Origin: Candidatus Levyibacteriota bacterium
GTDB taxonomy: Bacteria > Patescibacteriota > Microgenomatia > Levybacterales > UBA12049
Assembly: GCA_963790825.1 (NCBI GenBank)
Contig: CAWBPM010000003.1
Span: 125,681-189,680 of the forward strand
Direction of reading: 5' to 3'
Length of the DNA stretch: 64,000 nucleotides
Numbering within the stretch: position 1 is the stretch's first letter; the number at the start of each line of letters is the position of its first letter. Position numbers and translations under genes: made by a program. The notes below the pieces were generated by a model. It did no database searches and had not been told where the DNA came from. It was given only the letters and a program-made list of their open reading frames with translations. This document shows, one piece after another, positions 1 to 64,000 of the stretch.

Positions 1-3
1 CTT

Positions 4-606
4 TTGGAAAAACCATATTTTTTATCTCCGCATAGAAAAATTATTGAGGTGCTAAAAGCGCAGCAATTCACCATCGCGCGAGCAAAACTGGTCCTGGTTA
101 GCATAATTGGTATTTGCATTATCAGTATCTTTTTTGCATTTCAGTCCCATTTTAATTTCTTCTCAGAAGTAATTGACAGTCCCACTGAGGTTATTTTGCC
201 TATCCATGCCACAAAAATAATTTCAACAAAAAATGATCCGTATATTATAATGCAATTTACAGCAGAGGATAATAATTTAGGTATTATAGCAGTAAAAATT
301 GCCCACCTTCAAACACAAAAAATACCTCTTACGCCAATGTTTACTTTCCGTTTGACTGATCCTGCAACGGGTAAAGTTATTTTTTCTTCGGATTATGTTT
401 TAGATGAATTCCATGGGGAAGATTTCCCTTTTGGTTTCCCGGCCATTCAGAATGCGAAAAATAAAACTTTTTGTATAGATTTTATTCTCCATCCTCCTTC
501 TGCCGGTGATTTTGTTACCGTTGATACAGACAGCGTTAAAACTATTTACCAGCTGCAAAGGGAAATTTTATCAAAAATCCTCTTGCTCTTTTTAAGCTTT
601 TGGTAA
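4..606 (+). CDS. Hypothetical membrane-anchored protein; TTG start at window edge, so it may begin upstream of the window
   Basis: 200-aa ORF with an N-terminal hydrophobic segment (LVLVSIIGICIISIFFAF). No recognisable catalytic motif. Confidence 0.3.
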   Translation: MEKPYFLSPHRKIIEVLKAQQFTIARAKLVLVSIIGICIISIFFAFQSHFNFFSEVIDSPTEVILPIHATKIISTKNDPYIIMQFTAEDNNLGIIAVKIAHLQTQKIPLTPMFTFRLTDPATGKVIFSSDYVLDEFHGEDFPFGFPAIQNAKNKTFCIDFILHPPSAGDFVTVDTDSVKTIYQLQREILSKILLLFLSFW

Positions 607-785
607 GTAGGCTTCAAACTGTCTTTACGACTCCCTTGGCACTGATCACTCTTCTTTTGTGTATTCCGTTTATTATTATTTCTATTATTATTTTAGTAGT
701 AGTCTAGCTTTTCCTGCAAAGCGATAACTATCAATGAATCGGGCACTATACAGAACACTTTAATCAAATTGCGAGGCAAAAGATT

Positions 786-1913
786 CTAGACAGCAGTAAA
801 TCCTAAAATATCGTAGATTCGTTTATTTTTGGATTTAAGTAATAATTCTAAAGCTTTTGGGATATTCAGATCATCATCCATTATTTGGCTGAATTCTTCT
901 ACATTACCATCTTTGAGATTACCTTTTAAAGTCTCCACTTTATTTTGGGCAGCAATTAAGTCCTCTTCTTTATATTCCCAATTCTCTCTATAATGATGAG
1001 ACAATAAAAGCCAACGAAGCGCGTTCGTGGAATATTTTTGCAGGAGATCGGAAACCATAACTAAATTCCCTTTTGATTTACTCATTTTTTCTCCTTTATA
1101 GGAAACCTGAGCGGTATGAATCCAATACGCAGCAAAGGGAATTTTACCTGTAGCTCCTTCGCTTTGTATAATTTCCGCTTCATGGTGAGGAAAAATCAAG
1201 TCTGTTCCTCCTCCATGAATGTCGATTTGTTCACCAAAAGAATATATACTCATGGCAGAACATTCTATGTGCCATCCCGGTCTGCCTTTAGCAAACGGAC
1301 TATTAAAATAAGGTATGTGTGCCTCCTGCCCCGGTGTGGCAGCTTTCCACAATGTTATATCCAGTGGATTTCTTTTATCGGGATTATCTGTGTCCTCTTC
1401 AAATTCTTTTGCAAGGTTTAGCATTTGATCTTTAGACAACCTGGAAAGTTTGCCGTAGTTTTTATTTTTTGCAGTATCCAGATAGACGCTTCCCAGACTG
1501 GTATAAGCAAAACCGTTATCAATAAGTTTTTGGATTAATTTAATCATGGAAGGAATTTGCTCCGATGCTTTCAGATAGTTGGTAGGTGCAGTCCAATTGA
1601 GAGATTGCATATCCCGGATAAACTTACCCGTCCAGAATTCGGATAATTTTTTCCAGGAGATATTTTGCCGGCGGGCGCGTTCTAAAATATCTTTATCCCT
1701 GTCGTTTATGTCGGTAACATTTTGTGTATAGATAACAGCATATCCTTTAAATTTTAAATACCGTATGAGTACGTCAAAGTTGATATAGGTAAAAGCATGG
1801 CCCAAGTGGGTTGTGTCGTAAGGAGTTATACCGCAAACATAAAGGGAAACCGTTTTAGGCTTTAGGGGTACGAATGTATTTTTTTTCTTTGTGAGAGTAT
1901 TATAAATACGCAT
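786..1913 (-). CDS. Class-I cysteinyl-tRNA ligase family protein lacking the C-terminal anticodon-binding domain (MshC-like cysteine ligase architecture)
   Basis: CGITPYD..HLGHA (HIGH-type motif), GRPGWHIECSAM, GGGTDLIFPHHE and KMSKS at ~aa 277. The protein ends ~35 aa after the DDDLNIPKA helix, so the CysS C-terminal anticodon-binding extension is absent. The GNLVMVSDL context resembles MshC more than CysS, but this is recalled from memory. 1-nt gap to the upstream LmbE gene. Confidence 0.7.
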   Translation of the reverse strand: MRIYNTLTKKKNTFVPLKPKTVSLYVCGITPYDTTHLGHAFTYINFDVLIRYLKFKGYAVIYTQNVTDINDRDKDILERARRQNISWKKLSEFWTGKFIRDMQSLNWTAPTNYLKASEQIPSMIKLIQKLIDNGFAYTSLGSVYLDTAKNKNYGKLSRLSKDQMLNLAKEFEEDTDNPDKRNPLDITLWKAATPGQEAHIPYFNSPFAKGRPGWHIECSAMSIYSFGEQIDIHGGGTDLIFPHHEAEIIQSEGATGKIPFAAYWIHTAQVSYKGEKMSKSKGNLVMVSDLLQKYSTNALRWLLLSHHYRENWEYKEEDLIAAQNKVETLKGNLKDGNVEEFSQIMDDDLNIPKALELLLKSKNKRIYDILGFTAV

Positions 1914-1914
1914 G

Positions 1915-2604
1915 TCAGTAAGGAAGATCTAATTTGATAAAACCCTCTGAGAACTTATAGCCTTTTTTAGCTCCCAATGTTTTAGCTCTTTCTATTACCC
2001 AACCAAGGTTTTCCTTTTTTATCTGGCTTTTATGCGCAAGAAGTGCTTTGCATTTCAGATCAAACGTATCTGAAATATCAACAATTTCATTTACTTTCTC
2101 AAACGAAATTAAATAAACTACCGGTACTTTGTGCGGTTTTAATCCTTCTTTTTCCAGTTCTTTAAAAGTAAGTCTGTCTCTGGCTAGTGGAAAAACAGCA
2201 TCCAGGGCGGCTTGCGCTGCAGCTCTGTGATCGGTGTGATTTATATAGCCCCTTTGTACAGAATAAATAAAAGTCGGGTCCTGGGTTACAACAATGTCAG
2301 GTTTAATTTTTCTAATAACTCTGACGATTTCTTTTTTCAGCTTTATATCTGCAACAAGCTGGGTATCTTTATTTTTTAGGAAAAAAACACCTTTTAATCC
2401 GAGAATTTTAGCGGCTTCTTTTTGTTCTGCTTTCCTTAGACTTACAAGTTTACTTTCAGTCATCTTAGGATCATCCGATCCTTTACCCCCGTCCGTACAG
2501 ATAAGGTAGTAGCACTTTGCACCTTGTTTAATCCATTTGGCAAAAGACCCCGCTACTCCGAAATCTAAATCATCAGGGTGTGCACCAATGCCTAAAATTG
2601 TCAT
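1915..2604 (-). CDS. LmbE/PIG-L family zinc-dependent N-acetylglucosaminyl deacetylase (MshB/BshB-like)
   Basis: GAHPDDLDFG (AHPDD motif), a HTDH motif and ~230 aa. ATG at 2604 is preferred over the GTG at 2640. Operonic with the CysS/MshC-like gene. Confidence 0.7.
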   Translation of the reverse strand: MTILGIGAHPDDLDFGVAGSFAKWIKQGAKCYYLICTDGGKGSDDPKMTESKLVSLRKAEQKEAAKILGLKGVFFLKNKDTQLVADIKLKKEIVRVIRKIKPDIVVTQDPTFIYSVQRGYINHTDHRAAAQAALDAVFPLARDRLTFKELEKEGLKPHKVPVVYLISFEKVNEIVDISDTFDLKCKALLAHKSQIKKENLGWVIERAKTLGAKKGYKFSEGFIKLDLPY

Positions 2605-2645
2605 GCTGATTATTTTAGCATGAATAGTAAATATAGTCACGCTCT

Positions 2646-3722
2646 GTATGCGTCACGCACTTATTGGAATCTTGGCTTGTATAAAGGACATAGGCGACAT
2701 ATATTTAAGCGAAGCATGTGGCCTCTTATAGTTATACCAGTATAAATACTTTGTGAGCTTTTTTGCAAATGCTTCTGAGTCATAGTAAATCTCGTCATTT
2801 CTTAAAATGAATTCCTCCTGGATTGTCCGATTGAATCTCTCAATGTAACTATTAATCTTTGGCATTCTGGGATAGATAAATTGATGTTTAATTTTCTGTT
2901 CAACTATATACTCATGGAATGATTTGAGAAACTCTGATCCATTATCTGTTTGGATTGTATGAATCGGTGTTGGATTATTGCACTGGAACTGCTTAAAAAC
3001 CTCTCTTGCTGTTACTGAGGAGAGATCCGGTACATATACAACTAAGGCAAATTTTGTGTAAATATCAATCACACACATAAACAAATGTTTCTCAAAATTG
3101 ATATAGACAACTACTGAATCCATCTCAATAAATCCAGGAGAAACTACCTTAGGAGACTTTCTCACTCTTAGCTTTTTGAACTTGTTTTTTTGTTTCTGTG
3201 GGTAGACTTTCTTCTCAAATGTTAAGTGACGTCTTTTAAGTACTTTCCCAATAGTACTTTCTGCCAAGGTCTTAATACCCAGCTCTTTGGCATACGCATC
3301 AACAAAGGGCTTGAGCATACTTTTACCAATATTCCCATGCTCATGCCTCATCTCTCTAATGAACTCAATTATTCTCCAGTCTGTCTCCATCTTTCGCACA
3401 TGGAGAGGTCTAGTTCCGTGTGGCACTAAACTGATTGTCCTTTTTCCGTTGTGTTCATAAGCATTTCTCCAGTTGTATAAGCTGCTCTTCTTTATTTTGA
3501 ATGCAGCAAGGGTTGGACGCAGTCCATACTTGTAGTAGTGATTAATCACGTGAAGGCGAAAAGCAGCTACATCGGATACTTCAACTGCTAATGAATTCTG
3601 GAGCATTTTCATCAGTATATGATAGCTCTTTTGTGAGTATTTTGGTCGTAAATGTCTTACTCGTTTAAAATCACTTGGCATAGAATCTTCTTCCTTAAGA
3701 TTCCAATATGTATCGTGACTTA
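2646..3722 (-). mobile_element. IS481-family insertion sequence (copy 1); approximate ends
   Basis: Carries a DDE transposase. Imperfect terminal inverted repeats: left ~2646-2673 (gtcacgcacTTATTGGAATCTT) and right ~3693-3722 (AAGATTCCAATat...cgtgac). A short direct repeat 'tcacgctct' flanks both ends (2638-2646 and 3724-3732) and may be a target-site duplication. Confidence 0.55.
2653..3681 (-). CDS. IS481-family DDE transposase (rve integrase core)
   Basis: 342 aa. N-terminal HTH-like region, then an integrase core with QTDNGSEF and the YNYKRPHASL C-terminal signature typical of IS481/IS3-type transposases. Confidence 0.8.
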   Translation of the reverse strand: MPSDFKRVRHLRPKYSQKSYHILMKMLQNSLAVEVSDVAAFRLHVINHYYKYGLRPTLAAFKIKKSSLYNWRNAYEHNGKRTISLVPHGTRPLHVRKMETDWRIIEFIREMRHEHGNIGKSMLKPFVDAYAKELGIKTLAESTIGKVLKRRHLTFEKKVYPQKQKNKFKKLRVRKSPKVVSPGFIEMDSVVVYINFEKHLFMCVIDIYTKFALVVYVPDLSSVTAREVFKQFQCNNPTPIHTIQTDNGSEFLKSFHEYIVEQKIKHQFIYPRMPKINSYIERFNRTIQEEFILRNDEIYYDSEAFAKKLTKYLYWYNYKRPHASLKYMSPMSFIQAKIPISA

Positions 3723-3786
3723 TTCACGCTCTACTATATAATCAACTCACAAAATATAAAAATGAAAAATTTTATTTTTGCTATAA

Positions 3787-4383
3787 TTGAAGAGATATAT
3801 GAATAAATTAAAACTTTTTGTTGTTACCTTTTTGATCGCCTTAGGGATACTTGGATTTTTAACTGCGAAATATCTGATACCTACTGCTCAAGACACAACT
3901 GCCGTAGTAAAAGAAATGCGCGCGTTAAATAGGTGGGAAACGTCTTCTTTTACTGTTGAGAAAATAATTGACTCGGGAAATAGCGGAAATGTATTCCAAC
4001 AATTTCTTTTTGGGAATAGAATTCTTTTAATTGCTCAGGGGGAGGTAATTGGGGGATTTGATTTATCTCACTTCTCCGAAAACGATATCAAAATTCAAGG
4101 ATCAAGTATCCGCCTTACCCTGCCTGCTCCTCAAATATTAGTAGCACAGATTGACAATTCAAAGACGAGAGTCTATGACCGCCAGCAAGGACTGCTTGTT
4201 CCTGCAAATAATAATTTAGAATCGGATGCGCTGGTTAGCGCGCAAAAGTCAATTCAGGAAACTGCATGCAGCGAAGGCATACTTACTACTGCTTCAAGAA
4301 ATGCTAAATTACAGCTCACTTCAATTCTTACATCTTTTCATTTTACTAATATCACTATCACAATTCCCACCGGACATTGTTAG
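3787..4383 (+). CDS. DUF4230-like membrane-anchored protein
   Basis: 198 aa with a single N-terminal TM helix then a soluble domain. Architecture and length match the DUF4230 family. Confidence 0.4.
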   Translation: MKRYMNKLKLFVVTFLIALGILGFLTAKYLIPTAQDTTAVVKEMRALNRWETSSFTVEKIIDSGNSGNVFQQFLFGNRILLIAQGEVIGGFDLSHFSENDIKIQGSSIRLTLPAPQILVAQIDNSKTRVYDRQQGLLVPANNNLESDALVSAQKSIQETACSEGILTTASRNAKLQLTSILTSFHFTNITITIPTGHC

Positions 4384-4516
4384 AACACTAAGATAATAAG
4401 TTAAGTAACACTGCTTTTTTTATGGTCAATTATTTCTCTGACTGAGATTATTTATTCTTTCAGGAAAAGATTGTGTTGTGTTATGATTATTTCTAAAACG
4501 CAGACTTACGACCATA

Positions 4517-6214
4517 ATGAGAACCCGTACCTATCTACTTCTATTGTTTTTCTTAGGATTTCTTGTTTATTCTTCTGCTTTGTTCAACAACTTCGTGGGT
4601 GATGACGATTTGCAGATTGTTAGAAATACTCAGGTTCATTCGATTATAAATTTTCCCAATTTTTTTACCAGCGGTACCTATGAAACCGCCGGAGACACAC
4701 AAACAGTAGGTCTTTTTTACCGCCCCCTGATGACTACTGTCTACTCACTATTGTATACTTTTTTCGGTCCAAATCCTTTTGCGTTTCATTTATTTCAGAT
4801 ACTTTTGCAAATTACCAACGCGGTCCTGCTTTACTATTTTCTGAAATATTTTTTAGCGGAAGTAACATCCTTTTTTTGTTCTCTATTTTTTCTTATACAC
4901 CCTATCAATGTTGAGGCAGCGGTACATAGCGCTAACTTACAAGAAATGCTTTTCTTCTTTTTCGGCATGGCTGCGCTTCTTTTACTGCAACGCGTAAAGG
5001 AAAATAAAAATATAATTTCAGTACTTTTATTATTACTTTTTTCCTTGCTCTCAAAAGAAACGGGAATACTTTTTTTAGCAGTTAGCGGCGTGTACTATAA
5101 AATGTTTGGAAAAAATAAGAGACGGTTTAGTTTTTTAGTTTTCGGCAGCATAATAATACTTATAATCTATGTTATTTTTAGGTATGGACTTGCCCATATG
5201 TATTTGGCTACTACGTCAATTGCGCCAATTACCCACGCACCGCTTCTTCAGAGATTGACAAATATTCCCGCGATTCTTTTTTATTATCTTAAAATATTCT
5301 TTTTTCCTATGGATATGGCGGCAGTACAATTCTGGATGATACGCACAATTTCGTTTAGGAACTTTTTTATTCCGCTTTTTTTTGACGCCTGGTTTTTTGT
5401 AGTGTTTTACTCAGGCTTTTTATGGATAAAGAGAAAACGCCGGGTATACACAAAAACATATCTCTTTTTTAGCATCTGGTTTATGCTGGGAATTATTCTT
5501 CATGTGCAAATTCTTCCCCTTGATGCCACGGTTGCAGATCGCTGGTTTTACTTCCCGTTTGTCGGAATAATAGGAATGTCGGGTATTCTTATTCAGGAAC
5601 TTAAAATTACAAAAAAATATGTAAAATTAACGGTAACTATTCTGATTCTTATTCTTTGCTTTTTGTCTATTCTGTCTTTTCTACGGGTTTTGCAATGGAG
5701 GGATGAATTGACACTTTATAGTCACGATATACATACTGCTCCAGGAAATTTCATCATTGATAATGAGTACGCAAGTGCGTTGATAAAAAATGATCAGTTT
5801 GAAGAGGCAAAAAAATATCTTAGTGAATCGATTAAAGAATATCCGTATTCGGCAAATCTCAATAATATGGCAATTGTATATGCGTCGGAAAGAAACATCA
5901 ACATGGCGGATCAATATTTTCAAAAAGCAATCTTAAGAAGTGACAACTTTTCAATCTACGAGAATTATGCAAACTTCCTGCTGTATTATAAAAATCCGGC
6001 GTCGGCAATTCTTTTTACAAAACAAGCCTTAGTAAAGTTTCCCGTTAGTCCGGGATTATGGCTAAGCCTGGGGAAAGCAGAATATATAGAGGGCGCTACA
6101 CAAGCGGCAATTACGGCGGTAAAAAAATCTTACATTATTCAGCCAAACGCGATGACGGAAAGCACATATAAACGAATGGAGCAGAGTATCCAATTGCCAA
6201 AATTGAAATTATGA
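4517..6214 (+). CDS. Polytopic membrane protein with C-terminal TPR repeats (TMTC/PMT-like putative glycosyltransferase)
   Basis: ~10 predicted TM helices in the N-terminal 400 aa. C-terminal TPR-like repeats (EEAKKYLSESIKEYPYSANLNNMAIVYA...). Confidence 0.45.
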   Translation: MRTRTYLLLLFFLGFLVYSSALFNNFVGDDDLQIVRNTQVHSIINFPNFFTSGTYETAGDTQTVGLFYRPLMTTVYSLLYTFFGPNPFAFHLFQILLQITNAVLLYYFLKYFLAEVTSFFCSLFFLIHPINVEAAVHSANLQEMLFFFFGMAALLLLQRVKENKNIISVLLLLLFSLLSKETGILFLAVSGVYYKMFGKNKRRFSFLVFGSIIILIIYVIFRYGLAHMYLATTSIAPITHAPLLQRLTNIPAILFYYLKIFFFPMDMAAVQFWMIRTISFRNFFIPLFFDAWFFVVFYSGFLWIKRKRRVYTKTYLFFSIWFMLGIILHVQILPLDATVADRWFYFPFVGIIGMSGILIQELKITKKYVKLTVTILILILCFLSILSFLRVLQWRDELTLYSHDIHTAPGNFIIDNEYASALIKNDQFEEAKKYLSESIKEYPYSANLNNMAIVYASERNINMADQYFQKAILRSDNFSIYENYANFLLYYKNPASAILFTKQALVKFPVSPGLWLSLGKAEYIEGATQAAITAVKKSYIIQPNAMTESTYKRMEQSIQLPKLKL

Positions 6215-6289
6215 AGTTCAAAAACAGATTATTTTTAGTTTTAGCTGCTATACTGTAGAGGATTTTTTTTATAAAGTCGAAGGCGGATT

Positions 6290-6865
6290 ATGAAATATAG
6301 AGAAAAAATATTTACCGGTGACGGGGTAAAAGGGCAAGATTTTACTAATTGTGAATTTCTGAATTGCAAATTTTTGGGAGCTAACCTACGATTTACCTCT
6401 TTTACCCGGTGTATATTTAGAACATGCGATCTGTCTTCTGTTATTTTTACCATTACCTCTTTTGCAAACTGCAGTTTTCCCGAAAGCAGATTAAGTAATC
6501 TCGACTTTTCCGATGCTCAAATAAAAGAATGTGACTTTTCTAAAACAATAATGAAAAACTGCGTTCTCCAGCAACTCAAAACAGGAAGCAAAAATGAGAG
6601 AAAGAAATTTAATTTAGCAAATTCAATATTTGATAGTGCTGACTTATCGGGAACGCTATTTTTTCTTTGCAGTTTAAAAGGAGTAGATTTTAAAAAAGCA
6701 AATCTGGAGAATGTTGTTTTCGACCGCTGCAATCTAAAAGAAGCTAATTTGGCGGGTGCGAATATCAACGGGACAACATTTACAGATTGTGCAGTAGAAA
6801 AAACTATCTTGGATCTGGACGGATTTATCGCTTTCGGAAATTCAAAAGGATTTATATTGGAATAA
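6290..6865 (+). CDS. Pentapeptide-repeat protein
   Basis: Tandem A(D/N)Lxx pentapeptides throughout (ANLRFTSF..CDLSSVIF..ANLENVVFDRCNLKEANLAGANINGTTFTDC). Confidence 0.8.
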   Translation: MKYREKIFTGDGVKGQDFTNCEFLNCKFLGANLRFTSFTRCIFRTCDLSSVIFTITSFANCSFPESRLSNLDFSDAQIKECDFSKTIMKNCVLQQLKTGSKNERKKFNLANSIFDSADLSGTLFFLCSLKGVDFKKANLENVVFDRCNLKEANLAGANINGTTFTDCAVEKTILDLDGFIAFGNSKGFILE

Positions 6866-6974
6866 CAAAATGTTATTTAATAAATATGCAAACAAATTAG
6901 ACGGATTACCCTGAAAAAATATTGGCAGATGTCAAAATATTTCTGTGAATGATACTATTACAAGAAGTAGACCT

Positions 6975-7628
6975 TTATGATTCTTCGATGAGCTCCGCTT
7001 CAAGCTTCTTTAAATCTTTTACAATAAGCACGTTTTTAGTAAAGGTTACGAGTCTCTTTTCTTCCAGATGCTTCATTTCGCGACTTACCGTTTCCCGAGT
7101 CAAGCCTGTTTGCAGGGCAAAGTCTTTTTGAGTAGTTTTTATATGAATATTTCTATGTGAACCGTGAGGTGAACCGAATCGTTTTGTTGAAATTATTATT
7201 TCCAATGTGAGTCTTTTATATGCACTTCCCGACATAAGATAGACCATGCGACTGAGAAGTCCGTCCATGCCTTTAAATAGTCTTGCGGTTAAGTCAAAAA
7301 GCACATCAGGTTCTTCTCTAACAAAGGCTAATACGTCCTCTTTAGGCGCCCGCCAGACTTCAGCCGGTGTGATAGCCTCATGATAGTAGCCATTCGGAAG
7401 GTTACTTACAACCCACATCATCGGAAAAAAAGATGGTGCTTTATAGATATTTACTATTACTTCATTGCCTTGTCTAGTAATATAGTAGACCCGCACTGTA
7501 CCGCTCTTCAGATAGAATATTCCGGCGGGATTATCCCCGGCTAAAATGAGTAATTGCCCTTTCTTGTACTGTAAATAGTTATATTTAGCAAAGAATTTCT
7601 CCAGTTTTCTTTTTATTTTTTCTTGCAT
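6975..7628 (-). CDS. Crp/Fnr-family transcriptional regulator
   Basis: N-terminal cNMP-binding beta-barrel region and C-terminal HTH (DFALQTGLTRETVSREMKHLEEKRLV). ATG at 7628 chosen; the longer ORF from 7754 looks like read-through. Confidence 0.7.
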   Translation of the reverse strand: MQEKIKRKLEKFFAKYNYLQYKKGQLLILAGDNPAGIFYLKSGTVRVYYITRQGNEVIVNIYKAPSFFPMMWVVSNLPNGYYHEAITPAEVWRAPKEDVLAFVREEPDVLFDLTARLFKGMDGLLSRMVYLMSGSAYKRLTLEIIISTKRFGSPHGSHRNIHIKTTQKDFALQTGLTRETVSREMKHLEEKRLVTFTKNVLIVKDLKKLEAELIEES

Positions 7629-7727
7629 ATGCCAACTATTATACACCTCGAGCGTGATTTGGATCACAATACTTCGTTGTGTTTCCCTATCGCAGCGAAA
7701 AATCTTTTGCTGTATACTACACTTACC

Positions 7728-9269
7728 ATGCGCGTAGCAAGTCAAGCAAAGCATCGTGCAGCTAAAAATATCCTATCTCCACCCAAAACGATGCGGGTAC
7801 TTGACCGCTCAACGAATATTGAGCAGTTACGTTATGAAATTTCCGCGATTGAAAGTGAAAATCAATTACTTCGATTGTTGCTGTCTTCATCTTCAGATCC
7901 AATTCTTATTACTTCATCCAAGGCGAAAATTTTGTTTGTAAATCCGGCATGGGAAAGACTAACGGGCTATAGTTTATCCGAGGTAGAAGGAAAAACTCCC
8001 CGTATTTTCAGCAGCGGCAAAACAGCGAAAAAAGTATATCGGCAGTTATGGACAGCGCTGACAAACGGTGTATCATTTACTACGGAAGAGATTATAAATA
8101 AGGACAAGCAGGGACAGGAATATCAGATTCATTCTTCTTTTTTTCCGGTCACGAACCATAAGAAACTTGAACTCTATGTTCAATTACAACATGACATTAC
8201 CGAAAGAAAAAGGCTGGAGAGGTCTCTGCATTATCATACTTTAATCACAGAACACGTTGCGGAAGGAGTTTGTCTTATTCGTATAACAGATGGTGTTATT
8301 GTATATACCAACCCAAAATTTGAAAAAATGTTCGGATATACCAGTGGCGAGCTTACCGATAAACCCTTTTCTTTTTTATGTTTTGCAAAAGATGAAAAGA
8401 CAGCAAAGAAAATAGCACAAAAGATTTTACAAACCCTGCGGAAACAAGAAACTACAATATATGAGACTCGTAGTATTAGAAAAGATCGGACATCTCTTTG
8501 GTGCAAAGTGACTGTTTCGCAGTTTAATCATCCGGAATTTGGAGATGTTTGGATAGCGATCCACGAAGATATAAGCGAATTTAAGAGGCTTGAAGAGCTA
8601 CGGAGAGAATTTCTTTCAGCCGTTGCCCATGAGTTAAAAACGCCGATAACGGTTTTAAAACTTATTACTCAGTCTCAAATGGAGAAAGCGAAAAAGTTAG
8701 CGCAAAAAAATATCTCTGAGGATGAATTTTTGCTTATTGATCGTGAACTTAGCAGACTGACAAGACTTATCGATGATCTGCTGGACAGCTCCAGGATGGA
8801 AAGCGGAAAATGGCAGATGAACTTCGTACCTACAAATCTCAGCAGACTTACAAACGACGTTGTAAATAAAATGCGTTTATTTGCTAAAAACCACAAAATC
8901 ATTCTTCACGAAATTGCGAATATTTTCGTTATCGCTGATAATCAACGGCTTGAACAAGTATTGTATAATTTAATCTCTAATGCTATTAAATATTCGCCTG
9001 AAAAAACTACCATTACCGTTGATATGCAAGTTAAAAAGAAACTGGTAATAGTCTCAATTACAGATCAGGGTATCGGTATTTCCAAAGAGAAACAAGAACT
9101 TATTTTTGATAGATTTTATCAAGTAAAATCCGCACATCCGAATGGGTTTGGACTTGGATTATATATTTCAAAAGAAATTATTACCCGTCATAAAGGTAAA
9201 ATTTGGCTAAAATCGAAAGAAAAAAGAGGAAGTACCTTTTATTTTTCCTTACCCCTTACAAAAGAGTAA
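7728..9269 (+). CDS. Cytoplasmic PAS-domain sensor histidine kinase
   Basis: Two PAS-like blocks (FVNPAWERLTGYS; YTNPKFEKMFGYTSGEL). H-box AHELKTPITVLK. HATPase_c N/G boxes (LISNAIKYSP..DQGIGIS..GLGLGLYISKEII). No TM segment. Start ambiguous (7728 or 7791). Confidence 0.8.
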   Translation: MRVASQAKHRAAKNILSPPKTMRVLDRSTNIEQLRYEISAIESENQLLRLLLSSSSDPILITSSKAKILFVNPAWERLTGYSLSEVEGKTPRIFSSGKTAKKVYRQLWTALTNGVSFTTEEIINKDKQGQEYQIHSSFFPVTNHKKLELYVQLQHDITERKRLERSLHYHTLITEHVAEGVCLIRITDGVIVYTNPKFEKMFGYTSGELTDKPFSFLCFAKDEKTAKKIAQKILQTLRKQETTIYETRSIRKDRTSLWCKVTVSQFNHPEFGDVWIAIHEDISEFKRLEELRREFLSAVAHELKTPITVLKLITQSQMEKAKKLAQKNISEDEFLLIDRELSRLTRLIDDLLDSSRMESGKWQMNFVPTNLSRLTNDVVNKMRLFAKNHKIILHEIANIFVIADNQRLEQVLYNLISNAIKYSPEKTTITVDMQVKKKLVIVSITDQGIGISKEKQELIFDRFYQVKSAHPNGFGLGLYISKEIITRHKGKIWLKSKEKRGSTFYFSLPLTKE

Positions 9270-9281
9270 GGAGGTGAATAT

Positions 9282-9530
9282 ATGGCAAAAACAAGAAAAG
9301 AAGAGACGTTTCGCATGAACGGTGAAAGTTTACTTAAAAAAGTAAAGGAGTTAATTGCCGAAGGAAACGTCAGAAAAATTACTATTAAAGACAAAAGCGG
9401 AAAAGAACTGATTGTTTTACCCTTAACTATCGGCGTAGTCGGTGCAGTGTTGGCTCCTGTCTTAGCAGCGGTCGGCGCAATTGCAGCACTGATTAGCGAA
9501 TGCTCTATCACCGTAGAAAGAGAGTTGTAG
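9282..9530 (+). CDS. DUF4342 family small protein
   Basis: 82 aa. GNVRKITIKDKSGKELIVLPLTIGVVGAVLAP...ISECSITVERE matches the DUF4342 consensus. Strong RBS AAGGAGGT 8 nt upstream. Confidence 0.65.
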   Translation: MAKTRKEETFRMNGESLLKKVKELIAEGNVRKITIKDKSGKELIVLPLTIGVVGAVLAPVLAAVGAIAALISECSITVEREL

Positions 9531-9549
9531 ACGAGGAAAAAGCGGCGCT

Positions 9550-9918
9550 TTAGCGAAAAAGTCTTAGAATATACGGAACAAAAATAAGTATACCGACTAT
9601 GACAGATCCAAATGCCGATACTAAAACCATACCGGCAGCTACATCTTTAGCAATTTTTGCTTCTTCATGATGCTCTTTGGTAATCAAATCTACCATCTTC
9701 TCAATAGCACTGTTAATCATTTCCGTAGTGAACACGAGCAAAATCATGACGCCCAGAATTCCCATTTCAAACGGATTTACATCAAGCATGAGACTTGCAA
9801 GAATAACAATCAGAGCAACAAAAAAATGGATCCTAAGATTTTGATCATTCTTAAATGCGTAACGGAGTCCCGAGAATGCATGTCCGAAGGCTCGAAATAA
9901 TCTTAAAATGTCTATCAT
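9550..9918 (-). CDS. dgkA: Diacylglycerol kinase / undecaprenol kinase (DgkA family)
   Basis: 122 aa with 3 TM helices. HAFSGLRYAFKNDQNLRIHF..TEMINSAIE..D motifs of prokaryotic DgkA. Confidence 0.75.
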   Translation of the reverse strand: MIDILRLFRAFGHAFSGLRYAFKNDQNLRIHFFVALIVILASLMLDVNPFEMGILGVMILLVFTTEMINSAIEKMVDLITKEHHEEAKIAKDVAAGMVLVSAFGSVIVGILIFVPYILRLFR

Positions 9919-9927
9919 AAATATTTT

Positions 9928-10506
9928 CTAGGCGTGTTTTGTCAAATAATAGACAAAAATCGCTAATAGTAATCCGATCATAACACCAACACACACTTCC
10001 AGTATAGTATGTCTTTTTGTTTTTACTCTTGCCCAGCCAAGCACAGGAATCAGAAGAAGTAAAAGAAAATACCACCCGCTAAAAGCAATACCGAGCGCAG
10101 TAAAAAGCGCGGTACTCGTAGCTTCATGCATACTGGCTTTTACCCAAATCGTTACAATACTGGAAATAAAAATGCCAATAATAATACCAAACGTTACTGC
10201 AAGAAGAATAAACGGTGCTTTCAGAACAAATAATACCAGCATGTAAAGAAGGGTTATAATACTTAAGAATAAAAACAGTCGGGGCCGATCTTTTTTACGC
10301 GAAACATCCAGATCGCTAAACACACCACGATGCACCTCATAGACCATATATAACGTAACGATTCCTAAAAAAAACACCGAGATTATTTCCCATTCCAAAG
10401 CTACTTGAAAGTTTCTGGTCGCTCTCTCGACTAAAATATAAGGGAAGGCTAAAAATAATATGATCGGATTAAAGATATTGGAGATAATCCGGGCTAAAAA
10501 CATCAT
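9928..10506 (-). CDS. PAP2-like integral membrane phosphatase (possible undecaprenyl-diphosphatase)
   Basis: Six TM helices. Loose PAP2 motifs: K-x6-RP (SRKKDRPRL), SMHEA, R-x5-H (RVKTKRHT). Lies next to dgkA. Assignment is tentative. Confidence 0.35.
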   Translation of the reverse strand: MMFLARIISNIFNPIILFLAFPYILVERATRNFQVALEWEIISVFFLGIVTLYMVYEVHRGVFSDLDVSRKKDRPRLFLFLSIITLLYMLVLFVLKAPFILLAVTFGIIIGIFISSIVTIWVKASMHEATSTALFTALGIAFSGWYFLLLLLIPVLGWARVKTKRHTILEVCVGVMIGLLLAIFVYYLTKHA

Positions 10507-11912
10507 AAGTCGTTACTACTAACTCTCGCTAAAACATTTTCTTTTCCCAGAATTTGCAAAGACTCCGGGAGCGGCAAGCCTCTCTCGGAACCGGTTAAAA
10601 GATAATAAAGAACCGGCATGCGGATAGAGTATTTGGTCATGATTAATTTCAATACCATGAAAATTTCATCTTTTTCCCACGGATTTACTGTCTTAAGTAA
10701 TGTATATAATTCTTCTTTTACTTGTTGTTCTACATTATTTCGCGGAGTATTTTTGGGATTTATAAAAAAATGGCGCGTCAGTTCTTCAAAATCTTTTAAT
10801 GTTGTCATTCTTACATGAACCAAAGGAATAAGCTGATCAAAAAGTTTGTCGTCAATATCTGCCCATTTTGGATTAAATATCTTGAGACGTTTTTTTAAAT
10901 TTTCGGGGGAAAGCATTTGTATATACTGCTGGTTCATCCAGGTTAATTTAGTTAAATCAAAAATCGGGGCAACCGGACGGATATCTTTAAGATCAAACAA
11001 ATTAATAAATTCCTCGAGCGAAAATATTTCTTTCTCTTTAGGATGGGTCCAACCAAGAAGTGCTAAGAAATTGAGTATTGCTTCAGGCAAGTATCCTTCT
11101 TCGCGGTACCACGTAACATTCGTATGACCATGGCGTTTTGATAATTTTGATTTGTCTGGGTTACGAAGAGTCGCGGTATGGTAGATAAGCGGTACTTTCC
11201 AAGCAAAATATTGATAGAGTAACACATGTTTTGGCGTAGAGCTAATCCACTCCTCAGCACGGACCACATGCGTAATACCCATTAAATAGTCATCCACAAC
11301 AACTGCAAGATGATAGGTCGGAAAGCCGTCTGATTTTATGAGAATCTGTTCAGTTACTTGTTGGCTTTCGAATTTAATTTCGCCGCGAATTTCATCTTTA
11401 AATAAAATAATCATATCTTTCGGAACCCGCATACGGACAACCCAATTTTTTTCAGAACGTGACAACATTTCGGCTATAGTTGTTGGGGGTTCTTCTGAAA
11501 TAGTTGCAATAGTTGACCCGGATTTTTCTTTGTTAGTATAGTCTTTTTTTCGGCCTGCCTGATCCCGGGGAAGATAGGCAAAGTAAGCTTTCCCTATGTC
11601 AAGAAGTTTTTGTGCATAGGTATGGTAGGTTCCGAGCCGTTCTGATTGACGATATGGACCGTACTTTCCGTTCTTTCTGGGACTTTCGTCTTCCGGTAAA
11701 CCAAACCAATCGAGGGAATTAAAAATAACCTCTTCGGCTCCCGAAACAAAACGGCTTCTGTCCGTGTCTTCAATCCGAACCAGAAATTTTCCATTATGTT
11801 TTTTTGCGTATGCATAATTAAATAGCGCCTGATAAATAGTACCGATATGTGGATAGCCTGTAGGACTCGGTGCGATTCGTAACCGAACCGATGAATTATT
11901 TTTTTTATTCAT
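10503..11912 (-). CDS. gltX: Glutamate--tRNA ligase
   Basis: RIAPSPTGYPHIGT (HIGH region) and KLSKRHG (KMSKS-type). 469 aa. Confidence 0.85.
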   Translation of the reverse strand: MNKKNNSSVRLRIAPSPTGYPHIGTIYQALFNYAYAKKHNGKFLVRIEDTDRSRFVSGAEEVIFNSLDWFGLPEDESPRKNGKYGPYRQSERLGTYHTYAQKLLDIGKAYFAYLPRDQAGRKKDYTNKEKSGSTIATISEEPPTTIAEMLSRSEKNWVVRMRVPKDMIILFKDEIRGEIKFESQQVTEQILIKSDGFPTYHLAVVVDDYLMGITHVVRAEEWISSTPKHVLLYQYFAWKVPLIYHTATLRNPDKSKLSKRHGHTNVTWYREEGYLPEAILNFLALLGWTHPKEKEIFSLEEFINLFDLKDIRPVAPIFDLTKLTWMNQQYIQMLSPENLKKRLKIFNPKWADIDDKLFDQLIPLVHVRMTTLKDFEELTRHFFINPKNTPRNNVEQQVKEELYTLLKTVNPWEKDEIFMVLKLIMTKYSIRMPVLYYLLTGSERGLPLPESLQILGKENVLARVSSNDL

Positions 11913-11987
11913 AATCTACAAAAAATTGCAATTTCACTAAATGCTCGTCTGTTCTTGCATTGTAACGCATCTTTTCCTTATACTCAA

Positions 11988-13079
11988 GATATGCCCACTC
12001 TTCATCAAGTTACCGAGGAAACAAAAACTACCGCTGTCTGGGGAAGTATTAGTGTTGTAATACTTATTGTCCTGGTTATGATATTTAACGCACTGAGACC
12101 TATTCTGTTTCCCGTTCGTGAGCCGGCTCCGACAGTTTCATTTGCTAAACTTCCACCGATTATTTTTCCAGGTAACACTTCCGGGGTAAATCTTTCTTAT
12201 ACCATAGATACGCTTAGCGGCGATTTGCCTGTTTTAGCAGATCAAATGCTCGTGTATCAAGAATTGCCAACGCAAACGCCGCATTTATACATGCTTCAGC
12301 AGGAAAGCAATAAAATTAACGCTATCGGGTTTTCCGGGCCGAATATAACTGAGATCCAGTTCTCAGAAACGCTTTATTCTTGGACGCAATCAGGCGATCC
12401 GCCAAAAACAATTGTTTTAGACTTCCTTTCAAATAACTTTAATCTTACCTCTCCCTATGCTTCTTCTCAGGCTGTTTTAACCAGTAAATTTAGTGGGAAC
12501 GAAAGTACAGCTCTCAATATTGCGTCGAATTTTTTGAATGCAATGGGTGCAAATCTAAGTGATCTGGATTCATCGAAAACTACGGTGCAAAGATTAATGT
12601 TTGGAAATGGAACGCTTGTTCCTGCTTCTCTTCCTGCGCCTACACAGTTTATGCGGGTTGATTTTTTCCAAAATGATATCTTGAAATTCCCAGGGGATAC
12701 ACAAAAAGTCCACATCTACTACCCCAATCCCCCTCACTCAACGATGAATTTTTTAATTACTTCTGAAAGCAGTGGGTCCGGTCCTGCATCAAATGTGGTT
12801 AATGCAAATTTTCTTCACCAGAATATTGATTTTACAAATTCCGGTACTTATCCGATAAAGACAGCATCTGAAGCCGCGACAGAATTAGAAAACGGAGGTG
12901 GCTACATCGCCTCTAATTTTTCAAGGACAAATAAAATATCAATTAAGGACGTTGAGCTTGGATACTTTGCAGGAGACACTACTCAGCAATATTTGATGCC
13001 AATTATTGTTTTTTCTAATCCTGAGACCGGCTTTTATGCGTATGTGTCCGCAGTTCGGGATGAATGGATTCAAAAGTAA
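11988..13079 (+). CDS. Hypothetical secreted/membrane-anchored protein
   Basis: N-terminal TM/signal segment then a Ser/Thr/Asn-rich extracytoplasmic domain with no recognisable motif. ATG at 11988 preferred over the TTG at 11955. Confidence 0.35.
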   Translation, partial: DMPTLHQVTEETKTTAVWGSISVVILIVLVMIFNALRPILFPVREPAPTVSFAKLPPIIFPGNTSGVNLSYTIDTLSGDLPVLADQMLVYQELPTQTPHLYMLQQESNKINAIGFSGPNITEIQFSETLYSWTQSGDPPKTIVLDFLSNNFNLTSPYASSQAVLTSKFSGNESTALNIASNFLNAMGANLSDLDSSKTTVQRLMFGNGTLVPASLPAPTQFMRVDFFQNDILKFPGDTQKVHIYYPNPPHSTMNFLITSESSGSGPASNVVNANFLHQNIDFTNSGTYPIKTASEAATELENGGGYIASNFSRTNKISIKDVELGYFAGDTTQQYLMPIIVFSNPETGFYAYVSAVRDEWIQK

Positions 13080-13112
13080 TTCGTAACTTTTATTGATATT
13101 TTTTTTTCTACC

Positions 13113-14210
13113 CTACGGATTTATAAAATAAATATTACCCCTTACCAAACTGATCAGTTCTTTTGTGTCTGCAAAACGATTGTCACTTTGCATAACGATT
13201 AAGATAAATGTATGATTATCTTCTACTTCCGAAGTTACGAGAACTTGGCCTGCTTCGTCGGTAGTTCCGGTTTTTATACCCGTTATTCCATCAGTTCCCA
13301 GTAGTTTATTTAAGTTTAGCAAACTGAATGATTTTTTGCCGTTAACTGTTGTAATAACTTTCGTTTTTGTACCGACTACCTGGGAAAATGCCTTATTTTT
13401 CATTGCGTATGAGGCAAGCCGTGCCAGATCATAGACCGTCGTGTAATCCCAATCATCATTTAATCCATCCGGATCTGCGAAATGGGTGTTATAAAGATTC
13501 AGCTCTTTTGCTTTCGCATTCATCCGGGCCACAAACGCAGATACCCCTCCCGGATAATTCTCTGCCAACGCGTAAGCCACGTCGTTTCCCGACGGCAGCA
13601 ATAAACCGTATAGCATATCCGGAAAATATAATGCATCGCCCTTTTTCAAACCAACCCGTGAGCCTTCAATAGTATCTGTAAGACAAGTAATAATGGAATC
13701 GTTTTTATAGTATTCAAGGGATATTAATGCTGTCATAATTTTAGTCGTAGATGCCATTGAAAAACGAAGCGTTTTATTTTTTGAGAATAACGTAACGCCT
13801 GACGCGCTTTCAAGAATAATTGCCGCGTTAGCGCTAAGAACAGGAGTACGGATCTGCTTCATTACCGGATAAGGATTAATAATTTGCGCTGATTTTGTAT
13901 TATGAGAAAATTTACTTTGTTTTATATACCGCTCTAAAGAAATACTAATAAAAAAAAGAATTAGAAAAATGCCAAGCAAAATGAGTGGTATTAGGATGAG
14001 TTGTAAATTCTTTTCCTGAGTTAGAAAAAAATTCTTCCCTTGACGTAAATAGGTTCGCAGGTTTTTTTTAGAAGACAGATTAGTCGGCTTTCCACTTGGT
14101 GATTTTTGCAGGGTAGCGGCTTTCCCTGCGAATTTTTCTTTTTTATCTACAGTTTTTTTATCAACTGTTTTTTTCTTTTTTGTCAATTGTTGAGAATCTT
14201 TCATCGACAC
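13113..14210 (-). CDS. D-alanyl-D-alanine carboxypeptidase (S11 family, PBP5/DacA-like)
   Basis: SxxK motif (MASTTKIMTAL), SGN motif (LLPSGNDVAYALAE), KTG-like GIKTGTT. Lys-rich N-terminal region plus TM anchor. Confidence 0.75.
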   Translation of the reverse strand: MSMKDSQQLTKKKKTVDKKTVDKKEKFAGKAATLQKSPSGKPTNLSSKKNLRTYLRQGKNFFLTQEKNLQLILIPLILLGIFLILFFISISLERYIKQSKFSHNTKSAQIINPYPVMKQIRTPVLSANAAIILESASGVTLFSKNKTLRFSMASTTKIMTALISLEYYKNDSIITCLTDTIEGSRVGLKKGDALYFPDMLYGLLLPSGNDVAYALAENYPGGVSAFVARMNAKAKELNLYNTHFADPDGLNDDWDYTTVYDLARLASYAMKNKAFSQVVGTKTKVITTVNGKKSFSLLNLNKLLGTDGITGIKTGTTDEAGQVLVTSEVEDNHTFILIVMQSDNRFADTKELISLVRGNIYFINP

Positions 14211-15537
14211 GCTCCATATCTCGCGGGAAAAGGGATGCTTCGCGAATATTATTTAATTCTAACAGTTTCATGGTTAATCTCTCCAGTCCGAAAGAAAACC
14301 CTCCTTCAGGCGGCATGCCATATTTAAATGCCATAAGATATATTCCAAAATTCGCAGGATTTACTCCTTTTTTCTCCATTGCCGAAATGAGCTGATTGTA
14401 GTCATTTATCCTCTGGCTTCCGCTAAGAATTTCAAGTCCGCGAAATAGTAAGTCATAAGATAGACTATATTCCGGATTTTTCGGATCCGGACACGTATAA
14501 AAGGCTCGTTTTTTCGTTGGATAATGGGTGATTGTGACGAAATCCGATTGGTGTTTTTCTTTCGCCCAAAGATAAATTTCCTTTTCATCTTCAGGGTTTA
14601 AGTCAAGTTCTTTTGCTAAATCTCTCCCCGTTCGTTTGCTGATAATTTCTTGTGCCTGACGGAGTGTAAGACGTGGAATAGAAATCGGTACCAGTGGTTT
14701 ATCTACAGCAAATTTTTCTAAGATATCCGCATGTTTCTCTGAAACATTTCTTATCATATTTGCCCCGACAAATTCCAACGCGTCCAGTAACTCTTCAAAA
14801 TTTTCTATAAATGCAATTTCAACATCCATTTGTGTTGCTTCCGAGATATGCCGCGTTGTTACCGACGGTTCTGCCCGATAGGCTTTCGCTATCGTATAAA
14901 CCCTTTCAAATACTCCTACCATTATTTGCTTATAGAGTTGCGGACTTTGGGTCATAAATGCTTCGTGTCCATAATAATCAAGTTTAAACACTTCTGCGCC
15001 TCCCTCTGTCGCGCCGGATGCAATTGTCGGGACAAAGATTTCTGTGCAGTCAAGAGCGAGTGCTGCTTTGCGAAATTCTTCAGCCAAAGCAGCCTGGATG
15101 GTAAAAATCATTTGTACCCGCGGATGTTTCAGCGTTAACGACCTATGATCCAGAAGTGTCGGTAATTCGAGATTCAATTCTTCTTCTCCCATATCAAAAG
15201 GCAAGGCTTCGGAGACCGCAAGGATTTCAAGTTCGCTTGCTTCGAGTTCCACCGTGCCGCTGGCAATTTTTGGATTTATTAGTTGGTCCGGTCTTTTGTT
15301 CACTTTTCCAGTAATAGCAACCGCATACTCACTGCGAAGTCCGGATGCTGCGGCATGCGCTTTTGCAGATACTTGCGGATTAAAAATAACCTGTAGTAGT
15401 CCCGATCTGTCCCGAAGATCAATGAAAATCAATTTGCCGTGATCACGCCTGGCATGTACCCAGCCTTTCACCATTATTTCTTCACCTGTCCGCCTGGGCG
15501 TTTCTTTGACCAAAATTCTTCGTAATGCTTTTGTCAT
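14161..15537 (-). CDS. aspS: Aspartate--tRNA ligase, class IIb, short archaeal/non-discriminating type
   Basis: N-terminal OB-fold (VKGWVHARRDHGKLIFIDLRDRSGLLQV). Class II motif 3 (GMPPEGGFSFGLERLTM). ~459 aa with no GAD insertion. ATG at 15537 preferred over the longer ORF. Confidence 0.7.
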   Translation of the reverse strand: MTKALRRILVKETPRRTGEEIMVKGWVHARRDHGKLIFIDLRDRSGLLQVIFNPQVSAKAHAAASGLRSEYAVAITGKVNKRPDQLINPKIASGTVELEASELEILAVSEALPFDMGEEELNLELPTLLDHRSLTLKHPRVQMIFTIQAALAEEFRKAALALDCTEIFVPTIASGATEGGAEVFKLDYYGHEAFMTQSPQLYKQIMVGVFERVYTIAKAYRAEPSVTTRHISEATQMDVEIAFIENFEELLDALEFVGANMIRNVSEKHADILEKFAVDKPLVPISIPRLTLRQAQEIISKRTGRDLAKELDLNPEDEKEIYLWAKEKHQSDFVTITHYPTKKRAFYTCPDPKNPEYSLSYDLLFRGLEILSGSQRINDYNQLISAMEKKGVNPANFGIYLMAFKYGMPPEGGFSFGLERLTMKLLELNNIREASLFPRDMERVDERFSTIDKKEKNS

Positions 15538-15620
15538 AATTATAAATCGCCTGTTCCATATCATACTAGGAATTCGTTTACTTGACAAGCACAAATTTAT
15601 AGGATTATAATCGTTTTGTG

Positions 15621-15656
15621 CTATGAATTTTAAGTATCGTTTTTATCAGATCTCAC
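15621..15656 (+). promoter_or_regulatory. Near-consensus sigma70-type promoter (TTGACA-N18-TATAAT), followed by a ~100-nt structured leader
   Basis: ttgacaagcacaaatttataggattataat. Downstream, three mutually exclusive hairpins (atctcac/gtgagat; gagatttgg/ccaaatctc; atctcc/ggagat+T9) end in a U-tract just before the ATG at 15757. Confidence 0.45.
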
Positions 15657-15756
15657 ACATTAATCTCCTTGTCCTTATGGGATGAGTGAGATTTGGCGTT
15701 TAGTGTACATACCAAATCTCCTCATGATGCGGGAGATTTTTTTTTGGGGTAAAAAT

Positions 15757-17139
15757 ATGGCAGTAGTAGAATTAGAAAAACTAACAATTCGAGAAGTAGT
15801 ACCTAAAAAAAACGGTAATTTTTATGTCCTTAAACAAGACGGCGCGCTTAGGTTAAAGGATAATGTAACATTTGGTGGCCTTGGATCTACTTCTTCTGAT
15901 GGCTGGCGAATAGCGACAGACACTGAGAAGGCTAAGGTACACAATATGCGTACACAAATTATTTCGATATTAGGAATTGAAAGAATATCACAAATTCCGG
16001 GTCTCATTAATAATCCTGGAGCTAGAAAACAAGCTAGTGACACTGCATATGAATTAATTGGCGGTATGTATGGTATGGAACAAAAACCAGAAAGTGAAAC
16101 AGAATTAGAGCGTAAACAACGACGGGAAAGAATTGCTGTTCGCGTCAAAGGATATGGAGATATAGCAAACAGTGTTATTACCCATTTAGCAGAGGAACAG
16201 TTACCCAGGTCTCATGCTGATCTTACGATGGTAAACGAAATTAAAAATGCCAGCGATCCTGTAGAATTACTTCTTTTGGCTCACGATAATCGTTATCATA
16301 GACGGGTCCGGTTCGAAGCTGCACGAAAACTTCAGTTAATGGCTTTGGCAGCTGCTCTCGATCAAAGAGAACAAGAATCCGGTGTCGAAGAAAAAGGAAA
16401 GCAACTTGATATCTTTCTTGACGAACATGTATATAGTCAGGCCCGAAAACGGGGAGAAACAATACTTGCTTATTTATACAGTACACATGATCCGGAAACA
16501 TTTGATGCTACTTCGGTTAGAGTTTTGCATAAAACCGAAGCCGACAGACAAAGATTATTACTTAAGCCATACGAGAAAATAACTCCGGTTCAACGCAGAA
16601 CAGTCCAGTCAAATGGTCAGGAAATACCGGTATATGTAAACACCCGTCAAAAAGATCCGGTCGCAAGTGTATTAAAATTGCTGCGTAAAGGACATGAGAA
16701 TCCTGCAGTAGCAGTAGATGATAGCTTAGGACTTATGGCTGTACTTGAAACAGAAAACGATCTGGATAATTTCAGAACTCATTTGGTAAAAGGTGCAACA
16801 GAAGCCGGATCCATGTTACAAGAGGAAGAGACTCAAAACACGCTTCATGGAGAGAAACACGTGCCTTCCAGCCCCGGTAGTTCTCCTGATATACGGATGT
16901 ATAAAAGTCATATGAGAATTAACGGAATGAGATTCGAATTCCAGGGATATACTATTTTCTCATATTTAGATAGTTTATATCGTAGAGATAGTGGTCACTA
17001 CGAATATGACGTTAAACGGTTATTTAATAGCGGTGTGGTATCATTATTATTCCCGGAGACCGTATATGGTTACAACGAGGAAGACATGAGAGAATCGGCA
17101 ATTAAAAAAGTAAGAAGTGAGGTAGAATCGCAATATTAA
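15757..17139 (+). CDS. Hypothetical 461-aa protein with HEAT-like repeat and weak RelA/SpoT-like nucleotidyltransferase motifs
   Basis: PBS-lyase/HEAT-like PVELLLLAHDNRYHRRVRFEAARKL. C-terminal half has R-x-K..S.L.KL.RKG, DDSLGLMAVL...ENDLD and YKSHMRI...FEFQGYT...H.YEY, loosely like RelA/SpoT synthetase blocks (RxKSxxSIxxKIxRK / DIAGIRII..DD / GYRSLH / EIQIRT..HW.YK). Divergent; needs profile search. Confidence 0.4.
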   Translation: MAVVELEKLTIREVVPKKNGNFYVLKQDGALRLKDNVTFGGLGSTSSDGWRIATDTEKAKVHNMRTQIISILGIERISQIPGLINNPGARKQASDTAYELIGGMYGMEQKPESETELERKQRRERIAVRVKGYGDIANSVITHLAEEQLPRSHADLTMVNEIKNASDPVELLLLAHDNRYHRRVRFEAARKLQLMALAAALDQREQESGVEEKGKQLDIFLDEHVYSQARKRGETILAYLYSTHDPETFDATSVRVLHKTEADRQRLLLKPYEKITPVQRRTVQSNGQEIPVYVNTRQKDPVASVLKLLRKGHENPAVAVDDSLGLMAVLETENDLDNFRTHLVKGATEAGSMLQEEETQNTLHGEKHVPSSPGSSPDIRMYKSHMRINGMRFEFQGYTIFSYLDSLYRRDSGHYEYDVKRLFNSGVVSLLFPETVYGYNEEDMRESAIKKVRSEVESQY

Positions 17140-17141
17140 GA

Positions 17142-18809
17142 TTAGGATGATTTTAAATCTTTAATCTTCAGCTGCAGTTTGGTATTTCCGTTCCATTTGT
17201 TTTCATCAATTGTATAGGCAACACTTAGCTTATCGCCAACCCCTATGTCTTTAGCTAATTCTCCCATCCCGAAGGCAATTGCTTCAAAGATAGGAGAATT
17301 TTCTTGGTGGAGCATTAACTTTAAGTGCTTGCCCTCTCTACCCAAAATACGCAGATCCGAAACTTCCACATCGCGGCTGACAAATACCGGTTCGGGATTA
17401 CCCATACCGAAAGGCGAAAGCTTTTGGATTTCTTCATATAACTTAGGGCTGATATTATTTAATGACAATTCGCAATCTATTTTAATTCGCCGCGTTAGTA
17501 AATCATCGGTTAATATCTTTTCGCTCATTTCGCTGAGTGCTTTTTCAAGTTTTTTCAGTTTGGTTGTTTCTATCGTAAACCCTGCCGCCATTGGATGGCC
17601 GCCCAAATTTACAAAAAATTCCTGGTTTTTTCTTAGAAATTCAATGATATTAAATCCTACAACTGAACGAACTGATGCTTTTGAATATTCCTCTCCTATT
17701 GATAAGACTATTGCCGGACGATAAAATTCCTCAACCAGTCTTCCGGCAATCAAGCCAATTATTCCCTGCTGATACGTCTCATGTCCTAAAATTAATAATT
17801 TTTTAATAGGTTTCGACCGGATAGTCATACTGGCGTGAGTTACGGATTCCTTCATCATTTCTTGCCGCTCTCTATTCGTTCGTCCGAGTTTCACTGCCAG
17901 GCTTCTAGCTCGATTCGCATCTTTTGTGCAAAGTAACCGTAGGCTATCCATCGCCGACTCAAGCCGACCAGCAGCATTTAATCTGGGCGCTATGATGTGC
18001 CCGACTTCATAAACACCAAGGTTTTCCTTTCCACATGCTGCTTCCTCAAAAAGAGCCAGGAGACCGGGACGTGTGGTTTCACGTAACTTTTTTAGACCCT
18101 CCTTAGCTATTGCCCGATTTGCACCGGTGAGTGGAACCAAATCGGCGATTGTGCCCAGCGTCGCAAGTTCTAAATGAGTATTTTTCTCCTTCCCGGTATT
18201 TCTTTCTTTTTTAATTTCATTCGCCAAAACATAAGCAATACCCGCACCGCATAACTTCGTTGTATGGACAATGGCAAACGCGGGAGGCAGTTTTGTATTT
18301 TCCGGCAAATGATGGTCCGTAATAATTACATCTATTCCCTGGCTGTTCGCATATTTAACCGCTTCATTTGCCACAATGCCATTATCAACTGTTATTATCA
18401 ATTTCAAATTTTTACTGACAAGCTTCGCGTTTTCAATCCCTATCTTTGACAGACCATATCCTTCATCCATGCGATGGGGAATATACGGCATAATTTCAGC
18501 ACCTATCGCCCTAAGTGTTTCCCATAAAATTGCGGATGCGGTTATACCGTCAACGTCATAATCGCCAAAAACAATAATGTGCTCTTTTTCACTAATTGCT
18601 TTTTCAATCCGTTTGAGTGCTTTTGTCAATTGTAATTTATTAAGACCTACATTTTTTGGAGTAATATTTTCAAGTACCGGATTAAGAAACTCTTTGATTT
18701 CCTTTTTTGTTTTTATATCACGATTATGTAAAAGTATTTCTGTCAGTTCCTGGAATTTTGAATTTTGAATTTTGAATTTTGAATTATTTATTATTTCCCA
18801 TTTTTTCAT
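17142..18809 (-). CDS. recJ: Single-stranded-DNA-specific exonuclease RecJ
   Basis: DHH family motifs (VFGDYDVDGITASAIL; ITDHH; GGHPMAAG) and DHHA1 domain. N-terminal NSKFKIQNSKFQ is encoded by a heptanucleotide tandem repeat. Confidence 0.85.
   Translation of the reverse strand: MKKWEIINNSKFKIQNSKFQELTEILLHNRDIKTKKEIKEFLNPVLENITPKNVGLNKLQLTKALKRIEKAISEKEHIIVFGDYDVDGITASAILWETLRAIGAEIMPYIPHRMDEGYGLSKIGIENAKLVSKNLKLIITVDNGIVANEAVKYANSQGIDVIITDHHLPENTKLPPAFAIVHTTKLCGAGIAYVLANEIKKERNTGKEKNTHLELATLGTIADLVPLTGANRAIAKEGLKKLRETTRPGLLALFEEAACGKENLGVYEVGHIIAPRLNAAGRLESAMDSLRLLCTKDANRARSLAVKLGRTNRERQEMMKESVTHASMTIRSKPIKKLLILGHETYQQGIIGLIAGRLVEEFYRPAIVLSIGEEYSKASVRSVVGFNIIEFLRKNQEFFVNLGGHPMAAGFTIETTKLKKLEKALSEMSEKILTDDLLTRRIKIDCELSLNNISPKLYEEIQKLSPFGMGNPEPVFVSRDVEVSDLRILGREGKHLKLMLHQENSPIFEAIAFGMGELAKDIGVGDKLSVAYTIDENKWNGNTKLQLKIKDLKSS
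18752..18786. repeat. Heptanucleotide tandem repeat (GAATTTT)x5 in the first codons of recJ
   Basis: gaattttgaattttgaattttgaattttgaatta seen directly. A related 'caattttgaattttgcattttg' occurs at 37306-37327 inside sufC. Confidence 0.8.
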
Positions 18810-18905
18810 GTATTTTCGTATTATAGAACAATATATAGCTTTATCAACACGTCAAAAAGGCGCAAGCTCGATATTTGCTTTTTTCTTTTTGCTATACTAT
18901 AGAGT

Positions 18906-20321
18906 ATGGTAGAGCGTATTCCTTCTTATATTATTGACACATATAAAAAAATCTCATCGGCAGGATTTAGTGTATATTTGATTGGGGGATCGGTGCGCAG
19001 CTTACTTTTAAAGCAACCAATTGTAGATTGGGACATGACTACGAACGCTACCCCCGAACAAATCCTTCATCTTTTTCCTGACGGATTTTATGATAATCAG
19101 TTCGGCACTGTCGGCTTGCCTATCGAAACCTTGGCGAAGGCAGGGATTCCGCTTAAAGATCACTTGCAGCCCGAACAAAAAGGGGTTTTGGAAATAACTA
19201 CATTTCGAACCGAACAGGCGTACAAAGATAACCGCCATCCGGATAAAGTTACATGGGGAGAAACACTGGAAGAAGACCTAAAACGTCGTGATTTTACTAT
19301 CAATGCAATAGCACTAAAATTACACTACGAAGGCGACCCGATAACCAGCGAGGTAATTGATTTACATAATGGTCAGGAAGATCTTAAAAATCGACTTATC
19401 CGTACCGTAGGGGATCCTAATCAACGATTTAAAGAAGACGCCCTTCGGCTCATGCGTGCAATTCGTTTTGCAACCCAATTAAGATTCCGGATTGAAGAAA
19501 AAACCTTACTTGCAATTCAAACAGACGCTTCGCTGTTACAAAATATATCTGCTGAACGAATTCGTGATGAACTGCTTAAAATTCTTGCAAGCGAATATTC
19601 TTACGAGGGCGTATTGCTTTTACGTAATACCGGACTTCTGCAATATATTCTTCCCGAGCTTCTCAAAGGAATAGGTGTTTCAATGGTACGCCCAGGCAGA
19701 CACCATACAACAGATGTGTTCGACCATAATTTATTAGCTTTAAAATATTGTCCGTCAAATGATCGGATTGTCCGCTTCGCTACACTTATTCATGATGTCG
19801 GTAAGCCATATGTAGCAGGAAAAGATGAAGAGGGATTGGTCATTTTTCATAACCATGAAATTATGGGGGCAAAAATTGCAAGTGAGATCTGTAGTAGACT
19901 GCGATTTTCGAAAAAAGATAGGGATCGAATCGTTAATTTAATTCGCTGGCATATGTTCACGGTTGATGAACATATTACGGATTCGGCGATTCGCCGCTTT
20001 ATCAGGCGGGTGGGCGTAGTAAATGTAAAAGACATATTGGATCTGAGAATCGGCGACCGACTCGGCAGTGGCACGCAAACTGCCGAGTCCTGGCGGCTTA
20101 GAGAGTTTAAAAAAAGAGTTGAGGAACAGCTCTCCCCGATGCCTTTTTCCGTCAGTGATTTGGCAATTGACGGAAATGATGTAATGAAAGAATTGCAGCT
20201 TAAACCCGGACCGAAAATTGGCGAAATCCTGCAAAAACTTTTTGAGGAAGTGGATGAGGACTTAAGTAAGAATAATAAGGACTATTTACTGCAAAGGATA
20301 AAAGAAATTACTAATAAATGA
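18906..20321 (+). CDS. cca: CCA-adding tRNA nucleotidyltransferase with HD domain
   Basis: Pol-beta NTase head (LIGGSVRSLLLKQPIVDWDMTT), RxxRxxRF-like motif, and HD domain (HHTTDVFDHN...IHDVGK). Confidence 0.8.
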   Translation: MVERIPSYIIDTYKKISSAGFSVYLIGGSVRSLLLKQPIVDWDMTTNATPEQILHLFPDGFYDNQFGTVGLPIETLAKAGIPLKDHLQPEQKGVLEITTFRTEQAYKDNRHPDKVTWGETLEEDLKRRDFTINAIALKLHYEGDPITSEVIDLHNGQEDLKNRLIRTVGDPNQRFKEDALRLMRAIRFATQLRFRIEEKTLLAIQTDASLLQNISAERIRDELLKILASEYSYEGVLLLRNTGLLQYILPELLKGIGVSMVRPGRHHTTDVFDHNLLALKYCPSNDRIVRFATLIHDVGKPYVAGKDEEGLVIFHNHEIMGAKIASEICSRLRFSKKDRDRIVNLIRWHMFTVDEHITDSAIRRFIRRVGVVNVKDILDLRIGDRLGSGTQTAESWRLREFKKRVEEQLSPMPFSVSDLAIDGNDVMKELQLKPGPKIGEILQKLFEEVDEDLSKNNKDYLLQRIKEITNK

Positions 20322-21753
20322 CTTTATATAAACGTGCATCTCTAATTTGCTTCACAAGAGAAATTTTTTTAGCATTTTCCATATTACTGACAGCCTGGGA
20401 AAAATTTTGATTAGACTCAAGTAATTGAGTCACCCATTGATTGGGATGTAAATCAACAAGTATATATGTTGGCTTACCGGCAAAATCCAACCACCAACAC
20501 TCCATTTTAGCACACTGCGTATTTGGAACTTTGTGTTTTCGTGGATAAAGCAAATAAACCTCTTTTCGATGACTAATATGAGGAACTAAATTTTGTGCAG
20601 ACGCAACACTTGCATTTTTTGGCAAGAATGCAAATAATGCGTTGTCGTTATCCATCCATGATTCATGTTGCCAATAAACTTTTTTTGCTAATTTATTTAA
20701 AGGAAAGTGAAAATAAAATTGCAATCCTATCGATATAATAAATAAGATGATGACAATAATTTCTACGTTAATTTTTCGTTTTTTCAAAAAAAATAAAACA
20801 TCAAATGTTCCAAGAATTAGAAAAAATGCAAGAATTGCCCGATGATGTAAAAATGGTCCTTGCATCCAACTGAAACTTCCTCCTAATATGAAATATTGGA
20901 ATAAATCACCAAACTCCGCTAACATTGCGCCTGGAGAAAAAATCGGAAGAAAAGAAAACCAAGACAGCGAGTATAGCCATACTTGCCGTCTTTCATTTGT
21001 CGCAAAATAACCTTTTGCAATTTCAATAGGATTATGCGGGATATTTGGAAAATATTCATAACCCACCGGATAGAAATACCCGATAATTTTTATACAAATA
21101 AAACTGGCAATAATCCCACCAATAATAAATAGTATTGCACTTCGTCTATATTTTTTGTAAAACAAATAGACACATCCCAGGCAGGCGAATGCTATTCCCA
21201 TGTTTTCCTGGGTTAATAACGTTAGCAGCAAAAAAGTGATGAATAATTTCTTTTTCTTTGCCTCAAAAAAATATGCTGTCCACACAAGCAAACCAACACC
21301 AATAATAATTGGGTGAAAATCAAAAAATACACCGTACTGAATACCAAAAAACAATGAATAAATAATACTTAATAATAAAGAACTAAAAGCCGAAAGATTT
21401 CGAAGTTTTGCTAAAAGATAAATCGGGATTGTGGATACCGCTATCCAAACTACTTGAAAAATGAGTAATGTCCTGACATCATTCCATATCCAAAAAAGTG
21501 GAGCTAGCAACGGCAAGGTTAAGGTTAAATGATCACCAAGAATAAATCGTTCTTTGATCGTGTTATAGGGAAATAAGAAATGCGCATACTGCCATACTGC
21601 CTGATCAAATATTCCCAGGTCAAATGCGCCAGATTGAAACGTATTATGCCGGATAACTGAAAGTAATGAGTATAAAATTGCTAAAATGACTATCCAAATA
21701 AGCAGTAGAAAGAATGAATACTTTTGAAAAAAAAGGACGACTTGCCGTTTCAC
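20311..21753 (-). CDS. DUF2079 family polytopic membrane protein
   Basis: RHNTFQSGAFDLGIFDQAVWQ signature near the N-terminus and ~12 TM helices. Confidence 0.55.
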   Translation of the reverse strand: MKRQVVLFFQKYSFFLLLIWIVILAILYSLLSVIRHNTFQSGAFDLGIFDQAVWQYAHFLFPYNTIKERFILGDHLTLTLPLLAPLFWIWNDVRTLLIFQVVWIAVSTIPIYLLAKLRNLSAFSSLLLSIIYSLFFGIQYGVFFDFHPIIIGVGLLVWTAYFFEAKKKKLFITFLLLTLLTQENMGIAFACLGCVYLFYKKYRRSAILFIIGGIIASFICIKIIGYFYPVGYEYFPNIPHNPIEIAKGYFATNERRQVWLYSLSWFSFLPIFSPGAMLAEFGDLFQYFILGGSFSWMQGPFLHHRAILAFFLILGTFDVLFFLKKRKINVEIIVIILFIISIGLQFYFHFPLNKLAKKVYWQHESWMDNDNALFAFLPKNASVASAQNLVPHISHRKEVYLLYPRKHKVPNTQCAKMECWWLDFAGKPTYILVDLHPNQWVTQLLESNQNFSQAVSNMENAKKISLVKQIRDARLYKVIY

Positions 21754-21813
21754 ACCATCAATTATAGCAAGAAGCTGATCAATTATATAAATATCATACC
21801 TTTAATTTTTTTA

Positions 21814-23391
21814 TTATCGAAATATCAAGTTTTGATAATAATTCGGATCTGCCGGTTGTTCATTCGCCGGTATCTGTAATTTTTCTACTGTTATTCCACT
21901 GCTAAACGTTTTTGCAAGAATGATTTTACCGCTTGTTCTTACCACATTTTTTTTCCAAAACATATACGCACCATTATCACTGTCGGAATGCGGATACATG
22001 ATAAGATATGTCGTGGGATGTTTTAAATTTGAAGGAGTAATCAGATGGTCTGTATTACTTAACCACCAAAGTAAATAATCCATGTTGTAGGTAAGAATAC
22101 CTGTTGTATACACAAAGTATCCATATGGTCGGTTTTTCGTATCAGAAATAACCCAGTTGGCAACTGCGACTTGATTTTTATATGATCCATCACTCGATGA
22201 TGGATATTGTGGTGCGTTTATATAATTATTCCTTACCCACATTAGGGCAGGAAAAATGACAAACAATAAGAAAATGCTTACTAGTATTTTATAATATGCT
22301 CGTTTTTTCCAAATGTATTGTATTGATAAAGCCAGAACAAAAATCGCAAAGATAGAGATTGGTAAAAGATAATGTGGCCATAACGGTAATGGGTAAAAAA
22401 TATAAATAGCAAAAATCACTATCGGCGAAAGTAAAATAAATACGTATTCTTTTTCTTCCTTTTTTATCTTTTTTTTAGGTATTATGCTTTTTAGAACAAG
22501 AAATATGCCCAGAGTAATAATTGCGGTCAGCAGCCATGAGGTTAACGGGTCACTATTAAATAAAGGAGTAAATAAACTGTTCCATAAATTCGTCATTCTG
22601 TCCTGAAAACGAAAACCGATATTTGCATACTCTTCATATCCCGGTAACGGTTTCACAGGATTAGTAAATAATTTTAATATTGATAAGGTCATAAGGAATT
22701 GATGACGCAGATCGAAAAGAATGAATGTTGATACTGCGAGAATAAATGCTATGATTCCAAGTAAAAAGTTTTTCATTGTCGGCAATTTTCTGCTTATCAG
22801 TAATGCGACTGCAGTCAGGGGGATTAATAAAATTGCAAAGGCTGACTCAAATTGAAACCCCAATCCAATAAAAAAGATTGTTGGAATAATATATTTATCT
22901 TTTCCCCGCATAAATTCAATTATTGAATAAAGATAGAGAAGAACAATTATTGGCAGAACTTGGGCATTTGAGGTAAACGGGACGGTTTCAATCAGTGTTT
23001 GAGAGATAGTAAGGAACAAAGCGAAGAGTAATCCCATCCATTTGTTATATAATTTCCAGCCAACTAAAAAACCAATAAGGATGATTGCAAGATTGACAAT
23101 TTCAAAAAGTGGAACGAGCGTCCAATATGGATTTCCCTTGGCAATCAGGAAAAATGGGGTAATCATATAGATCCATAATGCTCCATGAAAAAGGCCACCG
23201 AGTCCGGTTCTCGCGCCGATAAGCGTCAATTTGTGATCGACGACGATACTTTTTGCAAGCAGCATATCGCGAGATTGATCAAGAAGATAATAAAAATCTC
23301 CAGAAAAAAACATTTTTGAGCGAAGCAGGAATCCGAAGATCAATAAAAGAATAAACAAAGCAGGAACTAGTATTTTTTTATATAAGCTCAC
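21814..23391 (-). CDS. GT-C fold membrane glycosyltransferase-like protein (ArnT/PMT-like)
   Basis: 525 aa. ~11 TM helices with DxxRD-type loop (DQSRDM) near the first TM pair, and a C-terminal soluble domain. Confidence 0.4.
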   Translation of the reverse strand: MSLYKKILVPALFILLLIFGFLLRSKMFFSGDFYYLLDQSRDMLLAKSIVVDHKLTLIGARTGLGGLFHGALWIYMITPFFLIAKGNPYWTLVPLFEIVNLAIILIGFLVGWKLYNKWMGLLFALFLTISQTLIETVPFTSNAQVLPIIVLLYLYSIIEFMRGKDKYIIPTIFFIGLGFQFESAFAILLIPLTAVALLISRKLPTMKNFLLGIIAFILAVSTFILFDLRHQFLMTLSILKLFTNPVKPLPGYEEYANIGFRFQDRMTNLWNSLFTPLFNSDPLTSWLLTAIITLGIFLVLKSIIPKKKIKKEEKEYVFILLSPIVIFAIYIFYPLPLWPHYLLPISIFAIFVLALSIQYIWKKRAYYKILVSIFLLFVIFPALMWVRNNYINAPQYPSSSDGSYKNQVAVANWVISDTKNRPYGYFVYTTGILTYNMDYLLWWLSNTDHLITPSNLKHPTTYLIMYPHSDSDNGAYMFWKKNVVRTSGKIILAKTFSSGITVEKLQIPANEQPADPNYYQNLIFR

Positions 23392-23453
23392 AGTGAAATA
23401 ATATCAAAATTATAACATATCAATTACCGGCTAAATATAGAGACTAGAAGTAA

Positions 23454-23729
23454 TTATTTTCGGCGGGACCTAGCGTTTTCGTAGTAATATCCAAAAGATC
23501 CTAAACGGTAATTTGTTAACCATACTTCACGGGCTAACCAATTAACAGAATATCCTATTATAGGGACAGATGATAGTTTGCCAAATTCGTGTTTGAAACT
23601 TTCCGTTACAGACGGGCGACACTCTCGTTGTGCTTCAATACTTAATTTTCTCGCCTCATTTAAATCAAATACAACCTCCCCGAATTTTTTTACTCCTGCA
23701 ATCGGATGTAGCTCAATGTTTCTTGCCAT
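23454..23729 (-). CDS. Hypothetical small protein
   Basis: 91-aa ORF with no recognisable motif. Confidence 0.25.
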   Translation of the reverse strand: MARNIELHPIAGVKKFGEVVFDLNEARKLSIEAQRECRPSVTESFKHEFGKLSSVPIIGYSVNWLAREVWLTNYRLGSFGYYYENARSRRK

Positions 23730-23802
23730 AGGCAGAATTATACCTCAGTTTTTTTATTATATCAACTTTTGTATTGCCCATAATATATGTTATAATTACC
23801 TT

Positions 23803-24255
23803 ATGACAAAAGCACAACTTCAGGAAGAGCTGAAACAATCCATGCTTGCCAGAAACAGTGAGAAAACCTCAACGCTTCGTATGCTTCTCTCGGCGATAGG
23901 CTATCTTGAAATTGAAAAAGGAGGCGCGGGATATACTGCATCAGAAGAGGATGTGCAAACTGCAATCCAAAAACAAGTTAAGCAGCATAGAGATTCTATC
24001 GAGCAATATGAGACCGCAGGACGATCGGAGCTTGCAGATAAAGAGAAAAAGGAACTCTTACTGCTTCAAGCATATTTACCTGCCCAAATGAGCGAGGAAG
24101 AGATTAAAACCTTGGTACAAAAAGTAATTTCGGAAACAGGCGCCGCTTCGGTCCAAGACCTTGGAAAAGTTATGGGAATTCTCATGCCGCAAACGAAAGG
24201 AAAGGCTGACGGCGGATTGGTTAATAAGATTGTACGCGAAATCCTCCCCTCTTAA
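23803..24255 (+). CDS. GatB/YqeY domain protein
   Basis: 150 aa. LKQSMLARNSEKTSTLRMLLSAIGYLEIEKG...LGKVMGILMPQTKGKADGGLVNKIVREIL matches YqeY. ATG at 23803. Confidence 0.75.
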   Translation: MTKAQLQEELKQSMLARNSEKTSTLRMLLSAIGYLEIEKGGAGYTASEEDVQTAIQKQVKQHRDSIEQYETAGRSELADKEKKELLLLQAYLPAQMSEEEIKTLVQKVISETGAASVQDLGKVMGILMPQTKGKADGGLVNKIVREILPS

Positions 24256-24258
24256 CGT

Positions 24259-24810
24259 ATGCTTTATTTTATTACCTCAAACCAGAATAAAATTGCTGTT
24301 GCGAAAACTTTTCTGGGTCCTCTCGGTATTCCCTTTCAGCCTAAAGATTTGGATCTTATCGAGATTCAATCCGATGATTTTGCAAAAATCGCTTTATATA
24401 AAGCTAAACAAGCGTTTGGTATTATCAAAGAGCCTCTCTTTATTTCGGATCATGCATGGTCAATTCCTGCTCTAAATGGTTTTCCCGGTGCGTACATGAA
24501 ATATATGAATAACTGGTTTACTCCCCAAGATTTTCTAAAACTTATGGAAGGGAAAGATAATAGGGATATATTCCTGACAGAAACACTTTGTTTTATTGAT
24601 AAGAATGGACCAAGGGCATTTTCTAAAAGATATAAAGGCAGCGTACTTTATGAAAAACAGGGAGAGGGTACACCGGCAATGACGGTTACCAGTCTTACAA
24701 AAGACGGAATATCATTAGCGAAAAAATGGAAAGAAAATCCCTCAGCACTTAAGATAAATGACGTATATACCGAATTTGCTTCCTGGCTGAAGAATACAAA
24801 AAAATATTAA
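24259..24810 (+). CDS. Non-canonical purine NTP pyrophosphatase (Ham1/RdgB family)
   Basis: FITSNQNKIAVAK...SDDF...ALNGFPGAYMKY pattern of the ITPase family. Confidence 0.7.
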   Translation: MLYFITSNQNKIAVAKTFLGPLGIPFQPKDLDLIEIQSDDFAKIALYKAKQAFGIIKEPLFISDHAWSIPALNGFPGAYMKYMNNWFTPQDFLKLMEGKDNRDIFLTETLCFIDKNGPRAFSKRYKGSVLYEKQGEGTPAMTVTSLTKDGISLAKKWKENPSALKINDVYTEFASWLKNTKKY

Positions 24811-25715
24811 ACTTTTTTCTTCCTTTTCTGATCCCATTCATGCCACAAAACCAGTAGCGGTGAGGCATTGAAGATACTTGAATATGTTCCGCTGGCAATA
24901 CCGATAAGAAGCGCTACAACAAACCAACGGATTGTATCCCCGCCAAACAATAGAAGGGTGAAGAGAACCAATATCGCGGTCAGCGAGGTATTAAGAGAAC
25001 GGGTCAAGGTCTGTAAAATGGAATTATTAACAATTTGTGGAAATGCAACTCCGCTGGTTCGAAGCAGATTTTCCCGAATCCGGTCAAAAACAACAATGGT
25101 GTCGTGAACTGAAAATCCGATAACTGTTAATACCGCGGTAACGAATAAACTATCCACCTCAACAGCAAAAAAATGACCGAAGAGCGAGAAGAGACCTAAA
25201 AGCACTAACACATCGTGAATGAGTGCAATAATTGCACAAATCCCAAACCGCCAACTACTTGTAGGACTCGGGACTTTTCTAAATGACCAGGCAATATATA
25301 AAACAATGAGGATTGAAGCAAAAATAATAGCATTTATAGCATTCAGTGTAATTTCTTTTCCAATGACAGGACCGATTGTCTCATATTCATCCTGTTTCAG
25401 TGATTTTGTATTTTTTCGCAGTAATGTTAAAATTTGAGCGTCTTTTTTATCGGATACTGAAGCACTTCGTATGTACATATCACTACCCGAAGTCTGAAGT
25501 GTACTGATTTCGATATGCTGTTTGGCAAATACGTTTCTTACTCGTGTTGTATCTTCAGATGTTACACTTTTGGGAAACAGAAGAGTTATGCGCGAACCGC
25601 CGGTAAAATCAATCCCGAGATTTAACCCCCATAGAGACAACGAGATGAGTCCGGGAACAATAATAAGCAGTGAAAATAAAAAGTACCAATTCTTTTTACC
25701 AATAATATCAAGCAT
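24807..25715 (-). CDS. secF: Protein-export membrane protein SecF
   Basis: GIDFTGG motif and 6-TM SecD/F topology. Immediately downstream of secD. Confidence 0.85.
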   Translation of the reverse strand: MLDIIGKKNWYFLFSLLIIVPGLISLSLWGLNLGIDFTGGSRITLLFPKSVTSEDTTRVRNVFAKQHIEISTLQTSGSDMYIRSASVSDKKDAQILTLLRKNTKSLKQDEYETIGPVIGKEITLNAINAIIFASILIVLYIAWSFRKVPSPTSSWRFGICAIIALIHDVLVLLGLFSLFGHFFAVEVDSLFVTAVLTVIGFSVHDTIVVFDRIRENLLRTSGVAFPQIVNNSILQTLTRSLNTSLTAILVLFTLLLFGGDTIRWFVVALLIGIASGTYSSIFNASPLLVLWHEWDQKRKKKV

Positions 25716-25717
25716 AA

Positions 25718-27121
25718 TTATCCTTTATAAAATATTTTTAAGAATGTTCTGGTTACGACAATGGCTGAAAACAATGAGATAAACACACCGGTTGCCAAAG
25801 TTAGGGCAAATCCTCGAATAATACCGGTACCAAAATAATAGAGAATGCTGCTTGTAATAAGACTGGCAATATTTGAATCCCGAATAGAAATCCATGCCCT
25901 GCTGAATCCCTGTTCCAAGGCGACGCTGACTGCTTTTCCTTTTCTAAGTTCCTCCCGCATACGTTCAAAAATCAAAATATTCGCATCAACAGCAATACCG
26001 ATTGATAAAATAAATCCCGCTATACCGGCAAGTGTTAAGGTAATAGGTGGAAATATGAAAAACCCGGTTCTAAAAAATGCCAGGACCAAAAGTGTATAGA
26101 TGGTGAGAGCCATACTGGCGATAACTCCTAACCTTCCGTAGAGACTGCACATAAAAATAATAATAACAAAAAATCCTAAGACTCCCGCAAATAAGCTTTC
26201 TTCCAACGACACCTGCCCAAGCGTCGCACCCACTGACTGTTCTTGCAGTACCGAAAGAGATACGGGCAAGGCGCCGGCATTCAGTTGGATTGCCAAATTT
26301 TTCGCTTGATCTATGGTAAACGACCCGTTAATAACAGCATTACCACTTAGAATTGGTTGACTGACTGTCGGCGGCGGCACTTCGATTAACATGTTATCCA
26401 GAACCATTGCTAAAGGTTTCCCGACATTTCTTTGTGTAATAGCTGCAAATTTACCTGCCCCATCACTGGTAAAAGATAACTGCACCTGCGGTTTGCCCGT
26501 ATTTGGATCAAAGGTTACTGTTGATGAGCGTAAATCCGAACCGCTTAAGTTAGTCTGGTGCGGGTTTTGTAAAAAGTAAGTTATGCCGTAGGGAAGATTC
26601 GCACTGCTGCTCGCCACTTTCTCTTTCGCCGAGGAACTTGCACCTTCTTCCCAAAAGGTTAGCTTGGCAGTGCGACCGATGAGAGAAACTGCAGCATTCA
26701 CATCAGTAACTCCCGGCAGTTCGACGATAATCCTATAATCACTATTTGTTTTTGCCGTTTGTACGACCGGTTCCGATACGCCGTAAAAGTTGACTCGCTT
26801 TTCAATAACGTTTTGCGCCGCATCAAGCGCGTTGTTGCGTTGGCCTTCGGGGATATTATCCATGTTTGCGCGAAGTGTAATACTGGTTCCGCCTTCCAGG
26901 TCTAAGCCTTTTTTGATTGGGAAATTATTTTGAAAATGGATACCGGCAATTGTAAAGTTAGGATTAAATCCAGGGAAAGTTTTATGAATAGAGATTGTTC
27001 TATGAGTCAGCGGATTTGTGAAATCAAATGATACAGGTATTTTTGTAGGTATATTAACTAAGACTGCGAAGATTGTTAGTAGAATAATAATGGTGAGAAG
27101 GGTTCTGGAGGATCTTCTCAT
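25718..27121 (-). CDS. secD: Protein-export membrane protein SecD
   Basis: KGLDLEGG motif, large periplasmic domain and C-terminal 6-TM bundle. Confidence 0.85.
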   Translation of the reverse strand: MRRSSRTLLTIIILLTIFAVLVNIPTKIPVSFDFTNPLTHRTISIHKTFPGFNPNFTIAGIHFQNNFPIKKGLDLEGGTSITLRANMDNIPEGQRNNALDAAQNVIEKRVNFYGVSEPVVQTAKTNSDYRIIVELPGVTDVNAAVSLIGRTAKLTFWEEGASSSAKEKVASSSANLPYGITYFLQNPHQTNLSGSDLRSSTVTFDPNTGKPQVQLSFTSDGAGKFAAITQRNVGKPLAMVLDNMLIEVPPPTVSQPILSGNAVINGSFTIDQAKNLAIQLNAGALPVSLSVLQEQSVGATLGQVSLEESLFAGVLGFFVIIIFMCSLYGRLGVIASMALTIYTLLVLAFFRTGFFIFPPITLTLAGIAGFILSIGIAVDANILIFERMREELRKGKAVSVALEQGFSRAWISIRDSNIASLITSSILYYFGTGIIRGFALTLATGVFISLFSAIVVTRTFLKIFYKG

Positions 27122-27693
27122 GAAAGCATAGCCTCCTCGTCGCCAATTATCATGACGCGGGATCCGGTCAAAATTCCCGTCAGGAATGGGTCATTGCGTT
27201 GCTTGCGAAATTTAAATTCCTCTTCAGACATAGCGGTATAATTAATTTCTGTACCCAATCGCATTTCTTCATTTCGTATTAGAAGTGCAAGCTCCGGTAA
27301 AACTACTGTTCCGACAACGATGAAATCTACCACATCTGCCTGTTTTTTATTTCTTCTCGCAAAACCCCCCGAGAACATGGCAAATTTAATTCTTCCGAGC
27401 TTCATTCGATACTTAATCAGTTCGTCTCCCAGGCCGATTGTTTTTGCGCCGATTGCCAGGAGATCAAAATAAAAAGGGTACGTTTTATCTAAAGAGTAAT
27501 AAACTCTGTTGGCCCGCTGTTCTCTGACTAGAATGCCTTTTTTCTGTAAGAATTGTAATTCCCTGCGAACTGCGTTAATTTCATCTTCAGTTCTCCGAAC
27601 CAGTTCACGTACATGATACATCTCGTACGGCTTGTTCAGGAACACATTGAGAACTTTAACACGGGACTTTGATGTAATCAAATCTGAAAACAT
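27118..27693 (-). CDS. Winged-helix + minimal nucleotidyltransferase-fold protein; 4-nt ATGA overlap with secD
   Basis: N-terminal wHTH (VKVLNVFLNKPYEMYHVRELV...GILVREQRANRVYYSL). C-terminal Pol-beta NTase-like G[SG]xAR...DxxD (MFSGGFARRNKKQADVVDFIVVG). Confidence 0.4.
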   Translation of the reverse strand: MFSDLITSKSRVKVLNVFLNKPYEMYHVRELVRRTEDEINAVRRELQFLQKKGILVREQRANRVYYSLDKTYPFYFDLLAIGAKTIGLGDELIKYRMKLGRIKFAMFSGGFARRNKKQADVVDFIVVGTVVLPELALLIRNEEMRLGTEINYTAMSEEEFKFRKQRNDPFLTGILTGSRVMIIGDEEAMLS

Positions 27694-27769
27694 AATCTCT
27701 TCTTGGGGTAGATTATAGCAAATTTTTAAAAAAAATGCAGTGGAATTTTACTCAATCTTAATTTAGCGC

Positions 27770-28942
27770 TCATTTCACCGTTATCTGAGCATCGGCGGCA
27801 ACAATCTCAAACCATAACTTTCCACGAGTAAATGTAACTTCATTACCGTTACTATCAGTCAGAATCGTCCGGCTAGTCCTGCTGTCTTTACTCCATGTTC
27901 CTTTGATTTCTGTTCCGTTCATGAAAATAAGCGCACGCCCGCTGCCTGTAGTACCGTAAAGCAGATGTTCGTTATCCGTATACCCGTCATTCGCGTGATT
28001 TTCCGTTTCGAAAAGAATTACTACGTCTTTCGCGCTTAACTGTTTGCCGGTATTTCGGTCAATGTGCGGTTTTCCACCATTAGTACGAAGATAAAGATTG
28101 GACGCATTATCGTAATTCCAATCGACTACATAGTCATCATAACCCCAAAACGGTATATCGATACTATTTATCGATCCCCTATCACTCACAGCCGCATCAT
28201 CTTTAAATTTATAGGGAACGAAATTTGTGTCCCAAGATTTACCGTTTTTATCTACGTTGGTTAAGTCGCGCGTTTCGCCCACCTTCCATAATTTTGTCGT
28301 TTCAGAATACATGGTGTGTTCGGTAGCGACAGGATGACCGGCTCGCCCTTCATCCCGCCAGTAAGTCGGGAACCCAACTGAAAATTGATTCAGGTCGTTA
28401 TATCCGGTCCATCCATAGGTATCGATTTGTCCGAGTGCATCAGCAAGACCGGGAGTATTTGCCCCCCCGACATGCGCATAGAGTGGGTAGTCACCGTATT
28501 CCGAAATGTAATCAAGGAAATAAGTACGGGCAGAACGAACCGGCCCAATGATACCTGCATCTTGGCAATAGTAAACGTTAAGAGTTCTGGTTATTCCGCC
28601 CTCTGCTACTGCTTCGTAGGTAACATCCGCAAAAGAGATACCTGACTGAGGCCTGGCATCAATCTCATTTTCAATCATCACGCCAAGGGGACGGTGCCCC
28701 TGCCACCAAGTTTCCTGTTGTTTTGAATATAAAACTCCGTTTAGCGGACAGGCTTCAGTTTTTGGCGCCTTGGCGTCAAACACTAATGCATCATAATTAT
28801 TCGTTTGTTTTGGAGCTGTTACATCAGAGAGATTACTACCTTGACTCACGCCGCTTTTAGTAAAAAACGTGTAAGAAACACCGGCAGAAAGAATGTATAT
28901 AATAAGAGCTAAAAGAATAATACCAAGTTTTTTTTTCATCAT
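27770..28942 (-). CDS. DUF3048 domain lipoprotein (YerB-like)
   Basis: Signal/TM anchor then RPLGVMIENEIDARPQSGISFADVTYEAVAEGGITR, matching the DUF3048 N-terminal consensus. Confidence 0.7.
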   Translation of the reverse strand: MMKKKLGIILLALIIYILSAGVSYTFFTKSGVSQGSNLSDVTAPKQTNNYDALVFDAKAPKTEACPLNGVLYSKQQETWWQGHRPLGVMIENEIDARPQSGISFADVTYEAVAEGGITRTLNVYYCQDAGIIGPVRSARTYFLDYISEYGDYPLYAHVGGANTPGLADALGQIDTYGWTGYNDLNQFSVGFPTYWRDEGRAGHPVATEHTMYSETTKLWKVGETRDLTNVDKNGKSWDTNFVPYKFKDDAAVSDRGSINSIDIPFWGYDDYVVDWNYDNASNLYLRTNGGKPHIDRNTGKQLSAKDVVILFETENHANDGYTDNEHLLYGTTGSGRALIFMNGTEIKGTWSKDSRTSRTILTDSNGNEVTFTRGKLWFEIVAADAQITVK

Positions 28943-29416
28943 TTAATTTACTCCTGTTTTCGCCTTTTGCAGCGCCTTTTTTTCTTCTTCAGACAGATCA
29001 TGCTCAAATCCTTTGCCTTCGATTACTTTTTTCGCATACCATCTCGTTCCTGATCGAGAGTATAGTCCCGAAATCACTACACCTGTATCTTTTGCATCTA
29101 AAAGTGCCAAAATAAAGCTTTGATCCCCACCTGTATCCTTAAATGGATTAAAACGTAAAAGCCCGATTTTTTGGATACAGAAATTATTGTTCTTTTCTAG
29201 AATATCACACCGATTAAGTAAATTGCTAGTAGTTTCTTCATTTATCTGTTGTTTTTTTAGAATTGCGTCGAGTATTTCCTGCAGAGTTTTTTTATTAGTG
29301 TCCTTAGTTAAATTATTGTAATGATTAATTAACCTGTAGTAGAAAAAAGTCAAGATAAGAAGCCACAATAAACCAAGAAATAATCCTATCGTTTCTACAC
29401 TAAAAACCATATACAA
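28943..29416 (-). CDS. DUF4446 family membrane-anchored protein
   Basis: N-terminal TM then LLRFNPFKDTGGDQSFILALLD...GLYSRSGTRWYAK signature. Confidence 0.55.
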   Translation of the reverse strand: MYMVFSVETIGLFLGLLWLLILTFFYYRLINHYNNLTKDTNKKTLQEILDAILKKQQINEETTSNLLNRCDILEKNNNFCIQKIGLLRFNPFKDTGGDQSFILALLDAKDTGVVISGLYSRSGTRWYAKKVIEGKGFEHDLSEEEKKALQKAKTGVN

Positions 29417-29470
29417 ATCATATTAGCCTCTTGACAGGCTGAGTGTCAATAGTGTAATCTAGGCTCATTC

Positions 29471-29749
29471 ATGGCTAAAAAGAGAAAAACATTAAGAGAG
29501 AAAATTCTGGCAGAAAGAAGACAGAAAGAGCTGGCTACTCACCAACAGATATTTTCTCCTCAATCCCCCATCCGCGAGGTTATCCATGCTTACCAACCCG
29601 ATACCCCAGCTCCCAAAATTACACCGACTACAGCAATTACTACTCAAAATTATAATTTTCTTTTCCCGGACCTGAGAAAAACTGTATTTGTTACAGGGCT
29701 TATCATTGTTTCCCAATTAGTACTTTTCTTTATCATGAAAGGTCATTAA
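29471..29749 (+). CDS. Hypothetical small protein with basic N-terminus and C-terminal TM helix
   Basis: MAKKRKTLREKILAERRQKE... then FVTGLIIVSQLVLFFIM. Confidence 0.3.
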   Translation: MAKKRKTLREKILAERRQKELATHQQIFSPQSPIREVIHAYQPDTPAPKITPTTAITTQNYNFLFPDLRKTVFVTGLIIVSQLVLFFIMKGH

Positions 29750-29772
29750 GGGATGAAAGGGGGTGATTTTTC

Positions 29773-29916
29773 AATGGCTTCAATGTATTGTGTTAAATGT
29801 CGCGCCAAGCGCGATGTAAATAATCCAGAGCACGTTACCATGAAAAATGGTAAACCGGCAATGAAAGCAAAGTGTCCAGTCTGCGGTACAGGAATGTACA
29901 AAATTGGCGCAGCCTA
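29773..29916 (+). CDS. DUF5679-like zinc-ribbon small protein (47 aa; below the ORF-track size cutoff)
   Basis: MASMYCVKCRAKRDVNNPEHVTMKNGKPAMKAKCPVCGTGMYKIGAA has a CxxC...CxxCG ribbon. RBS AAGGGGGTGA upstream. An intrinsic terminator follows. Confidence 0.6.
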
Positions 29917-29960
29917 ATTGTTGTGATAGTCTTCTTGAGAATCCTGATCAGATACTCAAG

Positions 29961-29995
29961 AAACAAAGATAAAAACCCTACCTATTAGGTGGGGT
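29961..29995 (+). terminator. Rho-independent terminator
   Basis: aaaaaccctacct-att-aggtggggttttt: ~11-bp GC-rich stem with one G-U pair, then TTTTTGTTGTTTTT. Confidence 0.7.
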
Positions 29996-30013
29996 TTTTG
30001 TTGTTTTTGTTGA

Positions 30014-30041
30014 TTGACTTATAGAATAATTTTACTATAAT
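30014..30041 (+). promoter_or_regulatory. Near-consensus sigma70 promoter (TTGACT-N16-TATAAT) for the XRE regulator
   Basis: ttgact at 30014-30019 and tataat at 30036-30041. ATG at 30052. Confidence 0.6.
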
Positions 30042-30051
30042 ACTGTATCGT

Positions 30052-30285
30052 ATGACTAAAGAAGGAATTAGAAGAGGTCGTAAAATTATAGGAAGAGACA
30101 ATAGAGCTATAGATCCTAATAAGCTCCGCCAACTTCGCACAAGTTTTGGACTAAGACAAGCAGATGTTGCAAAACAGATAGGAGTTAGTACGGGATTAGT
30201 CTCTGCATGGGAACGGGGAAGTCAATCTAATTTGAGTCTTGAACAAAGAACTGCTTTAGGACAAATATTGGGAGTAGACCAGTAA
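30052..30285 (+). CDS. XRE-family helix-turn-helix transcriptional regulator
   Basis: LRQLRTSFGLRQADVAKQIGVSTGLVSAWERG is a classic HTH_XRE. Ends at TAA, which is in frame with a downstream repeat-containing reading frame. Confidence 0.75.
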   Translation: MTKEGIRRGRKIIGRDNRAIDPNKLRQLRTSFGLRQADVAKQIGVSTGLVSAWERGSQSNLSLEQRTALGQILGVDQ

Positions 30286-30335
30286 GATTTAATAAGAGAA
30301 CAAGCAACAAAACCGACCAGTCAAACTGATAATTT

Positions 30336-30456
30336 AGCAGCAGAGATAAGTGGATTACGTGCAGAAATAATAGACTTGTATTATGAGTTAACTGAAGCAA
30401 GTGGGTTACGCACAGAAATAAACGATTTGTGTCATGAGTTAGCAGAAGCAAGAGGT
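30336..30456 (+). repeat. 51-nt (17-codon) tandem direct repeat, 2.3 copies, in frame downstream of the XRE stop
   Basis: Units encode AEISGLRAEIIDLYYEL / TEASGLRTEINDLCHEL / AEARG.... ~75% nt identity between units. Confidence 0.7.
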
Positions 30457-30658
30457 AGTTTTTATAGGAAAGTAATTATTCAACCAACCATGCCATCAGC
30501 ACCGCTAATTACCAACCCAAACGGTTTGCAACTCAAGAGAAATAGTATCCATCAAAGAACGATCTAACTATAACTCGTAGAGCCACATCATCTCTTCCAG
30601 AACCGGAGTAATCTCTCTATTCTTAATTGATCGTTAGAAAAAGCAACTAGTGAGGGTC

Positions 30659-31042
30659 TTAAGGATTTTTAAGCCGTGTTATTACTCCATCTGCAATATC
30701 TAATGCAAGAGGAGAATTAATTACATGTCTACTTTCCACATTGAATGTTCCTCTCTGAAATAAGAGTTCATCAACGATAATACTTTGCTTACCAGGATTA
30801 GCTCTTATGGTTTGCACAAAATAATAGCCAATTATGTCATTATCTCTCCGGGTCGTAATTTCAACCTCTGAACCAGTTGTGTTTCGTGTAAGCTCATAGG
30901 GCATATCATTTACCGTCACAATAGTGGATTTGTGTCCTTCCCCTTTTAAGTGACTATTTACTGCAGTGAAGACCGAATCTGTAGTTTGTCGCAAGTCTTC
31001 ACGATCTTCACGAGAGGCACGAGGAATTTCAAGAGATTGCAT
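30659..31042 (-). CDS. Hypothetical 127-aa protein, convergent with the XRE regulator
   Basis: No recognisable motif. Compact predicted alpha/beta protein. Confidence 0.3.
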   Translation of the reverse strand: MQSLEIPRASREDREDLRQTTDSVFTAVNSHLKGEGHKSTIVTVNDMPYELTRNTTGSEVEITTRRDNDIIGYYFVQTIRANPGKQSIIVDELLFQRGTFNVESRHVINSPLALDIADGVITRLKNP

Positions 31043-31126
31043 ATTAATTTTCTCTACTATATCTCAACAAATAACTATTTGCAATACGCTTGTCTCACTA
31101 CGCACTCTCACGTATAATAAGAAGCT

Positions 31127-32908
31127 ATGAAGGAAATTTGGAAAATCGTTAAATATACAACTGTTTTTCGGTCTTATTATATCTCAACCGGTATCTTCGT
31201 CATTGTCATTGCGCTTCTTAATCAAGCGGCGCCGCTTCTTACCAAACAGATTGTTGATTTAATCGTTGCCAAATTAAAAGGTCAACACGCAGAAGTGAAT
31301 CAGATTGTAATTTTAATTCTTCTCATTGTTCTTGCAAATGTACTGGTCAGTATAGCTACGGTTATTTCTCAGTATATAGGCGATATTCTTCAAGTAAAAC
31401 TTAACAATTATTTAATGGAAAAATATTATAAACATGTCCTTGGACTTTCAATAGATTATTATGATAATGAAATTACCGGAAAAATTGTCAATAGGCTTGA
31501 GCGAGGCATTTTTAACATTACCAATCTTTTGTCGCAAATGACAAATAATTTTCTGCCGTTTTTTGTCTCAACACTTGTTACTCTGATTATTATAAGTTTA
31601 TACAGCTGGGAACTTGCTCTGTTGCTTTTTGCTTTGTTCCCTTTTTATATTTGGATTTCGCACAAGTCATCGGTTGCCTGGCGGAATATTGAAAATCAAA
31701 AAAATGAAATTTACGATATAACGAACGGCAGAATATTTGAGGCATTATCGTCAATCCGAGTGGTGAAATCGTTTCTCCGCGAAGTGATCGAGCATACGTT
31801 TTTACATCAGAAACGGAATGAGATTACTTTACTTACAATAAAGCAGTCGAGAGATTGGCATAAATATGATTTTTACCGTCGGATTTTACTCAACGCAGTT
31901 CTCCTCTCGGTTTTTGCTTATATTATTTATTTTACCTTCAAAGGCAAATATACGATTGGCGAGATGACCTTACTCTTGCAGCTTTCCCAACAAGCACAGT
32001 TTCCGCTGTTTGCCATGAGCTTTATTATCGGGCAGATTCAACAGGCACAAGCGGGGTCCAAAGATTTTTTTGAGACACTTGAAAAACAAACAACGGTTAG
32101 AGATAAAAGAGATGCGAAAGAATTAATGCATGTCAAAGGAGCGATTTCTTTTAAAAATGTCGATTTTACTTATAGCAAAGGGGGACAAGTTCTGTCCGAT
32201 ATTTCATTTTCTATTACTCCCGGTAAAAAACTGGCAATTATTGGCGAATCAGGAGAGGGAAAATCAACGATTGCGAATTTACTTCTTCGTTTTTACGAAC
32301 CGCAATCAGGAAACATCATAATTGATGGCAAAGATATTACTGATCTGACACAAGAAAGTTTGCGCAAAAATATCGGTGTTGTTTTCCAGGATACGTTTTT
32401 ATTTGCCGGAACGATTTTTGAAAATATTTCTTATGGAAAAGAAAATGCGAGCAAAGAAGAAATCATCGGGGTCGCGAAAATTGCTAATGCGCATGAATTT
32501 ATTACTCATCTACCTAAAGGTTATGACAGTGAGATTGGCGAGCGGGGAATAAAACTATCGGGGGGTCAGAAACAAAGAATCGCAATTGCTCGGGCTTTAC
32601 TCAAAGATCCACCGATTTTGATTTTTGACGAGGCGACCAGCTCTCTGGATTCGAAAGCTGAATTTGAAGTACAAAAAGCTTTAAATAAGCTAATGGAGGG
32701 AAGAACTACGTTAATTATCGCCCACCGCCTTTCAACAATTCGTCACGTTGATCATATCGTCGTTTTGAAACAGGGAAGAATTGTCGAACAAGGATCTCCG
32801 AAAGTTTTGGAAGCAAAAAAAGGTGTATACGCGGAACTTCTGTCGTATCAAAATATGGGACCTGATGCCGAAGAAAAACTCCAGGAATTTCACATTGACG
32901 GGATATGA
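31127..32908 (+). CDS. ABC exporter, fused permease-ATPase (MsbA/ABCB type)
   Basis: Six-TM domain then Walker A GESGEGKST, signature LSGGQKQRIAIARAL, Walker B ILIFDEATSSLD and H-loop. Promoter TTGTCT-N17-TATAAT upstream. Confidence 0.85.
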   Translation: MKEIWKIVKYTTVFRSYYISTGIFVIVIALLNQAAPLLTKQIVDLIVAKLKGQHAEVNQIVILILLIVLANVLVSIATVISQYIGDILQVKLNNYLMEKYYKHVLGLSIDYYDNEITGKIVNRLERGIFNITNLLSQMTNNFLPFFVSTLVTLIIISLYSWELALLLFALFPFYIWISHKSSVAWRNIENQKNEIYDITNGRIFEALSSIRVVKSFLREVIEHTFLHQKRNEITLLTIKQSRDWHKYDFYRRILLNAVLLSVFAYIIYFTFKGKYTIGEMTLLLQLSQQAQFPLFAMSFIIGQIQQAQAGSKDFFETLEKQTTVRDKRDAKELMHVKGAISFKNVDFTYSKGGQVLSDISFSITPGKKLAIIGESGEGKSTIANLLLRFYEPQSGNIIIDGKDITDLTQESLRKNIGVVFQDTFLFAGTIFENISYGKENASKEEIIGVAKIANAHEFITHLPKGYDSEIGERGIKLSGGQKQRIAIARALLKDPPILIFDEATSSLDSKAEFEVQKALNKLMEGRTTLIIAHRLSTIRHVDHIVVLKQGRIVEQGSPKVLEAKKGVYAELLSYQNMGPDAEEKLQEFHIDGI

Positions 32909-32912
32909 GAAA

Positions 32913-33113
32913 CTATTCGCAACAGGGGTCTTTATAGCCGCAATTTGTACAGACGATGTCGCTGCTTCCCGGCATATCACCCATTGGGGCATTACAAACC
33001 GGACAATTCTGCACATGAGAAGGAGCTCCTGTTTTTTCGGAATCGTCGGAGATGATTTTATTTTTTACAAATTCTTCCGGCATATATTTTTTATTATATA
33101 TTAATCCAAACAA
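32913..33113 (-). CDS. Small Cys-rich zinc-ribbon protein
   Basis: CPVCNAPMG...CTNCGYKDPCC: CxxC-x15-CxxC with extra C-terminal cysteines. 66 aa. Confidence 0.35.
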   Translation of the reverse strand: MFGLIYNKKYMPEEFVKNKIISDDSEKTGAPSHVQNCPVCNAPMGDMPGSSDIVCTNCGYKDPCCE

Positions 33114-33469
33114 TCTTTAAGTACTGAAAGTCCCAAAAGCGCACATTTTTTGCGAGTTTCCGATATTTCAATTCCTAAAAGATTAAGTATATCATTAGCA
33201 TTTAGTTTTTTTAATTCTGTTTTGGGTTTTCCTTTCACAAATTCTGTAAGTAGAGAGGCACCTGCAATACTAATCGCACAACCCCTACCAATAAAACTAA
33301 TCTCGGTAATGGTATCTTTATCAAATTTTATAAATAATTCTATCTCATCTCCACAAAATGGGTTTAATTGCTTGGAAGACGCAGAAAAGTTAGCAAGTTT
33401 CCCGTGGTTTTGGGGACGGCGGAAATGCTCTAGAATTTCTTCACGATATATGTTACTACTTGTCTGCAT
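33101..33469 (-). CDS. sufU: Fe-S cluster assembly scaffold SufU/NifU-like
   Basis: NPFCGDEIELFIKF and GRGCAISIA motifs. 122 aa. Confidence 0.8.
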   Translation of the reverse strand: MQTSSNIYREEILEHFRRPQNHGKLANFSASSKQLNPFCGDEIELFIKFDKDTITEISFIGRGCAISIAGASLLTEFVKGKPKTELKKLNANDILNLLGIEISETRKKCALLGLSVLKDCLD

Positions 33470-33472
33470 ATT

Positions 33473-34708
33473 TTATTTAAATAATTTTTTCACAACTTTA
33501 ATACCAATAACGAGCTTATCGATATCTTCCTGGGTATTATACAACGATAAGCTTACTCTGGTAGTCGCGGGAATTCCAAGTCGAGTATGAAGCGGCATTG
33601 CACAGTGATGTCCTGCACGAACACAAATATTCATACTTCCTAACGACTCTGCGATATCATGCGGATGAATTCCATCCAGTTCAAAGGAAATAATACCGCA
33701 TCTATGCTCTTCGGAACCATAGATCGTAAGACCTTTTATTTTTTTCATTCGTTTTATCGCATAAGTAGTGAGCTCGTGTTCATGTTTTCGTATCGCTTCA
33801 AAGCCGATATTCTCAACATACTCGATTGCCGCACCGAGACTTATAATTCCGGCAATATTTTGCGTCCCTGCTTCAAATTTATAAGGCACGTCCGCGAAAG
33901 TAGTTTTTTCCCGGGTTACACTATACACCATATCTCCTCCGAATAGAAACGGCGGCATGGAATCGAGCAGTTCTTTTTTCCCGTACAATATACCGATGCC
34001 GGTTTCAGCAAATATCTTGTGTCCGGTAAATACGAGGAAATCTGCCCCCAATTTCTGAACATCAATTTGCATATGCGGAGCGGCTTGGGATGCATCAATC
34101 AGTACCTTCAGGTTTTGGTTCCGTTTTTTTATTTTTGCAATTATTTCCTCAAGCGGATTAACGGTACCCAAAACATTCGATACGGCGGTAAGTGCCAGAA
34201 ATTTTGCTTTTTGTAATAAAAAATCCGTATCTGAGGCTCGGTAAGCTTGAGCATTAAGCGCCTGGGGGATTTTTAATTTCCCTGAATCAGTGATATCAAT
34301 AATTTCAAGCTTCGCCTGCTTTTCAATACACAACTGTTGCCAGGGAACGAAATTCGCATGATGTTCCATGATTGTCGTGATCATGACGTCATTTTTTTGA
34401 ATATGTTCTTTTCCCCAGGTATGAGAAACGAGATTGATTGCTTCGGTGGCGTTTTTCGTAAAAATAATTTCTGATGGATTTTTGGCATTAATAAATTTCG
34501 CAACTTGACGCCTTACTTTTTCTACTGCTGCCGTCGCTTTTTCAGCAATCGGATAAAGTCCTCTGTGAATATTTGCGTTATACGTCTGGTAATATTCCAT
34601 TATCGCATCTAGGACTACTTGTGGCTTCTGGCTGGTTGCTGCAGAGTCAAGATAGACAAGGTCAGGATTATTTATAAAAATCGGGAAATCTGTTTTAAAA
34701 ACTGACAT
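33473..34708 (-). CDS. sufS: Cysteine desulfurase SufS (class V aminotransferase)
   Basis: PLP-lysine region (HKIFAETGIGILYG). Catalytic Cys loop (RAGHHCAMPL). 411 aa. Confidence 0.85.
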   Translation of the reverse strand: MSVFKTDFPIFINNPDLVYLDSAATSQKPQVVLDAIMEYYQTYNANIHRGLYPIAEKATAAVEKVRRQVAKFINAKNPSEIIFTKNATEAINLVSHTWGKEHIQKNDVMITTIMEHHANFVPWQQLCIEKQAKLEIIDITDSGKLKIPQALNAQAYRASDTDFLLQKAKFLALTAVSNVLGTVNPLEEIIAKIKKRNQNLKVLIDASQAAPHMQIDVQKLGADFLVFTGHKIFAETGIGILYGKKELLDSMPPFLFGGDMVYSVTREKTTFADVPYKFEAGTQNIAGIISLGAAIEYVENIGFEAIRKHEHELTTYAIKRMKKIKGLTIYGSEEHRCGIISFELDGIHPHDIAESLGSMNICVRAGHHCAMPLHTRLGIPATTRVSLSLYNTQEDIDKLVIGIKVVKKLFK

Positions 34709-34722
34709 ATTAATTCATTATA

Positions 34723-35325
34723 TTATGAATCTAGTGAAAAATGACGGTGTAACTTTTTTCTCACATTATTTTGATCTATCTTCGAAAGCAGCGTAAGGAG
34801 TGGCTCAAAAAAGCCTGAGATAATTAGTGTTTCTGCTTCTTTTTCCCCTATACCTCGGCTTTGCATGTACAATAATTGCTCCGGATCCGGTCTGCCGATT
34901 GTTGATCCATGGCCGGCTTTTACTTCGTTTTCATCAATCTCCAAAGATGGTACCGATCTGCCCCTTGCATCATCAAAAAGAAGAATTTTTGATTGAAAGA
35001 AACCTTGGGTATTCTTCGCACCTTTCATAATTTGCACCATGCCATCATTATTAAATTCCGACTTGTCCTTCATAACTGCACGAAGGGTAGTCAGACTTTT
35101 TGTATTAAGTCCGCTATGTATTACATTTGTCGTAAATCTAATGCTGTTTTCCGATGTAGCGAAAAAAATCCCAATAATAGTAAGTGCTGCATTATTACCT
35201 AACAATTTCGCAGTTAGGTGAATTTCTTTGATGTGCTTCAAATTATCCTTAGGACTAATCCAAACAATTGGAAGAATTACTTCCTCATTATTTTTAACAA
35301 TAAGTTTGATATGCTTTTCATTCAT
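34723..35325 (-). CDS. sufD: SufD-like Fe-S assembly protein (short, C-terminal beta-helix domain only)
   Basis: 200 aa with a SufB/D C-terminal region (GHGSTIGRPDPEQLLYMQSRGIGEKEAETLIISGF). Directly downstream of sufB. Confidence 0.65.
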   Translation of the reverse strand: MNEKHIKLIVKNNEEVILPIVWISPKDNLKHIKEIHLTAKLLGNNAALTIIGIFFATSENSIRFTTNVIHSGLNTKSLTTLRAVMKDKSEFNNDGMVQIMKGAKNTQGFFQSKILLFDDARGRSVPSLEIDENEVKAGHGSTIGRPDPEQLLYMQSRGIGEKEAETLIISGFFEPLLTLLSKIDQNNVRKKLHRHFSLDS

Positions 35326-35343
35326 GGAGACTTCTCATTATTT

Positions 35344-36735
35344 TTATCCGACACTTCCCGTCATTTCAAGCTGGATCAGTCGGTTCAATTCTACCGCGTA
35401 TTCCATCGGTAATTCTCTAACAATCGGCTCAACAAAACCATTGACGATCATTACTTCTGCCTGGGCTTGAGACATACCCCGAGACTGAAAATAAAATAAC
35501 TGTTCTTCACCAATTTTTGAAACACTGGCCTCATGCCCGATTGTTACTCGCTCTTCATTAATTTCCATCGTTGGATATGTATCACTCCTGCTTTTTGGGT
35601 CCAGAATCAAAGCGTCACATCTGACGGTCGACCTGCTATTTTTCGCACCTTTTACTACCCGTAGTAGTCCCCGGTAAGACGTCCTGCCGCCGTCTTTACT
35701 AATCGACTTAGAGGTAATTACCGAGCTGGTTTCCGGAGCCAGGTGAATTGCTTTTCCGCCGGTATCCTGATGCTGTCCGGAACCGGCAAAAGCCAAGGAT
35801 AAGATTTCGCCTCTTGCTTTTCTACCCCGCAAGCAAACACCCGGATATTTCATGGTTAATTGTGACCCCAAATTTCCATCAATCCATTCCCCAAATCCTT
35901 CTTCTTCGACAAACATGCGTTTGGTAACCAAATTATAGACATTTTTGCTCCAATTCTGAATGGTCGTATAGCGAACCCTCGCTCCTTTCATAATTAAAAT
36001 TTCGACTACCGCAGCATGCAGAGAATCCATCGTAAAAATCGGTGCAGTGCAGCCCTCGACGTAATGCACATATGACCCTTCATCGGCAATAATTAATGTC
36101 CTTTCAAACTGTCCCATACTGTGAGCATTGATACGAAAATAAGCTTGCAGTGGCAAATCGACATGAACTCCCGGCGGAACATAGATAAATGACCCGCCGG
36201 ACCAAACAGCTGTATTAAGCGCCGCGAATTTGTTATCCTCAGCCGGAATGATGGCAGCGAAATATTTTTTCAAGAGATCGGGATATTTTTGTAATGCAGT
36301 ATCGGTGTCGACGAAAATTACCCCTTTTTTCGCAAGCATTTTTGAAATTGAACTATAGACAACCTCCGAGTCATATTGCGCTCCGACTCCTGCCAGAAAC
36401 TTCTTTTCTGCTTCGGGAATACCGATTTTATCGTAAGTATTTTTAATCTCTTCAGGTAATCCTTCCCAGGTAGATGCTAGCTTACGCGTCGGTTTCACAT
36501 AGTAGTAAATTTCATTAAAGTTAATCTTATTTAAGTTTCCGCCCCATTGTGGCATTTTTTTGGCAAAAAATAGTTTTAGTGCGAGAAGGCGTTTTTCAAG
36601 CATCCAATCCGGTTCTTTTTTCATTTTCGAAATTGCACGGACTATATCTTCCGAAATGCCTTTTGGGGCTTTATAAAATGGTTTGCCTTTGTCATGAAAA
36701 CCGAATTGATAAGTAGATAAATCAAACTTTTGCAT
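35344..36735 (-). CDS. sufB: Fe-S cluster assembly protein SufB
   Basis: 463 aa. Conserved SufB C-terminal block ([35 protein letters not shown]). Confidence 0.85.
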
Positions 36736-36762
36736 AATAATCTGTCATCCCAATGACAATTT

Positions 36763-37560
36763 TTATATTCCCGCGTATCCTTCTTCCTCAATTTTTTTGA
36801 CTAATTTGATGTCTCCCGATTTCACTATTTTTCCATCTTTTAAGACATGTACCCTGTCAACTGGCAAGAAATGTAAAATCCGCTGATAGTGAGTAATTAT
36901 AAGAATGCCAGTATTATTTTCTTTTACTATGTTTCCGATCGCTTTTGCGACAATTTTTAAACTATCTACATCCAGTCCGGAATCAATTTCATCGAGAATT
37001 GCAAATTTGGGTTTTAATATCAGCATCTGTGCAATTTCGGCTCTTTTTTTCTCACCGCCTGAAAATCCCTCATTTAAGGACCGCTGCATAAAAGATTCGT
37101 CAAGCGAGACCGCGCATAACGCTTTTACTACTTGTTTTTTAAACTCGGATAAGGGAATTTTTTCTTCCGGGCGAAGTGCTTTTGCAGCGGTTCGTAAGAA
37201 TGCCAGAACGGAAACACCCGTGATATCAACAGGAGATTGAAATGAAACAAAAAGTCCGGCCCTGGCTCTCTCCTCTGGAGTTTTGTCCAGCATATTTTCA
37301 TTATCAATTTTGAATTTTGCATTTTGTTTGTCCCGCGCTTTGCCCTTCCGTAGCCTTTGGCGGAGGAGGGAAGCTTTGGCGACGTGGGAAATTCTACATT
37401 CGTAGCCCGGATGCCCCATGAGACTCATCGCGAGCGTTGATTTTCCGGCACCATTGGGACCCATAATCGCATGCACCTCGCCTGGCTTTATCGTCAAATT
37501 AATCCCATGGAGAATTTCTTTATCCGAGATCGATGATCGAAAGTTTTTCAGAACAAACAT
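36763..37560 (-). CDS. sufC: Fe-S cluster assembly ATPase SufC, with an in-frame ~22-aa insertion after Walker A
   Basis: Walker A GPNGAGKST, signature FSGGEKKRAEIAQM, Walker B ILDEIDSGLD. Extra RISHVAKASLLRQRLRKGKARDKQNAKFKIDNENM between Walker A and the Q-loop region. Confidence 0.85.
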   Translation of the reverse strand: MFVLKNFRSSISDKEILHGINLTIKPGEVHAIMGPNGAGKSTLAMSLMGHPGYECRISHVAKASLLRQRLRKGKARDKQNAKFKIDNENMLDKTPEERARAGLFVSFQSPVDITGVSVLAFLRTAAKALRPEEKIPLSEFKKQVVKALCAVSLDESFMQRSLNEGFSGGEKKRAEIAQMLILKPKFAILDEIDSGLDVDSLKIVAKAIGNIVKENNTGILIITHYQRILHFLPVDRVHVLKDGKIVKSGDIKLVKKIEEEGYAGI

Positions 37561-37634
37561 ACAAAGTAGGGATTAGTGTAGAGGAATTCTAAATAAACGT
37601 CAACTTATTAAGTTTGATTCAATGCTTACTAGTT

Positions 37635-39251
37635 TTATTTGCCGGCGTAGTGGATCAATCGATATACTCTTACGACTGAAATACTCCACTCTCCTTCTAT
37701 TTCTGCTCTGCCGAAGCCTGCAATTTCCCACAGAGGATTACCAAGTGGCTTACAGCCCAAATCTTCACAAACAATAAGCAGCTGGTCGGTAACAGTCGTG
37801 CGCTTTGGATCAATCATCAAGTTCTGAATAGTAACCGGCGAGTGATGGTAAATTTCAAAATAATACAGATAGGCATAATCGGAGTTACCGGGCGTGATAA
37901 GTGCAAAATTAAACGGTTTGTTGTTGGTTTTTGATAAAACAAATTCTGAGATTTTTTCTACTTGATCCTTCTGTTTATTCGGAGTATACCATAGCTCATT
38001 TTGAGAAATATTTAGCCAAAGTAGTACCCCGAGAGTTATTAGGCAAATAATGTTTCCAATCGGTTGCAGTTTTTTTCCCTGAAAAATAAATGAGAATAAA
38101 TTACCGATTAGCAGAAACGGCAGCGGAAACATGAACTCAAAATAATAATCATAAATCGGTTTGTGGTAAAAGCCGAAAAGCAGGACACCGAAAAAGAACC
38201 AAAGAAACAGCAAGAGAGCGGCAAGTTTGTTTTTTAACCAGTACAAAAGCACAATCGATGTAAGAGACAAAGTCCATATCATGATTTGCCAAAAAGACAA
38301 AACAAACGGGTTAAATCTGGCAAATTGATCTACAGGATATCCTGCGATGAGATGCCCGAACAACCGGAAATATACGTCTCCTATGATTTGGAAAAATCCG
38401 CTAGAAATACTATTCGGATCATGCATATTACCATAAGTTACAAAATGGAGGATAGTCCTCGTATTCGCAAAATCATGCCGGAACTCAAAAAGAAGAAATG
38501 GTAAAAATCCAACCAGAAAGCCGAGAAAAATAAGAAGATAGTTTTTACATAACATAGTTACATTTGTCATGCTGAGGCGTAGCCGAAGCATCCCCTTACG
38601 AGCAATCTGAGATCCTTCTCCTTCGACAAGCTCAGGATCAGGATGATGAACAAAGTTTGCAATCAGTACAAAAAAGAAAATAATAGGTGCGACAAATGTT
38701 TCAATATAATGTAGTTGTAATGCGATTCCATAGAGAATGCCGACCAGGAGAAATTTTTTCCAACTGTTTTTTAAGATTGTTAAATACAAAAGATAAAGTA
38801 GTAACAACGTAAAAAAGGGCATAGGATTTGGATTCCAGGAAGAACGTGAGTAGGTCAGAACCAAAGGAGAAATAGTGTATAAGAGGGCCGCTATAAGACC
38901 GGCGGTTTCATTAAAGAATCTTTTTCCAATATAATAAATTAACCAAACTGTGGTAATGCCTAAAAGTGCAATCATGACAGCAGGACCGACAGGGTCGAGA
39001 TGAAACAGCCAGAGAAACGGAGCCATGAAATAGTAATAAATCGGACCGGTAAAAAAATCACCGGCAGAGGCCCTCGGACCAAGTAGGGTAAATTGCCCCT
39101 CTAAGATATGTTTTACTACTAATACGTCCCGTCCTTCATCTCCCAGGAAGGTCATATAATCTGAAATCCTGTAGAGTCTGAGAAAGGCAGCCAGAAGAAG
39201 GATAAGACCCAACAAAATTGTTGTCTTATATTTTTGTATGTTTTTTCTCAT
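37635..39251 (-). CDS. GT-C fold membrane glycosyltransferase (ArnT/PMT, GT39/GT83-like)
   Basis: YRISDYMTFLGDEGRDVLV N-terminal DE-loop motif and ~12 TM helices. Contains an in-frame GC-rich patch (HHPDPELVEGEGSQIARKG). Confidence 0.6.
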   Translation of the reverse strand: MRKNIQKYKTTILLGLILLLAAFLRLYRISDYMTFLGDEGRDVLVVKHILEGQFTLLGPRASAGDFFTGPIYYYFMAPFLWLFHLDPVGPAVMIALLGITTVWLIYYIGKRFFNETAGLIAALLYTISPLVLTYSRSSWNPNPMPFFTLLLLYLLYLTILKNSWKKFLLVGILYGIALQLHYIETFVAPIIFFFVLIANFVHHPDPELVEGEGSQIARKGMLRLRLSMTNVTMLCKNYLLIFLGFLVGFLPFLLFEFRHDFANTRTILHFVTYGNMHDPNSISSGFFQIIGDVYFRLFGHLIAGYPVDQFARFNPFVLSFWQIMIWTLSLTSIVLLYWLKNKLAALLLFLWFFFGVLLFGFYHKPIYDYYFEFMFPLPFLLIGNLFSFIFQGKKLQPIGNIICLITLGVLLWLNISQNELWYTPNKQKDQVEKISEFVLSKTNNKPFNFALITPGNSDYAYLYYFEIYHHSPVTIQNLMIDPKRTTVTDQLLIVCEDLGCKPLGNPLWEIAGFGRAEIEGEWSISVVRVYRLIHYAGK

Positions 39252-40473
39252 TTTTTAAATATTGTGTCTTCCAAATAAGCTTATTATAAATAAGATAATT
39301 AAGAGGAAGCACGAGGAAAATAATAGTCGGGAATAGGATGAGAATACGAACAGGCACCGCATAGCTGAATATCAACATATAATTGCCAAGCATCTTCACC
39401 CCGACCCAGACGGCAAAAAACTGAATGAAAATAGAAGCAAGAGACGTCAGATTAAATTTCAGAAGACGCATAAAGATATTCGAGCTTTGCTTAATGTGAT
39501 GCGTATCTTGAAATGTCCAACTATTGTTAAGCATAAAATTGGATAGAATTGCTGCTTCAGCACCGATTGCGGCACCGACACCTTGAGACAGAGAGAGAAG
39601 ATCGGTGTGCGTTGTAAAAAGATTCGTGAAAAGACTTAACCATGTCGTTAAGACAAGTGCCAAACCAAGGCGAATTGTAGCTTCTTGAAAGACCACTTGT
39701 ACGATAAATCCTGTTCCGCCTACGAAAAGAAATTTAATCATCCGTTTACGGTCATCTATTGCCAGCCGGACCACTACATATAGCGAATCAAACTGGTCTT
39801 TCTTGCTAATTTTGCTGGTACCTTTTTCTCTATCTAAAAACGCAATCGGCACTTCGCTGACTTTTGCTCCTGATTTTATAATCTCATGCAGAATGTGCAT
39901 TTTATATGCAAATTGGTAGGAAAGGAGATGATCGAGATCGACTTTTTTTAAGTAGGACGTTTTGGTAAGCTTAAATCCTGACGTCATATCATGGATGCGA
40001 AAATTCAACCAGACTACCTGGGTAAAGAGGCTCCCGAAAACACTTAAGATTTTTCTATCGAGTCCCCAATCTTCAGGAATTGATCCGCCAGACACATAGC
40101 GACTGCCGATAACATAATCCGCTCCCTTATCCATCGCCGAGATTATACGTGGAATATCATGCGGATTATGTTGAAAATCCGAATCAAACTCCATAACCGC
40201 ATCTGCTTTCATTCTGTCCATGGCATAACGCATTCCACGCACATAAGCAGCACCTAAGCCTTTTTTCTCACCTGATAGAAGCTCAATATTATTCCATTTC
40301 TTCATATCTCGCTTTACAACCTCTGCCGTACCGTCCGGAGAATTATCATCAACGACCAGGATTTTCATTTCATGATTTTTGATCTGAGGAAAGATCTTTT
40401 CTTCGAGAACTGGTAACATTTTTTCAATGTTTACTTTTTCATTGTAGGTAGGCAAAATGACGACGATTTTCAT
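39226..40473 (-). CDS. Polyprenol-phosphate mannosyl/glycosyl transferase (GT2, Dpm1/Ppm1-like) fused to a GtrA-like C-terminal membrane domain
   Basis: ILPTYNEKVNI, VVDDNSPDGT and DSDFQHNP motifs. C-terminal 4-TM GtrA-like region. Confidence 0.75.
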   Translation of the reverse strand: MKIVVILPTYNEKVNIEKMLPVLEEKIFPQIKNHEMKILVVDDNSPDGTAEVVKRDMKKWNNIELLSGEKKGLGAAYVRGMRYAMDRMKADAVMEFDSDFQHNPHDIPRIISAMDKGADYVIGSRYVSGGSIPEDWGLDRKILSVFGSLFTQVVWLNFRIHDMTSGFKLTKTSYLKKVDLDHLLSYQFAYKMHILHEIIKSGAKVSEVPIAFLDREKGTSKISKKDQFDSLYVVVRLAIDDRKRMIKFLFVGGTGFIVQVVFQEATIRLGLALVLTTWLSLFTNLFTTHTDLLSLSQGVGAAIGAEAAILSNFMLNNSWTFQDTHHIKQSSNIFMRLLKFNLTSLASIFIQFFAVWVGVKMLGNYMLIFSYAVPVRILILFPTIIFLVLPLNYLIYNKLIWKTQYLKNEKKHTKI

Positions 40474-41423
40474 AAGTTCTTAAAATATTGTACTGTTTTT
40501 TTAAGTCCTTCCTCAAGTGTTACTTTTGCTGTCCAACCTAAAAGCTCTTTTGCTTTGCTGATATCCGGTCTTCTTCTGATAGGATCGTCTTTCGGCAGTT
40601 TTTCACTTAAAATAATTTCACTTCCGGAGTTTGTTATTTTTTTTACCAGAGTTGCATATTCTGAAACTGTATGTTCTTCCGGATTTCCGATATTGACTAC
40701 TTCTCCCGCCAGTCCGGGGGTAAACATAAGGCGCATAAGCCCCTCAACTGTATCAGATACGAAGTTTAATGATCTGGTTTGGGTACCGTCGCCAAACAGA
40801 GTAATCGGCTCCCCCTTTAAAGCTTGAAGAATAAAAACAACAATCATTCGCTTATCTTCTTTTAGCATTCGGGGACCGTAGGTATTAAAAACACGCGCGA
40901 TCCGTCCATCAAGTTCTTCATCCCGCGTAAAATAAGAAACAAGTGTTTCTCCGAACCGTTTCGCTTCGTCATAAACTGAACGCGGACCGGTAGTCGAAAC
41001 ATTTCCCAAGTATGTTTCTTTTTGCGGATGCTCTAAAGGATTCCCATAGACTTCCGATGACGAGGTATAGAGAAATTTTGCATTATGTTTTTTCGCTACT
41101 TTTAATAATTCCAATGTTCCGGTAGTATTTACCAGCATCGTCTGAAGAGGAAGCGCGTGATAACTTAATTTACTATGATGATTAGGTGACGCGGGAGAGG
41201 CCAAATGAAACAATGCATCAATTTTTCCAATATCAGGAAGGGGATTAATTACGTCATGGTGGAGAAAAGTGAAATTTTTATATTCTTTTAGTAAACTAAC
41301 ATTTCTTTCAGAACTTGTCAGAAGATTATCAACACAGATGACTTCATATCCACCCCCAAGTAATCTTTCACAAAGATGAGATCCAATAAATCCAGCACCA
41401 CCAGTTACGATAATTCTTTGCAT
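40470..41423 (-). CDS. UDP-glucuronate decarboxylase (UDP-xylose synthase), SDR family
   Basis: VTGGAGFIGSHLCERLL, YxxxK region, and high similarity pattern to UXS/ArnA C-terminal decarboxylases (DNLLTSS...NPLEHPQKETY). Confidence 0.7.
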   Translation of the reverse strand: MQRIIVTGGAGFIGSHLCERLLGGGYEVICVDNLLTSSERNVSLLKEYKNFTFLHHDVINPLPDIGKIDALFHLASPASPNHHSKLSYHALPLQTMLVNTTGTLELLKVAKKHNAKFLYTSSSEVYGNPLEHPQKETYLGNVSTTGPRSVYDEAKRFGETLVSYFTRDEELDGRIARVFNTYGPRMLKEDKRMIVVFILQALKGEPITLFGDGTQTRSLNFVSDTVEGLMRLMFTPGLAGEVVNIGNPEEHTVSEYATLVKKITNSGSEIILSEKLPKDDPIRRRPDISKAKELLGWTAKVTLEEGLKKTVQYFKNL

Positions 41424-41507
41424 AATAAAAAATCGTCATGCTAGATGCTTACAGTTCCTAAGTTGCGTATGTCTGCTGCATCATTTAGGAAGACGACTCT
41501 GTAATTT

Positions 41508-42479
41508 TCATTCATTCTTTTTTTCAATTTCAAGATCCGCTTTTACCATCATTTCCACCAACTCTTTAAATGAAGTTTTTGCTGTCCATCCTAATTTTTC
41601 TTTTGCTTTGCTGCTATCGGCAATGAGGTAATCAACTTCTGCCGGGCGGAGATGTTTTGGACTGTTCGAAATAATATAATCCTGCCAGTTTTCAATACCA
41701 ACATATTGAAATGCAAGCCTGGCAAACTCCGAAACAGAGTGAGTTTCTCCTGTTCCGATAACATAATCGTCCGGCGTTTCCTTTTGTAGCATTAACCACA
41801 TTGCTTCAACGTAATCACCGGCAAATCCCCAGTCCCTCTTGGAATCCATATTACCAAGCTCTACTTTTTCTTGTTTACCAAGACTTATTCGAGCAACTGC
41901 ATTGGCAATTTTTCGTGTCACAAACTCTATACCGCGACGTGGTGATTCGTGATTAAAAAGAATGCCGTTACAGGCAAACATATCATAACTTTCTCGATAA
42001 TTCAGTGTAATATAATGTCCATAGACTTTCGCAACACCATAAGGGCTACGTGGATAAAAACGAGTCGTCTCCCTTTGCGGTGTTTCGGTAACTTTGCCAA
42101 ACATTTCGCTTGATGATGCTTGATAGAATTTGATTTTTTTATTCACCTTTCGTATTGCCTCAAGAACACGAGTCACGCCAAGTGCGGTAAATTCCCCAGT
42201 CAATACAGGTTGATCAAAAGACGTCTTCACAAAAGACATTGCTGCTAAGTTATAAACTTCATCTGGCTCTGCTGCTTCAATTGCTTCTGTAAGGGAGCTT
42301 TGGTCAAGAAGATCTGCAGATAATAACTCGAGTTTATGCTGAATATGACTGATGTTTTGAATATTAGGAGTACTGAGTCTCCTGACCGTCCCAAAAACTT
42401 TATATCCTTTTTTTAATAAAAATTCTGCCAAGTATGACCCGTCTTGACCAGTAATACCAGTAATGAGTGCATGTTTCAT
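41508..42479 (-). CDS. gmd: GDP-mannose 4,6-dehydratase
   Basis: [28 protein letters not shown]-terminus, catalytic [10 protein letters not shown], and ends ...EMMVKADLE. Confidence 0.85.
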
Positions 42480-42488
42480 AAATTTATT

Positions 42489-43451
42489 TTATACTACCCC
42501 TCGCCAATACTCAAGCGTATCTCTCAAGGTTTGTTCAATTGGTACTTTGGGTTTCCAGCCGGTTAAATTTTCAAGTTTAGCCGGGTTGCAGACAATATCG
42601 GGTATATCATTTGGGCGGGACAGATTTTTATCAATTCGTACTTCAATTTTGCTGTGGGAAAACGACAATAGTTTGCTCAGTAAATCACCAATCTTATGTG
42701 ACTTACCGCTGCCGAGATTATATACATCTCCCGCAATACCTTTTTCCATAAGCAGACTGTACGCCCGGACCATATCACGTACATCGGTAAAGTCGCGTTT
42801 GGCATCCAGATTACCAACAGTTAGAACCGATTTGCGCTTGCCTTTCTCGATTGCAGCGATTTGTTTGCAAAATGCTGAGATAACTAAATGATCCGAAAGC
42901 CTTGATCCTGCGTGATTAAAGGGACGGGCACGAATTATTTGCATATTGTATGCGTTGAAGTACTGGAGTCCCATGAAGTCTTGGGTGATTTTGGATACAT
43001 CATACGGGGTAGCTGGAGAAAGCGGCGTTTCTTCATCAACCGGCAAATCCTCCGGTTTTACTCTGCCATAAATCATGCCTGACCCGATTATTAATACTCG
43101 CGAGGAAAATAATTTTTGCTTACGGAGCGCTTCCAAAATGTACAATTCCGCATTAATATTATTTGACAAAAAACTGGCCGGATCATTCAAACTTTCTGCC
43201 GTTGAAGGAAGAGCCGCAAGGTGATAAACCTGTTCCGGCTCTATAGAGGAAATTAATTTCCGCACCGCAGTAAAATCTGTTAAATTTACTTTGGTCAATC
43301 TAAGCTTATTTTTAATATCGGCAAGATTTTCCAAACCACTATCCAAAACGTACGTACCATATATTTCAATATCAGACTCCGAAATAAGTAAATGTTCTGC
43401 CAGATGACTTCCGGCAAATCCCGAGATGCCTGTGATAAATACTTTTTTCAT
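42489..43451 (-). CDS. NAD-dependent 6-deoxyhexose 4-reductase, Rmd-like (GDP-4-keto-6-deoxy-D-mannose reductase); possibly GDP-fucose synthase
   Basis: ITGISGFAGSHLAEHLL Rossmann motif and YDVSKITQD catalytic YxxxK. Adjacent to gmd. Confidence 0.55.
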   Translation of the reverse strand: MKKVFITGISGFAGSHLAEHLLISESDIEIYGTYVLDSGLENLADIKNKLRLTKVNLTDFTAVRKLISSIEPEQVYHLAALPSTAESLNDPASFLSNNINAELYILEALRKQKLFSSRVLIIGSGMIYGRVKPEDLPVDEETPLSPATPYDVSKITQDFMGLQYFNAYNMQIIRARPFNHAGSRLSDHLVISAFCKQIAAIEKGKRKSVLTVGNLDAKRDFTDVRDMVRAYSLLMEKGIAGDVYNLGSGKSHKIGDLLSKLLSFSHSKIEVRIDKNLSRPNDIPDIVCNPAKLENLTGWKPKVPIEQTLRDTLEYWRGVV

Positions 43452-44734
43452 CTCCCGACTCCTTGATAGGTGAATCCTAATTCTTTCATTATACGCGGAT
43501 CATAGATATTTCGTCCGTCAATAATCATAGGTGTTTTCATAAGATTTTTTACTTTTCCTAAATCAGGATCTTTGAATTCGTTCCATTCTGTTAATACTGC
43601 AAGGAGTGAAACGTCTTTTATCGCATCATATGGATTATCGAAATAAGTAATTCTGTCTTTGAAAACACCTTTTGTTTTTTCTATTGCTTCGGGATCATAG
43701 ACATTGATGGTGAAACCAGCTTTCAGAAGATCTTCAATGATATAAATTGCCGGAGCTTCTCTGATATCGTCAGTATTTGGTTTGAAACTCAGTCCCCAAA
43801 TAGCGATATGCTTGTCTTTCGTGTTATGTAAAATTTTATTCAAAACGTTTTGCCTCGCGTCTGAGTTCACTTTATCTACTCCTTCAAGTAACATCGTATC
43901 AATACCTAAAGATTTGCCAATTTGAATCAATGCTTTTGTGTCTTTGGGGAAACAGGACCCTCCGTACCCAACACCCGGATTCATAAAAACTCTGCCAATA
44001 CGTTTATCCAGCCCTACTGCATCGAGAACCGATTCAACATTGGCACCGGTTTTCTCGCTATACAATGCAATAAGATTCGCAAAAGAAATCTTAGTCGAGA
44101 GCATCGCGTTTGCGGTATATTTGATCAGCTCAGCCGATGCGAGATCTGTCACGATTTTCTGAGCCGGAATTGATTCATGAAGCCTAAGCATCATATCTAT
44201 TGCTTTTTGAGAGTCAGAACCGATAACCACTCTGTCCGGATTCATAGTGTTTGCTACTGCAGTTCCCTGACTTAAAAACTCAGGACATGAGGCGATTGCG
44301 AACTGCGCATATTGTGGTTTAACACTATTAATAATTTCTGCGACCTTTTTATTTGTACCAATAGTAACGGTACTTTTGCAGGAAACGACAGTAAAGCCCG
44401 CCTTCAGATGCCTGCCGACCTCTTCCGCAACGGTAAAAACAGCCGACAGATCTGCTGCACCTGAAGTCTGAGGAGGCGTGCCAACCGCAATAAAGACAAC
44501 ATCTGACGGCTTAACCGCTTCTTCGTAGTTCAGAGTAAAATGAATCCTTCCCGCTTGAAGATTTTTTTTCAGAAGTTCCGTGAGGCCTGGCTCATAAATA
44601 ATCGGGTCTCCTTTTTTCAGTCTCTCAATCTTCTCAGGAGTATGTCCGACAACCCACACAGTATTGCCAAGACCAGCAAATACCGCTGCAGTTACCAAAC
44701 CAACATACCCATGCCCGATAAAAGTTATTGTCAT
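43448..44734 (-). CDS. ugd: UDP-glucose 6-dehydrogenase
   Basis: MTITFIGHGYVGLVTA N-terminus, catalytic GGSCFPKD. ~428 aa. ATG at 44734 preferred. Confidence 0.85.
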   Translation of the reverse strand: MTITFIGHGYVGLVTAAVFAGLGNTVWVVGHTPEKIERLKKGDPIIYEPGLTELLKKNLQAGRIHFTLNYEEAVKPSDVVFIAVGTPPQTSGAADLSAVFTVAEEVGRHLKAGFTVVSCKSTVTIGTNKKVAEIINSVKPQYAQFAIASCPEFLSQGTAVANTMNPDRVVIGSDSQKAIDMMLRLHESIPAQKIVTDLASAELIKYTANAMLSTKISFANLIALYSEKTGANVESVLDAVGLDKRIGRVFMNPGVGYGGSCFPKDTKALIQIGKSLGIDTMLLEGVDKVNSDARQNVLNKILHNTKDKHIAIWGLSFKPNTDDIREAPAIYIIEDLLKAGFTINVYDPEAIEKTKGVFKDRITYFDNPYDAIKDVSLLAVLTEWNEFKDPDLGKVKNLMKTPMIIDGRNIYDPRIMKELGFTYQGVGR

Positions 44735-44745
44735 ATAGTAATAAA

Positions 44746-44768
44746 AGTCACTGCGGGGAACGCAGTGA
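44746..44768. other. Perfect 9-bp GC-rich hairpin (gtcactgcg-gggaa-cgcagtgac) between rmlD and ugd
   Basis: Seen directly. Overlaps the last codons of rmlD. Confidence 0.6.
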
Positions 44769-45629
44769 CGAAGCAATCTTTCTTAAACCATCATCAAACG
44801 ATATCAATGACAGCCCAAGTTTTTTTATTTTATCATTTTTCAGTGATGTATTAAAGGGCCGTGTCGCTTTACCTGAAAAATATTTTTCTCTGGTAGTTGG
44901 GGAAATGAGTGATTTATTAAAAGCGAAAGTTTCAGCAATCGCTAATGCTGCACCGTAAGGAGTAGTAATTTGTGTTCCCCCGACATGATAAAGCCCTGTT
45001 GCATTCTTGTGTAATAAGCTGTCAATTAACAATGCAATGTCATCAATCCATGTTGGAGTAAATTTTTCATCAGTTATACCGGCAACCTTCTGTCCGTTTA
45101 GCAAACGAGAATACATCACTGAAACAAAGTGTTTATTTGAAGTCAAGAAAGTATAAGGAAAAGCCAGCCTGATAATAATAAACGCGCTATTTGAATGCAT
45201 TATTAGCTCATCTGCTTTAGCTTTAGTTATCCCGTACCAATTAATAGGGTTCATGGTATCATTTTCCGAATATCCATCTGATGGAGCATTCTCGCCATCG
45301 AAAACAAAGTCTGTAGAAATATGTAAAAGTTTTTTGCCTGTTTTTTGACAGGCATCAACGATATTTTTTACCCCGTTTACATTTATCCTCCATGTCTCTC
45401 CCGATTCTCCAAGCGTTTTATCCAGTTCACATGCGTCGACATTTGTTTTTGCAGCAAAATTAAAAATGATTGGAGCATCTGAAGTAGAAATTTTTTGCAG
45501 AACCTGATTTTCACTTACGATATCTATTCCTGTTGCTCGGCTGACATTTTCAAACTGATACGAATCATGTAAGAGTTGAACAACTCTTGTTCCCACCATG
45601 CCGTTTAATCCAAACCCAAGTATTTTCAT
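44748..45629 (-). CDS. rmlD: dTDP-4-dehydrorhamnose reductase
   Basis: ISTDFVFDG and NWYGITKAKADE (YxxxK) motifs. 293 aa. Confidence 0.8.
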   Translation of the reverse strand: MKILGFGLNGMVGTRVVQLLHDSYQFENVSRATGIDIVSENQVLQKISTSDAPIIFNFAAKTNVDACELDKTLGESGETWRINVNGVKNIVDACQKTGKKLLHISTDFVFDGENAPSDGYSENDTMNPINWYGITKAKADELIMHSNSAFIIIRLAFPYTFLTSNKHFVSVMYSRLLNGQKVAGITDEKFTPTWIDDIALLIDSLLHKNATGLYHVGGTQITTPYGAALAIAETFAFNKSLISPTTREKYFSGKATRPFNTSLKNDKIKKLGLSLISFDDGLRKIASSLRSPQ

Positions 45630-46642
45630 ACTGCAGTACCATATTGTTTCCCATAGTAACTTTTATATTCACCTGATTTAATATTTTTCCACCATTCTTC
45701 ATGCGTTTTATACCAATCAATGGTCTTCGCAAGCCACTCGTCAAAACTGTAAAGTGGCTTCCAGCCTAATTCATTTTTGATTTTTGACCAATCAACATCG
45801 TATTTACGGTCATGACCGGGTCTGTCTTTTACGAACTCAATATAACTTTCATCTTTCTGTAGAATTTTCAAAACCATCTTGGCAACTTCGAGATTATTAT
45901 AAAGTTTAGTCATGCCACCCACGAGATATGTTTCCCCAATTTTTCCTCTTTGTAAAACCAAATCAATAGCCCGACAGTGATCTTCAACATGCAACCAATC
46001 TCGAACATATAATCCGTCTCCATATATTGGAATTTTTTTACTTTCCAAAAGATTAGTAATCATCAGTGGTATAAATTTTTCTGGAAAATGATATGGTCCG
46101 AAATTATTTGAACAATTTGTAATCGTTATGGGTAATCCGTACGTAATATGGTATGCTCTTACAATATAATCTGAACCGGCTTTGCTAGCTGAATAAGGAC
46201 TTCTGGGATTATAATTTGTTCGTTCATTAAACTTATTCGTATCTTCTAATTTAAGGCTTCCGAACACTTCGTCTGTTGATACATGGTGAAAATGTTTCAC
46301 TTTTGCTTTCAATGCAGTATCAAGTAAAACTTGTGTGCCGACAACATTTGTCATGACGAAAGCTGCCGGTTCCATGATTGACCTGTCAACATGTGATTCT
46401 GCAGCAAAATGGACAACAGTATCAATTCCTGCCATTGCTTTCGCAACTGTTTCCGGATCACAAATATCACCATGTTTGAAAGAATAATGTGGATTATCGG
46501 TAACATCGGTAAGATTCTCTAAGTTACCGGCATAAGTTAATTTATCAAAGTTAACAACGTAATCATTCGGATGATTTTTTAACCAATAATGAATAAAATT
46601 GGAGCCGATAAATCCTGCTCCACCAGTTACTAATAATTTCAT
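45626..46642 (-). CDS. rmlB: dTDP-glucose 4,6-dehydratase
   Basis: LLVTGGAGFIGSNFIHY, HFAAESHVDRS, YSASKAGSDY motifs. Confidence 0.85.
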   Translation of the reverse strand: MKLLVTGGAGFIGSNFIHYWLKNHPNDYVVNFDKLTYAGNLENLTDVTDNPHYSFKHGDICDPETVAKAMAGIDTVVHFAAESHVDRSIMEPAAFVMTNVVGTQVLLDTALKAKVKHFHHVSTDEVFGSLKLEDTNKFNERTNYNPRSPYSASKAGSDYIVRAYHITYGLPITITNCSNNFGPYHFPEKFIPLMITNLLESKKIPIYGDGLYVRDWLHVEDHCRAIDLVLQRGKIGETYLVGGMTKLYNNLEVAKMVLKILQKDESYIEFVKDRPGHDRKYDVDWSKIKNELGWKPLYSFDEWLAKTIDWYKTHEEWWKNIKSGEYKSYYGKQYGTAV

Positions 46643-47106
46643 TTCACAATCCCTTGCCGTAATTCTTCTTCAGAATATTCTACCTGTTCATCTTTGAGAG
46701 TAGGATCATAAGCAGGATCGGGGTAATTCACGAGCCAGCCGTCTTCGTCTCCAATATTTAATAATCCCGTTGCAATTTCTTTGGGGATAAATAAACGGGT
46801 AGGTGTAGTCGCATCTAAGATATGCTCTTCCCGCTCCTGCGTTCCCGGTTTCCAGAGAATAATTTTCATTCTGCCTTTGAGACAAACATAGCGGGCTGCA
46901 CGCACCCGATGCAGGTGATAGCCTTTAAATGCTCCCTGTTTTGCAGCTGATAAATATACTTCTGTTTTGACTCCGTCTGCGCTTTTAAATAACTCTATGA
47001 GAAATCCGTTTTCCTGACCCTGGTGTTCTTTGGTTGTTACTTTTTTTGCATCTTCTACTATTCCAATCACACCGTCCCACCTGCCTTTTTGGGTCTTTCC
47101 GCCCAA
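46639..47106 (-). CDS. Cupin-fold sugar-nucleotide isomerase/epimerase in the RmlC position; resembles FdtA/WxcM 3,4-ketoisomerases
   Basis: ENGFLIELFKS...KGYHLHRVRAARYVCLKGRMKIILW. Start uncertain; the ORF overlaps the rmlA 3' end by 40 nt. Confidence 0.5.
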   Translation of the reverse strand: MGGKTQKGRWDGVIGIVEDAKKVTTKEHQGQENGFLIELFKSADGVKTEVYLSAAKQGAFKGYHLHRVRAARYVCLKGRMKIILWKPGTQEREEHILDATTPTRLFIPKEIATGLLNIGDEDGWLVNYPDPAYDPTLKDEQVEYSEEELRQGIVK

Positions 47107-47807
47107 TATTTATTCGCTAGATAAAGACTGTGAAACGTTCCTGCATCACTCCAAAAACCTTTTAACTCGGCCCATTGAAGTTTTCCTTCTTTAATATATA
47201 CATTGTTCACATCGGTAATTTCCAGCTCTCCCCGACCCGAAGGCACGATTTTACTAATATGGTCAAAAACTTTCCTATCGTACAGATAGAGTCCTGTTAC
47301 TGCCATATCGCTTACCGGCTGTTTAGGTTTTTCGTCAATACGAATTACTTTTTTCGGATCTTGCGGATCAAATACAGCGACACCGAAACGCTTCGGATCA
47401 GGTACTTTTTTAAGAAAAATCATTGCACCATCTTTAAAGCCTTGGACAGCCTCTGAGATATCGGCATCAGTCGTATTATCGCCGAGAATTACCGCAATAT
47501 TTTCACCATCTGCAAAATCTTTTGCCAGAGATAGCGCATCAGCGATACCACCATCCGGTTTTTCTTGATAAGCATATTCAAGATGTGTCACGCCCAGCTC
47601 TTTGCCATTTTTGAGTATCCCTAGGAACTGGCCGACATGAGGTCCGCTGGTAACAATCAAAATCTCAGCGATACCTGCAGAAACCAGAAGAGAAATGGGA
47701 TAATAAATCATTGGTCTATCATACACTGGAAGTAAGTGTTTATTAGCCACATGAGTAAGCGGATATAGCCTTGTTCCTAAGCCGCCTGCTAAAATAATTC
47801 CTTTCAT
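47067..47807 (-). CDS. rmlA: Glucose-1-phosphate thymidylyltransferase family sugar nucleotidyltransferase
   Basis: MKGIILAGGLGTRLYPLT N-terminus. Short form (~246 aa). ATG at 47807. Confidence 0.7.
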   Translation of the reverse strand: MKGIILAGGLGTRLYPLTHVANKHLLPVYDRPMIYYPISLLVSAGIAEILIVTSGPHVGQFLGILKNGKELGVTHLEYAYQEKPDGGIADALSLAKDFADGENIAVILGDNTTDADISEAVQGFKDGAMIFLKKVPDPKRFGVAVFDPQDPKKVIRIDEKPKQPVSDMAVTGLYLYDRKVFDHISKIVPSGRGELEITDVNNVYIKEGKLQWAELKGFWSDAGTFHSLYLANKYWAERPKKAGGTV

Positions 47808-47916
47808 AAACGGTACAGTTATTATACCATATTTCATATTTCACTACATGTATATGCAGCCTTGCCAAAAATCATCATCCATCTTTACATGAGTTGGTGT
47901 AGTATAATAAATAGAT

Positions 47917-48864
47917 ATGTTTCTAAGCGTTGTTATACCTACCTATAACAGTGTCAATCTTGTAAAAATTAATTTGCCCCAGGTCACAAAAGCACTTGAA
48001 CAGTATGATAAAAATAAAGTTGAGCTTATTGTTACAGATGACAATTCTTCCGATTCAACAGTTGCTTATCTCAATGAATTCAAAAGAAGAATCTCAATTC
48101 CTATGGTCATCTTGAATAATAATCGGAATGGCGGTTTCTCTGTGAATATAAACAGAGGGGTACGTGCTGCAAAAGGAGATATTGTCATTCTTCTCGGAAC
48201 TGACGTGCAACCGGATAAAGATTTTATTAAGCCGCTTCTTTCCCGCTTCGCTGATGAGAAAGTATTTGCAGTTGGCTGTGTCAATCAAAGTGACCAGGAT
48301 AAAGATACTAGTGTATTGCGTGGACGGGGAATCGGAAGATGGGAAAAAGGATTTTTGTTCCATGCTCGTGGCGAGCTAATAAATGATGAAACGCTCTGGG
48401 TGGATTGCGGCAGCGGTGCTTTCCGAAGATCAACTTGGAACAGTATCGGCGGACTGCAGGAATTATATGCTCCATTTTATTGGGAAGATGTCGATCTATC
48501 ATACCGAGCACAAAAAATGGGTTACGCAGTGAAAATTGAAAAGGACTCGAGAGTAATCCATGAACATGAAAAAGGGTCAATAAAAAAAATTAAATCCGAT
48601 ATTGTGACACAAACAGCTTATCGTAATCAATTTCTCTTTGTTTGGCTCAATATTACCGACAGTAATCTACTTTTAAAACACTGTCTCTTAATTCCCTATC
48701 ATCTAGTGTCTGCTTTAAAAAGTGGTAACTGGCAATTCATTAAAGGTTTTCTGGCAGCAGTAATTAAATTTAACAAGGTTATGACTGAAAGAAAGAAAAT
48801 AATCCCTCGTTTTTGTGTAACTGATAGAACAATTCTCGCGAAATTTGAAAAAGAGATAAGATAA
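47917..48864 (+). CDS. Family 2 glycosyltransferase
   Basis: VVIPTYNS...TDDNSSDST...DxD. Confidence 0.75.
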   Translation: MFLSVVIPTYNSVNLVKINLPQVTKALEQYDKNKVELIVTDDNSSDSTVAYLNEFKRRISIPMVILNNNRNGGFSVNINRGVRAAKGDIVILLGTDVQPDKDFIKPLLSRFADEKVFAVGCVNQSDQDKDTSVLRGRGIGRWEKGFLFHARGELINDETLWVDCGSGAFRRSTWNSIGGLQELYAPFYWEDVDLSYRAQKMGYAVKIEKDSRVIHEHEKGSIKKIKSDIVTQTAYRNQFLFVWLNITDSNLLLKHCLLIPYHLVSALKSGNWQFIKGFLAAVIKFNKVMTERKKIIPRFCVTDRTILAKFEKEIR

Positions 48865-48881
48865 ATGGATAAAAGCAGCGT

Positions 48882-49760
48882 ATGAAATTATCAATTATTT
48901 CAATCAATTATAAACGTGCCCAGTTAACCATCGGTTGTATAACTTCACTTTGGAAATATTATCAAAATGAGTTCGAAAAAGACGAATTTGAATATATCGT
49001 AATTGATAATGACTCCCAAGATGGTTCTCTGGAGGTTCTACATAAAGAAATAAAAAAATATAAAAACTTTCATGTTTTAGAAAATAATTACAACGCCGGA
49101 TTTAGCTTGGCAAATAACTTTGGCGAAGCGAAAGCGAGGGGCGAATACCTTCTGTTTCTCAACAACGACACAATCATTGAGGACCGGGGTCTTATTAGAA
49201 TGCTTGCATATGCAGAGCAACATCCTAAAATCGGGGCTATTGGAGGAAAAATAACCAGTTTTGACGGAAGTGAACAATCTTCCTCAGGGAATTTTTACTC
49301 TATGTATAGTGTTACTCTTTTTATTCTCGGCTTGCAAAAATTTGGTTTTATTGATAGGAATCCAAAATCCATTCGGGAGGTTGACTGGGTGAAAGGCGCA
49401 TTGTTAATGACGAAAAAAAAAGTGTTTGAGAATGTCGGAAAATTTGATGAACATATTTTTATGTATACGGAGGATATGGAGCTTTGTTTCAGAATACATC
49501 AGAGCGGATTAAAATGTGTATTTTTTCCTGATGTTACTATTAAACATAAAGATCAAGGAAGTACAAATAGAACATTTGCTATAGTACATATATATAAATA
49601 TCTTCCCTATTTTTATAAAAAACATAAATCATTTTTTGAATATCAGTATGTAAAAACATTGCTTCAATGCAAGGCGTTAGTGCTGATAAATATAGGCAGA
49701 TTATTAAGAAATACTTATTTTATAAATACCTATTCGCAAGCACTTAAGACCATCGAATAA
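48882..49760 (+). CDS. Family 2 glycosyltransferase
   Basis: SIISINYKR...VIDNDSQDGS...NNDT. Confidence 0.75.
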   Translation: MKLSIISINYKRAQLTIGCITSLWKYYQNEFEKDEFEYIVIDNDSQDGSLEVLHKEIKKYKNFHVLENNYNAGFSLANNFGEAKARGEYLLFLNNDTIIEDRGLIRMLAYAEQHPKIGAIGGKITSFDGSEQSSSGNFYSMYSVTLFILGLQKFGFIDRNPKSIREVDWVKGALLMTKKKVFENVGKFDEHIFMYTEDMELCFRIHQSGLKCVFFPDVTIKHKDQGSTNRTFAIVHIYKYLPYFYKKHKSFFEYQYVKTLLQCKALVLINIGRLLRNTYFINTYSQALKTIE

Positions 49761-49761
49761 T

Positions 49762-50700
49762 ATGAAAACAAAATCATTACTGTCAATAATCATGCTTAAC
49801 CACAATACTAAAGATATTACCTTGCAAGCAATTGAGTCAATCGAAAAAAGTTATGCAAAAGAAGTCGGAGACGGGACATATGAACTTATTTTGGTTGATA
49901 ATAATTCTACCGATGGTTCGCAAGATATGTTCAAAAAATATATAGAAAAAACAGGAATTAAGAGATTTCATTTCGTCTGTAATCCTGTCAATGTCGGATT
50001 TAGTGGCGGCAATAATACCGGCCTTAAGCATGCAGACGGCAAATATATATTATTCCTGAATAGCGATACCATAGTAAACGGTAAAGTATTCCCATTTATG
50101 ATCAACTTTTTAAAAGACCATCCAAATGCGGGTGCTGCAACTTGTAAACTTATTCTTCGCAGCGGTAAGATTGACGATGCATCTCACCGTGGCTTTCCAA
50201 CACCATGGAACGCATTCTGTCATTTCTCTGGACTGGCAAAAACGTTTCCCGAGACGAAACTTTTCGGCAGCTATAATATGACTTATGTGAAAGATATGAA
50301 CATTACCCACGAAATTGACGTGTTGGCTGGAGCTTTTATGATAATGCCGAGAGCGACAGGCGAAAAAGTCGGTTGGTGGGATAAAGATTTTTTTCTTTAT
50401 GGAGAAGATATTGACTTTTGTTATCGCATAAAACAGGCCGGAATGAAAATTTATTATGTTCCTGAGGTATCAATAATTCATCTAAAAGGAACAACGCTGG
50501 GAATTCGGAAAGAATCGCAGGACATAACGACGGCCAGTACTGCAGTAAGAGTTAAATCGCAGAACGCACGTTTTGATGCAATGATAATTTTTTACCGGAA
50601 ACACTATATAAATAAATACCCTAAATGGTTAACAGATCTTATTATGTGGCAAATTGAAAATATGCGGAAAAAAAATCTCAAAAAACTGAACGCAATATAA
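49762..50700 (+). CDS. Family 2 glycosyltransferase
   Basis: SIIMLNHNT...VDNNSTDGS...NSDT. Confidence 0.75.
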   Translation: MKTKSLLSIIMLNHNTKDITLQAIESIEKSYAKEVGDGTYELILVDNNSTDGSQDMFKKYIEKTGIKRFHFVCNPVNVGFSGGNNTGLKHADGKYILFLNSDTIVNGKVFPFMINFLKDHPNAGAATCKLILRSGKIDDASHRGFPTPWNAFCHFSGLAKTFPETKLFGSYNMTYVKDMNITHEIDVLAGAFMIMPRATGEKVGWWDKDFFLYGEDIDFCYRIKQAGMKIYYVPEVSIIHLKGTTLGIRKESQDITTASTAVRVKSQNARFDAMIIFYRKHYINKYPKWLTDLIMWQIENMRKKNLKKLNAI

Positions 50701-50709
50701 CATAAAAAT

Positions 50710-51627
50710 ATGAAAAGAGTTGCTGTTGTTACTGTAACATATAATACGGGAGAGAATACTAAAACATTTCTTAAATCATTGGGGAAAGTGAAAAACCCCA
50801 ATTTCTCTCTTGATGTAATTGTGGTTGATAATGGTTCGAAAAAAAAGTTTGCTTTATCTGAACAAGAAAAGAGAGATAATATTACGCTTATTCGACTGGA
50901 TTACAACACAGGCTTTGTCGGCGGTTACAATGCCGGTATAAAGGAAGCGCTGAGAAAAAACACAGATTATATACTCATTGCGAACAATGACACAATAATG
51001 AATCCAGATCTTATTGTAAATCTACTTGAGGTACTGGAATCTGATAGCAAAATCGGTGTTACTGTACCTAAAATATATTTTGCTAAAGGACATGAATATC
51101 ACAAGAATAGATATAAACCGGAGGAATTAGGAAAGGTATTTTGGTTTGCGGGAGGATATTTTGACTGGCAGCACAGCGTGAGTGTACACAGGGGTATAGA
51201 TGAGGTAGATCACGGACAGTATGAAAAAATTGAAAAAATAGATTTTGGTTCGGGCTGTTGTATGCTGATTAAGAGAGAGGTTTTACAGAAGGTCGGACTT
51301 TTTGATGAACGGTACTTCCTTTATTTTGAAGATGCTGATTTAAATGAACGAATTAAAAGAGCCGGTTATGACATTTATTATGCGCCAAAAGCTGTTCTGG
51401 TTCATGCCAATGCTGCGTCCTCAGGTGGAGCAGGAAACTCGGCACAAGACTACTACATTACAAGAAACAAAATGTTATTTGGGTTGACCTATGCTCCGCT
51501 CCGCACGAAAATTGCCCTTATCCGCCAAAGCTTACGTCTCTTTTTTAACGGCAGGCCTTACCAAAAAGCAGCGATTCGGGATTTTTATCTAAGAAGATTT
51601 AGTAAAGGGACGTATGTTGATGGGTGA
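50710..51627 (+). CDS. Family 2 glycosyltransferase
   Basis: VVTVTYNTGE...VVDNGS...NNDT. Confidence 0.75.
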   Translation: MKRVAVVTVTYNTGENTKTFLKSLGKVKNPNFSLDVIVVDNGSKKKFALSEQEKRDNITLIRLDYNTGFVGGYNAGIKEALRKNTDYILIANNDTIMNPDLIVNLLEVLESDSKIGVTVPKIYFAKGHEYHKNRYKPEELGKVFWFAGGYFDWQHSVSVHRGIDEVDHGQYEKIEKIDFGSGCCMLIKREVLQKVGLFDERYFLYFEDADLNERIKRAGYDIYYAPKAVLVHANAASSGGAGNSAQDYYITRNKMLFGLTYAPLRTKIALIRQSLRLFFNGRPYQKAAIRDFYLRRFSKGTYVDG

Positions 51628-51628
51628 T

Positions 51629-51901
51629 TTATATTCTGAATAGAAAAAAAGTAATAATTATCGCAAAACTTGCTACGAGAACATATTCCACTAAAATTTT
51701 TGTGTGAAGAGTATGATGAATGTAATGATGAAGTGCAGACCATAAAACATAAAATAAACTCATCATTACGACAATCGTCATTTGCAGCCTAAGGTCATAA
51801 GCCGTAATAAAAACCAAAGATAAGCCAGCCAGTTCTATGATAATTAAAGCGAGATAGTAAAGAAAATGCTTTTTTAACCTGCGCCTAATATCACGTTCCA
51901 T
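51629..51901 (-). CDS. Small polytopic membrane protein
   Basis: 90 aa with three hydrophobic helices. Confidence 0.35.
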   Translation of the reverse strand: MERDIRRRLKKHFLYYLALIIIELAGLSLVFITAYDLRLQMTIVVMMSLFYVLWSALHHYIHHTLHTKILVEYVLVASFAIIITFFLFRI

Positions 51902-52803
51902 TATAAAATACTTCCTTTCCCAAGAATAAGAATAATTATAAGAAGAATTCCCAGAAATACAATATGATCTGCTGTATGCGCGCTTACTCTGCTAATTCGT
52001 TTCCGCTCGACATAAAACACATCGATAATAAGAAGTCCCATTAAGAAAGCAATAATGCTAACCGAGACATTCTTGGCTGTAAAGATAGTGAAAACAAAAG
52101 TCCTATTTCCGCCCGCTGTATTCACGTTTGCAGTCTTCACAGACTTTGGATATTGCAACGCCTTATTCCCTGTCTGAGCAGGGGAATTAACAACTGTTTG
52201 AGGCGATATACCCGGCTGGGTATTTTCATTTTGAGAAGCGGCGGCAAGAGGCGCACCGAATTCCTCAACTACGAGTACTGTATCTTCACCGGTTAATTCT
52301 CCGGAAAGAATAGCAAATCCGACGTCTTTATAATTGGGGGACAGGATATTTTCCCTATGTCCCGGGCTTGCCATCCACGCATTCATTATAGACTCAGTAC
52401 TATCAAATCCCCGTGCCAGATTCTCACCCGCATACGAATAATCATAACCGGCATTTTTAATAAATACCCAGGGAGTTGTTCCGTCCGGAGCATTATGTGC
52501 CCAGTAATTTTCTTTGAACATATTCTCTCCTTTTTTTTCGGCTGCAGAGATCAGCTCATTGTTAAGAGCAAGAGGAGGAAACCCATATTGCTGGCGTTCT
52601 TTATTCGTTAATTGCAATAGTTGCTGAGTTGTAATCGAAACTGCATCACCTAAAACACTGCCGTTTATGCCAAACGTAATTTTGAAACAGGTAGCCAGGA
52701 GTAAAAAAATGATTAAAAGAAACAGGCTTTGATTGTGAAGAAGCCTTGCTTTGTGATTATTGCTACGGCGTGGAATAAAAAGATGGGACAGGAAAAAGGT
52801 CAT
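51901..52803 (-). CDS. CAP/SCP (cysteine-rich secretory protein-like) domain protein with membrane anchors
   Basis: LTNKERQQYGFPPLALNNELISAAEKKGENMF...HNAP...WMASPGHRENIL are CAP domain signatures. N- and C-terminal TM segments. Confidence 0.65.
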   Translation of the reverse strand: MTFFLSHLFIPRRSNNHKARLLHNQSLFLLIIFLLLATCFKITFGINGSVLGDAVSITTQQLLQLTNKERQQYGFPPLALNNELISAAEKKGENMFKENYWAHNAPDGTTPWVFIKNAGYDYSYAGENLARGFDSTESIMNAWMASPGHRENILSPNYKDVGFAILSGELTGEDTVLVVEEFGAPLAAASQNENTQPGISPQTVVNSPAQTGNKALQYPKSVKTANVNTAGGNRTFVFTIFTAKNVSVSIIAFLMGLLIIDVFYVERKRISRVSAHTADHIVFLGILLIIILILGKGSIL

Positions 52804-52824
52804 ATACTCAGTATACTCATCTTC

Positions 52825-53160
52825 TCAGGCATTGTCATCTTTTTTTTCATATACCGGCTCAACTAATTCTCCTGCACCTTTCCCGTTAACAGGAATGTGT
52901 AATACTGATCCAAGTGTGTTCGCAATTGTTACGCCGATCCGAATACCGGTAAATGATCCCGGTCCTGTATTTACTTTTATTTCCGATATGTCTTTAGGTT
53001 GCAAATTATATTTTTTTAACAAATCTTCAATAAGCGGCAGAACAACCTGTGCCTTTCGCTGATTTAATTCCCGGACTATCAAGTGCTCTTTCCCATCTAT
53101 TGTTAAACCAACTTTAATTTCTTTGTTATCCGATGTGTCAATAAAAAGTATATTATTCAT
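52825..53160 (-). CDS. tsaB: tRNA t6A biosynthesis protein TsaB (short, N-terminal half only)
   Basis: LFIDTS...GPGSFTGIRIGVTIANTL. 111 aa versus ~220 typical. Confidence 0.6.
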   Translation of the reverse strand: MNNILFIDTSDNKEIKVGLTIDGKEHLIVRELNQRKAQVVLPLIEDLLKKYNLQPKDISEIKVNTGPGSFTGIRIGVTIANTLGSVLHIPVNGKGAGELVEPVYEKKDDNA

Positions 53161-53189
53161 TTTATCTTTAATTTTTAATATTTACCGCG

Positions 53190-54258
53190 CCGTGTCCTGG
53201 CCACCTAGATGCCGTACACTTCTCCTTTCTGCTGTAGCAGCTTAACATACTCTGCCGGTTTTTGATAGCCAAGAGACCTATGGTATCGCTCATAGTTGTA
53301 TTTATGGGTGAATAATCGACAATGTTCTCGTATCCCTTCAAGTCCTGGAATGAGATCCTGATAATTAAGATACTCATACTCCACTGTTTGATGTAATCTC
53401 TCTACTCTCCCGTTTTGCTTTGGACAATGAGGATCAGTAAAGTAATGGGGAATTCCCCAGCTCTTAATCTCCTTGTGAAAATTAAGAAGATACTCACTAC
53501 CATTGTCTGTATTAATTGCCTGTATTGGAAACGGAAAATATTCCTTTACTCGTTTAATGAAGTCCTGGGCAGATGCAGAGGAAATAGTAGTATAAGCATA
53601 AGTGAATGCAAATCGACTCTTGCAGTCAATCGCTGAAAAGAGAAAGTAACGATCCCCTAAAACAGAAAAGTATTTTGTATCAACTTGTACGAGTGATCCC
53701 AGGCTTCCTTCACGGAGCTCTCTGGCTGCTTTGACTCGAGCAATCATATGATGATGACTTCTTATCCTCTTCTTGTGCTGCGAGTTACGTAACTCCGGAT
53801 ATTTATTCATAACCTTTTGAATTGTGTTATATCCTAAGATAATACCCTGTTCTTTTAATTCTGCCTGTATCTCGTATTTTGATTTCTCCTTATCCTTCTC
53901 TCGTATCGCACACACGAGATCTTGTACTTTTTTTGGTGTTGTCATTCTGCGGACGTTCCTCGGACGCCTGGAGCTCGTATCATCTTCTAGTGTCTGTAGT
54001 TGTCGTGGATTAAATCGTTTCTTCCAACGGTAAAAGGTATCCCGAGAAATACCAAAGTATCGACAGGTTAACGAAGCGTTTTTGTCATGAGAAAGATAGT
54101 AGTCAAACCAGGCTAATCGTCTCATCCCGTCTTTTGATAAATTACTGGTTGCTACTTGTATCTTGGGAAATCGTTTATACGCTCGCATGTACGAGCCATT
54201 GTACAGTCCTTTCATCAAACTTCAACTGTACGGTATGTATCGTGGCCTAGACACGCCG
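53190..54258 (-). mobile_element. IS481-family insertion sequence (copy 2) inside the tsaE-tsaC-tsaB operon
   Basis: Imperfect ~28-bp terminal inverted repeats: 53190-53219 (ccgtgtcctggccacctagatgccgtacac) and 54226-54258 (gtacggtatgtatcgtggcctagacacgcc). Contains a DDE transposase. Confidence 0.6.
53205..54215 (-). CDS. IS481-family DDE transposase
   Basis: HTH region (FGISRDTFYRWKKRF) and rve core (NTDNGSEY...YNYERYHRSLG). Distinct from copy 1. Confidence 0.8.
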   Translation of the reverse strand: MKGLYNGSYMRAYKRFPKIQVATSNLSKDGMRRLAWFDYYLSHDKNASLTCRYFGISRDTFYRWKKRFNPRQLQTLEDDTSSRRPRNVRRMTTPKKVQDLVCAIREKDKEKSKYEIQAELKEQGIILGYNTIQKVMNKYPELRNSQHKKRIRSHHHMIARVKAARELREGSLGSLVQVDTKYFSVLGDRYFLFSAIDCKSRFAFTYAYTTISSASAQDFIKRVKEYFPFPIQAINTDNGSEYLLNFHKEIKSWGIPHYFTDPHCPKQNGRVERLHQTVEYEYLNYQDLIPGLEGIREHCRLFTHKYNYERYHRSLGYQKPAEYVKLLQQKGEVYGI

Positions 54259-54815
54259 TTTCGCAATATTTTCCAAGGTTTAGTCGAACAATCAATTACT
54301 GTCGAAGCTTCTTTTATTATACATTCTCCAGGCATTACAAAATCTACTTTACTTATAAGTTTCCTGTCAAGATCTTTAAAATAGTATGGCGTTTGCTCCC
54401 CTGAAAAATTTGCTGACGGACCAAGAATTGGAATGCCAAGCTCTCTGATAATTGCACATGTTGTTGTATGACTGGGGATACGAACGCCAATTGTTTTTCC
54501 TCCTCCACGAACTAATGTCGGTACTTTTTCTACTCGGCAAGGCAGAATAATCGTTAATGCTCCCGGCCAATATGGTTCGACAAGTTTACTGATAACCTCT
54601 TTTGGTATTGGCAGCAAAAAATCCTGAGCCAAATTCAGCGTATCGACAAGTACCGGTACCGCTTGATTTATCGGCCGTTTCCGAAGCAAAAAAAGTCTTC
54701 GTATTGCGTCGGGATTATCAATTCTACAACCAATTCCAAATGCAGTATCAGTCGGAAAAACAACAATCCCGCCTTGACGCAGAATTTTTATTGCTTGTTG
54801 AATATCTCTTTTCAT
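54222..54815 (-). CDS. tsaC: L-threonylcarbamoyladenylate synthase TsaC/YrdC
   Basis: VFPTDTAFGIGC, KRPINQAVPVLV and GPSANFSG motifs. The last ~11 codons are encoded by the IS right inverted repeat. Confidence 0.8.
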   Translation of the reverse strand: MKRDIQQAIKILRQGGIVVFPTDTAFGIGCRIDNPDAIRRLFLLRKRPINQAVPVLVDTLNLAQDFLLPIPKEVISKLVEPYWPGALTIILPCRVEKVPTLVRGGGKTIGVRIPSHTTTCAIIRELGIPILGPSANFSGEQTPYYFKDLDRKLISKVDFVMPGECIIKEASTVIDCSTKPWKILRNGVSRPRYIPYS

Positions 54816-54850
54816 AAGTTATTTTCCTCTCCCAATAAAGGGTGGTAATG

Positions 54851-55321
54851 CTATTCTTCTATCATCGTAATCTTCCTTTTGTCTTCATCGACATAAGTAA
54901 AGAAAATTTCAATTTTTCTTTTCGCTAGTATACTCTTTATTTTCTCCGGCCATTCAATTGCCGTGATACTGTCGGGATCTCCCAGTAATTCCTCAATACC
55001 CAATCCTTGTATATCACATCCTGAATCTATCCTGTACAAATCGATGTGATAGAAATTGTGAGGACAAAGATCTGAAGGGTTGATTGAAATTTCCTGCTTT
55101 TCTTCAAACGGCAATTTGTAACTTCGCATGATAATAAATGTCGGCGAGGTGATTCTTTTTTTAATTCCCAGTCCCTGAGCCAGACCCTGGACAAATGTAG
55201 TCTTTCCCGATCCTAAGTCCCCATAAAGACAAAGCACTTCTCCGCCTTTTAATGTTTTTGCTAATTTACGCCCATACTGCTTCGTTTCTTCAAAGGAGTT
55301 GGAAATCAATGTTTGTTTCAT
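54851..55321 (-). CDS. tsaE: tRNA t6A biosynthesis ATPase TsaE (YjeE)
   Basis: LYGDLGSGKTTFVQG (P-loop), SPTFIIMRSY, HIDLYRI. Confidence 0.8.
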   Translation of the reverse strand: MKQTLISNSFEETKQYGRKLAKTLKGGEVLCLYGDLGSGKTTFVQGLAQGLGIKKRITSPTFIIMRSYKLPFEEKQEISINPSDLCPHNFYHIDLYRIDSGCDIQGLGIEELLGDPDSITAIEWPEKIKSILAKRKIEIFFTYVDEDKRKITMIEE

Positions 55322-56247
55322 ATATCTTTGCTCTTCCTTGTTTTCCAAAACCAAAGTATACCACAACTGGTTAGCAACATAACTCCCAGACAGATAAATA
55401 GATATGTCGTGAGGTGTCCGGCCGATGTACTTGCCTGTTTTACCAATATCCTCGGTTTCGACATTTTCTTTGTCAAATTAGGCGTGGCACTGGGGGTAGC
55501 ATGCATAATTGCAGTAGGAAAAAGAGATGGGTCAAGGGAAGAATTAATTGAAATCCCGAGAACCGATGTTGTACTAGTAATTACGCTAGTTTGTCTGGTG
55601 ATAGTCGCTTCCGGTTTTTCAGTTGGGATCTTCGTAGGAGTGGGTATTTTTGTCGGTGTTGGTACCTTTGTTGGAGTAGGTGGGGCATGGGTAGAGGTTG
55701 GGGTTGGGACTTTTGGGGACGGAGTTAATGAGGGAGTAGTACTTGGCATATCTTCACTGTTTACTGCTCCCTTTGTACTGGTCGCAAGGATAGCAAAATT
55801 GCCCGTGCCATCAGGTGATCTACCGATTGAGATATCGACACCCGGATCTTTCGTATAGTTATACTGATCGATAATGTTGCCTGCATTGTCAAATAATACA
55901 ACGTAATCCCCATCGTTATTTAGCATAGAACTCAGCTCAATGTAGGGATAATTGCCGGAACTTACGAGAGCTGCTAAACTTTTTTTTGCGCTGCTTCCCG
56001 CGTCGTCGGTAAAACTTATATCATCATCCAGATAATACGTCGATAAATCAACATTATCAGGATTATAAAATTCCACCCACTCTTTATTCGCGCTTGATGG
56101 GTGAGCAACAAATTCATTGATTACAGGCGGGATTTCGGCAAAAACAACATTTGGCAGGAAAAGGATTGAGGGGAGAAAGAATGAGAAGATAATTTTTATT
56201 ACTTTTTTATTTCTCTGAACATTTGCTAGCTCTATTCGCTTTCGCAT
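55318..56247 (-). CDS. Lamin-tail-domain (LTD) surface protein with Pro/Thr-rich repeats and C-terminal TM anchor
   Basis: Signal peptide. LTD-like NKEWVEFYNPDNVDLSTYYLDD. Repeats PTPTKVPTPTKIPTPTKIPT. C-terminal hydrophobic helix. Confidence 0.55.
   Translation of the reverse strand: MRKRIELANVQRNKKVIKIIFSFFLPSILFLPNVVFAEIPPVINEFVAHPSSANKEWVEFYNPDNVDLSTYYLDDDISFTDDAGSSAKKSLAALVSSGNYPYIELSSMLNNDGDYVVLFDNAGNIIDQYNYTKDPGVDISIGRSPDGTGNFAILATSTKGAVNSEDMPSTTPSLTPSPKVPTPTSTHAPPTPTKVPTPTKIPTPTKIPTEKPEATITRQTSVITSTTSVLGISINSSLDPSLFPTAIMHATPSATPNLTKKMSKPRILVKQASTSAGHLTTYLFICLGVMLLTSCGILWFWKTRKSKDI
55590..55730. repeat. Short tandem nucleotide repeats encoding the (PTPTK) linker
   Basis: Repeated ggtgttggtacctttgttggagtaggtgggg-type units on the + strand. 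Confidence 0.5.
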
Positions 56248-56297
56248 GATAGGTCTGCCTTTTCCTTTTTATTATAGTCAGAACTATTGTTGAGCTG

Positions 56298-56717
56298 TCA
56301 AGCGTTTTCTGAGGAATTGTTTTTGCTAATTTTTTTAAGAAGTGTTCGGGCTTCCGAAAGCTCTTGCTGATAAATCACATTAGCCCTCTCGTTTAGCGCA
56401 AAATTACCTTTGTTTACACCTGTGTCTTTAAGCCATCTTCGGTAGTACTTCAAACGGAACCAGGTACCTTCAAGCCCCGATAATTCTATTTTAAAATTTT
56501 GGTCAATTTGATTGTTCATTATTACAATAAACTGATGTAAGGCTTTAAGATGCAGATCTTTATAATGTGACATTTCAGGCGAGTTTTTATGCATATCCAA
56601 AAGTACATAACTTGCCAGCATATTTTTCCGAATATCATCCAGCTTTGTCGCATTAAGTAATGCCTGGTCTTCTGGACATAATTCATTATATGCTTCTAGT
56701 GTATTTTTCCCATCCAT
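56298..56717 (-). CDS. Hypothetical protein
   Basis: 139-aa ORF with no recognisable motif. Confidence 0.3.
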   Translation of the reverse strand: MDGKNTLEAYNELCPEDQALLNATKLDDIRKNMLASYVLLDMHKNSPEMSHYKDLHLKALHQFIVIMNNQIDQNFKIELSGLEGTWFRLKYYRRWLKDTGVNKGNFALNERANVIYQQELSEARTLLKKISKNNSSENA

Positions 56718-56767
56718 ATTACTATTATAATACTAAAAAATTAGTTGTTACAAGTCCTATTTAAGGT

Positions 56768-58057
56768 TTACATTTCTATTTTATCAACCTCACGAATACT
56801 GGCGACAGAATAATGATCGGTAAAGGGAATATTATGTCCATTTGGTGTAAATGGATCGTTCATTTGATAACTACCATTTGATCCGCTGATTAAAACCACG
56901 AAATGATCAGGTAGTGGTCCGCCGTCATAGCTGATACCGACAATTACCGGTCTTCCGGCAGATAGCTCTCCATCGATGTCACCAACGCCTATTCCTACAC
57001 GATTAAAAGTCGCACCATCTGCCGAAATAGTGTATTTTAAATAGGCAGGATAATAGGAAGCAAAATTATTTGAATCGCTGTTAATAGTAAGAGGGGTAAC
57101 AGATTTGTGGCCAAAGTGCGTATAAACCATTGCCATAGACGTCATCAGACATCCATCGCTGGCAATTGAATATTGGGTATTGTTAAGCGCCGTTGCCCCC
57201 CACTGAGTATCCCGTTGATTATAGTAACATCCCCAATCGTCACAAACGGTTTGTCCTGAAAGTAGTGACGCTCCGCCCTGGCTTGCAGTAAAGCTACTAA
57301 ATCCGGCAAGTTGGGCTTCTGCTTGCGCCAATAAGCGCTCATAATTCACCTCGCTGCCCTGCGTGTCGCTAAGCAAACTCTTTTTTGCGTCTTCCTGTTG
57401 GCCTAGTTGCGTCGTGTAAGTCTCAAGCTGGGACTTCAAAGCTTCTGCTTGTGCTTTTTTCGCTTCAAAAATACCTTTTTGATTCTGATAATCTTCCCGC
57501 GCTTGTTGCGTATCATAAATCAGACGTTTATCATGTTCTTGCACAAGTCGTAAGTAGCTTGCCTTCGTCAGATAATTCGATACATCTCCTGATGAGAGCA
57601 AAATATCCATTGAATTGACATTTCCCTCTTGGTATGTTGCAACAATACGGTTAATAAGTACTTTTGTGATATTAGTCAAAGATCCTTCAAGTATAGTAAT
57701 CTTTTTGTTCGCAGTGCCGATATCCAAAGTGAGACCGGTGAGTTCCGACTGCGTTTCAGTGATACGAAGCTGAGTTAATTCTATTTGATTATTCATAACT
57801 TGAATTTGAGACGATAGTGTTTTTTCCTGTGACTGGAGGTCGTTTACTTTATTTTGCAAATCCTGAATTTGATTTTTTATTTGATTAATTTGATCTGAGT
57901 TATCAGTTGTTCCGGTTGGAGTAGGTGTACTCGTAGGAGTGGGTGAATCGGTCGGGGTCGTCTGCGCATAGATAATTCCTGAAAAGCTCATAACAAAAAT
58001 AATCCCAGAGATACATAGCGGTATGATCAAATGATTTCGTAGTCTCATAGGTAACAT
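56768..58057 (-). CDS. Secreted coiled-coil protein with C-terminal C39-like (papain-fold) peptidase domain; putative FtsEX-associated cell-wall hydrolase
   Basis: Signal peptide and PT-rich linker. ~200 aa of heptad coiled coil. C-terminal Cys/His block (SDGCLMTSMAMVYTHFG...PDHFVVLISG) like Peptidase_C39_2. Directly downstream of ftsX. Confidence 0.55.
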   Translation of the reverse strand: MLPMRLRNHLIIPLCISGIIFVMSFSGIIYAQTTPTDSPTPTSTPTPTGTTDNSDQINQIKNQIQDLQNKVNDLQSQEKTLSSQIQVMNNQIELTQLRITETQSELTGLTLDIGTANKKITILEGSLTNITKVLINRIVATYQEGNVNSMDILLSSGDVSNYLTKASYLRLVQEHDKRLIYDTQQAREDYQNQKGIFEAKKAQAEALKSQLETYTTQLGQQEDAKKSLLSDTQGSEVNYERLLAQAEAQLAGFSSFTASQGGASLLSGQTVCDDWGCYYNQRDTQWGATALNNTQYSIASDGCLMTSMAMVYTHFGHKSVTPLTINSDSNNFASYYPAYLKYTISADGATFNRVGIGVGDIDGELSAGRPVIVGISYDGGPLPDHFVVLISGSNGSYQMNDPFTPNGHNIPFTDHYSVASIREVDKIEM

Positions 58058-58060
58058 GTA

Positions 58061-58960
58061 TTATTTTAAATACCGGAGTACCGACATAAAGCTGGCGAAC
58101 CATCCGAGAATCACTGCAAGCAGAAGCTCGCCTCCCAGAAGCTCGAAAAGAAATACCGGAGAAACCGGAAGTATCGGGATGCTGCCCAAGAAAGATTGCA
58201 GAAACGGTGTTGTATACCAAAGAATTAGTACCGAAAATAACCAACCTAAAAAAGCTCCAATTACGCCGTAAGCAATTCCTTCATAAATAAAAGGCCAACG
58301 GATATACCAATTGGTAGCTGAAAGCAGCCGCATAATCTCAATTTCTTCCCGTTTATAAGAAATTTTAATGCTTATGATAATACTCATGATAAAAATAGAA
58401 TCGAGGGCAAAAAGAACAATAACTACTACTCCAATTCTTCTGAGCGCATTTGTCCAGTTTTGCAGTGTTTCTATTATGTCCCGCTGAAATACGACTTTAT
58501 CGATATATTGGTTTGATTTCATAATTTCAGCGATAGAAGCCAAATCATCGATATTACTTGTCGATACAGCCAGTGATGCGGGAAGAATATCGGCAGAAAC
58601 CAAATCCATAAGCAGAGGGTCATCGCCTTTATTTTCTTCTTTATAAATTTGTAATGCTTCGTCTTTTGAAATGAATTTAACTTTGGTAACTTTACCCGTA
58701 TCCAAGAGCTGTTTTTTCAGTGCGTCGATATTCGTCTGTTTTGCTTCATCTTTAAAAAAACCGGTTACTTGCGGAATAGATTCAAAATAAGAGATAGTTT
58801 TAGCAGAACCAAAGATAATAAAGGCAAAAATTGAGATGGCGAGAAATGTCTGCATCATGATAAAAATTGCAGCCAAGGCTTGATATGGACTTCTCCTGAT
58901 ATTTTTCCACATGGTTTTCCAGGCTTTACTCATCATGATGTTCTCCTTTCGATTTTTCAT
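58061..58960 (-). CDS. ftsX: Cell-division permease FtsX
   Basis: Four-TM topology with a large first extracytoplasmic loop. Overlaps ftsE. Confidence 0.8.
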   Translation of the reverse strand: MKNRKENIMMSKAWKTMWKNIRRSPYQALAAIFIMMQTFLAISIFAFIIFGSAKTISYFESIPQVTGFFKDEAKQTNIDALKKQLLDTGKVTKVKFISKDEALQIYKEENKGDDPLLMDLVSADILPASLAVSTSNIDDLASIAEIMKSNQYIDKVVFQRDIIETLQNWTNALRRIGVVVIVLFALDSIFIMSIIISIKISYKREEIEIMRLLSATNWYIRWPFIYEGIAYGVIGAFLGWLFSVLILWYTTPFLQSFLGSIPILPVSPVFLFELLGGELLLAVILGWFASFMSVLRYLK

Positions 58961-59651
58961 GTTTTTCAGGATGTTGAGGTTTTTCTTCTAATCTCTTTTC
59001 GTCTTTTACCAATTTTCCTTTCTCCAGAGCAATTACCCGTTTTAGCAGACTGTTTACCACATCCATATTGTGAGTGGCCATCATGACTGTCGTGCCGTTT
59101 TTATTAATATCCTGAAGTAGCTTTACTATTTCCCAAGATGTTGTGATATCTAAGTTTCCCGTCGGCTCATCGGCAAGCAAAATTTCCGGAGAAAAAACTA
59201 GTGCCCGTGCAATCGCAACGCGCTGTAATTCTCCACCTGAAAGTTGAATAGGAAATTTATATGCCTGATCTTCAATGCCTGTTTGGACGAGAACTGTGTC
59301 GACTTTTTCCTTTGCTTCCCGCTGACTCATGTCTACCAGTTCAAGCGGAAAAAGAATATTTTCAAATACCGTCCTGTCCCTGAGAAGCTTCAGATCCTGA
59401 AACACAACACCGATTTTCCGTCTGAGATCAGGAACTTTATTCTTCGGCAGACGGATAATATCCCAATCGTTTACCATAATTGAACCTTGAGACGGAAGCA
59501 ATTCCCGAATCAAAAGTCGAATAAGAGTAGTTTTCCCTGAACCTGAGGCACCTACTAAAAAAGCAAATTCCCCTTTATCGATTGAGAGGTTTATATCTGA
59601 GAGGGCTGTACCGGTCCCAAATGTTTTGCTAACATTTTCGAGTCGTATCAT
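58926..59651 (-). CDS. ftsE: Cell-division ABC ATPase FtsE
   Basis: Walker A GASGSGKTT, signature LSGGELQRVAIARAL, Walker B LLADEPTGNLD. Charged C-terminal tail. Confidence 0.85.
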   Translation of the reverse strand: MIRLENVSKTFGTGTALSDINLSIDKGEFAFLVGASGSGKTTLIRLLIRELLPSQGSIMVNDWDIIRLPKNKVPDLRRKIGVVFQDLKLLRDRTVFENILFPLELVDMSQREAKEKVDTVLVQTGIEDQAYKFPIQLSGGELQRVAIARALVFSPEILLADEPTGNLDITTSWEIVKLLQDINKNGTTVMMATHNMDVVNSLLKRVIALEKGKLVKDEKRLEEKPQHPEKHEKSKGEHHDE

Positions 59652-60160
59652 TATTCAACTTGAACACGGCCGACATCCATAAGCCAGCCCGCAGTTTTTG
59701 CTTGTTGAGTCTGTCCCCAAACTTTCACTTTTCGATTAGTAAATAGTGACAGATCTAAAATAGAGGAAGTCATATAGACATTCTGACTATCCCCGCCGGT
59801 ACGAACCAAATGAAATTGTCCTTCGCCATCTATTCCGCCTGTTTTTACTACTCCTTCTGCCGTATCTTTAAATGTAGCGGTATCATTTGAGCCGTAGGTT
59901 TTTCCTGTCTGGACATTTGATCCGCTTGTAATACTTCCCACATTCAAACTCCCAACTTTGCCATTGTTTCTAGCTAAGAGAAATCCTGTCCCTACTCCTA
60001 AAAGGACTACGACGACAAGAAGAATAACAATTTTATAAAAAGCACCGGTGGTATTTGGAGTGTCGAAATTATGCATGAGCGTTGTATCTTGGTTTTGGCT
60101 TTGGTCTTGTTTTTGCTTTTGATCTAGAACTTGGTCTGCCATATCGATAAACTTGCCCAA
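59651..60160 (-). CDS. Hypothetical bitopic membrane protein heading the ftsEX operon
   Basis: Q-rich N-terminus, single TM helix, Gly/Ser/Thr-rich beta-rich ectodomain. Confidence 0.35.
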   Translation of the reverse strand: MGKFIDMADQVLDQKQKQDQSQNQDTTLMHNFDTPNTTGAFYKIVILLVVVVLLGVGTGFLLARNNGKVGSLNVGSITSGSNVQTGKTYGSNDTATFKDTAEGVVKTGGIDGEGQFHLVRTGGDSQNVYMTSSILDLSLFTNRKVKVWGQTQQAKTAGWLMDVGRVQVE

Positions 60161-60277
60161 GTCTGAGCATTAGATAAAGTATTACATATTTATGTGTATT
60201 TGACAAGTCGCATATTAAAAAAATATTTTAGTGATACTACCTATTAGAAAATGCCAAGGTAATCCATAAACTACAAC

Positions 60278-61285
60278 TTAGCTTAACTGCCGCAGTTCTT
60301 CTTCAATAAACATATCCAAATCTCCATCCAAAACCCCACTCGTATTACTTGTTTCAACGTTTGTCCGTAAATCTTTCACCATTTGGTAAGGATGTAACAC
60401 GTAGGAGCGGATTTGGTTTCCCCAGCCGGGAGTTTTATAGCCTCCTTTTAGCCTGGTTTCCTCTTTTTTTCTTTCTTCCTCTTGCAGTAGCCAAAGTTTT
60501 GCCCGAAGTAACTTCATCGCGTTTTCCCTGTTCTGGTTTTGATATCTCTCGGTTTGGGCAGTAACAATAATACCGGTTGGGATATGCTTGATCCGAACTG
60601 CTGTTGAGACTTTATTTACGTTTTGGCCACCGTGTCCACCTGAACGAAATGCTTCGAACTCAATATCATCTTCATTAATCTCAATCCCCGCGTCTTCTTT
60701 TATTTGCGGTAAAACTTCAACCAAGGCAAACGACGTTTGGCGAAGTTTGTCCGCATTAAACGGTGATTGGCGGACCAGCCGATGCGTTCCTGCCTCGTGC
60801 TTCAGAAACCCATAGACGTATGATCCATCCACAGCAACCGTGACACTTTTTATACCCGCCTCTTCTCCCGGAGTTGTATCCAGCATTTCATATGTCCACC
60901 CTCGCCTCTCAAAGAAGCGTGTATACATCCGGTAAAGCATTTCAGCCCAATCCATTGCTTCCGTTCCTCCCTGGCCGGAATGAATTGATAGAATAGCCGA
61001 AGACGAATCATACGGGCTTGAGAAATATAAGATCATTTCAAGTTTCTTAATGAGCGCTTCTGCTTCTTTTTCCTCACCTTCCTGAGTCCAAAGCTTAAGA
61101 AGTTCAATTTCATCAATCTCTTTTTGCAGAGTAGACATTTCCTTCATCTTTTCTCCTGCTGTCTTATGATCCTGCCAAAAAGACGGACTTTCGCTTTCTT
61201 TTGCAAGAGAGGAAATCCGCTTTTGCTTTTCCTCCAGATTAACTTTTTCCAATATTTTTTTTGCCCGTTCTTGTAATTCTTCCAT
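60278..61285 (-). CDS. prfB: Peptide chain release factor 2, encoded without a programmed +1 frameshift
   Basis: SPF tripeptide (VRQSPFNA) and GGQ motif (GHGGQNVNKV). ATG at 61285 aligns just downstream of where the E. coli frameshift site lies. No CUU-UGA-C motif upstream. Confidence 0.8.
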   Translation of the reverse strand: MEELQERAKKILEKVNLEEKQKRISSLAKESESPSFWQDHKTAGEKMKEMSTLQKEIDEIELLKLWTQEGEEKEAEALIKKLEMILYFSSPYDSSSAILSIHSGQGGTEAMDWAEMLYRMYTRFFERRGWTYEMLDTTPGEEAGIKSVTVAVDGSYVYGFLKHEAGTHRLVRQSPFNADKLRQTSFALVEVLPQIKEDAGIEINEDDIEFEAFRSGGHGGQNVNKVSTAVRIKHIPTGIIVTAQTERYQNQNRENAMKLLRAKLWLLQEEERKKEETRLKGGYKTPGWGNQIRSYVLHPYQMVKDLRTNVETSNTSGVLDGDLDMFIEEELRQLS

Positions 61286-61352
61286 ATTTTGAAATATATT
61301 TTTTCCTAGTCTCAATTGTAGCAGATTTGTGGTATTTTGCCTGCAGAGTCAA

Positions 61353-61664
61353 TTACTTATTTTTAATAATATGCTGTATTTGATTTCTAAGATAGTTCAT
61401 AGTAGTACCGGCGTGACTTGCCGTATTAGTAATATTTTTAAAATCTCCTAGTATATCGCCCACTTTTAGCTGCATTGTTTGTTTCTCAACAATTTTTAAT
61501 TGTTTTTGAATAAAAGAGCCGGGTTTTATTCCCGATAAATTTTTCGTTTTCACCCCCAATACGCTTTTCGTTTGTCCCGTCAAAATACTCTTAATATTTC
61601 CCGAATAATGAATAAGTCCATAGCCTATCCCGATTAGGAGAACAAGTGTTAAAATTTTCTTCAT
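61353..61664 (-). CDS. Hypothetical small membrane-anchored protein
   Basis: 103 aa with an N-terminal TM helix. Confidence 0.3.
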   Translation of the reverse strand: MKKILTLVLLIGIGYGLIHYSGNIKSILTGQTKSVLGVKTKNLSGIKPGSFIQKQLKIVEKQTMQLKVGDILGDFKNITNTASHAGTTMNYLRNQIQHIIKNK

Positions 61665-61775
61665 TGTATGTATAACTTAATTGTAAAAGGAAACTGTAGT
61701 TTTGCAAATACGTAGTTAACTCTATTTCGGATTTGTTAACCGGGTATTTGAAAATAAAATAACCGCTTGCGATTT

Positions 61776-62129
61776 TTAATAACCGCCGGCATTTTCGTAA
61801 ATTTGCATTTGCTGACTAACAGTTTTATACATTTGATTAAAAGTTATAACAGTAAGTACTAAAGAAACTACAGTAAGAAAAACAGCAACTCCTCCGATAA
61901 TTTTTGATTTTCTATCCGGTTGTTTTAAGTATTTTACGGCCGGCCAAAGTCCAAGAGGAGGGAGAAAAAAACTTAATGCATAGACACCAATTTGCTTTAT
62001 CCAGGAAGTAGAAGGCGGTTTGATACGCAGTTTATTTCCGCAATTCGGACAAAAGTAACTATCTTCCTGCGATATAAAATGACAGCGTGGACAAATAATA
62101 GTAGTGCTTTGTGGATTATTCTCTTCCAT
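61776..62129 (-). CDS. Zinc-ribbon membrane protein
   Basis: CPRCHFISQEDSYFCPNCGNKL then two TM helices. Confidence 0.4.
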   Translation of the reverse strand: MEENNPQSTTIICPRCHFISQEDSYFCPNCGNKLRIKPPSTSWIKQIGVYALSFFLPPLGLWPAVKYLKQPDRKSKIIGGVAVFLTVVSLVLTVITFNQMYKTVSQQMQIYENAGGY

Positions 62130-62170
62130 ATACTCATTGTAACAGGACTGAAAAAGATCTGCAGTTTGTC

Positions 62171-62644
62171 TTATTTAAGAAACGGAAGGAATCTTCGAAT
62201 ACCTCTTTTTTGACTTTGCGAAATTGCTTCCTGCGGAGGTTTAGCTATTCCTGTTTCTCTCGCACGAATATTTCGAGCTTGCACACGGCCTGTTTCTAAT
62301 AAATTATCAGCAATTTTGCATTGTAAATAATCTCGACCTTCTTTCCCTACTTGCCTGATTCCTTCTAATATTTGCTGGGTTCGTTCTCTTTCCTTAGGAT
62401 CGATAATAAGTTCCTCTAATTGTGCCCTTGCTTCAGCTGTTTCCAAAGCAGATTGAATATCCACTGCTATTTCTATAGTGTGCACCTGCTCGTAAATTGT
62501 TTTACTCCCGGCAAAAGCTTCCTTTATCTTCTCCTGTGCTTCTGGTGACAAATCAGTATTTCCTATCAATGCCTCCTGCTGAGGATTAAGAGTTCTTATT
62601 GCATCAATTTCTGAGAACTGTTCTTTACTGTTTTTTCCAAACAT
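62171..62644 (-). CDS. Hypothetical protein
   Basis: 157-aa predicted alpha-helical protein with no recognisable motif. Confidence 0.3.
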   Translation of the reverse strand: MFGKNSKEQFSEIDAIRTLNPQQEALIGNTDLSPEAQEKIKEAFAGSKTIYEQVHTIEIAVDIQSALETAEARAQLEELIIDPKERERTQQILEGIRQVGKEGRDYLQCKIADNLLETGRVQARNIRARETGIAKPPQEAISQSQKRGIRRFLPFLK

Positions 62645-62648
62645 AACT

Positions 62649-64000
62649 TTAAGCTACTGCTGCTTTAACTTTTTCTACAATCTGTTTACTGGATATCCCG
62701 GCATCGTCCAACAGCTCGTCCATTTTCCCGGACTGTGATATTTTTGTCACTGCCATTTTCTCAATTTGCGCTCCGGTTTCAGACATCGCAGATAAAATCA
62801 AATCCCCTAGCCCTCCGTGTTCAAAATGATCTTCAACGGTGATAATAATTTTCTTTTTTGTCTGCTGCAAAGCATTTTCTAGTGTTTTTTTATCAACTGG
62901 TTTTACTGAGTAACAATCAATAACCCGAATCGAAATATTTTCTTTTTGCAGTACTTCGTACGCCTTAAGTGCCTCATGCACTGTAATACCACTAGCTGCA
63001 ACAGTTAAGAGGTCGTTTTCTGAGGAGCGAAGAACTTTCGCTCCGCCGATGGTAAATTCTTCTGATTGATCATAAATCACTGGGGTTTTCGGCCGTAGTG
63101 TCCGTAGATAGGAGATACCAAGATGTGAAGCCATCAAAGGTAAAACTTTCGCAGTAGATACTCCGTCCGCTGGCTGGAAAATTATTGAGTCAGGAATCGC
63201 AGCGAAAAGTGCAATGTCTTCAAGTCCCATCTGAGACGGACCGTCCTCGCCGATTGAAACACCCGCGTGTGAACCAACGAATTTAATATTCGCATCAGAA
63301 ATTCTGCTCATTCTGATCTGATCTGCTGCACGGGTAAGAAATGAGGCAAAAGTAGAAACAAATGGAATTTTCCCTAGCCGCTGAAGTCCCAGTGCCACCC
63401 CAACCATATTTTGCTCTGCTATAAAACACTCGATAAACCGCTTAGGATGTGCTTTTAAAAAGTCTATACTAAATGTTGAATTTTTAACATCACCATCCAG
63501 AGCCCAAATATTCTGATTTTGGTCTCCAAGCATTGCAAGTTCCTTTCCATATACTTCCCGAGTTGAAATTAGCTCACCAAGTTTGTATCCCAATGCCCTG
63601 TCATCCTGGAGCGCGACAGTATGAAATACATAGTCCCCTTGTGGGAAAGCGATAGTATCTGTATGGGATTCTATCGGTCGTTCATCCGTAGATGAACTTC
63701 CCTCCAGAATGACAGTTTGTGGATTGTGTAGTGCAAATCGCAAATTTTCATCCACCTCTCCTAACTCTACCAGTGCTTTTTCTAATTCTTCTTTTTTTAG
63801 CGTTTTTCCATGCCAGCCATCTTTATTCTCCAAAAACGAAACCCCTTTACCTTTCACTGTTTTAGCAATAATTGCCTTTGGTTTGAAATAATCTGTGTAA
63901 AAAGCATCTGCTCCCTGACCGCTCGCCCATTCATGAAGAATATCTTGATACTGATTTTTTGATTCCGGAATAGGTTGATTGTTAAACTCATACATCATCG
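62649..64000 (-). CDS. tkt: Transketolase (partial; N-terminal part lies beyond the window end)
   Basis: End of the TPP-binding domain (GKGVSFLENKDGWHGK). Pyrimidine-binding domain (FIAEQNMVGVALGL...FASFLTRAADQIRMS). C-terminal domain. Confidence 0.7.
   Translation of the reverse strand, partial: MMYEFNNQPIPESKNQYQDILHEWASGQGADAFYTDYFKPKAIIAKTVKGKGVSFLENKDGWHGKTLKKEELEKALVELGEVDENLRFALHNPQTVILEGSSSTDERPIESHTDTIAFPQGDYVFHTVALQDDRALGYKLGELISTREVYGKELAMLGDQNQNIWALDGDVKNSTFSIDFLKAHPKRFIECFIAEQNMVGVALGLQRLGKIPFVSTFASFLTRAADQIRMSRISDANIKFVGSHAGVSIGEDGPSQMGLEDIALFAAIPDSIIFQPADGVSTAKVLPLMASHLGISYLRTLRPKTPVIYDQSEEFTIGGAKVLRSSENDLLTVAASGITVHEALKAYEVLQKENISIRVIDCYSVKPVDKKTLENALQQTKKKIIITVEDHFEHGGLGDLILSAMSETGAQIEKMAVTKISQSGKMDELLDDAGISSKQIVEKVKAAVA

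What the first reader, a model, noticed from the sequence alone, without database searches (positions are those of the whole stretch)
786..3722. LmbE deacetylase + anticodon-domain-less CysS/MshC-like ligase operon, with an IS481 element directly upstream
The two genes are separated by 1 nt. Together they reproduce the MshB/MshC step pair of mycothiol biosynthesis (de-N-acetylation of a GlcNAc conjugate, then ATP-dependent cysteine ligation). The ligase has the full CysS catalytic core (HIGH-type motif, GWHIECSAM, KMSKS) but ends ~35 aa after the DDDLN helix, so it has no anticodon-binding domain. That is the MshC architecture, not that of a tRNA synthetase. If this is the organism's only CysS-family gene, it is either an unusually minimal CysRS or a thiol/glycoside-cysteine conjugating enzyme in a lineage not known to make mycothiol. 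No MshA (GT4) or MshD gene is adjacent, so any pathway would be non-canonical. The IS481 copy sits where the operon's promoter should be and is transcribed in the same direction, so expression may be IS-driven.
Basis: partly seen in the sequence, partly recalled or inferred. Interest (0 to 1): 0.7.

Follow-up and report, generated by a model that had tools for sequence, protein, structure and literature searches.

The report
Conserved deacetylase plus short cysteine-ligase pair
A sugar deacetylase gene and a shortened cysteine-activating enzyme form a gene pair that recurs across a group of tiny uncultured bacteria, sometimes beside two more mycothiol-type genes, which hints that these bacteria make an undescribed protective thiol with the enzyme now annotated as their cysteine-tRNA synthetase.

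Summary
On the minus strand lie an IS481-like element (2646-3723, 9-bp target duplication), an LmbE/PIG-L deacetylase (2604-1915) and, 1 nt later, a 375-aa CysRS-family ligase (1913-786) with no anticodon-binding domain. The source is a Microgenomates (Patescibacteria) genome.

My first five look-ups suggested the pair was not conserved. A wider sample reversed that. An LmbE gene is the immediate upstream neighbour in 33 of 64 usable non-redundant relatives: 19 co-directional and 14 divergent, the divergent ones using a different LmbE paralogue. None of 80 other CysRS/MshC loci has an adjacent LmbE. In six loci (at least four lineages) an MshA-like GT4 and a sugar-phosphate phosphatase flank the ligase.

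The ligase falls in a bipartition of anticodon-domain-less enzymes that contains true MshC (NJ bootstrap 100/100). It fails the MshC model (334 vs 485 bits), passes the cysS model (393 vs 340), and keeps CysRS residues that MshC has lost.

Best reading (0.5): it acts as the cysteine ligase of a mycothiol-like pathway, possibly while also serving as the CysRS. I could not test whether a second CysRS exists. IS-driven expression is not shown.

The parts
786..1913 (-). Anticodon-domain-less CysRS/MshC-type cysteine ligase, 375 aa. Motifs: HLGH, GWHIECSAM, HHEAE, KMSKS.
   Evidence: cysS TIGR00435 scores 393 bits (cutoff 340). MshC TIGR03447 scores 334 bits (cutoff 485).
1915..2604 (-). LmbE/PIG-L family Zn deacetylase, 229 aa from ATG 2604 (the ORF is open back to GTG 2640). 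Carries the AHPDD and HxDH motifs. Its stop codon is 1 nt before the ligase ATG.
   Evidence: PF02585 scores 96 bits. BshB1 scores 103 bits (cutoff 182). The best solved relative is diacetylchitobiose deacetylase (127 bits).
2612..2640 (-). Promoter-like site (GTGACT, 17 nt, TAAAAT with TG before it) between the IS end and the LmbE ATG. The -35 hexamer lies in the duplicated target site. Low confidence.
   Evidence: The number of such sites in the region equals the shuffle expectation.
2637..2645 (.). Target-site duplication copy 1 (TCACGCTCT).
2646..3723 (-). IS481-like insertion sequence, 1078 bp, with imperfect terminal inverted repeats at 2652-2673 and 3697-3719.
2653..3681 (-). DDE (rve) transposase, 342 aa.
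   Evidence: NF033577 IS481 scores 155 bits (cutoff 224).
3724..3732 (.). Target-site duplication copy 2 (TCACGCTCT).

Best explanation
LmbE and the ligase form a translationally coupled two-gene module that is kept together in many Microgenomates. The ligase belongs to a distinct group of CysRS relatives without an anticodon-binding domain, the same group that contains mycothiol ligase MshC.

Inferred mechanism. The ligase activates cysteine to Cys-AMP on its zinc site. This rests on intact HIGH and KMSKS motifs and all four CysRS zinc ligands. It then transfers the cysteine to the free amine of a glucosamine glycoside that the LmbE enzyme has just produced by de-N-acetylation, which is the MshB-to-MshC logic. 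The GlcNAc glycoside would be made by an MshA-like GT4 acting on a phosphorylated acceptor, followed by a sugar-phosphate phosphatase. Those two genes sit beside the ligase in related genomes but not in this window. The product would be a mycothiol- or bacillithiol-like Cys-GlcN-X compound whose aglycone is unknown.

I lean towards the same enzyme also charging tRNA-Cys (dual use), but that is not shown.

The IS481-like element is a recent insertion 42 nt upstream of the module. Its effect on expression is unknown.
For: Gene order:
- Of 70 non-redundant loci of this ligase clade, 64 have enough upstream DNA to judge. An LmbE gene is at position -1 in 33 of them. Nineteen are co-directional, with an LmbE 62-82% identical to the window's and gaps mostly 6 nt or less. 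Fourteen are divergent, with a paralogue 27-36% identical.
- Every LmbE gene found in these loci is at position -1, while the flanking genes vary.
- The three states (co-directional, divergent, none) are interspersed on the ligase tree.
- Two LmbE orthologues that I chose without regard to the ligase are also directly upstream of one.
- Control: none of 80 other CysRS/MshC loci has an adjacent LmbE.
- In six non-redundant loci (at least four lineages, spanning both Patescibacteria ligase types) a GT4 lies next to the ligase. Its best NCBIfam family by far is MshA (302-317 bits over the full length; the next family scores about 119 bits). A sugar-phosphate phosphatase accompanies it: His_Phos_1 in five loci and a non-homologous HAD-IIB enzyme in one.

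Phylogeny:
- All 37 short forms, including three true MshC, separate from 66 long CysRS with bootstrap 100/100. The split still has 59/60 support after I removed the motif regions used to retrieve the sequences.

Sequence:
- Like MshC, the protein lacks the anticodon-binding domain.
- In the CP-domain loop it has lost the G166 and R168 residues that are conserved in long CysRS. PMC5389517 says this loop reads the 1:72 base pair of tRNA-Cys.
- That loop carries a conserved acidic insertion 4 aa longer than the E. coli CysRS loop (EFEEDxDNPDK, against ERGGDPDRPGK in MshC).
Against: - The protein fails the curated MshC model (334 bits, cutoff 485) and passes the cysS model (393 bits, cutoff 340).
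- It keeps CysRS-invariant residues H224, E238 (the fourth zinc ligand), Q241 and W254, all of which true MshC has lost (PMC9736012).
- About half of the relatives have no LmbE next to the ligase. Some of those sit among translation genes such as the CCA-adding enzyme and GluRS.
- No canonical long CysRS from Patescibacteria turned up in any search. These roughly 1-Mb genomes may therefore depend on this enzyme for Cys-tRNA.
- The GT4 is nearly as similar to a sucrose-phosphate synthase structure (198 bits) as to the MshA structure (206 bits). The closest solved relative of the LmbE is a chitobiose deacetylase.
- No MshD-like or thiol-reductase gene was seen near the ligase.
- The window itself holds no MshA-like GT4.
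- There is no biochemical evidence.
Confidence: 0.5

Rival explanations
1. Plain housekeeping enzyme. The protein is simply the minimal, anticodon-domain-less CysRS of Patescibacteria and only charges tRNA-Cys, recognising the acceptor end. LmbE, the GT4 and the phosphatase are amino-sugar or cell-envelope genes that travel with it for co-expression or by historical accident.
For: - It scores above the trusted cutoff of cysS TIGR00435, and PGAP names it cysteine--tRNA ligase.
- All four CysRS zinc ligands and other CysRS-invariant residues are kept.
- It is present on every near-complete genome contig sampled (0.77-1.15 Mb).
- Both short ligase types are confined to Patescibacteria and were never seen sharing a contig length.
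- There is a precedent: CysRS*, which lacks the anticodon-binding domain, charges a tRNA in vivo (PMC5389517).
- Thirty-one of 64 usable loci lack an adjacent LmbE.
Against: - An adjacency rate of 52%, in two different arrangements with two LmbE paralogues, plus recurrent MshA-like GT4 and two non-homologous phosphatases, is hard to ascribe to chance. The rate in 80 control loci is zero.
- The loop that reads the tRNA acceptor stem is replaced by a conserved acidic MshC-type insertion.
Confidence: 0.2
2. Cysteine salvage. The LmbE protein acts as an Mca- or Bca-type amidase, or as a deacetylase, that releases cysteine from scavenged thiol conjugates or N-acetylated compounds. It is co-expressed with the CysRS that consumes that cysteine. 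These bacteria are thought to scavenge most building blocks from their surroundings.
For: - The LmbE family includes the amidases Mca and BshB2/Bca.
- The best NCBIfam hits of the two paralogues are BshB1 (window type) and BshB2, MshB and Mca (divergent type), all below their cutoffs.
- LmbE and the ligase are tightly coupled, with gaps of 0-6 nt.
- In L175 an MFS transporter overlaps the ligase in the same operon, next to a NagB-type gene.
Against: - It does not explain a biosynthetic-type MshA-like GT4 with a sugar-phosphate phosphatase next to the ligase.
- It does not explain the MshC-like changes at the acceptor site of the ligase.
Confidence: 0.15
3. Dedicated MshC analogue. The short enzyme does not charge tRNA at all, and a separate CysRS, or the SepRS/SepCysS route, elsewhere in the genome serves translation.
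For: - It groups with MshC, lacks the anticodon-binding domain and has lost the 1:72-reading loop.
- MshC and CysRS cannot substitute for each other in mycobacteria (PMC4721953).
- Some Parcubacteria carry SepRS (PMC8762117).
Against: - No long CysRS from Patescibacteria was seen among the best-scoring long relatives. Eight of the 20 clusters I checked carried a name, and all eight were archaea, Planctomycetota, Actinomycetota or an unclassified 'bacterium'.
- The ligase is retained in many genomes where no LmbE or GT4 lies beside it.
- The enzyme keeps CysRS-specific residues.
Confidence: 0.1

Closest known systems
MshC, the mycothiol cysteine ligase (M. smegmatis; PDB 3C8Z, 8HFM; TIGR03447)
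   Same: - Class I CysRS-type catalytic core with HLGH and KMSKS.
- No anticodon-binding domain, and a similar length (375 vs 412 aa).
- The same lengthened CP-domain loop.
- The same side of the 100%-supported tree split.
- The AF2 model superposes at TM 0.91.
- It sits beside an LmbE deacetylase and, in relatives, an MshA-like GT4.
   Different: - It scores 334 bits against a cutoff of 485.
- It keeps H224, E238, Q241 and W254, which MshC replaces. MshC has only three protein zinc ligands.
- It forms its own clade rather than falling inside the MshC clade.
- The host is a Patescibacteria bacterium, and the acceptor is unknown.
Canonical bacterial CysRS (E. coli; PDB 1LI5, 1U0B; TIGR00435)
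   Same: - It passes the model cutoff (393 vs 340 bits).
- It is 36-40% identical over the catalytic, CP and SC-fold regions.
- It has all four zinc ligands (C27, C218, H243, E247).
   Different: - It has only the first helices of the helical bundle and no C-terminal anticodon-binding domain.
- The KIIK lysine K73 and the G166/R168 loop are lost.
- It is separated from 66 long CysRS by a 100% bootstrap split.
CysRS* of Desulfobacterales (PMC5389517)
   Same: A CysRS paralogue without the anticodon-binding domain and with a changed CP1 loop. It shows that such enzymes can still charge a tRNA.
   Different: CysRS* is a second copy dedicated to selC* tRNA-Cys and is linked to selB*. The protein here is linked to LmbE and GT4 genes, and no tRNA-Cys gene lies nearby.
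MshB, BshB and diacetylchitobiose deacetylase (LmbE/PIG-L family, PF02585)
   Same: Zn-dependent GlcNAc de-N-acetylase fold with the AHPDD and HxDH motifs. It sits immediately before a cysteine ligase, as in the MshB-to-MshC step order.
   Different: It scores below the cutoffs of BshB1, BshB2, MshB and Mca. Its closest solved relative is the archaeal chitobiose deacetylase.
MshA, the D-inositol-3-phosphate GlcNAc transferase (TIGR03449; PDB 3C48), seen in related loci only
   Same: It is the best family match over the full length (302-317 bits). It is paired with a phosphatase, as expected for a phosphorylated acceptor.
   Different: It is below the cutoff of 462 bits. It is almost as similar to a sucrose-phosphate synthase structure. 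It is absent from this window.
IS481 family insertion sequences
   Same: A single DDE (rve) transposase, terminal inverted repeats, a short target duplication, and a size of about 1.05 kb.
   Different: The transposase scores 155 bits against a cutoff of 224. It is a divergent member.

Membership tests
CysRS (cysteine--tRNA ligase, TIGR00435) | Curated HMM score at or above the cutoff | tested here: met
   393 bits against 340, but only model positions 1-324 of 466 are matched.
CysRS (cysteine--tRNA ligase, TIGR00435) | HIGH and KMSKS motifs and the four zinc ligands (E. coli C28, C209, H234, E238) | tested here: met
   HLGH, KMSKS, C27, C218, H243, E247.
CysRS (cysteine--tRNA ligase, TIGR00435) | Helical-bundle (DALR_2) plus C-terminal anticodon-binding domain | tested here: not met
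   The protein ends at about E. coli residue 375. Pfam gives no DALR_2 hit. TM to the tRNA-bound CysRS, normalised by target length, is 0.74.
CysRS (cysteine--tRNA ligase, TIGR00435) | CP-domain loop that reads the first base pair of tRNA-Cys (G166 and R168 conserved in 94-95% of long forms) | tested here: not met
   The loop is replaced by an acidic insertion shared with MshC. The role of the loop is taken from PMC5389517.
CysRS (cysteine--tRNA ligase, TIGR00435) | Groups with bona fide CysRS in a phylogeny | tested here: not met
   The short forms separate from 66 long CysRS at 100/100, and at 59/60 after removing the retrieval motifs. NJ method only.
CysRS (cysteine--tRNA ligase, TIGR00435) | Aminoacylates tRNA-Cys, and is the sole CysRS of the genome | not testable with these tools
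   Only 64 kb of the genome is readable. There is no second cysS in it and no tRNA.
MshC (TIGR03447) | Curated HMM score at or above the cutoff | tested here: not met
   334 bits against 485. True MshC from Nonomuraea and Nanopelagicales score 601-615 bits.
MshC (TIGR03447) | CysRS core without the anticodon-binding domain, with the lengthened CP loop | tested here: met
MshC (TIGR03447) | Three-ligand zinc site and the MshC-specific replacements (H224Q, E238G/S, Q241H, W254Y) | tested here: not met
   The window protein keeps the CysRS residues. The MshC ligands C43, C231 and H256 are taken from PMC9736012.
MshC (TIGR03447) | Genomic association with other mycothiol-type steps (GT4, phosphatase, LmbE deacetylase) | tested here: met
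   LmbE is adjacent in 33 of 64 relatives. An MshA-like GT4 plus a phosphatase are adjacent in 6 loci. All of these partners score below their own family cutoffs.
MshC (TIGR03447) | Ligates cysteine to GlcN-Ins | not testable with these tools
   Needs an enzyme assay.
LmbE / PIG-L deacetylases (PF02585) | Pfam score at or above the gathering cutoff, and the metal-binding motifs | tested here: met
   96 bits against 28. AHPDD and HTDH are present.
BshB1 / BshB2 / MshB / Mca (equivalog models) | Score at or above the equivalog cutoff | tested here: not met
   BshB1 103 bits (cutoff 182), BshB2 69 (195), Mca 53 (277), MshB 37 (224).
IS481 family | Transposase model NF033577 at or above the cutoff | tested here: not met
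   155 bits against 224. It is still the best-scoring IS family.
IS481 family | DDE rve transposase flanked by inverted repeats and a target-site duplication | tested here: met
   rve and rve_3 domains, inverted repeats at 2652-2673 and 3697-3719, and the 9-bp duplication TCACGCTCT.

The most novel reading that the evidence does not exclude
One anticodon-domain-less enzyme is both the only cysteinyl-tRNA synthetase of these roughly 1-Mb genomes and the cysteine ligase of a previously unknown Cys-GlcN-X thiol pathway (MshA-like GT4, phosphatase, LmbE, ligase). It would be a living intermediate between CysRS and MshC, and it would show that candidate-phyla-radiation bacteria make their own mycothiol- or bacillithiol-like redox buffer.
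Probability: 0.25. Interest if true: 0.9.

Novelty: new variant of a known kind. Interest (0 to 1): 0.72.

Why it matters
No low-molecular-weight thiol is known for Patescibacteria. In the literature held here I found no paper that links them to mycothiol- or bacillithiol-type synthesis, and one study explicitly zeroes mycothiol gene hits outside Actinomycetota.

A conserved LmbE-ligase module, with MshA-like and phosphatase genes beside it, gives a concrete four-gene pathway that can be tested.

It also bears on two open questions:
- How was MshC derived from CysRS? This clade looks intermediate between the two.
- How do bacteria whose only visible 'CysRS' lacks both the anticodon-binding domain and the acceptor-stem-reading loop charge tRNA-Cys accurately?

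There is a practical side as well. One orthologous group is currently named CysRS by PGAP and either CysRS or MshC by IMG. cysS (TIGR00435), to my recollection and not checked here, is also used as a single-copy phylogenetic marker.

Tried and rejected
1. Five neighbourhood look-ups of relatives (P0015, P0062, P0089, P0006, P0008) showed no LmbE, and I provisionally concluded that the pair was not conserved. Matching contig lengths between the ligase and LmbE hit lists, followed by a clade-specific metagenome scan, overturned that.

It was useless for synteny but useful as the tree set and as a negative control.

3. Looking for a second cysS:
   - tblastn of the window found none.
   - The hit lists of the two short ligase types share no contig lengths.
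   - Of 20 best-scoring long CysRS clusters, 8 carried names and none was Patescibacteria.
   This evidence is too weak to settle the point.

4. tRNA scans of the window and of 60 related loci found no tRNA-Cys near any ligase.

5. Fold comparison does not separate CysRS from MshC (TM 0.90 vs 0.91).

6. The promoter scan around the IS gave hit counts at chance level, so it says nothing about IS-driven transcription.

7. Other recurrent neighbour clusters (RNaseH-like DUF458, a metallopeptidase, a GDSL lipase, membrane proteins, enolase) have no evident link to the pathway.

8. The window has no MshA-like GT4 or matching phosphatase by tblastn. Pfam scans of 25 other window ORFs showed no inositol-phosphate synthase.

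9. Literature searches for a short CysRS, or for mycothiol or bacillithiol, in CPR/Patescibacteria found nothing relevant.


Full report
**What is there.**
- The window is low-GC (about 36-40%).
- Three co-directional minus-strand ORFs fill 786-3681: a 342-aa rve transposase (3681..2653), an LmbE/PIG-L protein (ORF 2640..1915) and a 375-aa CysRS-family protein (1913..786).
- Pfam and NCBIfam confirm the families. The ligase hits tRNA-synt_1e at 356 bits and the LmbE protein hits PIG-L at 96 bits. The best IS family for the transposase is IS481, at 155 bits, below its cutoff of 224.
- LmbE probably starts at ATG 2604, giving 229 aa. That is the length of its orthologues and of the gene called on an identical Logan contig.
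- Its TGA stop (1917-1915) is followed by one base and then the ligase ATG.
- The IS is a real insertion. Imperfect inverted repeats lie at 2652-2673 and 3697-3719, and a 9-bp direct repeat, TCACGCTCT, at 2637-2645 and 3724-3732. The element is therefore 2646-3723 and ends 42 nt before the LmbE ATG.
- A short-read assembly of the same organism breaks inside the inverted repeat.

**The ligase lacks the anticodon-binding domain.**
- It aligns with E. coli CysRS residues 2-360 of 461, then ends. It covers only positions 1-324 of 466 in the cysS model.
- A confident AF2 model (pLDDT 90.9) superposes equally well on MshC (TM 0.91) and on tRNA-bound CysRS (TM 0.90). Normalised by target length, the fit is 0.83 to MshC and 0.74 to CysRS, because CysRS has the extra domain.
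- The 120 closest database relatives are all 363-412 aa long. They come from Patescibacteria/Microgenomates (Collier-, Davies-, Levybacteria). PGAP names them cysteine--tRNA ligase, while IMG names some of them MshC.

**Where it sits in the family.**
- I aligned 103 sequences: 20 Microgenomates proteins, 80 CysRS/MshC genes from diverse genomes, and the aligned parts of three solved structures.
- In an NJ tree on 308 columns, all 37 short forms separate from 66 long CysRS with bootstrap 100/100. The short forms are the Microgenomates clade, a second Patescibacteria type represented by L002, forms from Chloroflexota, Acidobacteriota, Acidimicrobiia and Bifidobacteriaceae, and three true MshC.
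- The Microgenomates clade itself has 100% support. Microgenomates plus L002 has 98%, and MshC plus the Acidimicrobiia type has 88%.
- After I removed the two motif regions that had been used to retrieve the sequences, the main split still had 59/60 support.
- Only true MshC pass the MshC model (601-615 bits). All other short forms fail it (334-420 bits) but pass the cysS model (344-449 bits).
- At positions that are nearly invariant in long CysRS, the window clade keeps H224, E238 (the fourth zinc ligand), Q241 and W254. MshC has replaced all four (MshC zinc ligands from PMC9736012).
- Like every short form, however, it has lost K73, G166 and R168. Where G166 and R168 would lie it carries a conserved acidic insertion, EFEEDxDNPDK, against ERGGDPDRPGK in MshC.
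- That CP-domain loop is reported to read the first base pair of tRNA-Cys (PMC5389517).
- By sequence, then, the protein is intermediate. Its amino-acid site is CysRS-like. Its acceptor side resembles MshC: no anticodon-binding domain and the MshC-type CP loop.

**Is the LmbE neighbour conserved?**
- My first five look-ups said no.
- The LmbE homologue search then showed orthologues at 60-82% identity whose longest-contig lengths coincided with those of ligase hits. Several of these contigs were only 2-7 kb long.
- Look-ups confirmed adjacency in L089 (1-nt gap) and L090.
- A metagenome scan with a clade-specific ligase fragment gave 80 more loci. After removing redundancy at 97% identity, 70 loci remain, and 64 have enough upstream DNA to judge.
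- An LmbE gene is the immediate upstream neighbour in 33 of those 64 (52%).
- Nineteen are co-directional, with the window-type LmbE and gaps mostly 6 nt or less.
- Fourteen are divergent, with a second LmbE paralogue that is 27-36% identical. Its best NCBIfam hits are BshB2 and MshB, both below cutoff.
- Every LmbE gene found in these loci is at position -1. The genes beyond the pair vary, and the three states are interspersed on the ligase tree.
- Two LmbE orthologues picked without regard to the ligase are also directly upstream of one.
- As a control, none of the 80 other CysRS/MshC loci has an adjacent LmbE.

**More pathway-like neighbours.**
- In five non-redundant window-type loci (three lineages: L113/L136/L145, L119 and L084), the ligase is flanked by a GT4 and a His_Phos_1 phosphatase.
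- The GT4's best NCBIfam family is MshA, at about 317 bits over the full length. The next family scores about 119 bits and BshA scores 94 bits. The MshA cutoff is 462 bits.
- In L113 and L145 the order is phosphatase, LmbE, ligase, phosphatase, GT4.
- In a locus of the second Patescibacteria ligase type (L171), an orthologous GT4 (61-66% identical; MshA 302 bits) lies divergently upstream. A non-homologous HAD-IIB sugar-phosphate phosphatase lies directly downstream of the ligase.
- A GT4 acting on a phosphorylated acceptor, a phosphatase, an LmbE deacetylase and a CysRS-like ligase are the first four steps of mycothiol synthesis (pathway as in PMC9736012).
- Two caveats apply. The GT4 is almost as similar to a sucrose-phosphate synthase structure (198 bits) as to C. 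glutamicum MshA (206 bits). The window LmbE is closest to archaeal diacetylchitobiose deacetylase.
- The window itself contains no MshA-like GT4 or matching phosphatase.

**What I conclude.**
- The recurrence of the gene order shows that the pair is under selection to stay together.
- The most economical mechanism is that LmbE frees the amine of a GlcNAc glycoside and the ligase, having made Cys-AMP, acylates that amine. This is inference, not demonstration.
- I could not determine whether the enzyme also charges tRNA-Cys.
- Points in favour of tRNA charging: it passes the cysS model, it keeps CysRS-specific residues, and it is present on all near-complete genome contigs sampled. About half the loci lack an adjacent LmbE. 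No canonical CysRS from Patescibacteria appeared among the top-scoring long relatives whose organisms are named. An enzyme without the anticodon-binding domain, CysRS*, is known to charge a tRNA (PMC5389517).
- Points against: both known tRNA-reading modules are missing or altered, and no tRNA-Cys gene lies near any ligase.
- I put 0.5 on participation in a Cys-aminosugar pathway, with or without tRNA charging.
- Among the rivals, I put 0.2 on a plain minimal CysRS and 0.15 on a cysteine-salvage role for LmbE feeding a CysRS. I list a dedicated non-tRNA ligase with a separate CysRS at 0.1; it is a special case of the pathway reading rather than a separate alternative.

**The IS.**
- It is intact, is flanked by a target duplication and points the same way as the operon.
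- The 42 nt between its end and the LmbE ATG still contain a promoter-like GTGACT-17-TAAAAT with TG before the -10. Its -35 hexamer lies in the duplicated target.
- The scan finds such sites at chance frequency.
- IS-driven expression is possible, but nothing here supports it.

**Novelty.**
- I found no paper in the held library that describes a short CysRS clade in Patescibacteria or any mycothiol- or bacillithiol-type pathway there.
- The components belong to known families, so this is a new variant of a known kind rather than something categorically new.

Noticed in passing
window 13113-28942; L082: This block holds an S11 peptidase, a class II Asp/Lys/Asn-type synthetase, the CCA-adding enzyme, DUF2079, an ORF in the SecF position (24807-25715, not scanned), SecD and DUF3048. 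Its order resembles that of a Collierbacteria locus in which the short ligase sits between the CCA-adding enzyme and SecDF. In this genome the ligase is instead about 17 kb away, next to LmbE. The ligase or its surroundings have been rearranged between close relatives.
   Followed up: partly
window 53205-54218 (-): A second rve/HTH transposase, only 26% identical to the one at 2653-3681. It is a different IS-like element in the same window.
   Followed up: partly
L122, L140, L153, L158: In four relatives the divergent LmbE type 2 gene is followed on its own strand by a class I IleRS/ValRS-like gene. LmbE is therefore sandwiched between two class I synthetase genes. I have no explanation for this.
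   Followed up: no
L175 5001-8872: PIG-L, the ligase and an MFS transporter overlap as one operon. They lie next to a NagB-type glucosamine-6-phosphate deaminase gene, a ProRS and a Glu/Gln-type synthetase.
   Followed up: no
L084, L117, L126, L130, L147, L156, L163, L164 and others: A tRNA-Lys(ttt)/tRNA-Glu(ttc) gene pair recurs within a few kb of the ligase in many relatives. No tRNA-Cys gene is ever nearby.
   Followed up: no
L002; proteins P0241-P0360: A second short ligase type, also without the anticodon-binding domain, is about 49% identical to the window's and 365-441 aa long. Some members give a weak DALR_2 hit. It is widespread in Levy-, Roizman- and Parcubacteria and is also named cysteine--tRNA ligase. 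It shares no contig lengths with the window-type hit list.
   Followed up: partly
L003, L005, L006, L008, L011, L012, L014, L025, L031, L042, L061, L062: Short CysRS-like genes (370-424 aa) occur in Chloroflexota, Acidobacteriota, Acidimicrobiia and Bifidobacteriaceae. The eight I scored against NCBIfam fail the MshC model but pass the cysS model; the other four were not scored. Their function, and whether a long CysRS coexists with them, is unknown.
   Followed up: partly
window 33473-36735; 39226-51627: SUF iron-sulfur genes (SufS, SufBD), and a nucleotide-sugar and GT2 glycosyltransferase island. No GT4 or inositol-phosphate synthase was seen among the ORFs I scanned.
   Followed up: partly
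L001 6837-9700 (same organism, beyond the window start): MsrB, MsrA and a DsbD/thioredoxin-like fusion lie about 5-8 kb downstream of the ligase. MsrA also abuts the ligase in L173/L174. This may be a thiol-redox context or coincidence.
   Followed up: no

Follow-up and report, generated by a model that had tools for sequence, protein, structure and literature searches.

A predicted divergent RelA/SpoT-like synthetase-fold protein behind a candidate leader-peptide attenuator in a CPR-type bacterium

RelA/SpoT (RSH) enzymes control the main bacterial starvation response, and for divergent members the synthesis of ppApp and the modification of tRNA have recently been demonstrated. In (p)ppGpp synthetases, the tyrosine of the G-loop, which is part of a Y-x-x-x-H motif, is critical for the binding of guanosine nucleotides. 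The small alarmone synthetases (SAS) RelQ (SAS1/YjbM) and RelP (SAS2/YwaC) are about 210 residues long and have an α/β synthetase fold (PDB ids: 5ded, 6fgj, 6ewz; Pfam PF04607). The ATP and Mg2+ ligands of RelQ are R46, K48, S52, K56, R59, D72 and E139, and its R77 has a stacking role; the carboxylates that hold Mg2+ are D72 and E139 in RelQ and D107 and E174 in SaRelP (PMC5794853). RSH proteins of the toxSAS type use acceptors beyond GDP and GTP, namely tRNA CCA ends and ATP/ADP (PMC7229694; bioRxiv 10.1101/2021.04.30.441581). Long RSH enzymes (Rel, RelA, SpoT) carry a helical domain in front of the synthetase domain, as well as TGS and ACT domains. Attenuators of amino-acid operons (trpL, pheL, hisL, leuL and ilvL type) consist of a promoter, a short ORF and four leader segments with mutually exclusive 1:2, 2:3 and 3:4 pairings; the 3:4 hairpin is followed by a U tract, and the leader stop codon is placed such that a terminating ribosome masks segment 2.

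In the 64,000-nucleotide stretch of DNA analysed here (the window), a matching layout of predicted elements stands in front of a gene for a 460-residue protein with an RSH-like C-terminal half. We read the locus, with somewhat more confidence than doubt, as one that encodes a non-canonical pyrophosphokinase under leader-peptide attenuation. In this reading the activity and the product of the enzyme, the use of the leader ORF by ribosomes and the sense of the regulation are inferred.

The gene (Table 1) is flanked upstream by a divergent gene for a class-IIb aminoacyl-tRNA synthetase (aaRS) of aspS-like type (Pfam PF00152 and PF01336) and downstream by a convergent recJ (Pfam DHH/DHHA1/RecJ_OB), after which comes a gene for a CCA-adding enzyme. 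Both flanking genes are housekeeping genes and lie on the opposite strand. The original prediction, made from the sequence alone, had correctly placed an ORF between the aspS-like gene and recJ, behind a TTGACA-N18-TATAAT promoter (12 of 12 consensus positions) and a hairpin with a T9 tract. It had also described a protein of 461 residues with no clear family match. The protein is 460 residues long, its start ATG being backed by homologues; the statement about families holds, as the protein matches none of the families in Pfam, PADLOC or PHROGs and the family to which it belongs has no Pfam model. A longer ORF of 485 residues, which would begin at the in-frame ATG at 15682, was rejected: this codon lies inside the leader hairpins, and the homologues align from M-A-V-V-E. 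The gene order S11 peptidase, aaRS, this gene, recJ and cca is found in at least nine distinct loci, the proteins of which are only 40–45% identical. A search for tRNA genes found none, and a local HMM search with a RelQ profile found no canonical RSH among the ORFs of the 64-kb window.

Table 1. Coordinates of the gene, its promoter and leader, and the predicted domains and motifs of its product (positions in the window)
Feature	Position	Strand	Basis or remark
Sigma-70-type promoter: -35 TTGACA 15582–15587 (extended TTGACAAG), 18-nt spacer, -10 TATAAT 15606–15611	15582..15611	+	12/12 consensus
Candidate leader-peptide ORF, 20 codons (MNFKYRFYQISHINLLVLMG)	15623..15685	+	Read from sequence; putative translation
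Leader segment 1 (TCAGATCTCAC)	15646..15656	+	Pairs with segment 2 if ribosome-free; unconstrained MFE fold
Leader segment 2 (TGAGTGAGATTTGGC), antiterminator 5' arm	15683..15697	+	Complementary to segment 3; sequence resembles segment 4
Leader segment 3 (CCAAATCTCCTC)	15712..15723	+	Common to antiterminator (with segment 2) and terminator (with segment 4)
Leader segment 4 (GGGAGATTT) and T9 tract 15737–15745	15731..15745	+	3' arm of intrinsic-terminator-like hairpin; terminator scan
CDS, 460-residue protein, including stop codon	15757..17139	+	ATG at 15757, stop 17137–17139; unnamed family
N-terminal all-alpha domain, residues ~48–225	15898..16431	+	AF2 models
C-terminal RelA/SpoT (RSH) synthetase-like alpha/beta domain, residues ~236–457	16462..17127	+	Foldseek, profile match, hhalign
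Syn1-like basic motif R297-Q-K299-DPVAS-VL-K307-LL-R310-K311	16645..16689	+	Alignment to B. subtilis RelQ R46, K48, S52, K56, R59
Syn2-like motif D321-D322-S-L-G325-L-M327	16717..16737	+	Alignments to RelP and RelQ; D322 invariant in both alignments of the family
Syn4-like strand E394-F-Q396-G-Y398-T399	16936..16953	+	hhalign to RelQ E139-I-Q-I-R-T

The AF2 model of the 460-residue protein has a pLDDT of 86 and a pTM of 0.86. When it is compared with the PDB using Foldseek, the top 35 matches are all SAS, Rel, SpoT or CapRel structures. RelP comes first (PDB id: 6fgj, E = 3.9e-4, probability 1.0) and is followed by RelQ, Rel, SpoT, CapRel and FaRel2; the E-values are modest, and the TM-scores are low because only one domain matches. 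The top matches in BFVD are phage proteins annotated as RelA/SpoT. At the level of sequence profiles, a profile of 41 diverse family members matches RelP chains with an E-value of about 7e-4, and hhalign aligns the diverse-family profile with a RelQ profile over 123 columns spanning Syn1–Syn4 (E = 4.2e-5, with a probability of only 70%). Significance in hhalign needed both the profile of diverse members and the RelQ profile; the close-family profile against the single RelQ sequence was not significant (E = 0.31). Neither the single sequence nor a profile built from its close homologues returned anything useful in sequence searches of Pfam, PADLOC, PHROGs and the PDB. With E-values of up to 10 allowed, PF04607 still matches neither the window protein nor any of its 28 closest relatives; at the equivalent position, 10 of the 41 distant members match it with 18–22 bits, short of the gathering score of 27 bits. 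Its profile matches and its predicted structure identify the C-terminal half as a synthetase-fold domain of a divergent RelA/SpoT (RSH) type, in keeping with the RelA/SpoT-type nucleotidyltransferase/pyrophosphokinase fold with altered key residues that had originally been proposed.

The motif order of RelQ and RelP, R-x-K-x3-(S)-x2-K-x2-R-K, D-x-x-G, a β-strand and E-x-Q-x-x-T, is also found in this domain. All the RelA/SpoT blocks quoted in the original prediction are present in the order given there (R297-x-K299...S304..K307LLRKG, D321-D322-SLGLMAVL, YKSHMRI at residues 382–388, FEFQGYT at 393–399 and H414-YEY). The computed alignments bear out its block-by-block assignment (RxK..., DDxxGxM for DxxGxR, E-x-Q-x-x-T for EIQIRT). 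Residues R297, K299, K307, R310, D322 and E394 align to RelQ R46, K48, K56, R59, D72 and E139, and all six are either invariant in the family or conserved to at least 90%. Among the 41 diverse members, K299 and K307 never vary and R310 is at least 90% conserved; D322, at the position of the Mg2+ ligand D72, is invariant, and E394, at that of the second Mg2+ ligand E139, is at least 90% conserved. The position of RelQ S52 is occupied by A303 with S304 adjacent to it, and a serine is kept in the diverse-family consensus. Because the ligands of the ATP phosphates and of the catalytic Mg2+ known from RelQ and RelP are retained, the enzyme would most likely still transfer pyrophosphate from ATP.

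The acceptor side of the predicted active site is different. The second adenine-stacking arginine, that of D-x-x-G-x-R (R77 in RelQ, R112 in SaRelP), is replaced by M327, a methionine that is invariant in the close family. The G-loop tyrosine (Y116 in RelQ, Y151 in SaRelP) aligns to I379, a position with threonine in most family members, and the histidine of the Y-x-x-x-H motif (H120 in RelQ) aligns in hhalign to an invariant K383, both with moderate confidence in the alignment of the loop. With the G-loop tyrosine gone and the stacking arginine replaced by methionine, the acceptor pocket appears to be rebuilt, and the acceptor is therefore probably not canonically bound GDP or GTP. A product other than (p)ppGpp, as originally suggested, is plausible from the sequence because the G-loop tyrosine is lost. 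These same substitutions, I379 (T in most of the family) for the tyrosine and the invariant K383 for the histidine, make it unlikely that a canonical small alarmone synthetase, with (p)ppGpp or pGpp as its product, has here simply diverged too far for Pfam, a reading with which the intact set of ATP and Mg2+ ligands, the rank of RelP and RelQ as the closest structures and the lack of any other RSH gene within the 64-kb window would agree. NUDIX enzymes, a domain of which is fused to distant members of the family (see below), are known (p)ppGpp hydrolases (PMC3153485), which also fits a canonical product.

The loss of the R77 and Y116 equivalents could alternatively mark a catalytically dead pseudo-enzyme, in which the RSH fold only binds a nucleotide or a partner and acts as a sensor or scaffold. 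The Syn4 consensus of the family is E-x-Q/I-x-H-T, and it is only in the window protein that H398 and N400, near-invariant elsewhere, have become tyrosine and isoleucine, respectively; a precedent for a dead domain is the pseudo-hydrolase of RelA (PMC3153485). We nevertheless consider a pseudo-enzyme very unlikely, as the two Mg2+ carboxylates and the four basic residues that bind phosphate vary little or not at all among proteins of 21–38% identity, the pattern expected of selection for catalysis. Given Y398 and I400, the window protein itself might still have reduced or lost activity.

The helical domain of ~230 residues at the N-terminus is absent from SAS, and nothing in the protein indicates the SAS tetramer or the pppGpp allosteric site. 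Long RSH enzymes resemble it in having a helical domain before the synthetase domain, and Foldseek alignments to the N-terminal domains of Rel span about 400 columns, but with TM-scores of only 0.2–0.27; the HD hydrolase, TGS and ACT domains of long RSH enzymes are missing here. Modelled on its own with AF2 (pLDDT 77), the N-terminal domain gave no significant Foldseek neighbour in the PDB (best E = 0.4, TM <= 0.23). The nearest structures are those of phycocyanin and 14-3-3, with non-significant E-values of 0.4 or higher, and the domain has no match in Pfam, repeats included. The HEAT-like identity named in the original prediction was abandoned for want of both a structural neighbour and a Pfam repeat match. 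An identity as an HD hydrolase was likewise rejected, there being neither an HD motif nor a structural match. The domain, specific to the family and probably regulatory in role, has its own invariant motifs, N160-E161 and R185-F-E-A-x-R-K-L192.

The family is unnamed, large and widespread. Its members are about 430–450 residues long, with 230 cluster representatives at E <= 1e-3 in a 50%-identity library and relatives encoded by at least 443 GTDB species genomes; it occurs in sulfur-cycling Desulfobulbales, in Thiothrix and in CPR bacteria. A metagenome scan for further loci of the CPR clade returned almost only Desulfobulbales-type loci. The only named sequence families that match are NCBIfam TIGR04552 (24.8 bits) and TIGR04562 (24.2 bits), far from the curated cut-offs of 125 and 140 bits. 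The match covers residues 144–363, i.e. the end of the helical domain and the Syn1–Syn2 region, and is found in only three of the 41 diverse members; by sequence, the two would be a distant sister family at most. The TIGR04552 family protein, named in Bdellovibrio and Myxococcus genomes, is uncharacterised and has no assigned function according to the literature. A non-exhaustive literature search (TIGR04552, SAS–NUDIX fusions, ppGpp in CPR, structure-based new RSH families) found no description of the present family.

Distant members of ~730 residues combine the core with a PRTase-like domain (NF006613, E = 2e-10) and a NUDIX domain (PF00293, above the gathering score). These fusions would point to a small (purine) nucleotide rather than tRNA as the product. 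In a survey of 80 genome loci, the family was often found in operon-like nif/mod (molybdate) contexts and not in defence islands.

These contexts bear on the toxSAS/CapRel-like defence role suggested in the original prediction, according to which the protein would be a toxin or an anti-phage effector that pyrophosphorylates the 3' ends of tRNA. CapRel, FaRel2 and Tas1-like structures do appear among the Foldseek matches (PDB and BFVD), the GDP/GTP-specific tyrosine is missing, and two neighbouring genes, those of the aaRS and the CCA-adding enzyme, are related to tRNA. The toxSAS and fused toxin–antitoxin RSH proteins (CapRel, FaRel2, PhRel2, Tas1) have the RSH synthetase fold in common with the window protein, but CapRel and FaRel2 score worse in Foldseek than the housekeeping RelP and RelQ, and the additional domain here is N-terminal and helical. 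There is no small overlapping antitoxin gene and no fused antitoxin domain, the flanking genes being on the opposite strand, and no small partner is conserved across the CPR-type loci or the 80 genome loci. PADLOC gave no match and PHROGs nothing meaningful. The gene keeps its housekeeping position in at least nine diverged genomes at 40–45% protein identity, and the relatives in at least 443 species are often in nif/mod operon-like settings. Finally, NUDIX and PRTase-like domains act on small molecules. A defence role thus appears highly improbable.

Promoter-like sites are no commoner in the whole region than in shuffled sequence (6 vs 6.0). In the leader that follows the promoter, the ATG of the candidate ORF lies 11 nt past the -10 element, which gives a 5' UTR of about 3–5 nt, so the ORF is near-leaderless; it has no Shine–Dalgarno sequence, and its TGA stop codon (15683–15685) forms the first bases of segment 2. 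The terminator-like hairpin (15714–15739) has a predicted energy of -8.4 kcal/mol, and the T9 tract ends 11 nt 5' of the start codon of the main gene. The alternative 2:3 helix is predicted when the 3' arm of the terminator is omitted or segment 1 is masked, and its duplex energy of -15.5 kcal/mol is seldom reached in dinucleotide shuffles (p = 0.0005, 2000 shuffles). The folding energy of the window leader as a whole is unremarkable (z = -1.5); it is the comparison with orthologous loci, and not this energy, that indicates more than chance.

Conservation in orthologous loci was the test on which the attenuator-like leader of the original prediction had been staked, and the architecture is present in six of the nine distinct CPR-type loci (the window, L002, L009, L162, L165 and L172). 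Common to these six are the promoter and a small ORF, together with segments for a 2:3 antiterminator and for a 3:4 hairpin with a T7–T9 tract located 10–20 nt before the ATG. The TTGACAAG element with a -10-like hexamer at 17–18 nt is kept at the orthologous position in each of the five loci that were aligned, and L170, L171 and L172 have it as well. Leader ORFs equivalent to that of the window, 14–24 codons long and with the stop codon at or next to segment 2, are found in each of the other five attenuator-bearing loci, i.e. this geometry holds in six out of six. Segments 2, 3 and 4 co-vary between loci (GGGAGAT/ATCTCC, GGGAGGT/ACCTCC, GCGGGG/CCTCGC). Antiterminator complementarity exceeds that of dinucleotide shuffles in each locus (p = 0.0005–0.08; Fisher 1.4e-8 for the six loci, a combined value that overstates independence since the six leaders come from about three sub-lineages). 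When the ORF is masked up to its stop codon, the terminator is predicted in all six loci. When the mask ends four or seven codons before the stop, the antiterminator is predicted in four (the window, L009, L162 and L172), while L002 and L165 keep the terminator.

The remaining three of the nine orthologous loci have no attenuator. The main genes of L170 and L171 start 8–10 nt past the -10 element of the same promoter and are thus leaderless, which shows such starts in use at these loci. A rough scan for terminators in front of the non-CPR homologues was uninformative, since many of the tblastn matches begin at residue 64; the attenuator seems to be confined to the CPR-type clade.

No Rfam family, riboswitches and T-box included, matches any part of the window at its gathering score. 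The best sub-threshold match of the leader is Phe_leader, with 18.8 bits and an E-value of 1.4 at a gathering score of 55. Considering the lack of an Rfam match, the short leader and the positioned small ORF, leader-peptide attenuation is more likely than a riboswitch. The leader differs from known ones in belonging to no Rfam leader family and to a CPR-type lineage, and from trpL-type attenuators in that it precedes an RSH-like gene and that its (near-)leaderless ORF has neither a Shine–Dalgarno sequence nor a run of regulatory codons. No such run is consistent among the six leader ORFs, which have F-F in L009 and L165 and L-L-V-L in the window, and the start codon is GTG or ambiguous in three of the six (GTG in L162 and in L009, where an alternative start is possible).

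These properties of the ORF, and the RNA of about 125 nt that is bounded by the promoter and by a terminator that looks efficient, would also suit an independent unit from promoter to T9 tract, either the gene of an sRNA or a 20-residue micropeptide, or an antitermination element controlled by a ligand or a protein. We hold this to be unlikely for several reasons. In six of six loci the T tract ends 10–20 nt before the main start codon, too close for a separate promoter to fit in between; a co-varying antiterminator would be of no use to a free-standing sRNA; and the stop codon is at segment 2 in all six. In addition, in the orthologues that have no leader the same promoter is followed at the same distance by the start of the main gene, and Rfam, with its riboswitches and T-box, has no match.

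Under leader-peptide attenuation, transcription from the strong promoter would, in the CPR/Microgenomates-like lineage of the window, enter the four-segment leader. A ribosome at the leader stop codon, or no ribosome at all, would allow the 3:4 pairing, and hence the terminator, immediately in front of the gene's start codon. A ribosome stalled earlier would leave segment 2 free to pair with segment 3, RNA polymerase would read into the gene, and expression of the enzyme would thus rise when translation is impaired. If true, the conserved element would be a documented example, from a CPR lineage, of attenuation by a leader peptide whose own translation is leaderless, and it would probably couple the expression of an alarmone-type enzyme directly to the state of translation.

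The family goes undetected by standard domain models, and its kept catalytic core together with a seemingly rebuilt acceptor site make it a concrete candidate for a new nucleotide-signalling activity, for which the PRTase-like and NUDIX fusions and the nif/molybdate neighbourhoods are testable leads. A bolder and rather doubtful extension is that the family represents an unrecognised RSH branch that makes a non-(p)ppGpp messenger, has a sensor domain of its own and, in certain lineages, a fused NUDIX ‘off-switch’, and that in CPR-type bacteria ribosomes that stall on a leaderless leader peptide turn on its synthesis. If this were so, it would be a transcription-level analogue of the sensing of translation stress by RelA, in organisms with minimal regulatory repertoires.

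Ile, Leu, Val, Phe, Tyr and Asn abound in the putative leader peptides. Those predicted for the window and L172 share the pattern Q-I-x-x-I-N-x-L, with three synonymous changes between their coding sequences.

The window protein has no match in Pfam or PADLOC, no useful match in PHROG and none in a sequence search of the PDB. Its sole named matches, NCBIfam TIGR04552 and TIGR04562, are weak (~24 bits; cut-offs, 125 and 140). The protein is not a member of TIGR04552, and the lack of a clear family match noted in the original prediction stands. The predicted ORF is also present, at 460 and not 461 residues, with the start codon set by the alignment of homologues, which begins at M-A-V-V-E (Table). 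An in-frame ATG at 15682 was rejected as the start, as it falls within the leader hairpins and homologues have no equivalent of it. Full-length homologues are numerous (~430–450 residues, ~40% identity) and every one is labelled ‘hypothetical protein’. An exhaustive search of 1.84 billion representatives returned 230 cluster representatives at E ≤ 1e-3, of which 77 reach E ≤ 1e-30, and a relative is encoded in 443 GTDB species genomes. The hosts are mainly Desulfobulbales/Thermodesulfobacteriota or Thiothrix, and a few are CPR-type genomes (e.g. a Candidatus Levybacteria MAG, locus L009). No account of this family was found in the searchable literature.

The AlphaFold2 (AF2) model, built with 29 homologues as input (pLDDT 86, pTM 0.86), consists of a helical N-terminal and an α/β C-terminal domain. 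Ranks 1–35 of a Foldseek search of the PDB are exclusively RelA/SpoT-homologue (RSH) proteins, among them S. aureus RelP (6fgj, E = 3.9e-4, probability 1.0; Foldseek E-values for this model are modest), B. subtilis RelQ, Rel and SpoT N-terminal domains and CapRel, with FaRel2 further down. The best matches in the BFVD viral structure library are Tas1 and phage proteins annotated RelA/SpoT. A profile built from 41 diverse family members matches PDB RelP chains in the Syn1–Syn2 region (E about 7e-4) and, in hhalign, a RelQ profile over 123 columns, from Syn1 through the EIQIRT strand (E = 4.2e-5, probability 70%; the RelQ query had been checked to be identical to PDB 5ded). Ten of the 41 members match PF04607 at the equivalent place with 18–22 bits, short of the gathering score of 27. 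Because PDB structures, BFVD, sequence profile and profile–profile alignment agree, the C-terminal half is very probably homologous in fold to RSH synthetases; the same four lines of evidence bear out the predicted RelA/SpoT-like fold and its block-by-block motif reading. Published HMM-based RSH classifications, which distinguished 12 subgroups of small alarmone synthetases (SAS) in 2011 and, by 2020, 30 SAS subfamilies, may well have overlooked this family because the PF04607 signal is absent.

Features of the window locus, its product and related loci (L, other genomic loci with homologues; P, distant family members; residue counterparts are BsRelQ / SaRelP)
Feature	Position	Strand	Description
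S11 D-Ala-D-Ala carboxypeptidase ORF	13113–14210	−	
Class-IIb aminoacyl-tRNA synthetase (aaRS), aspS-like	14161–15594	−	upstream, divergent; Pfam PF00152 + PF01336
Promoter −35	15582–15587	+	TTGACA; 18-nt spacer
Promoter −10	15606–15611	+	TATAAT; 12/12 consensus match with −35
Terminator-like hairpin	15714–15739	+	then nine T, 15737–15745
ORF of window protein	15757–17139	+	ATG at 15757; 460 aa
Region of charged insertion	16084–16137 (aa 110–127)		QKPESETELERKQRRERI
recJ			downstream, convergent; Pfam DHH, DHHA1, RecJ_OB
CCA-adding enzyme gene			beyond recJ; Pfam-based annotation
Further promoter-like match	60200–60229	+	
Leader arms, window			segment 2 GTGAGATTTGG; segment 3 CCAAATCTCC; segment 4 GGGAGATTT
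Leader arms, L009			segment 2 GGGGAGGT; segment 3 ACCTCC; segment 4 GGGAGGT
Leader arms, L162			segment 2 GCGGGGAT; segment 3 TCCTCGC; segment 4 GCGGGGG
Helical N-terminal domain	aa 48–225		AF2 model
α/β C-terminal domain	aa 236–457		AF2 model
Adenine stacking	R297		R46 / R78; retained
ATP phosphates	K299		K48 / K80; retained
ATP phosphates	K307		K56 / K88; retained
ATP phosphates	R310		R59 / R91; retained
Mg2+ ligand	D322		D72 / D107; retained
Mg2+ ligand	E394		E139 / E174; retained
α-phosphate contact	A303 (S304 adjacent)		S52 / S84; replaced
Second adenine-stacking Arg	M327		R77 / R112; replaced, Met invariant in close family
G-loop Tyr	I379 (most members Thr)		Y116 / Y151; replaced, loop alignment of moderate confidence
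His of YxxxH motif	K383		H120 (BsRelQ); replaced, Lys invariant
nif/mod-linked loci among L003–L081	around 4000–12000		e.g. L021, L028, L044, L051, L074, L078
Further nif/mod-linked loci			L003, L026, L027, L035, L048
Thiothrix nif/mod-linked loci			L024, L037, L045, L046
Fusion-branch proteins			P0173, P0186, P0187, P0191, P0197, P0198, P0206, P0218, P0220
Fusion-branch locus L169	6001–8196		

Residue roles in BsRelQ and SaRelP (Steinchen et al. 2018, PMC5794853) were mapped onto the window protein through the RelP profile match and the hhalign alignments. Across members at just 21–38% identity, conservation is complete for K299, K307 and D322 and at least 90% for R310 and E394. Key residues are altered, as had been claimed (Table); the α-phosphate Ser is kept in the consensus of the diverse family, and the counterpart of the EIQIRT strand is E-F-Q-G-Y-T in the window protein and E-x-I/Q-x-H-T in the family. 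From these alignments we infer selection of a catalytic type on the donor (ATP-Mg) half of the site, and a rebuilt acceptor half. Like the other functional statements on the gene and its leader, the assignment of the family enzyme as a putative, catalytically active pyrophosphokinase draws on sequence, predicted structure and context, and we lean towards it. The window protein's own activity is less certain than that of the family because of two changes, H398Y and N400I: Y398 and I400 occur only in this protein, with near-invariant His and Asn elsewhere in the family. The enzyme would use ATP-Mg to pyrophosphorylate an acceptor bound outside the canonical GDP/GTP mode. In its working the window protein is most like small alarmone synthetases, but it does not reach the PF04607 score, lacks the G-loop Tyr of (p)ppGpp synthetases and has neither the antitoxin nor the defence context of toxSAS. 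We class it as a divergent branch of the RSH proteins, new in its domain architecture.

The N-terminal half had been described as HEAT-like, a likeness not recovered here: a separate model of residues 1–232 (pLDDT 77) has no significant structural neighbours, the best being phycocyanin and 14-3-3 (E ≥ 0.4, TM ≤ 0.23). An HD hydrolase identity was rejected, as this half carries no HD signature and has no significant structural neighbour. Its family-invariant motifs are N160-E161 and R185-F-E-A-x-R-K-L192. The domain is probably family-specific and regulatory, and it may gate enzyme activity. A charged insertion of ~12 residues, absent from all 28 aligned homologues, sits where the long helix 116–148 begins (Table).

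Pfam agrees with the placement of the gene between aspS and recJ. The order S11 peptidase–aaRS–gene–recJ–cca is fixed in the CPR-type clade, in at least nine distinct loci (window; L002/L163/L164/L082; L009; L162; L165–168; L170; L171; L172; L173/L174), with encoded proteins at only 40–45% identity. This housekeeping-type locus, which contains no conserved small partner gene beside the window-type gene, argues against the suggested toxSAS/CapRel-like defence role. The aaRS and S11 peptidase ORFs overlap by ~50 nt (14161–14210), and an equivalent overlap is called at orthologous loci (e.g. L165, 463–1431 and 1388–2740); the two genes are thus probably co-transcribed. The L002 group comprises contigs DATMOG010000042.1, k141_108924 and Ga0210404_10000692. 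A contig of this group labelled ‘Candidatus Sulfotelmatobacter sp.’ (Acidobacteriota) has 37% G+C (window, 38%), the aaRS–gene–recJ–cca order and the leader of the window and the Levybacteria MAG, and is probably a mis-binned CPR contig.

Elsewhere, nif, molybdate or ammonium genes lie within 6 kb of the homologue in 38 of 80 genome loci (Desulfobulbales/Thermodesulfobacteriota, Thiothrix and one Chromatiaceae MAG). Typical orders are Amt–PII–OMP–GATase–gene–126-aa membrane protein–NifV–NifA–NifH and ModABC–NifV–gene–SelA. This proximity suggests that in these lineages the homologue is linked with nitrogen or molybdenum status. A distant branch consists of fusions of around 730 residues (range ~700–810) with the helical and RSH-like core at about residues 30–440 and, in most, a NUDIX domain (PF00293, above gathering score) at about 600–720. 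In P0187, P0191, P0197 and P0206 a PRTase-like domain (xanthine phosphoribosyltransferase model NF006613, E = 2e-10, below cut-off) lies between them, at about 480–595. The P0187 gene neighbours DHFR, dUTPase, thymidylate kinase and recR. Fusion of the core to a nucleotide-diphosphate hydrolase parallels the synthetase/hydrolase pairing of long RSHs; because of it, a small-nucleotide product is favoured over tRNA modification, and we regard such a product as evenly poised.

The claimed promoter, stem and T9 tract are all found upstream of the gene, the tract ending 11 nt before the main start codon. Taken alone, the window leader is inconspicuous, with a fold z-score of −1.5 and, as its best Rfam match, Phe_leader at 18.8 bits (gathering score, 55). 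The case for regulation comes from comparison, in which the architecture is kept in six of nine orthologous loci (window, L002, L009, L162, L165 and L172). All six have TTGACA(AG), 17–18 nt and a −10-like hexamer, and an ORF of 14–24 codons without a Shine–Dalgarno sequence that starts 5–17 nt past the −10, so that its 5′ UTR is very short or absent. G-rich segment 2 coincides with the ORF stop codon or is no more than 9 nt away from it. Segment 3 is complementary to segment 2 (2:3, antiterminator) and forms a hairpin with segment 4 (3:4, terminator), followed by T7–T9 ending 10–20 nt ahead of the main ATG. Segments 2, 3 and 4 vary from locus to locus yet change together (Table). The complementarity of segment 3 to the upstream leader beats 2000 dinucleotide shuffles at each locus (p = 0.0005, 0.004, 0.067, 0.0025, 0.079 and 0.002; Fisher 1.4e-8, combining six loci that are not fully independent). 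The leader is probably a regulatory terminator/antiterminator element.

Folding predicts alternative 1:2, 2:3 and 3:4 pairings, in line with the mutually exclusive hairpins proposed originally. The fold predicted without a ribosome contains 1:2 and 3:4. In constrained folding, masking the ORF up to its stop gives the terminator. With only its upstream part masked, the window, L009, L162 and L172 switch to the 2:3 antiterminator; L002 and L165 keep the terminator as the minimum-energy fold. Q-I-x-x-I-N-x-L is common to the leader peptides of the window and L172, and three third-position differences between them are synonymous; this hints faintly at a coding constraint and is confounded with RNA pairing. 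No run of one regulatory codon occurs in the six leader ORFs. Control by the ribosome is a tentative reading, slightly short of even. Transcripts from the strong promoter would normally end at the T9 tract; ribosome stalling in the leader ORF would expose segment 2, and the 2:3 helix would pre-empt the terminator and allow transcription of the RSH-like gene. We rate the leader as a putative leader-peptide attenuator: a known regulatory device, here in a new instance and from an unusual lineage.

Three of the nine orthologous loci have no leader. At L170 (400–445) and L171 (about 1760–1803) the promoter TTGACAAG-N17-TATCTT is kept, the leader is gone and the main-gene ATG lies 8–10 nt past the −10, implying a leaderless mRNA; the true start of L170 is likely the second Met (MPKETHSNFY) and not the called one. 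Leaderless translation from this promoter is thus plausible in the lineage, which makes it plausible that the leader ORFs are translated too. Across the whole 64-kb window, searches found neither tRNA genes nor any Rfam family at gathering threshold. The pattern TTGACAAG-N14-17-TANNNT has two exact matches in the window versus 0.21 expected by chance, the sole further one lying at the distant site listed in the Table.

What the first reader, a model, noticed from the sequence alone, without database searches (positions are those of the whole stretch)
30014..31042. XRE regulator followed across an in-frame TAA by 17-aa tandem repeats, plus a convergent unknown 127-aa protein, in a promoter/terminator-bounded islet
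An intrinsic terminator (29961-29995) then a near-consensus promoter isolate this module. The 77-aa XRE HTH ends at a TAA that is in frame with a further 93 codons. Those codons include 2.3 copies of a 51-nt repeat encoding (A/T)E(I/A)SGLR(A/T)EIxDLxxEL. This could be a longer HTH-plus-coiled-coil repressor inactivated by a nonsense mutation, a case of stop-codon readthrough, or a repeat-number-variable element. The convergent 127-aa ORF has no known fold. Compact XRE-plus-unknown modules are typical of toxin-antitoxin, abortive-infection or prophage-remnant loci.
Basis: partly seen in the sequence, partly recalled or inferred. Interest (0 to 1): 0.55.

Follow-up and report, generated by a model that had tools for sequence, protein, structure and literature searches.

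The report
Stop-interrupted orphan XRE regulator islet
In an uncultured Microgenomates-like (CPR) bacterium, a small strain-specific insert holds an XRE-type DNA-binding regulator gene, apparently cut short by a single TAA stop, and a convergent gene with no relatives anywhere; this is an ordinary accessory-gene remnant, not a new mechanism.

Summary
A 77-aa XRE helix-turn-helix ORF (30052-30285) ends at a TAA. That stop is in frame with 93 further sense codons (30286-30564), which include two diverged copies of a 51-nt unit. A 127-aa ORF converges on it.

The post-stop stretch looks like real coding sequence in the XRE frame. It has no start codon for 30 codons, and its codon usage is gene-like (0 of 134 open off-frame controls reach its score). 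The signal is strongest directly after the stop. It shares the XRE gene's low GC3, and AlphaFold gives a confident helix.

The best reading is one ancestral gene of about 171 aa (HTH, linker, helical repeat) truncated by a nonsense change.

No homologue of the post-stop peptide or of the 127-aa protein was found in any database searched. XRE matches are generic. Twenty-seven syntenic relatives lack the islet, and several carry unrelated accessory genes at the same junction.

Readthrough, a repeat-number switch, a toxin-antitoxin module and a prophage remnant are not supported. Interest is low.

The parts
29968..30002 (+). Intrinsic terminator of the upstream orf92-DUF5679 unit; it forms the left edge of the islet
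   Evidence: 16-pair hairpin plus T-run; inverted repeat I1. The only Rfam matches here are sub-threshold and terminator-like.
30014..30041 (+). Sigma-70-like promoter of the XRE gene (TTGACT-16-TATAAT). The -10 hexamer ends 10 nt before the ATG, so the mRNA would be nearly leaderless (inferred).
   Evidence: 11 of 12 consensus matches. No SD-like 4-mer upstream of the ATG.
30020..30039 (.). Imperfect palindrome TATAG-N10-CTATA in the promoter spacer, overlapping the -10 hexamer; a candidate auto-operator (weak inference)
   Evidence: It is the only exact match in the 64 kb window. With up to 1 mismatch there are 4 matches against 2.1 expected, so it is not significant on its own.
30052..30285 (+). 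XRE-family HTH ORF, 77 aa, ending at TAA 30283-30285. The Pfam HTH_3 alignment stops at profile position 50 of 55.
   Evidence: The best solved relatives are DdrO and P22 C2.
30286..30567 (+). Post-stop open frame: 93 sense codons in the XRE frame plus a second TAA. It comprises a linker (codons 1-16), a helical repeat region (about 17-57) and a tail with non-coding-like codon usage (64-93). It is most likely the former C-terminal part of the XRE protein.
   Evidence: no start codon until codon 31. Codon score 0.059, with 0 of 134 open off-frame controls reaching it. Codons 1-30 score 0.212 and codons 64-93 score -0.073. GC3 is 0.258. AlphaFold gives a helix over residues 12-64, with pLDDT 82-94 for residues 11-50.
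30348..30452 (+). 51-nt (17-aa) tandem duplication, two copies 80% identical, encoding SGLR(A/T)EI.DL..EL(T/A)EA
   Evidence: No significant RNA structure (z = +0.39).
30568..30658 (.). 91-bp gap between the convergent ORFs with no terminator-like structure; the two transcripts could collide or overlap (inferred)
   Evidence: No terminator found. Folds of both strands are no better than shuffles (z = +1.79 and +0.99).
30659..31042 (-). 127-aa orphan ORF with coding-like codon usage and no homologue or fold match
   Evidence: Codon score 0.099, with 0 of 134 spurious controls reaching it. GC3 is 0.252. It is a singleton. No hits. AlphaFold pLDDT 51. Foldseek found nothing.
31056..31084 (-). Promoter-like site for the 127-aa ORF (TTGCAA-17-TATAGT), back-to-back with the ABC-transporter promoter-like site at 31090-31118
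   Evidence: 9 of 12 and 10 of 12 matches. These are consensus matches only.

Best explanation
The locus is a strain-specific accessory islet of about 1.1 kb in a Microgenomates-like (CPR) genome. It sits at a junction that holds different accessory genes in related genomes.

Its plus-strand gene was most likely a single ORF of about 171 codons. That ORF encoded an XRE-type HTH domain, a short linker, a helical segment of about 45 residues that had duplicated internally (17-aa unit), and a short tail. A single-base change created a TAA at codon 78, at the very end of the HTH domain. The gene now yields only a 77-aa HTH product.

By analogy with two-domain XRE repressors, the lost helical part would have mediated oligomerisation. 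The truncated protein is therefore probably a weakened or dead repressor. Its natural target would be its own promoter; the palindrome between -35 and -10 is a candidate operator.

The convergent 127-aa gene is a real-looking orphan of unknown activity. With no terminator between the two genes, its expression could be affected by transcription from the XRE promoter.

Shown here: the anatomy, the coding-like nature of the post-stop stretch, the uniqueness of the islet and its synteny context. Inferred: the ancestral single ORF, oligomerisation, autoregulation and transcriptional interference.
For: - Open frame: 93 in-frame open codons after the stop, P about 0.002.
- No start codon: all ten other long in-frame open runs after real stops in the window start a gene within 0-4 codons. 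This one has no ATG, GTG or TTG until codon 31.
- Codon usage: the post-stop stretch scores 0.059 in the XRE frame. None of 134 open off-frame control segments reaches this, and 13.6% of real-gene chunks score lower.
- Position of the signal: it is strongest directly after the stop and before any possible start. Codons 1-30 score 0.212 (1% of controls reach it). Codons 1-57 score 0.141 (0 of 165 controls).
- Composition: GC3 is 0.195 for the XRE ORF, 0.258 for the post-stop stretch and 0.252 for the 127-aa ORF. The 55 long ORFs in the window average 0.337 (sd 0.038, minimum 0.25). The flanking orf92 and DUF5679 genes are typical, at 0.326 and 0.389.
- Structure: AlphaFold predicts a helix over residues 12-64, with pLDDT up to 94, from a single sequence.
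- Domain continuity: the HTH domain appears to continue past the stop. The Pfam HTH_3 alignment ends at profile position 50 of 55 in the 77-aa product. HTH_19 and HTH_31 alignments extend to residues 79-82 with +1 to +2 bits when the stop is read as Glu. The best PDB relatives (DdrO, 6jq1 and 6rnz) align ungapped over residues 24-82, with 'DLI' opposite 'DLL'. An unbiased family profile gains 3.2 bits (p = 0.049).
- No recoding: TAA is the commonest normal stop (27 of 51).
- Assembly: the Logan assembly of run ERR11594402 is identical over 7.6 kb, including the TAA.
- Islet status: 45 related loci keep SecF-SecD-p191-DUF3048-DUF4446/orf92-DUF5679. None of the 27 with sequence beyond DUF5679 has an XRE-like ORF or any homologue of the three islet peptides. 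That junction carries Fic/DOC, methyltransferase, EEP-nuclease, RibD_C or PsbP-like genes in different relatives.
- Functional analogy: removing the C-terminal dimerisation domain of the XRE repressor DdrO abolishes dimerisation and DNA binding (PMC7907104).
Against: - No fused homologue exists anywhere to show the ancestral state.
- The profile-extension evidence across the stop is weak. It gives p = 0.049, has no register specificity (deleting or doubling the stop position scores about the same), and was larger only with a biased family set.
- The 36-residue heptad-type hydrophobic moment of the post-stop peptide is not above chance.
- Differences between the two repeat copies are not significantly enriched at third codon positions (5 of 10; binomial P about 0.2, my count).
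- The last 30 codons look non-coding.
- The two assemblies may derive from the same reads, so a population polymorphism cannot be excluded.
Confidence: 0.6

Rival explanations
1. The TAA is the natural stop. The downstream stretch is a separate small gene (for example 63 aa from TTG 30376, or from a non-canonical start) that happens to share the frame, making a two-gene XRE plus small helical protein operon.
For: Adjacent genes share a frame one time in three, and the window has many same-frame neighbours. SD-like sequences precede only 14 of 56 genes, so a missing SD before TTG 30376 says little. HTH-only XRE proteins of about 66-76 aa exist (P22 C2 N-terminal domain, C.AhdI).
Against: There is no canonical start for 30 codons, yet those 30 codons carry the strongest coding signal (0.212). 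A start at TTG 30376 would fall inside repeat copy 1. Alignments to XRE domains run across the stop.
Confidence: 0.12
2. The stop is not fixed in the population, or is a consensus artefact. Most cells carry a sense codon and make the full 171-aa protein.
For: The downstream frame is fully intact, which is expected if the stop is very recent or a minority or erroneous call. The genome is a metagenome assembly. Both assemblies that carry it may come from one sample.
Against: Two assemblies made by different pipelines agree base for base over 7.6 kb. A substitution error that creates an in-frame stop is uncommon at consensus level.
Confidence: 0.1
3. The post-stop open frame is non-coding DNA (the 3' UTR of the XRE gene) that is open by chance, and the 51-nt duplication has no coding meaning.
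For: The hydrophobic-moment test is not above chance. The tail (codons 64-93) is non-coding-like. No homologues exist.
Against: P(open) is about 0.002. Codon score exceeds all 134 open off-frame controls. No RNA family or stable structure explains the region.
Confidence: 0.08
4. Programmed readthrough of the TAA gives two isoforms: an abundant 77-aa HTH and a rare 171-aa HTH with the helical domain.
For: The only support is the intact, coding-like downstream frame.
Against: TAA is the most used ordinary stop here. No stimulatory RNA structure follows it (z = +0.39). No suppressor tRNA or any RNA family was found in the window. From general knowledge, UAA is the least leaky stop in bacteria, and the known bacterial and phage readthrough cases use UGA.
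Confidence: 0.04
5. The pair is a toxin-antitoxin or abortive-infection defence module, with an XRE antitoxin or regulator and the 127-aa protein as toxin or effector.
For: XRE HTH proteins are common antitoxins and defence regulators. There are weak sub-threshold similarities to HipB/Y4mF, MqsA, RmrA, CapH and C proteins. The islet is accessory and compositionally foreign. One relative carries a Fic/DOC gene at the same junction.
Against: The genes converge and have separate promoter-like sites, so they are not an operon. The 127-aa protein matches no toxin, defence, phage or solved-structure family. It is a singleton, whereas defence and toxin-antitoxin genes normally spread widely. All HTH matches to antitoxin models fall far below their cut-offs.
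Confidence: 0.06

Closest known systems
Two-domain XRE-family repressors such as Deinococcus DdrO (PDB 6jq1, 6rnz, 6rnx). SinR and phage TP901-1 CI are comparable, but those two are recalled from memory and were not tested here.
   Same: An N-terminal XRE HTH is followed by a helical C-terminal oligomerisation part. DdrO is the best solved-structure match (E = 0.002) and aligns ungapped to residues 24-82, that is, across the stop. In DdrO, loss of the C-terminal domain abolishes dimerisation and DNA binding (PMC7907104).
   Different: The C-terminal part here has no sequence similarity to any known domain. It is a 17-aa tandem duplication. No COG2856/IrrE-type protease partner is present. The two parts are separated by a TAA in the present sequence.
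Small HTH-only XRE proteins: P22 C2 and 434-type N-terminal domains, and restriction-modification controller proteins such as C.AhdI (PF01381 HTH_3)
   Same: The size is similar (66-77 aa). The domain is the same, with Pfam HTH_3 at 37.8 bits. PDB hits are 1adr, 2r1j and 1y7y, and PADLOC 'Control_protein' gives E = 2.6e-4. The promoter-proximal palindrome is compatible with autoregulation.
   Different: The 77-aa product ends at HTH_3 profile position 50 of 55. It is followed by a coding-like in-frame extension. No restriction-modification genes are nearby.
XRE-type antitoxins of type II toxin-antitoxin systems (HipB/Y4mF, HigA, MqsA)
   Same: They share the HTH fold class. There are weak hits to TIGR03070 (30.9 bits) and TIGR03830 (28.1 bits).
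   Different: Scores are far below the cut-offs (71.65 and 61.8). The partner gene is convergent, not co-transcribed, and matches no toxin family.
Tandem multi-HTH XRE proteins (up to 11 XRE domains in about 1000 aa), which were the top hits of the exhaustive search
   Same: They give the highest-scoring matches to the HTH (P0003 at 123 bits, P0004 at 112 bits).
   Different: Their scores are sums over many repeated HTH domains. Their apparent overlap with the post-stop region is linker sequence, not homology.

Membership tests
XRE / HTH_3 family (PF01381, PF13560) | Sequence match to the family profile above the curated cut-off | tested here: met
   HTH_3 scores 37.8 bits (cut-off 23) and HTH_31 scores 37.9 bits (cut-off 27).
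XRE / HTH_3 family (PF01381, PF13560) | Complete five-helix domain, including the end of helix 5 | tested here: inconclusive
   The 77-aa ORF covers HTH_3 profile positions 1-50 of 55. HTH_19 and HTH_31 alignments and the PDB alignments extend 2-5 residues past the stop. An unbiased profile test gives p = 0.049 with no register specificity.
XRE / HTH_3 family (PF01381, PF13560) | Binding to a palindromic operator | not testable with these tools
   There is only a candidate palindrome at 30020-30039, which is not statistically significant on its own.
Two-domain XRE repressors (DdrO / SinR / TP901-1 CI type) | HTH and C-terminal oligomerisation domain in one uninterrupted polypeptide | tested here: not met
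   A TAA at 30283-30285 separates them. The single ancestral ORF is inferred.
Two-domain XRE repressors (DdrO / SinR / TP901-1 CI type) | Homology of the C-terminal domain to a known oligomerisation domain | tested here: not met
   There are no significant Pfam, PHROGs, NCBIfam or PADLOC hits for the 93-aa peptide. No true homologue appears. The only positive is a predicted helix.
Type II toxin-antitoxin module with XRE antitoxin | Toxin and antitoxin genes co-directional and co-transcribed | tested here: not met
   The ORFs converge (plus strand 30052-30285, minus strand 30659-31042). Each has its own promoter-like site.
Type II toxin-antitoxin module with XRE antitoxin | Partner protein belongs to a recognisable toxin family or fold | tested here: not met
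   Nothing was found in Pfam, PHROGs, PADLOC, NCBIfam, PDB sequence search or Foldseek. The structural model is low-confidence, so the fold-level negative is weak.
Type II toxin-antitoxin module with XRE antitoxin | Toxicity that is neutralised by the partner | not testable with these tools
   This needs an expression experiment.
Programmed stop-codon readthrough or recoding | The stop codon is reassigned or unusually leaky in this organism | tested here: not met
   TAA terminates 27 of 51 long ORFs, TGA 18 and TAG 6, so the standard code is in use. No tRNA or other RNA family was found in the window.
Programmed stop-codon readthrough or recoding | A stimulatory RNA structure or context downstream of the stop | tested here: not met
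   The fold of 30270-30470 is no better than shuffles (z = +0.39).
Programmed stop-codon readthrough or recoding | Stop plus downstream ORF conserved among homologues | tested here: inconclusive
   No homologous locus exists in any collection searched, so conservation cannot be assessed.
Repeat-number-variable (contingency) locus | Several near-identical tandem units whose number differs between strains | tested here: not met
   There are 2.1 copies, 80-81% identical. The only other assembly is identical.
Prophage remnant | Neighbouring phage-type genes (integrase, structural, lysis) or similarity to phage genomes | tested here: not met
   The flanks are SecDF, DUF3048, DUF4446, DUF5679, an ABC transporter and the SUF operon. 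PHROGs gives only generic HTH matches. Phage, plasmid and IMG/VR searches found no matches for the 127-aa protein and the XRE; the 93-aa peptide gave only four weak chance-level phage hits (E about 0.6, to terminase genes).

The most novel reading that the evidence does not exclude
The TAA is deliberately leaky. The locus would then encode two isoforms from one gene: an abundant monomeric 77-aa HTH and a rare 171-aa HTH with a helical oligomerisation domain. Their ratio would set repression of a convergent orphan effector gene. This would be a UAA-readthrough regulatory switch in a CPR bacterium.
Probability: 0.04. Interest if true: 0.65.

Novelty: new member of a known kind. Interest (0 to 1): 0.2.

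Why it matters
It matters little beyond annotation. The locus shows that a 'stop followed by an in-frame coding-like extension' in a metagenome-assembled CPR genome is best read as a recently truncated accessory regulator. It should not be read as recoding or as a defence module.

Two minor points may be useful:

- The junction downstream of the DUF5679 gene is a recurrent landing site for unrelated accessory genes in this lineage.
- The 127-aa protein and the helical repeat are true orphans among about 15 billion predicted proteins. They are examples of the unsampled accessory gene pool of CPR bacteria.

Had the readthrough reading been true, it would have been a rare bacterial UAA-readthrough case. 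Nothing supports that.

Tried and rejected
- RNA element: Rfam gave only sub-threshold terminator-like hits at 29917-30036 and nothing in the post-stop region. Folds of 30270-30470 and of 30555-30670 on both strands were no better than shuffles. Rejected.
- Antisense gene: the 74-aa minus-strand ORF at 30227-30451 has a non-coding-like codon score of -0.204. Rejected.
- Coiled-coil periodicity: the 36-residue hydrophobic moment is not above chance. I do not use it as evidence.
- Profile-extension test: the first version (+7.7 bits, 0 of 500 nulls) was biased, because the family set had been selected with the fused query. Redone without that bias it is only marginal.
- ABC-transporter synteny: the genome-contig scan gave only hits at 48% identity or less. 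Six orthologous loci at 67-71% identity had completely different neighbours. Uninformative.
- Degenerate DNA motif for GLR(A/T)EI.DL..EL in IMG/VR: five hits, all one family of large phage proteins with a single helical motif and no HTH. This is coincidence.
- Phage tblastn of the 93-aa peptide: E about 0.6, to terminase genes. Chance.
- Paralogues: no other copy of any islet peptide in the window or in 89 fetched loci.
- Paper search for the run accession found nothing.
Full report
OBSERVATION

The region was read and all stated features are present.

- The orf92-DUF5679 unit ends at 29917. A strong hairpin with a T-run follows at 29968-30002.
- A near-consensus promoter-like site, TTGACT-16-TATAAT, lies at 30014-30041.
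- The ATG at 30052 opens a 77-aa ORF ending in a TAA at 30283-30285. Pfam recognises it as an XRE-type helix-turn-helix: HTH_3 at 37.8 bits against a cut-off of 23, and HTH_31 at 37.9 bits against 27.
- Translation through the TAA gives 93 further sense codons (30286-30564) and a second TAA.
- Tandem Repeats Finder reports a 51-nt unit, 2.1 copies, 81% matches, at 30348-30452. There are two full copies 80% identical, plus the first 7 or so residues of a third.
- A 127-aa ORF converges from 31042 down to 30659.

ORGANISM AND GENETIC CODE

Orthologues of the neighbouring ABC transporter (67-71% identity) are labelled Roizmanbacteria or Gottesmanbacteria. The window therefore comes from a Microgenomates-like CPR bacterium. 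Long ORFs in the window end in TAA (27), TGA (18) and TAG (6), so the standard bacterial code applies and TAA is the commonest stop.

IS THE POST-STOP STRETCH CODING?

- From base composition, 93 open codons have a probability of about 0.002.
- Same-frame open runs after real stops are common in the window, but in every other case of 86 or more codons a start codon lies within the first 0-4 codons, meaning it is simply the next gene. Here the first ATG, GTG or TTG is codon 31.
- I used a codon log-odds model trained on 46 long ORFs. The control was 134 open off-frame segments lying inside real genes. The post-stop stretch scores 0.059 in the XRE frame. No control reaches this, and 13.6% of real-gene chunks score lower. 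The XRE ORF scores 0.123 and the 127-aa ORF 0.099.
- The signal is strongest immediately after the stop. Codons 1-30 score 0.212 (1% of controls reach it). Codons 1-57 score 0.141 (0 of 165 controls). The last 30 codons look non-coding, at -0.073.
- Third-position GC is 0.195 (XRE), 0.258 (post-stop) and 0.252 (127-aa). The 55 long ORFs of the window average 0.337 (sd 0.038, minimum 0.25). The flanking small genes are typical, at 0.326 and 0.389.
- AlphaFold, from the single sequence, predicts a helix over residues 12-64 of the post-stop peptide, with pLDDT 82-94 for residues 11-50 and a disordered tail.

Negative or weak tests:

- The 36-residue heptad-type hydrophobic moment is not above chance.
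- The ten differences between the two repeat copies are not significantly enriched at third codon positions (my count).

DOES THE HTH DOMAIN CONTINUE ACROSS THE STOP?

- The HTH_3 alignment of the 77-aa product ends at profile position 50 of 55.
- With the stop read as a residue, the HTH_31 and HTH_19 alignments lengthen to residues 79-82 and gain 1-2 bits. HTH_3 does not change.
- The best solved relatives, the DdrO repressors 6jq1 and 6rnz, align without gaps from residue 24 to 81-82, with 'DLI' opposite 'DLL'.
- A family profile built from search hits gave +7.7 bits and beat 500 of 500 null extensions. That family set had been selected with the fused query, so the test was biased. Rebuilt from 617 domains chosen with residues 1-75 only, the gain is 3.2 bits, p = 0.049, with no register specificity.
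- I therefore count this line as suggestive only.

HOMOLOGUES

- The fused query found nothing in the word-indexed search of 5.8 billion proteins.
- The exhaustive phmmer search of 1.84 billion cluster representatives returned the 77-aa protein itself and otherwise generic XRE domains. The top hits are tandem multi-HTH proteins whose scores add up over many domains. Their overlap with the post-stop part is linker sequence.
- That list shows only the best 150 of 879 hits, so weak hits to the C-terminal part alone could be hidden. However, direct scans with the 93-aa peptide found nothing in metagenome or IMG/VR contigs, and only chance-level phage hits.
- The 127-aa protein is a singleton. It has no match in GTDB genomes, IMG/VR, phages, plasmids, Pfam, PHROGs, PADLOC, NCBIfam or PDB sequences.
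- Its AlphaFold model is poor (pLDDT 51): a helix, a six-strand meander and a helix. Foldseek finds nothing below E 0.09.
- Exact-sequence look-up finds the islet on only two records. One is the 418.5-kb source contig. The other is a 16.8-kb Logan contig from run ERR11594402, which is identical to the window over 7.6 kb.

CONTEXT

- The ABC transporter's orthologues sit in unrelated neighbourhoods.
- The left flank is strongly conserved. Forty-five metagenome loci carry SecF-SecD-p191-DUF3048-DUF4446 and, divergently, orf92-DUF5679.
- Beyond DUF5679, about 20 loci continue with an epimerase, GT2 and PMT_2 cluster. The window has this cluster at 41423-37647 (47-55% identity).
- Six loci continue instead with SufS-NifU-ferredoxin-OFOR alpha/beta.
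- The window thus has a 7.7-kb block (29918-37634: the islet, the ABC transporter and the SUF operon) between DUF5679 and PMT_2, with the islet at the junction.
- None of the 27 loci with at least 1.5 kb beyond DUF5679 has an XRE-like ORF or any homologue of the islet peptides.
- In several relatives the same junction holds other accessory genes. These are Fic/DOC with a winged helix, a methyltransferase, an EEP nuclease, RibD_C and PsbP-like proteins.
- Together with the low GC3, this makes the XRE plus 127-aa pair a lineage-specific acquisition at a variable junction.

INTERPRETATION

The most economical account is a single ancestral gene of about 171 codons (XRE HTH, linker, internally duplicated helical segment, tail) interrupted by a nonsense change at codon 78. 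Only a 77-aa HTH is now made. Glu (GAA) is the single-step ancestor that fits the family profile best, though only marginally.

By analogy with DdrO, where removing the C-terminal domain abolishes dimerisation and DNA binding (PMC7907104), the truncated product is probably impaired. A palindrome, TATAG-N10-CTATA, lies between -35 and -10 of its promoter. It is the only exact copy in the window but is not significant statistically, so autoregulation is an inference. No terminator or stable structure lies between the convergent ORFs, so transcriptional interference with the 127-aa gene is possible but untested.

RIVALS

- A natural stop plus a separate small gene is disfavoured because the best coding signal lies before any start codon.
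- A polymorphism or consensus error cannot be excluded without reads.
- A chance open frame is disfavoured by the codon and openness statistics.
- Programmed readthrough has no positive support.
- The toxin-antitoxin, abortive-infection and prophage-remnant readings fail the tests of gene orientation, partner family and phage neighbourhood.
- A repeat-number switch fails on copy number and copy identity.

VERDICT

This is a new member of a known kind, an XRE-family regulator in an accessory islet, with an orphan neighbour. Interest is low.

Noticed in passing
window 29918-37634, compared with L091-L134: Compared with about 20 related metagenome loci, the window has a 7.7-kb block (islet, ABC transporter, SUF operon) inserted between DUF5679 and the PMT_2-GT2-epimerase cluster (window 37647-41423). 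Six relatives instead have SufS-NifU-ferredoxin-OFOR alpha/beta next to DUF5679. The window has no OFOR genes.
   Followed up: partly
L116/L117 4856-6934; L105 5358-6779; L119 and L124 about 6000-6842; L102 5598-6338; L092 3836-5428; L115 5311-6915: The junction just downstream of the DUF5679 gene holds different accessory genes in different relatives. These are Fic/DOC with a winged-helix domain, a small-domain methyltransferase, an endonuclease/exonuclease/phosphatase protein, RibD_C and PsbP-like proteins. It looks like a recurrent insertion or variable spot in this lineage.
   Followed up: partly
window 30036-30054 and 31113-31129: The -10 hexamers of the promoter-like sites of the XRE gene and of the ABC transporter end only 9-10 nt before their ATG. 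This implies nearly leaderless mRNAs. SD-like 4-mers precede only 14 of 56 long ORFs (crude start calls).
   Followed up: no
proteins P0003 (1048 aa), P0004 (1002 aa), P0005-P0010: The exhaustive search surfaced proteins made of up to 11 tandem XRE HTH domains separated by short linkers. This architecture is unusual and has nothing to do with the locus studied.
   Followed up: no
window 1-64000: No Rfam family reaches its gathering score anywhere in the 64 kb window. There is no tRNA, riboswitch or other known RNA.
   Followed up: no
window 29471-29749: The 92-aa ORF between DUF4446 and DUF5679 has no Pfam match. It is nevertheless conserved in position, at 27-45% identity, in most of the 45 related loci. 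It has a basic N-terminus and a hydrophobic C-terminus, so it is a real lineage-specific small membrane protein.
   Followed up: partly
L135-L139 (IMG/VR contigs): A family of large phage proteins (1200-1350 aa where complete) carries a single GLRTEI(A/S)DLEYEL helical motif that matches the repeat consensus. I judge it coincidental: there is one copy, no HTH, and no wider similarity.
   Followed up: yes
window 7623-9269 (+) and 6975-7754 (-): Two long ORFs on opposite strands overlap by about 130 nt in the mechanical ORF list. The start of one is probably mis-called. I did not examine this.
   Followed up: no
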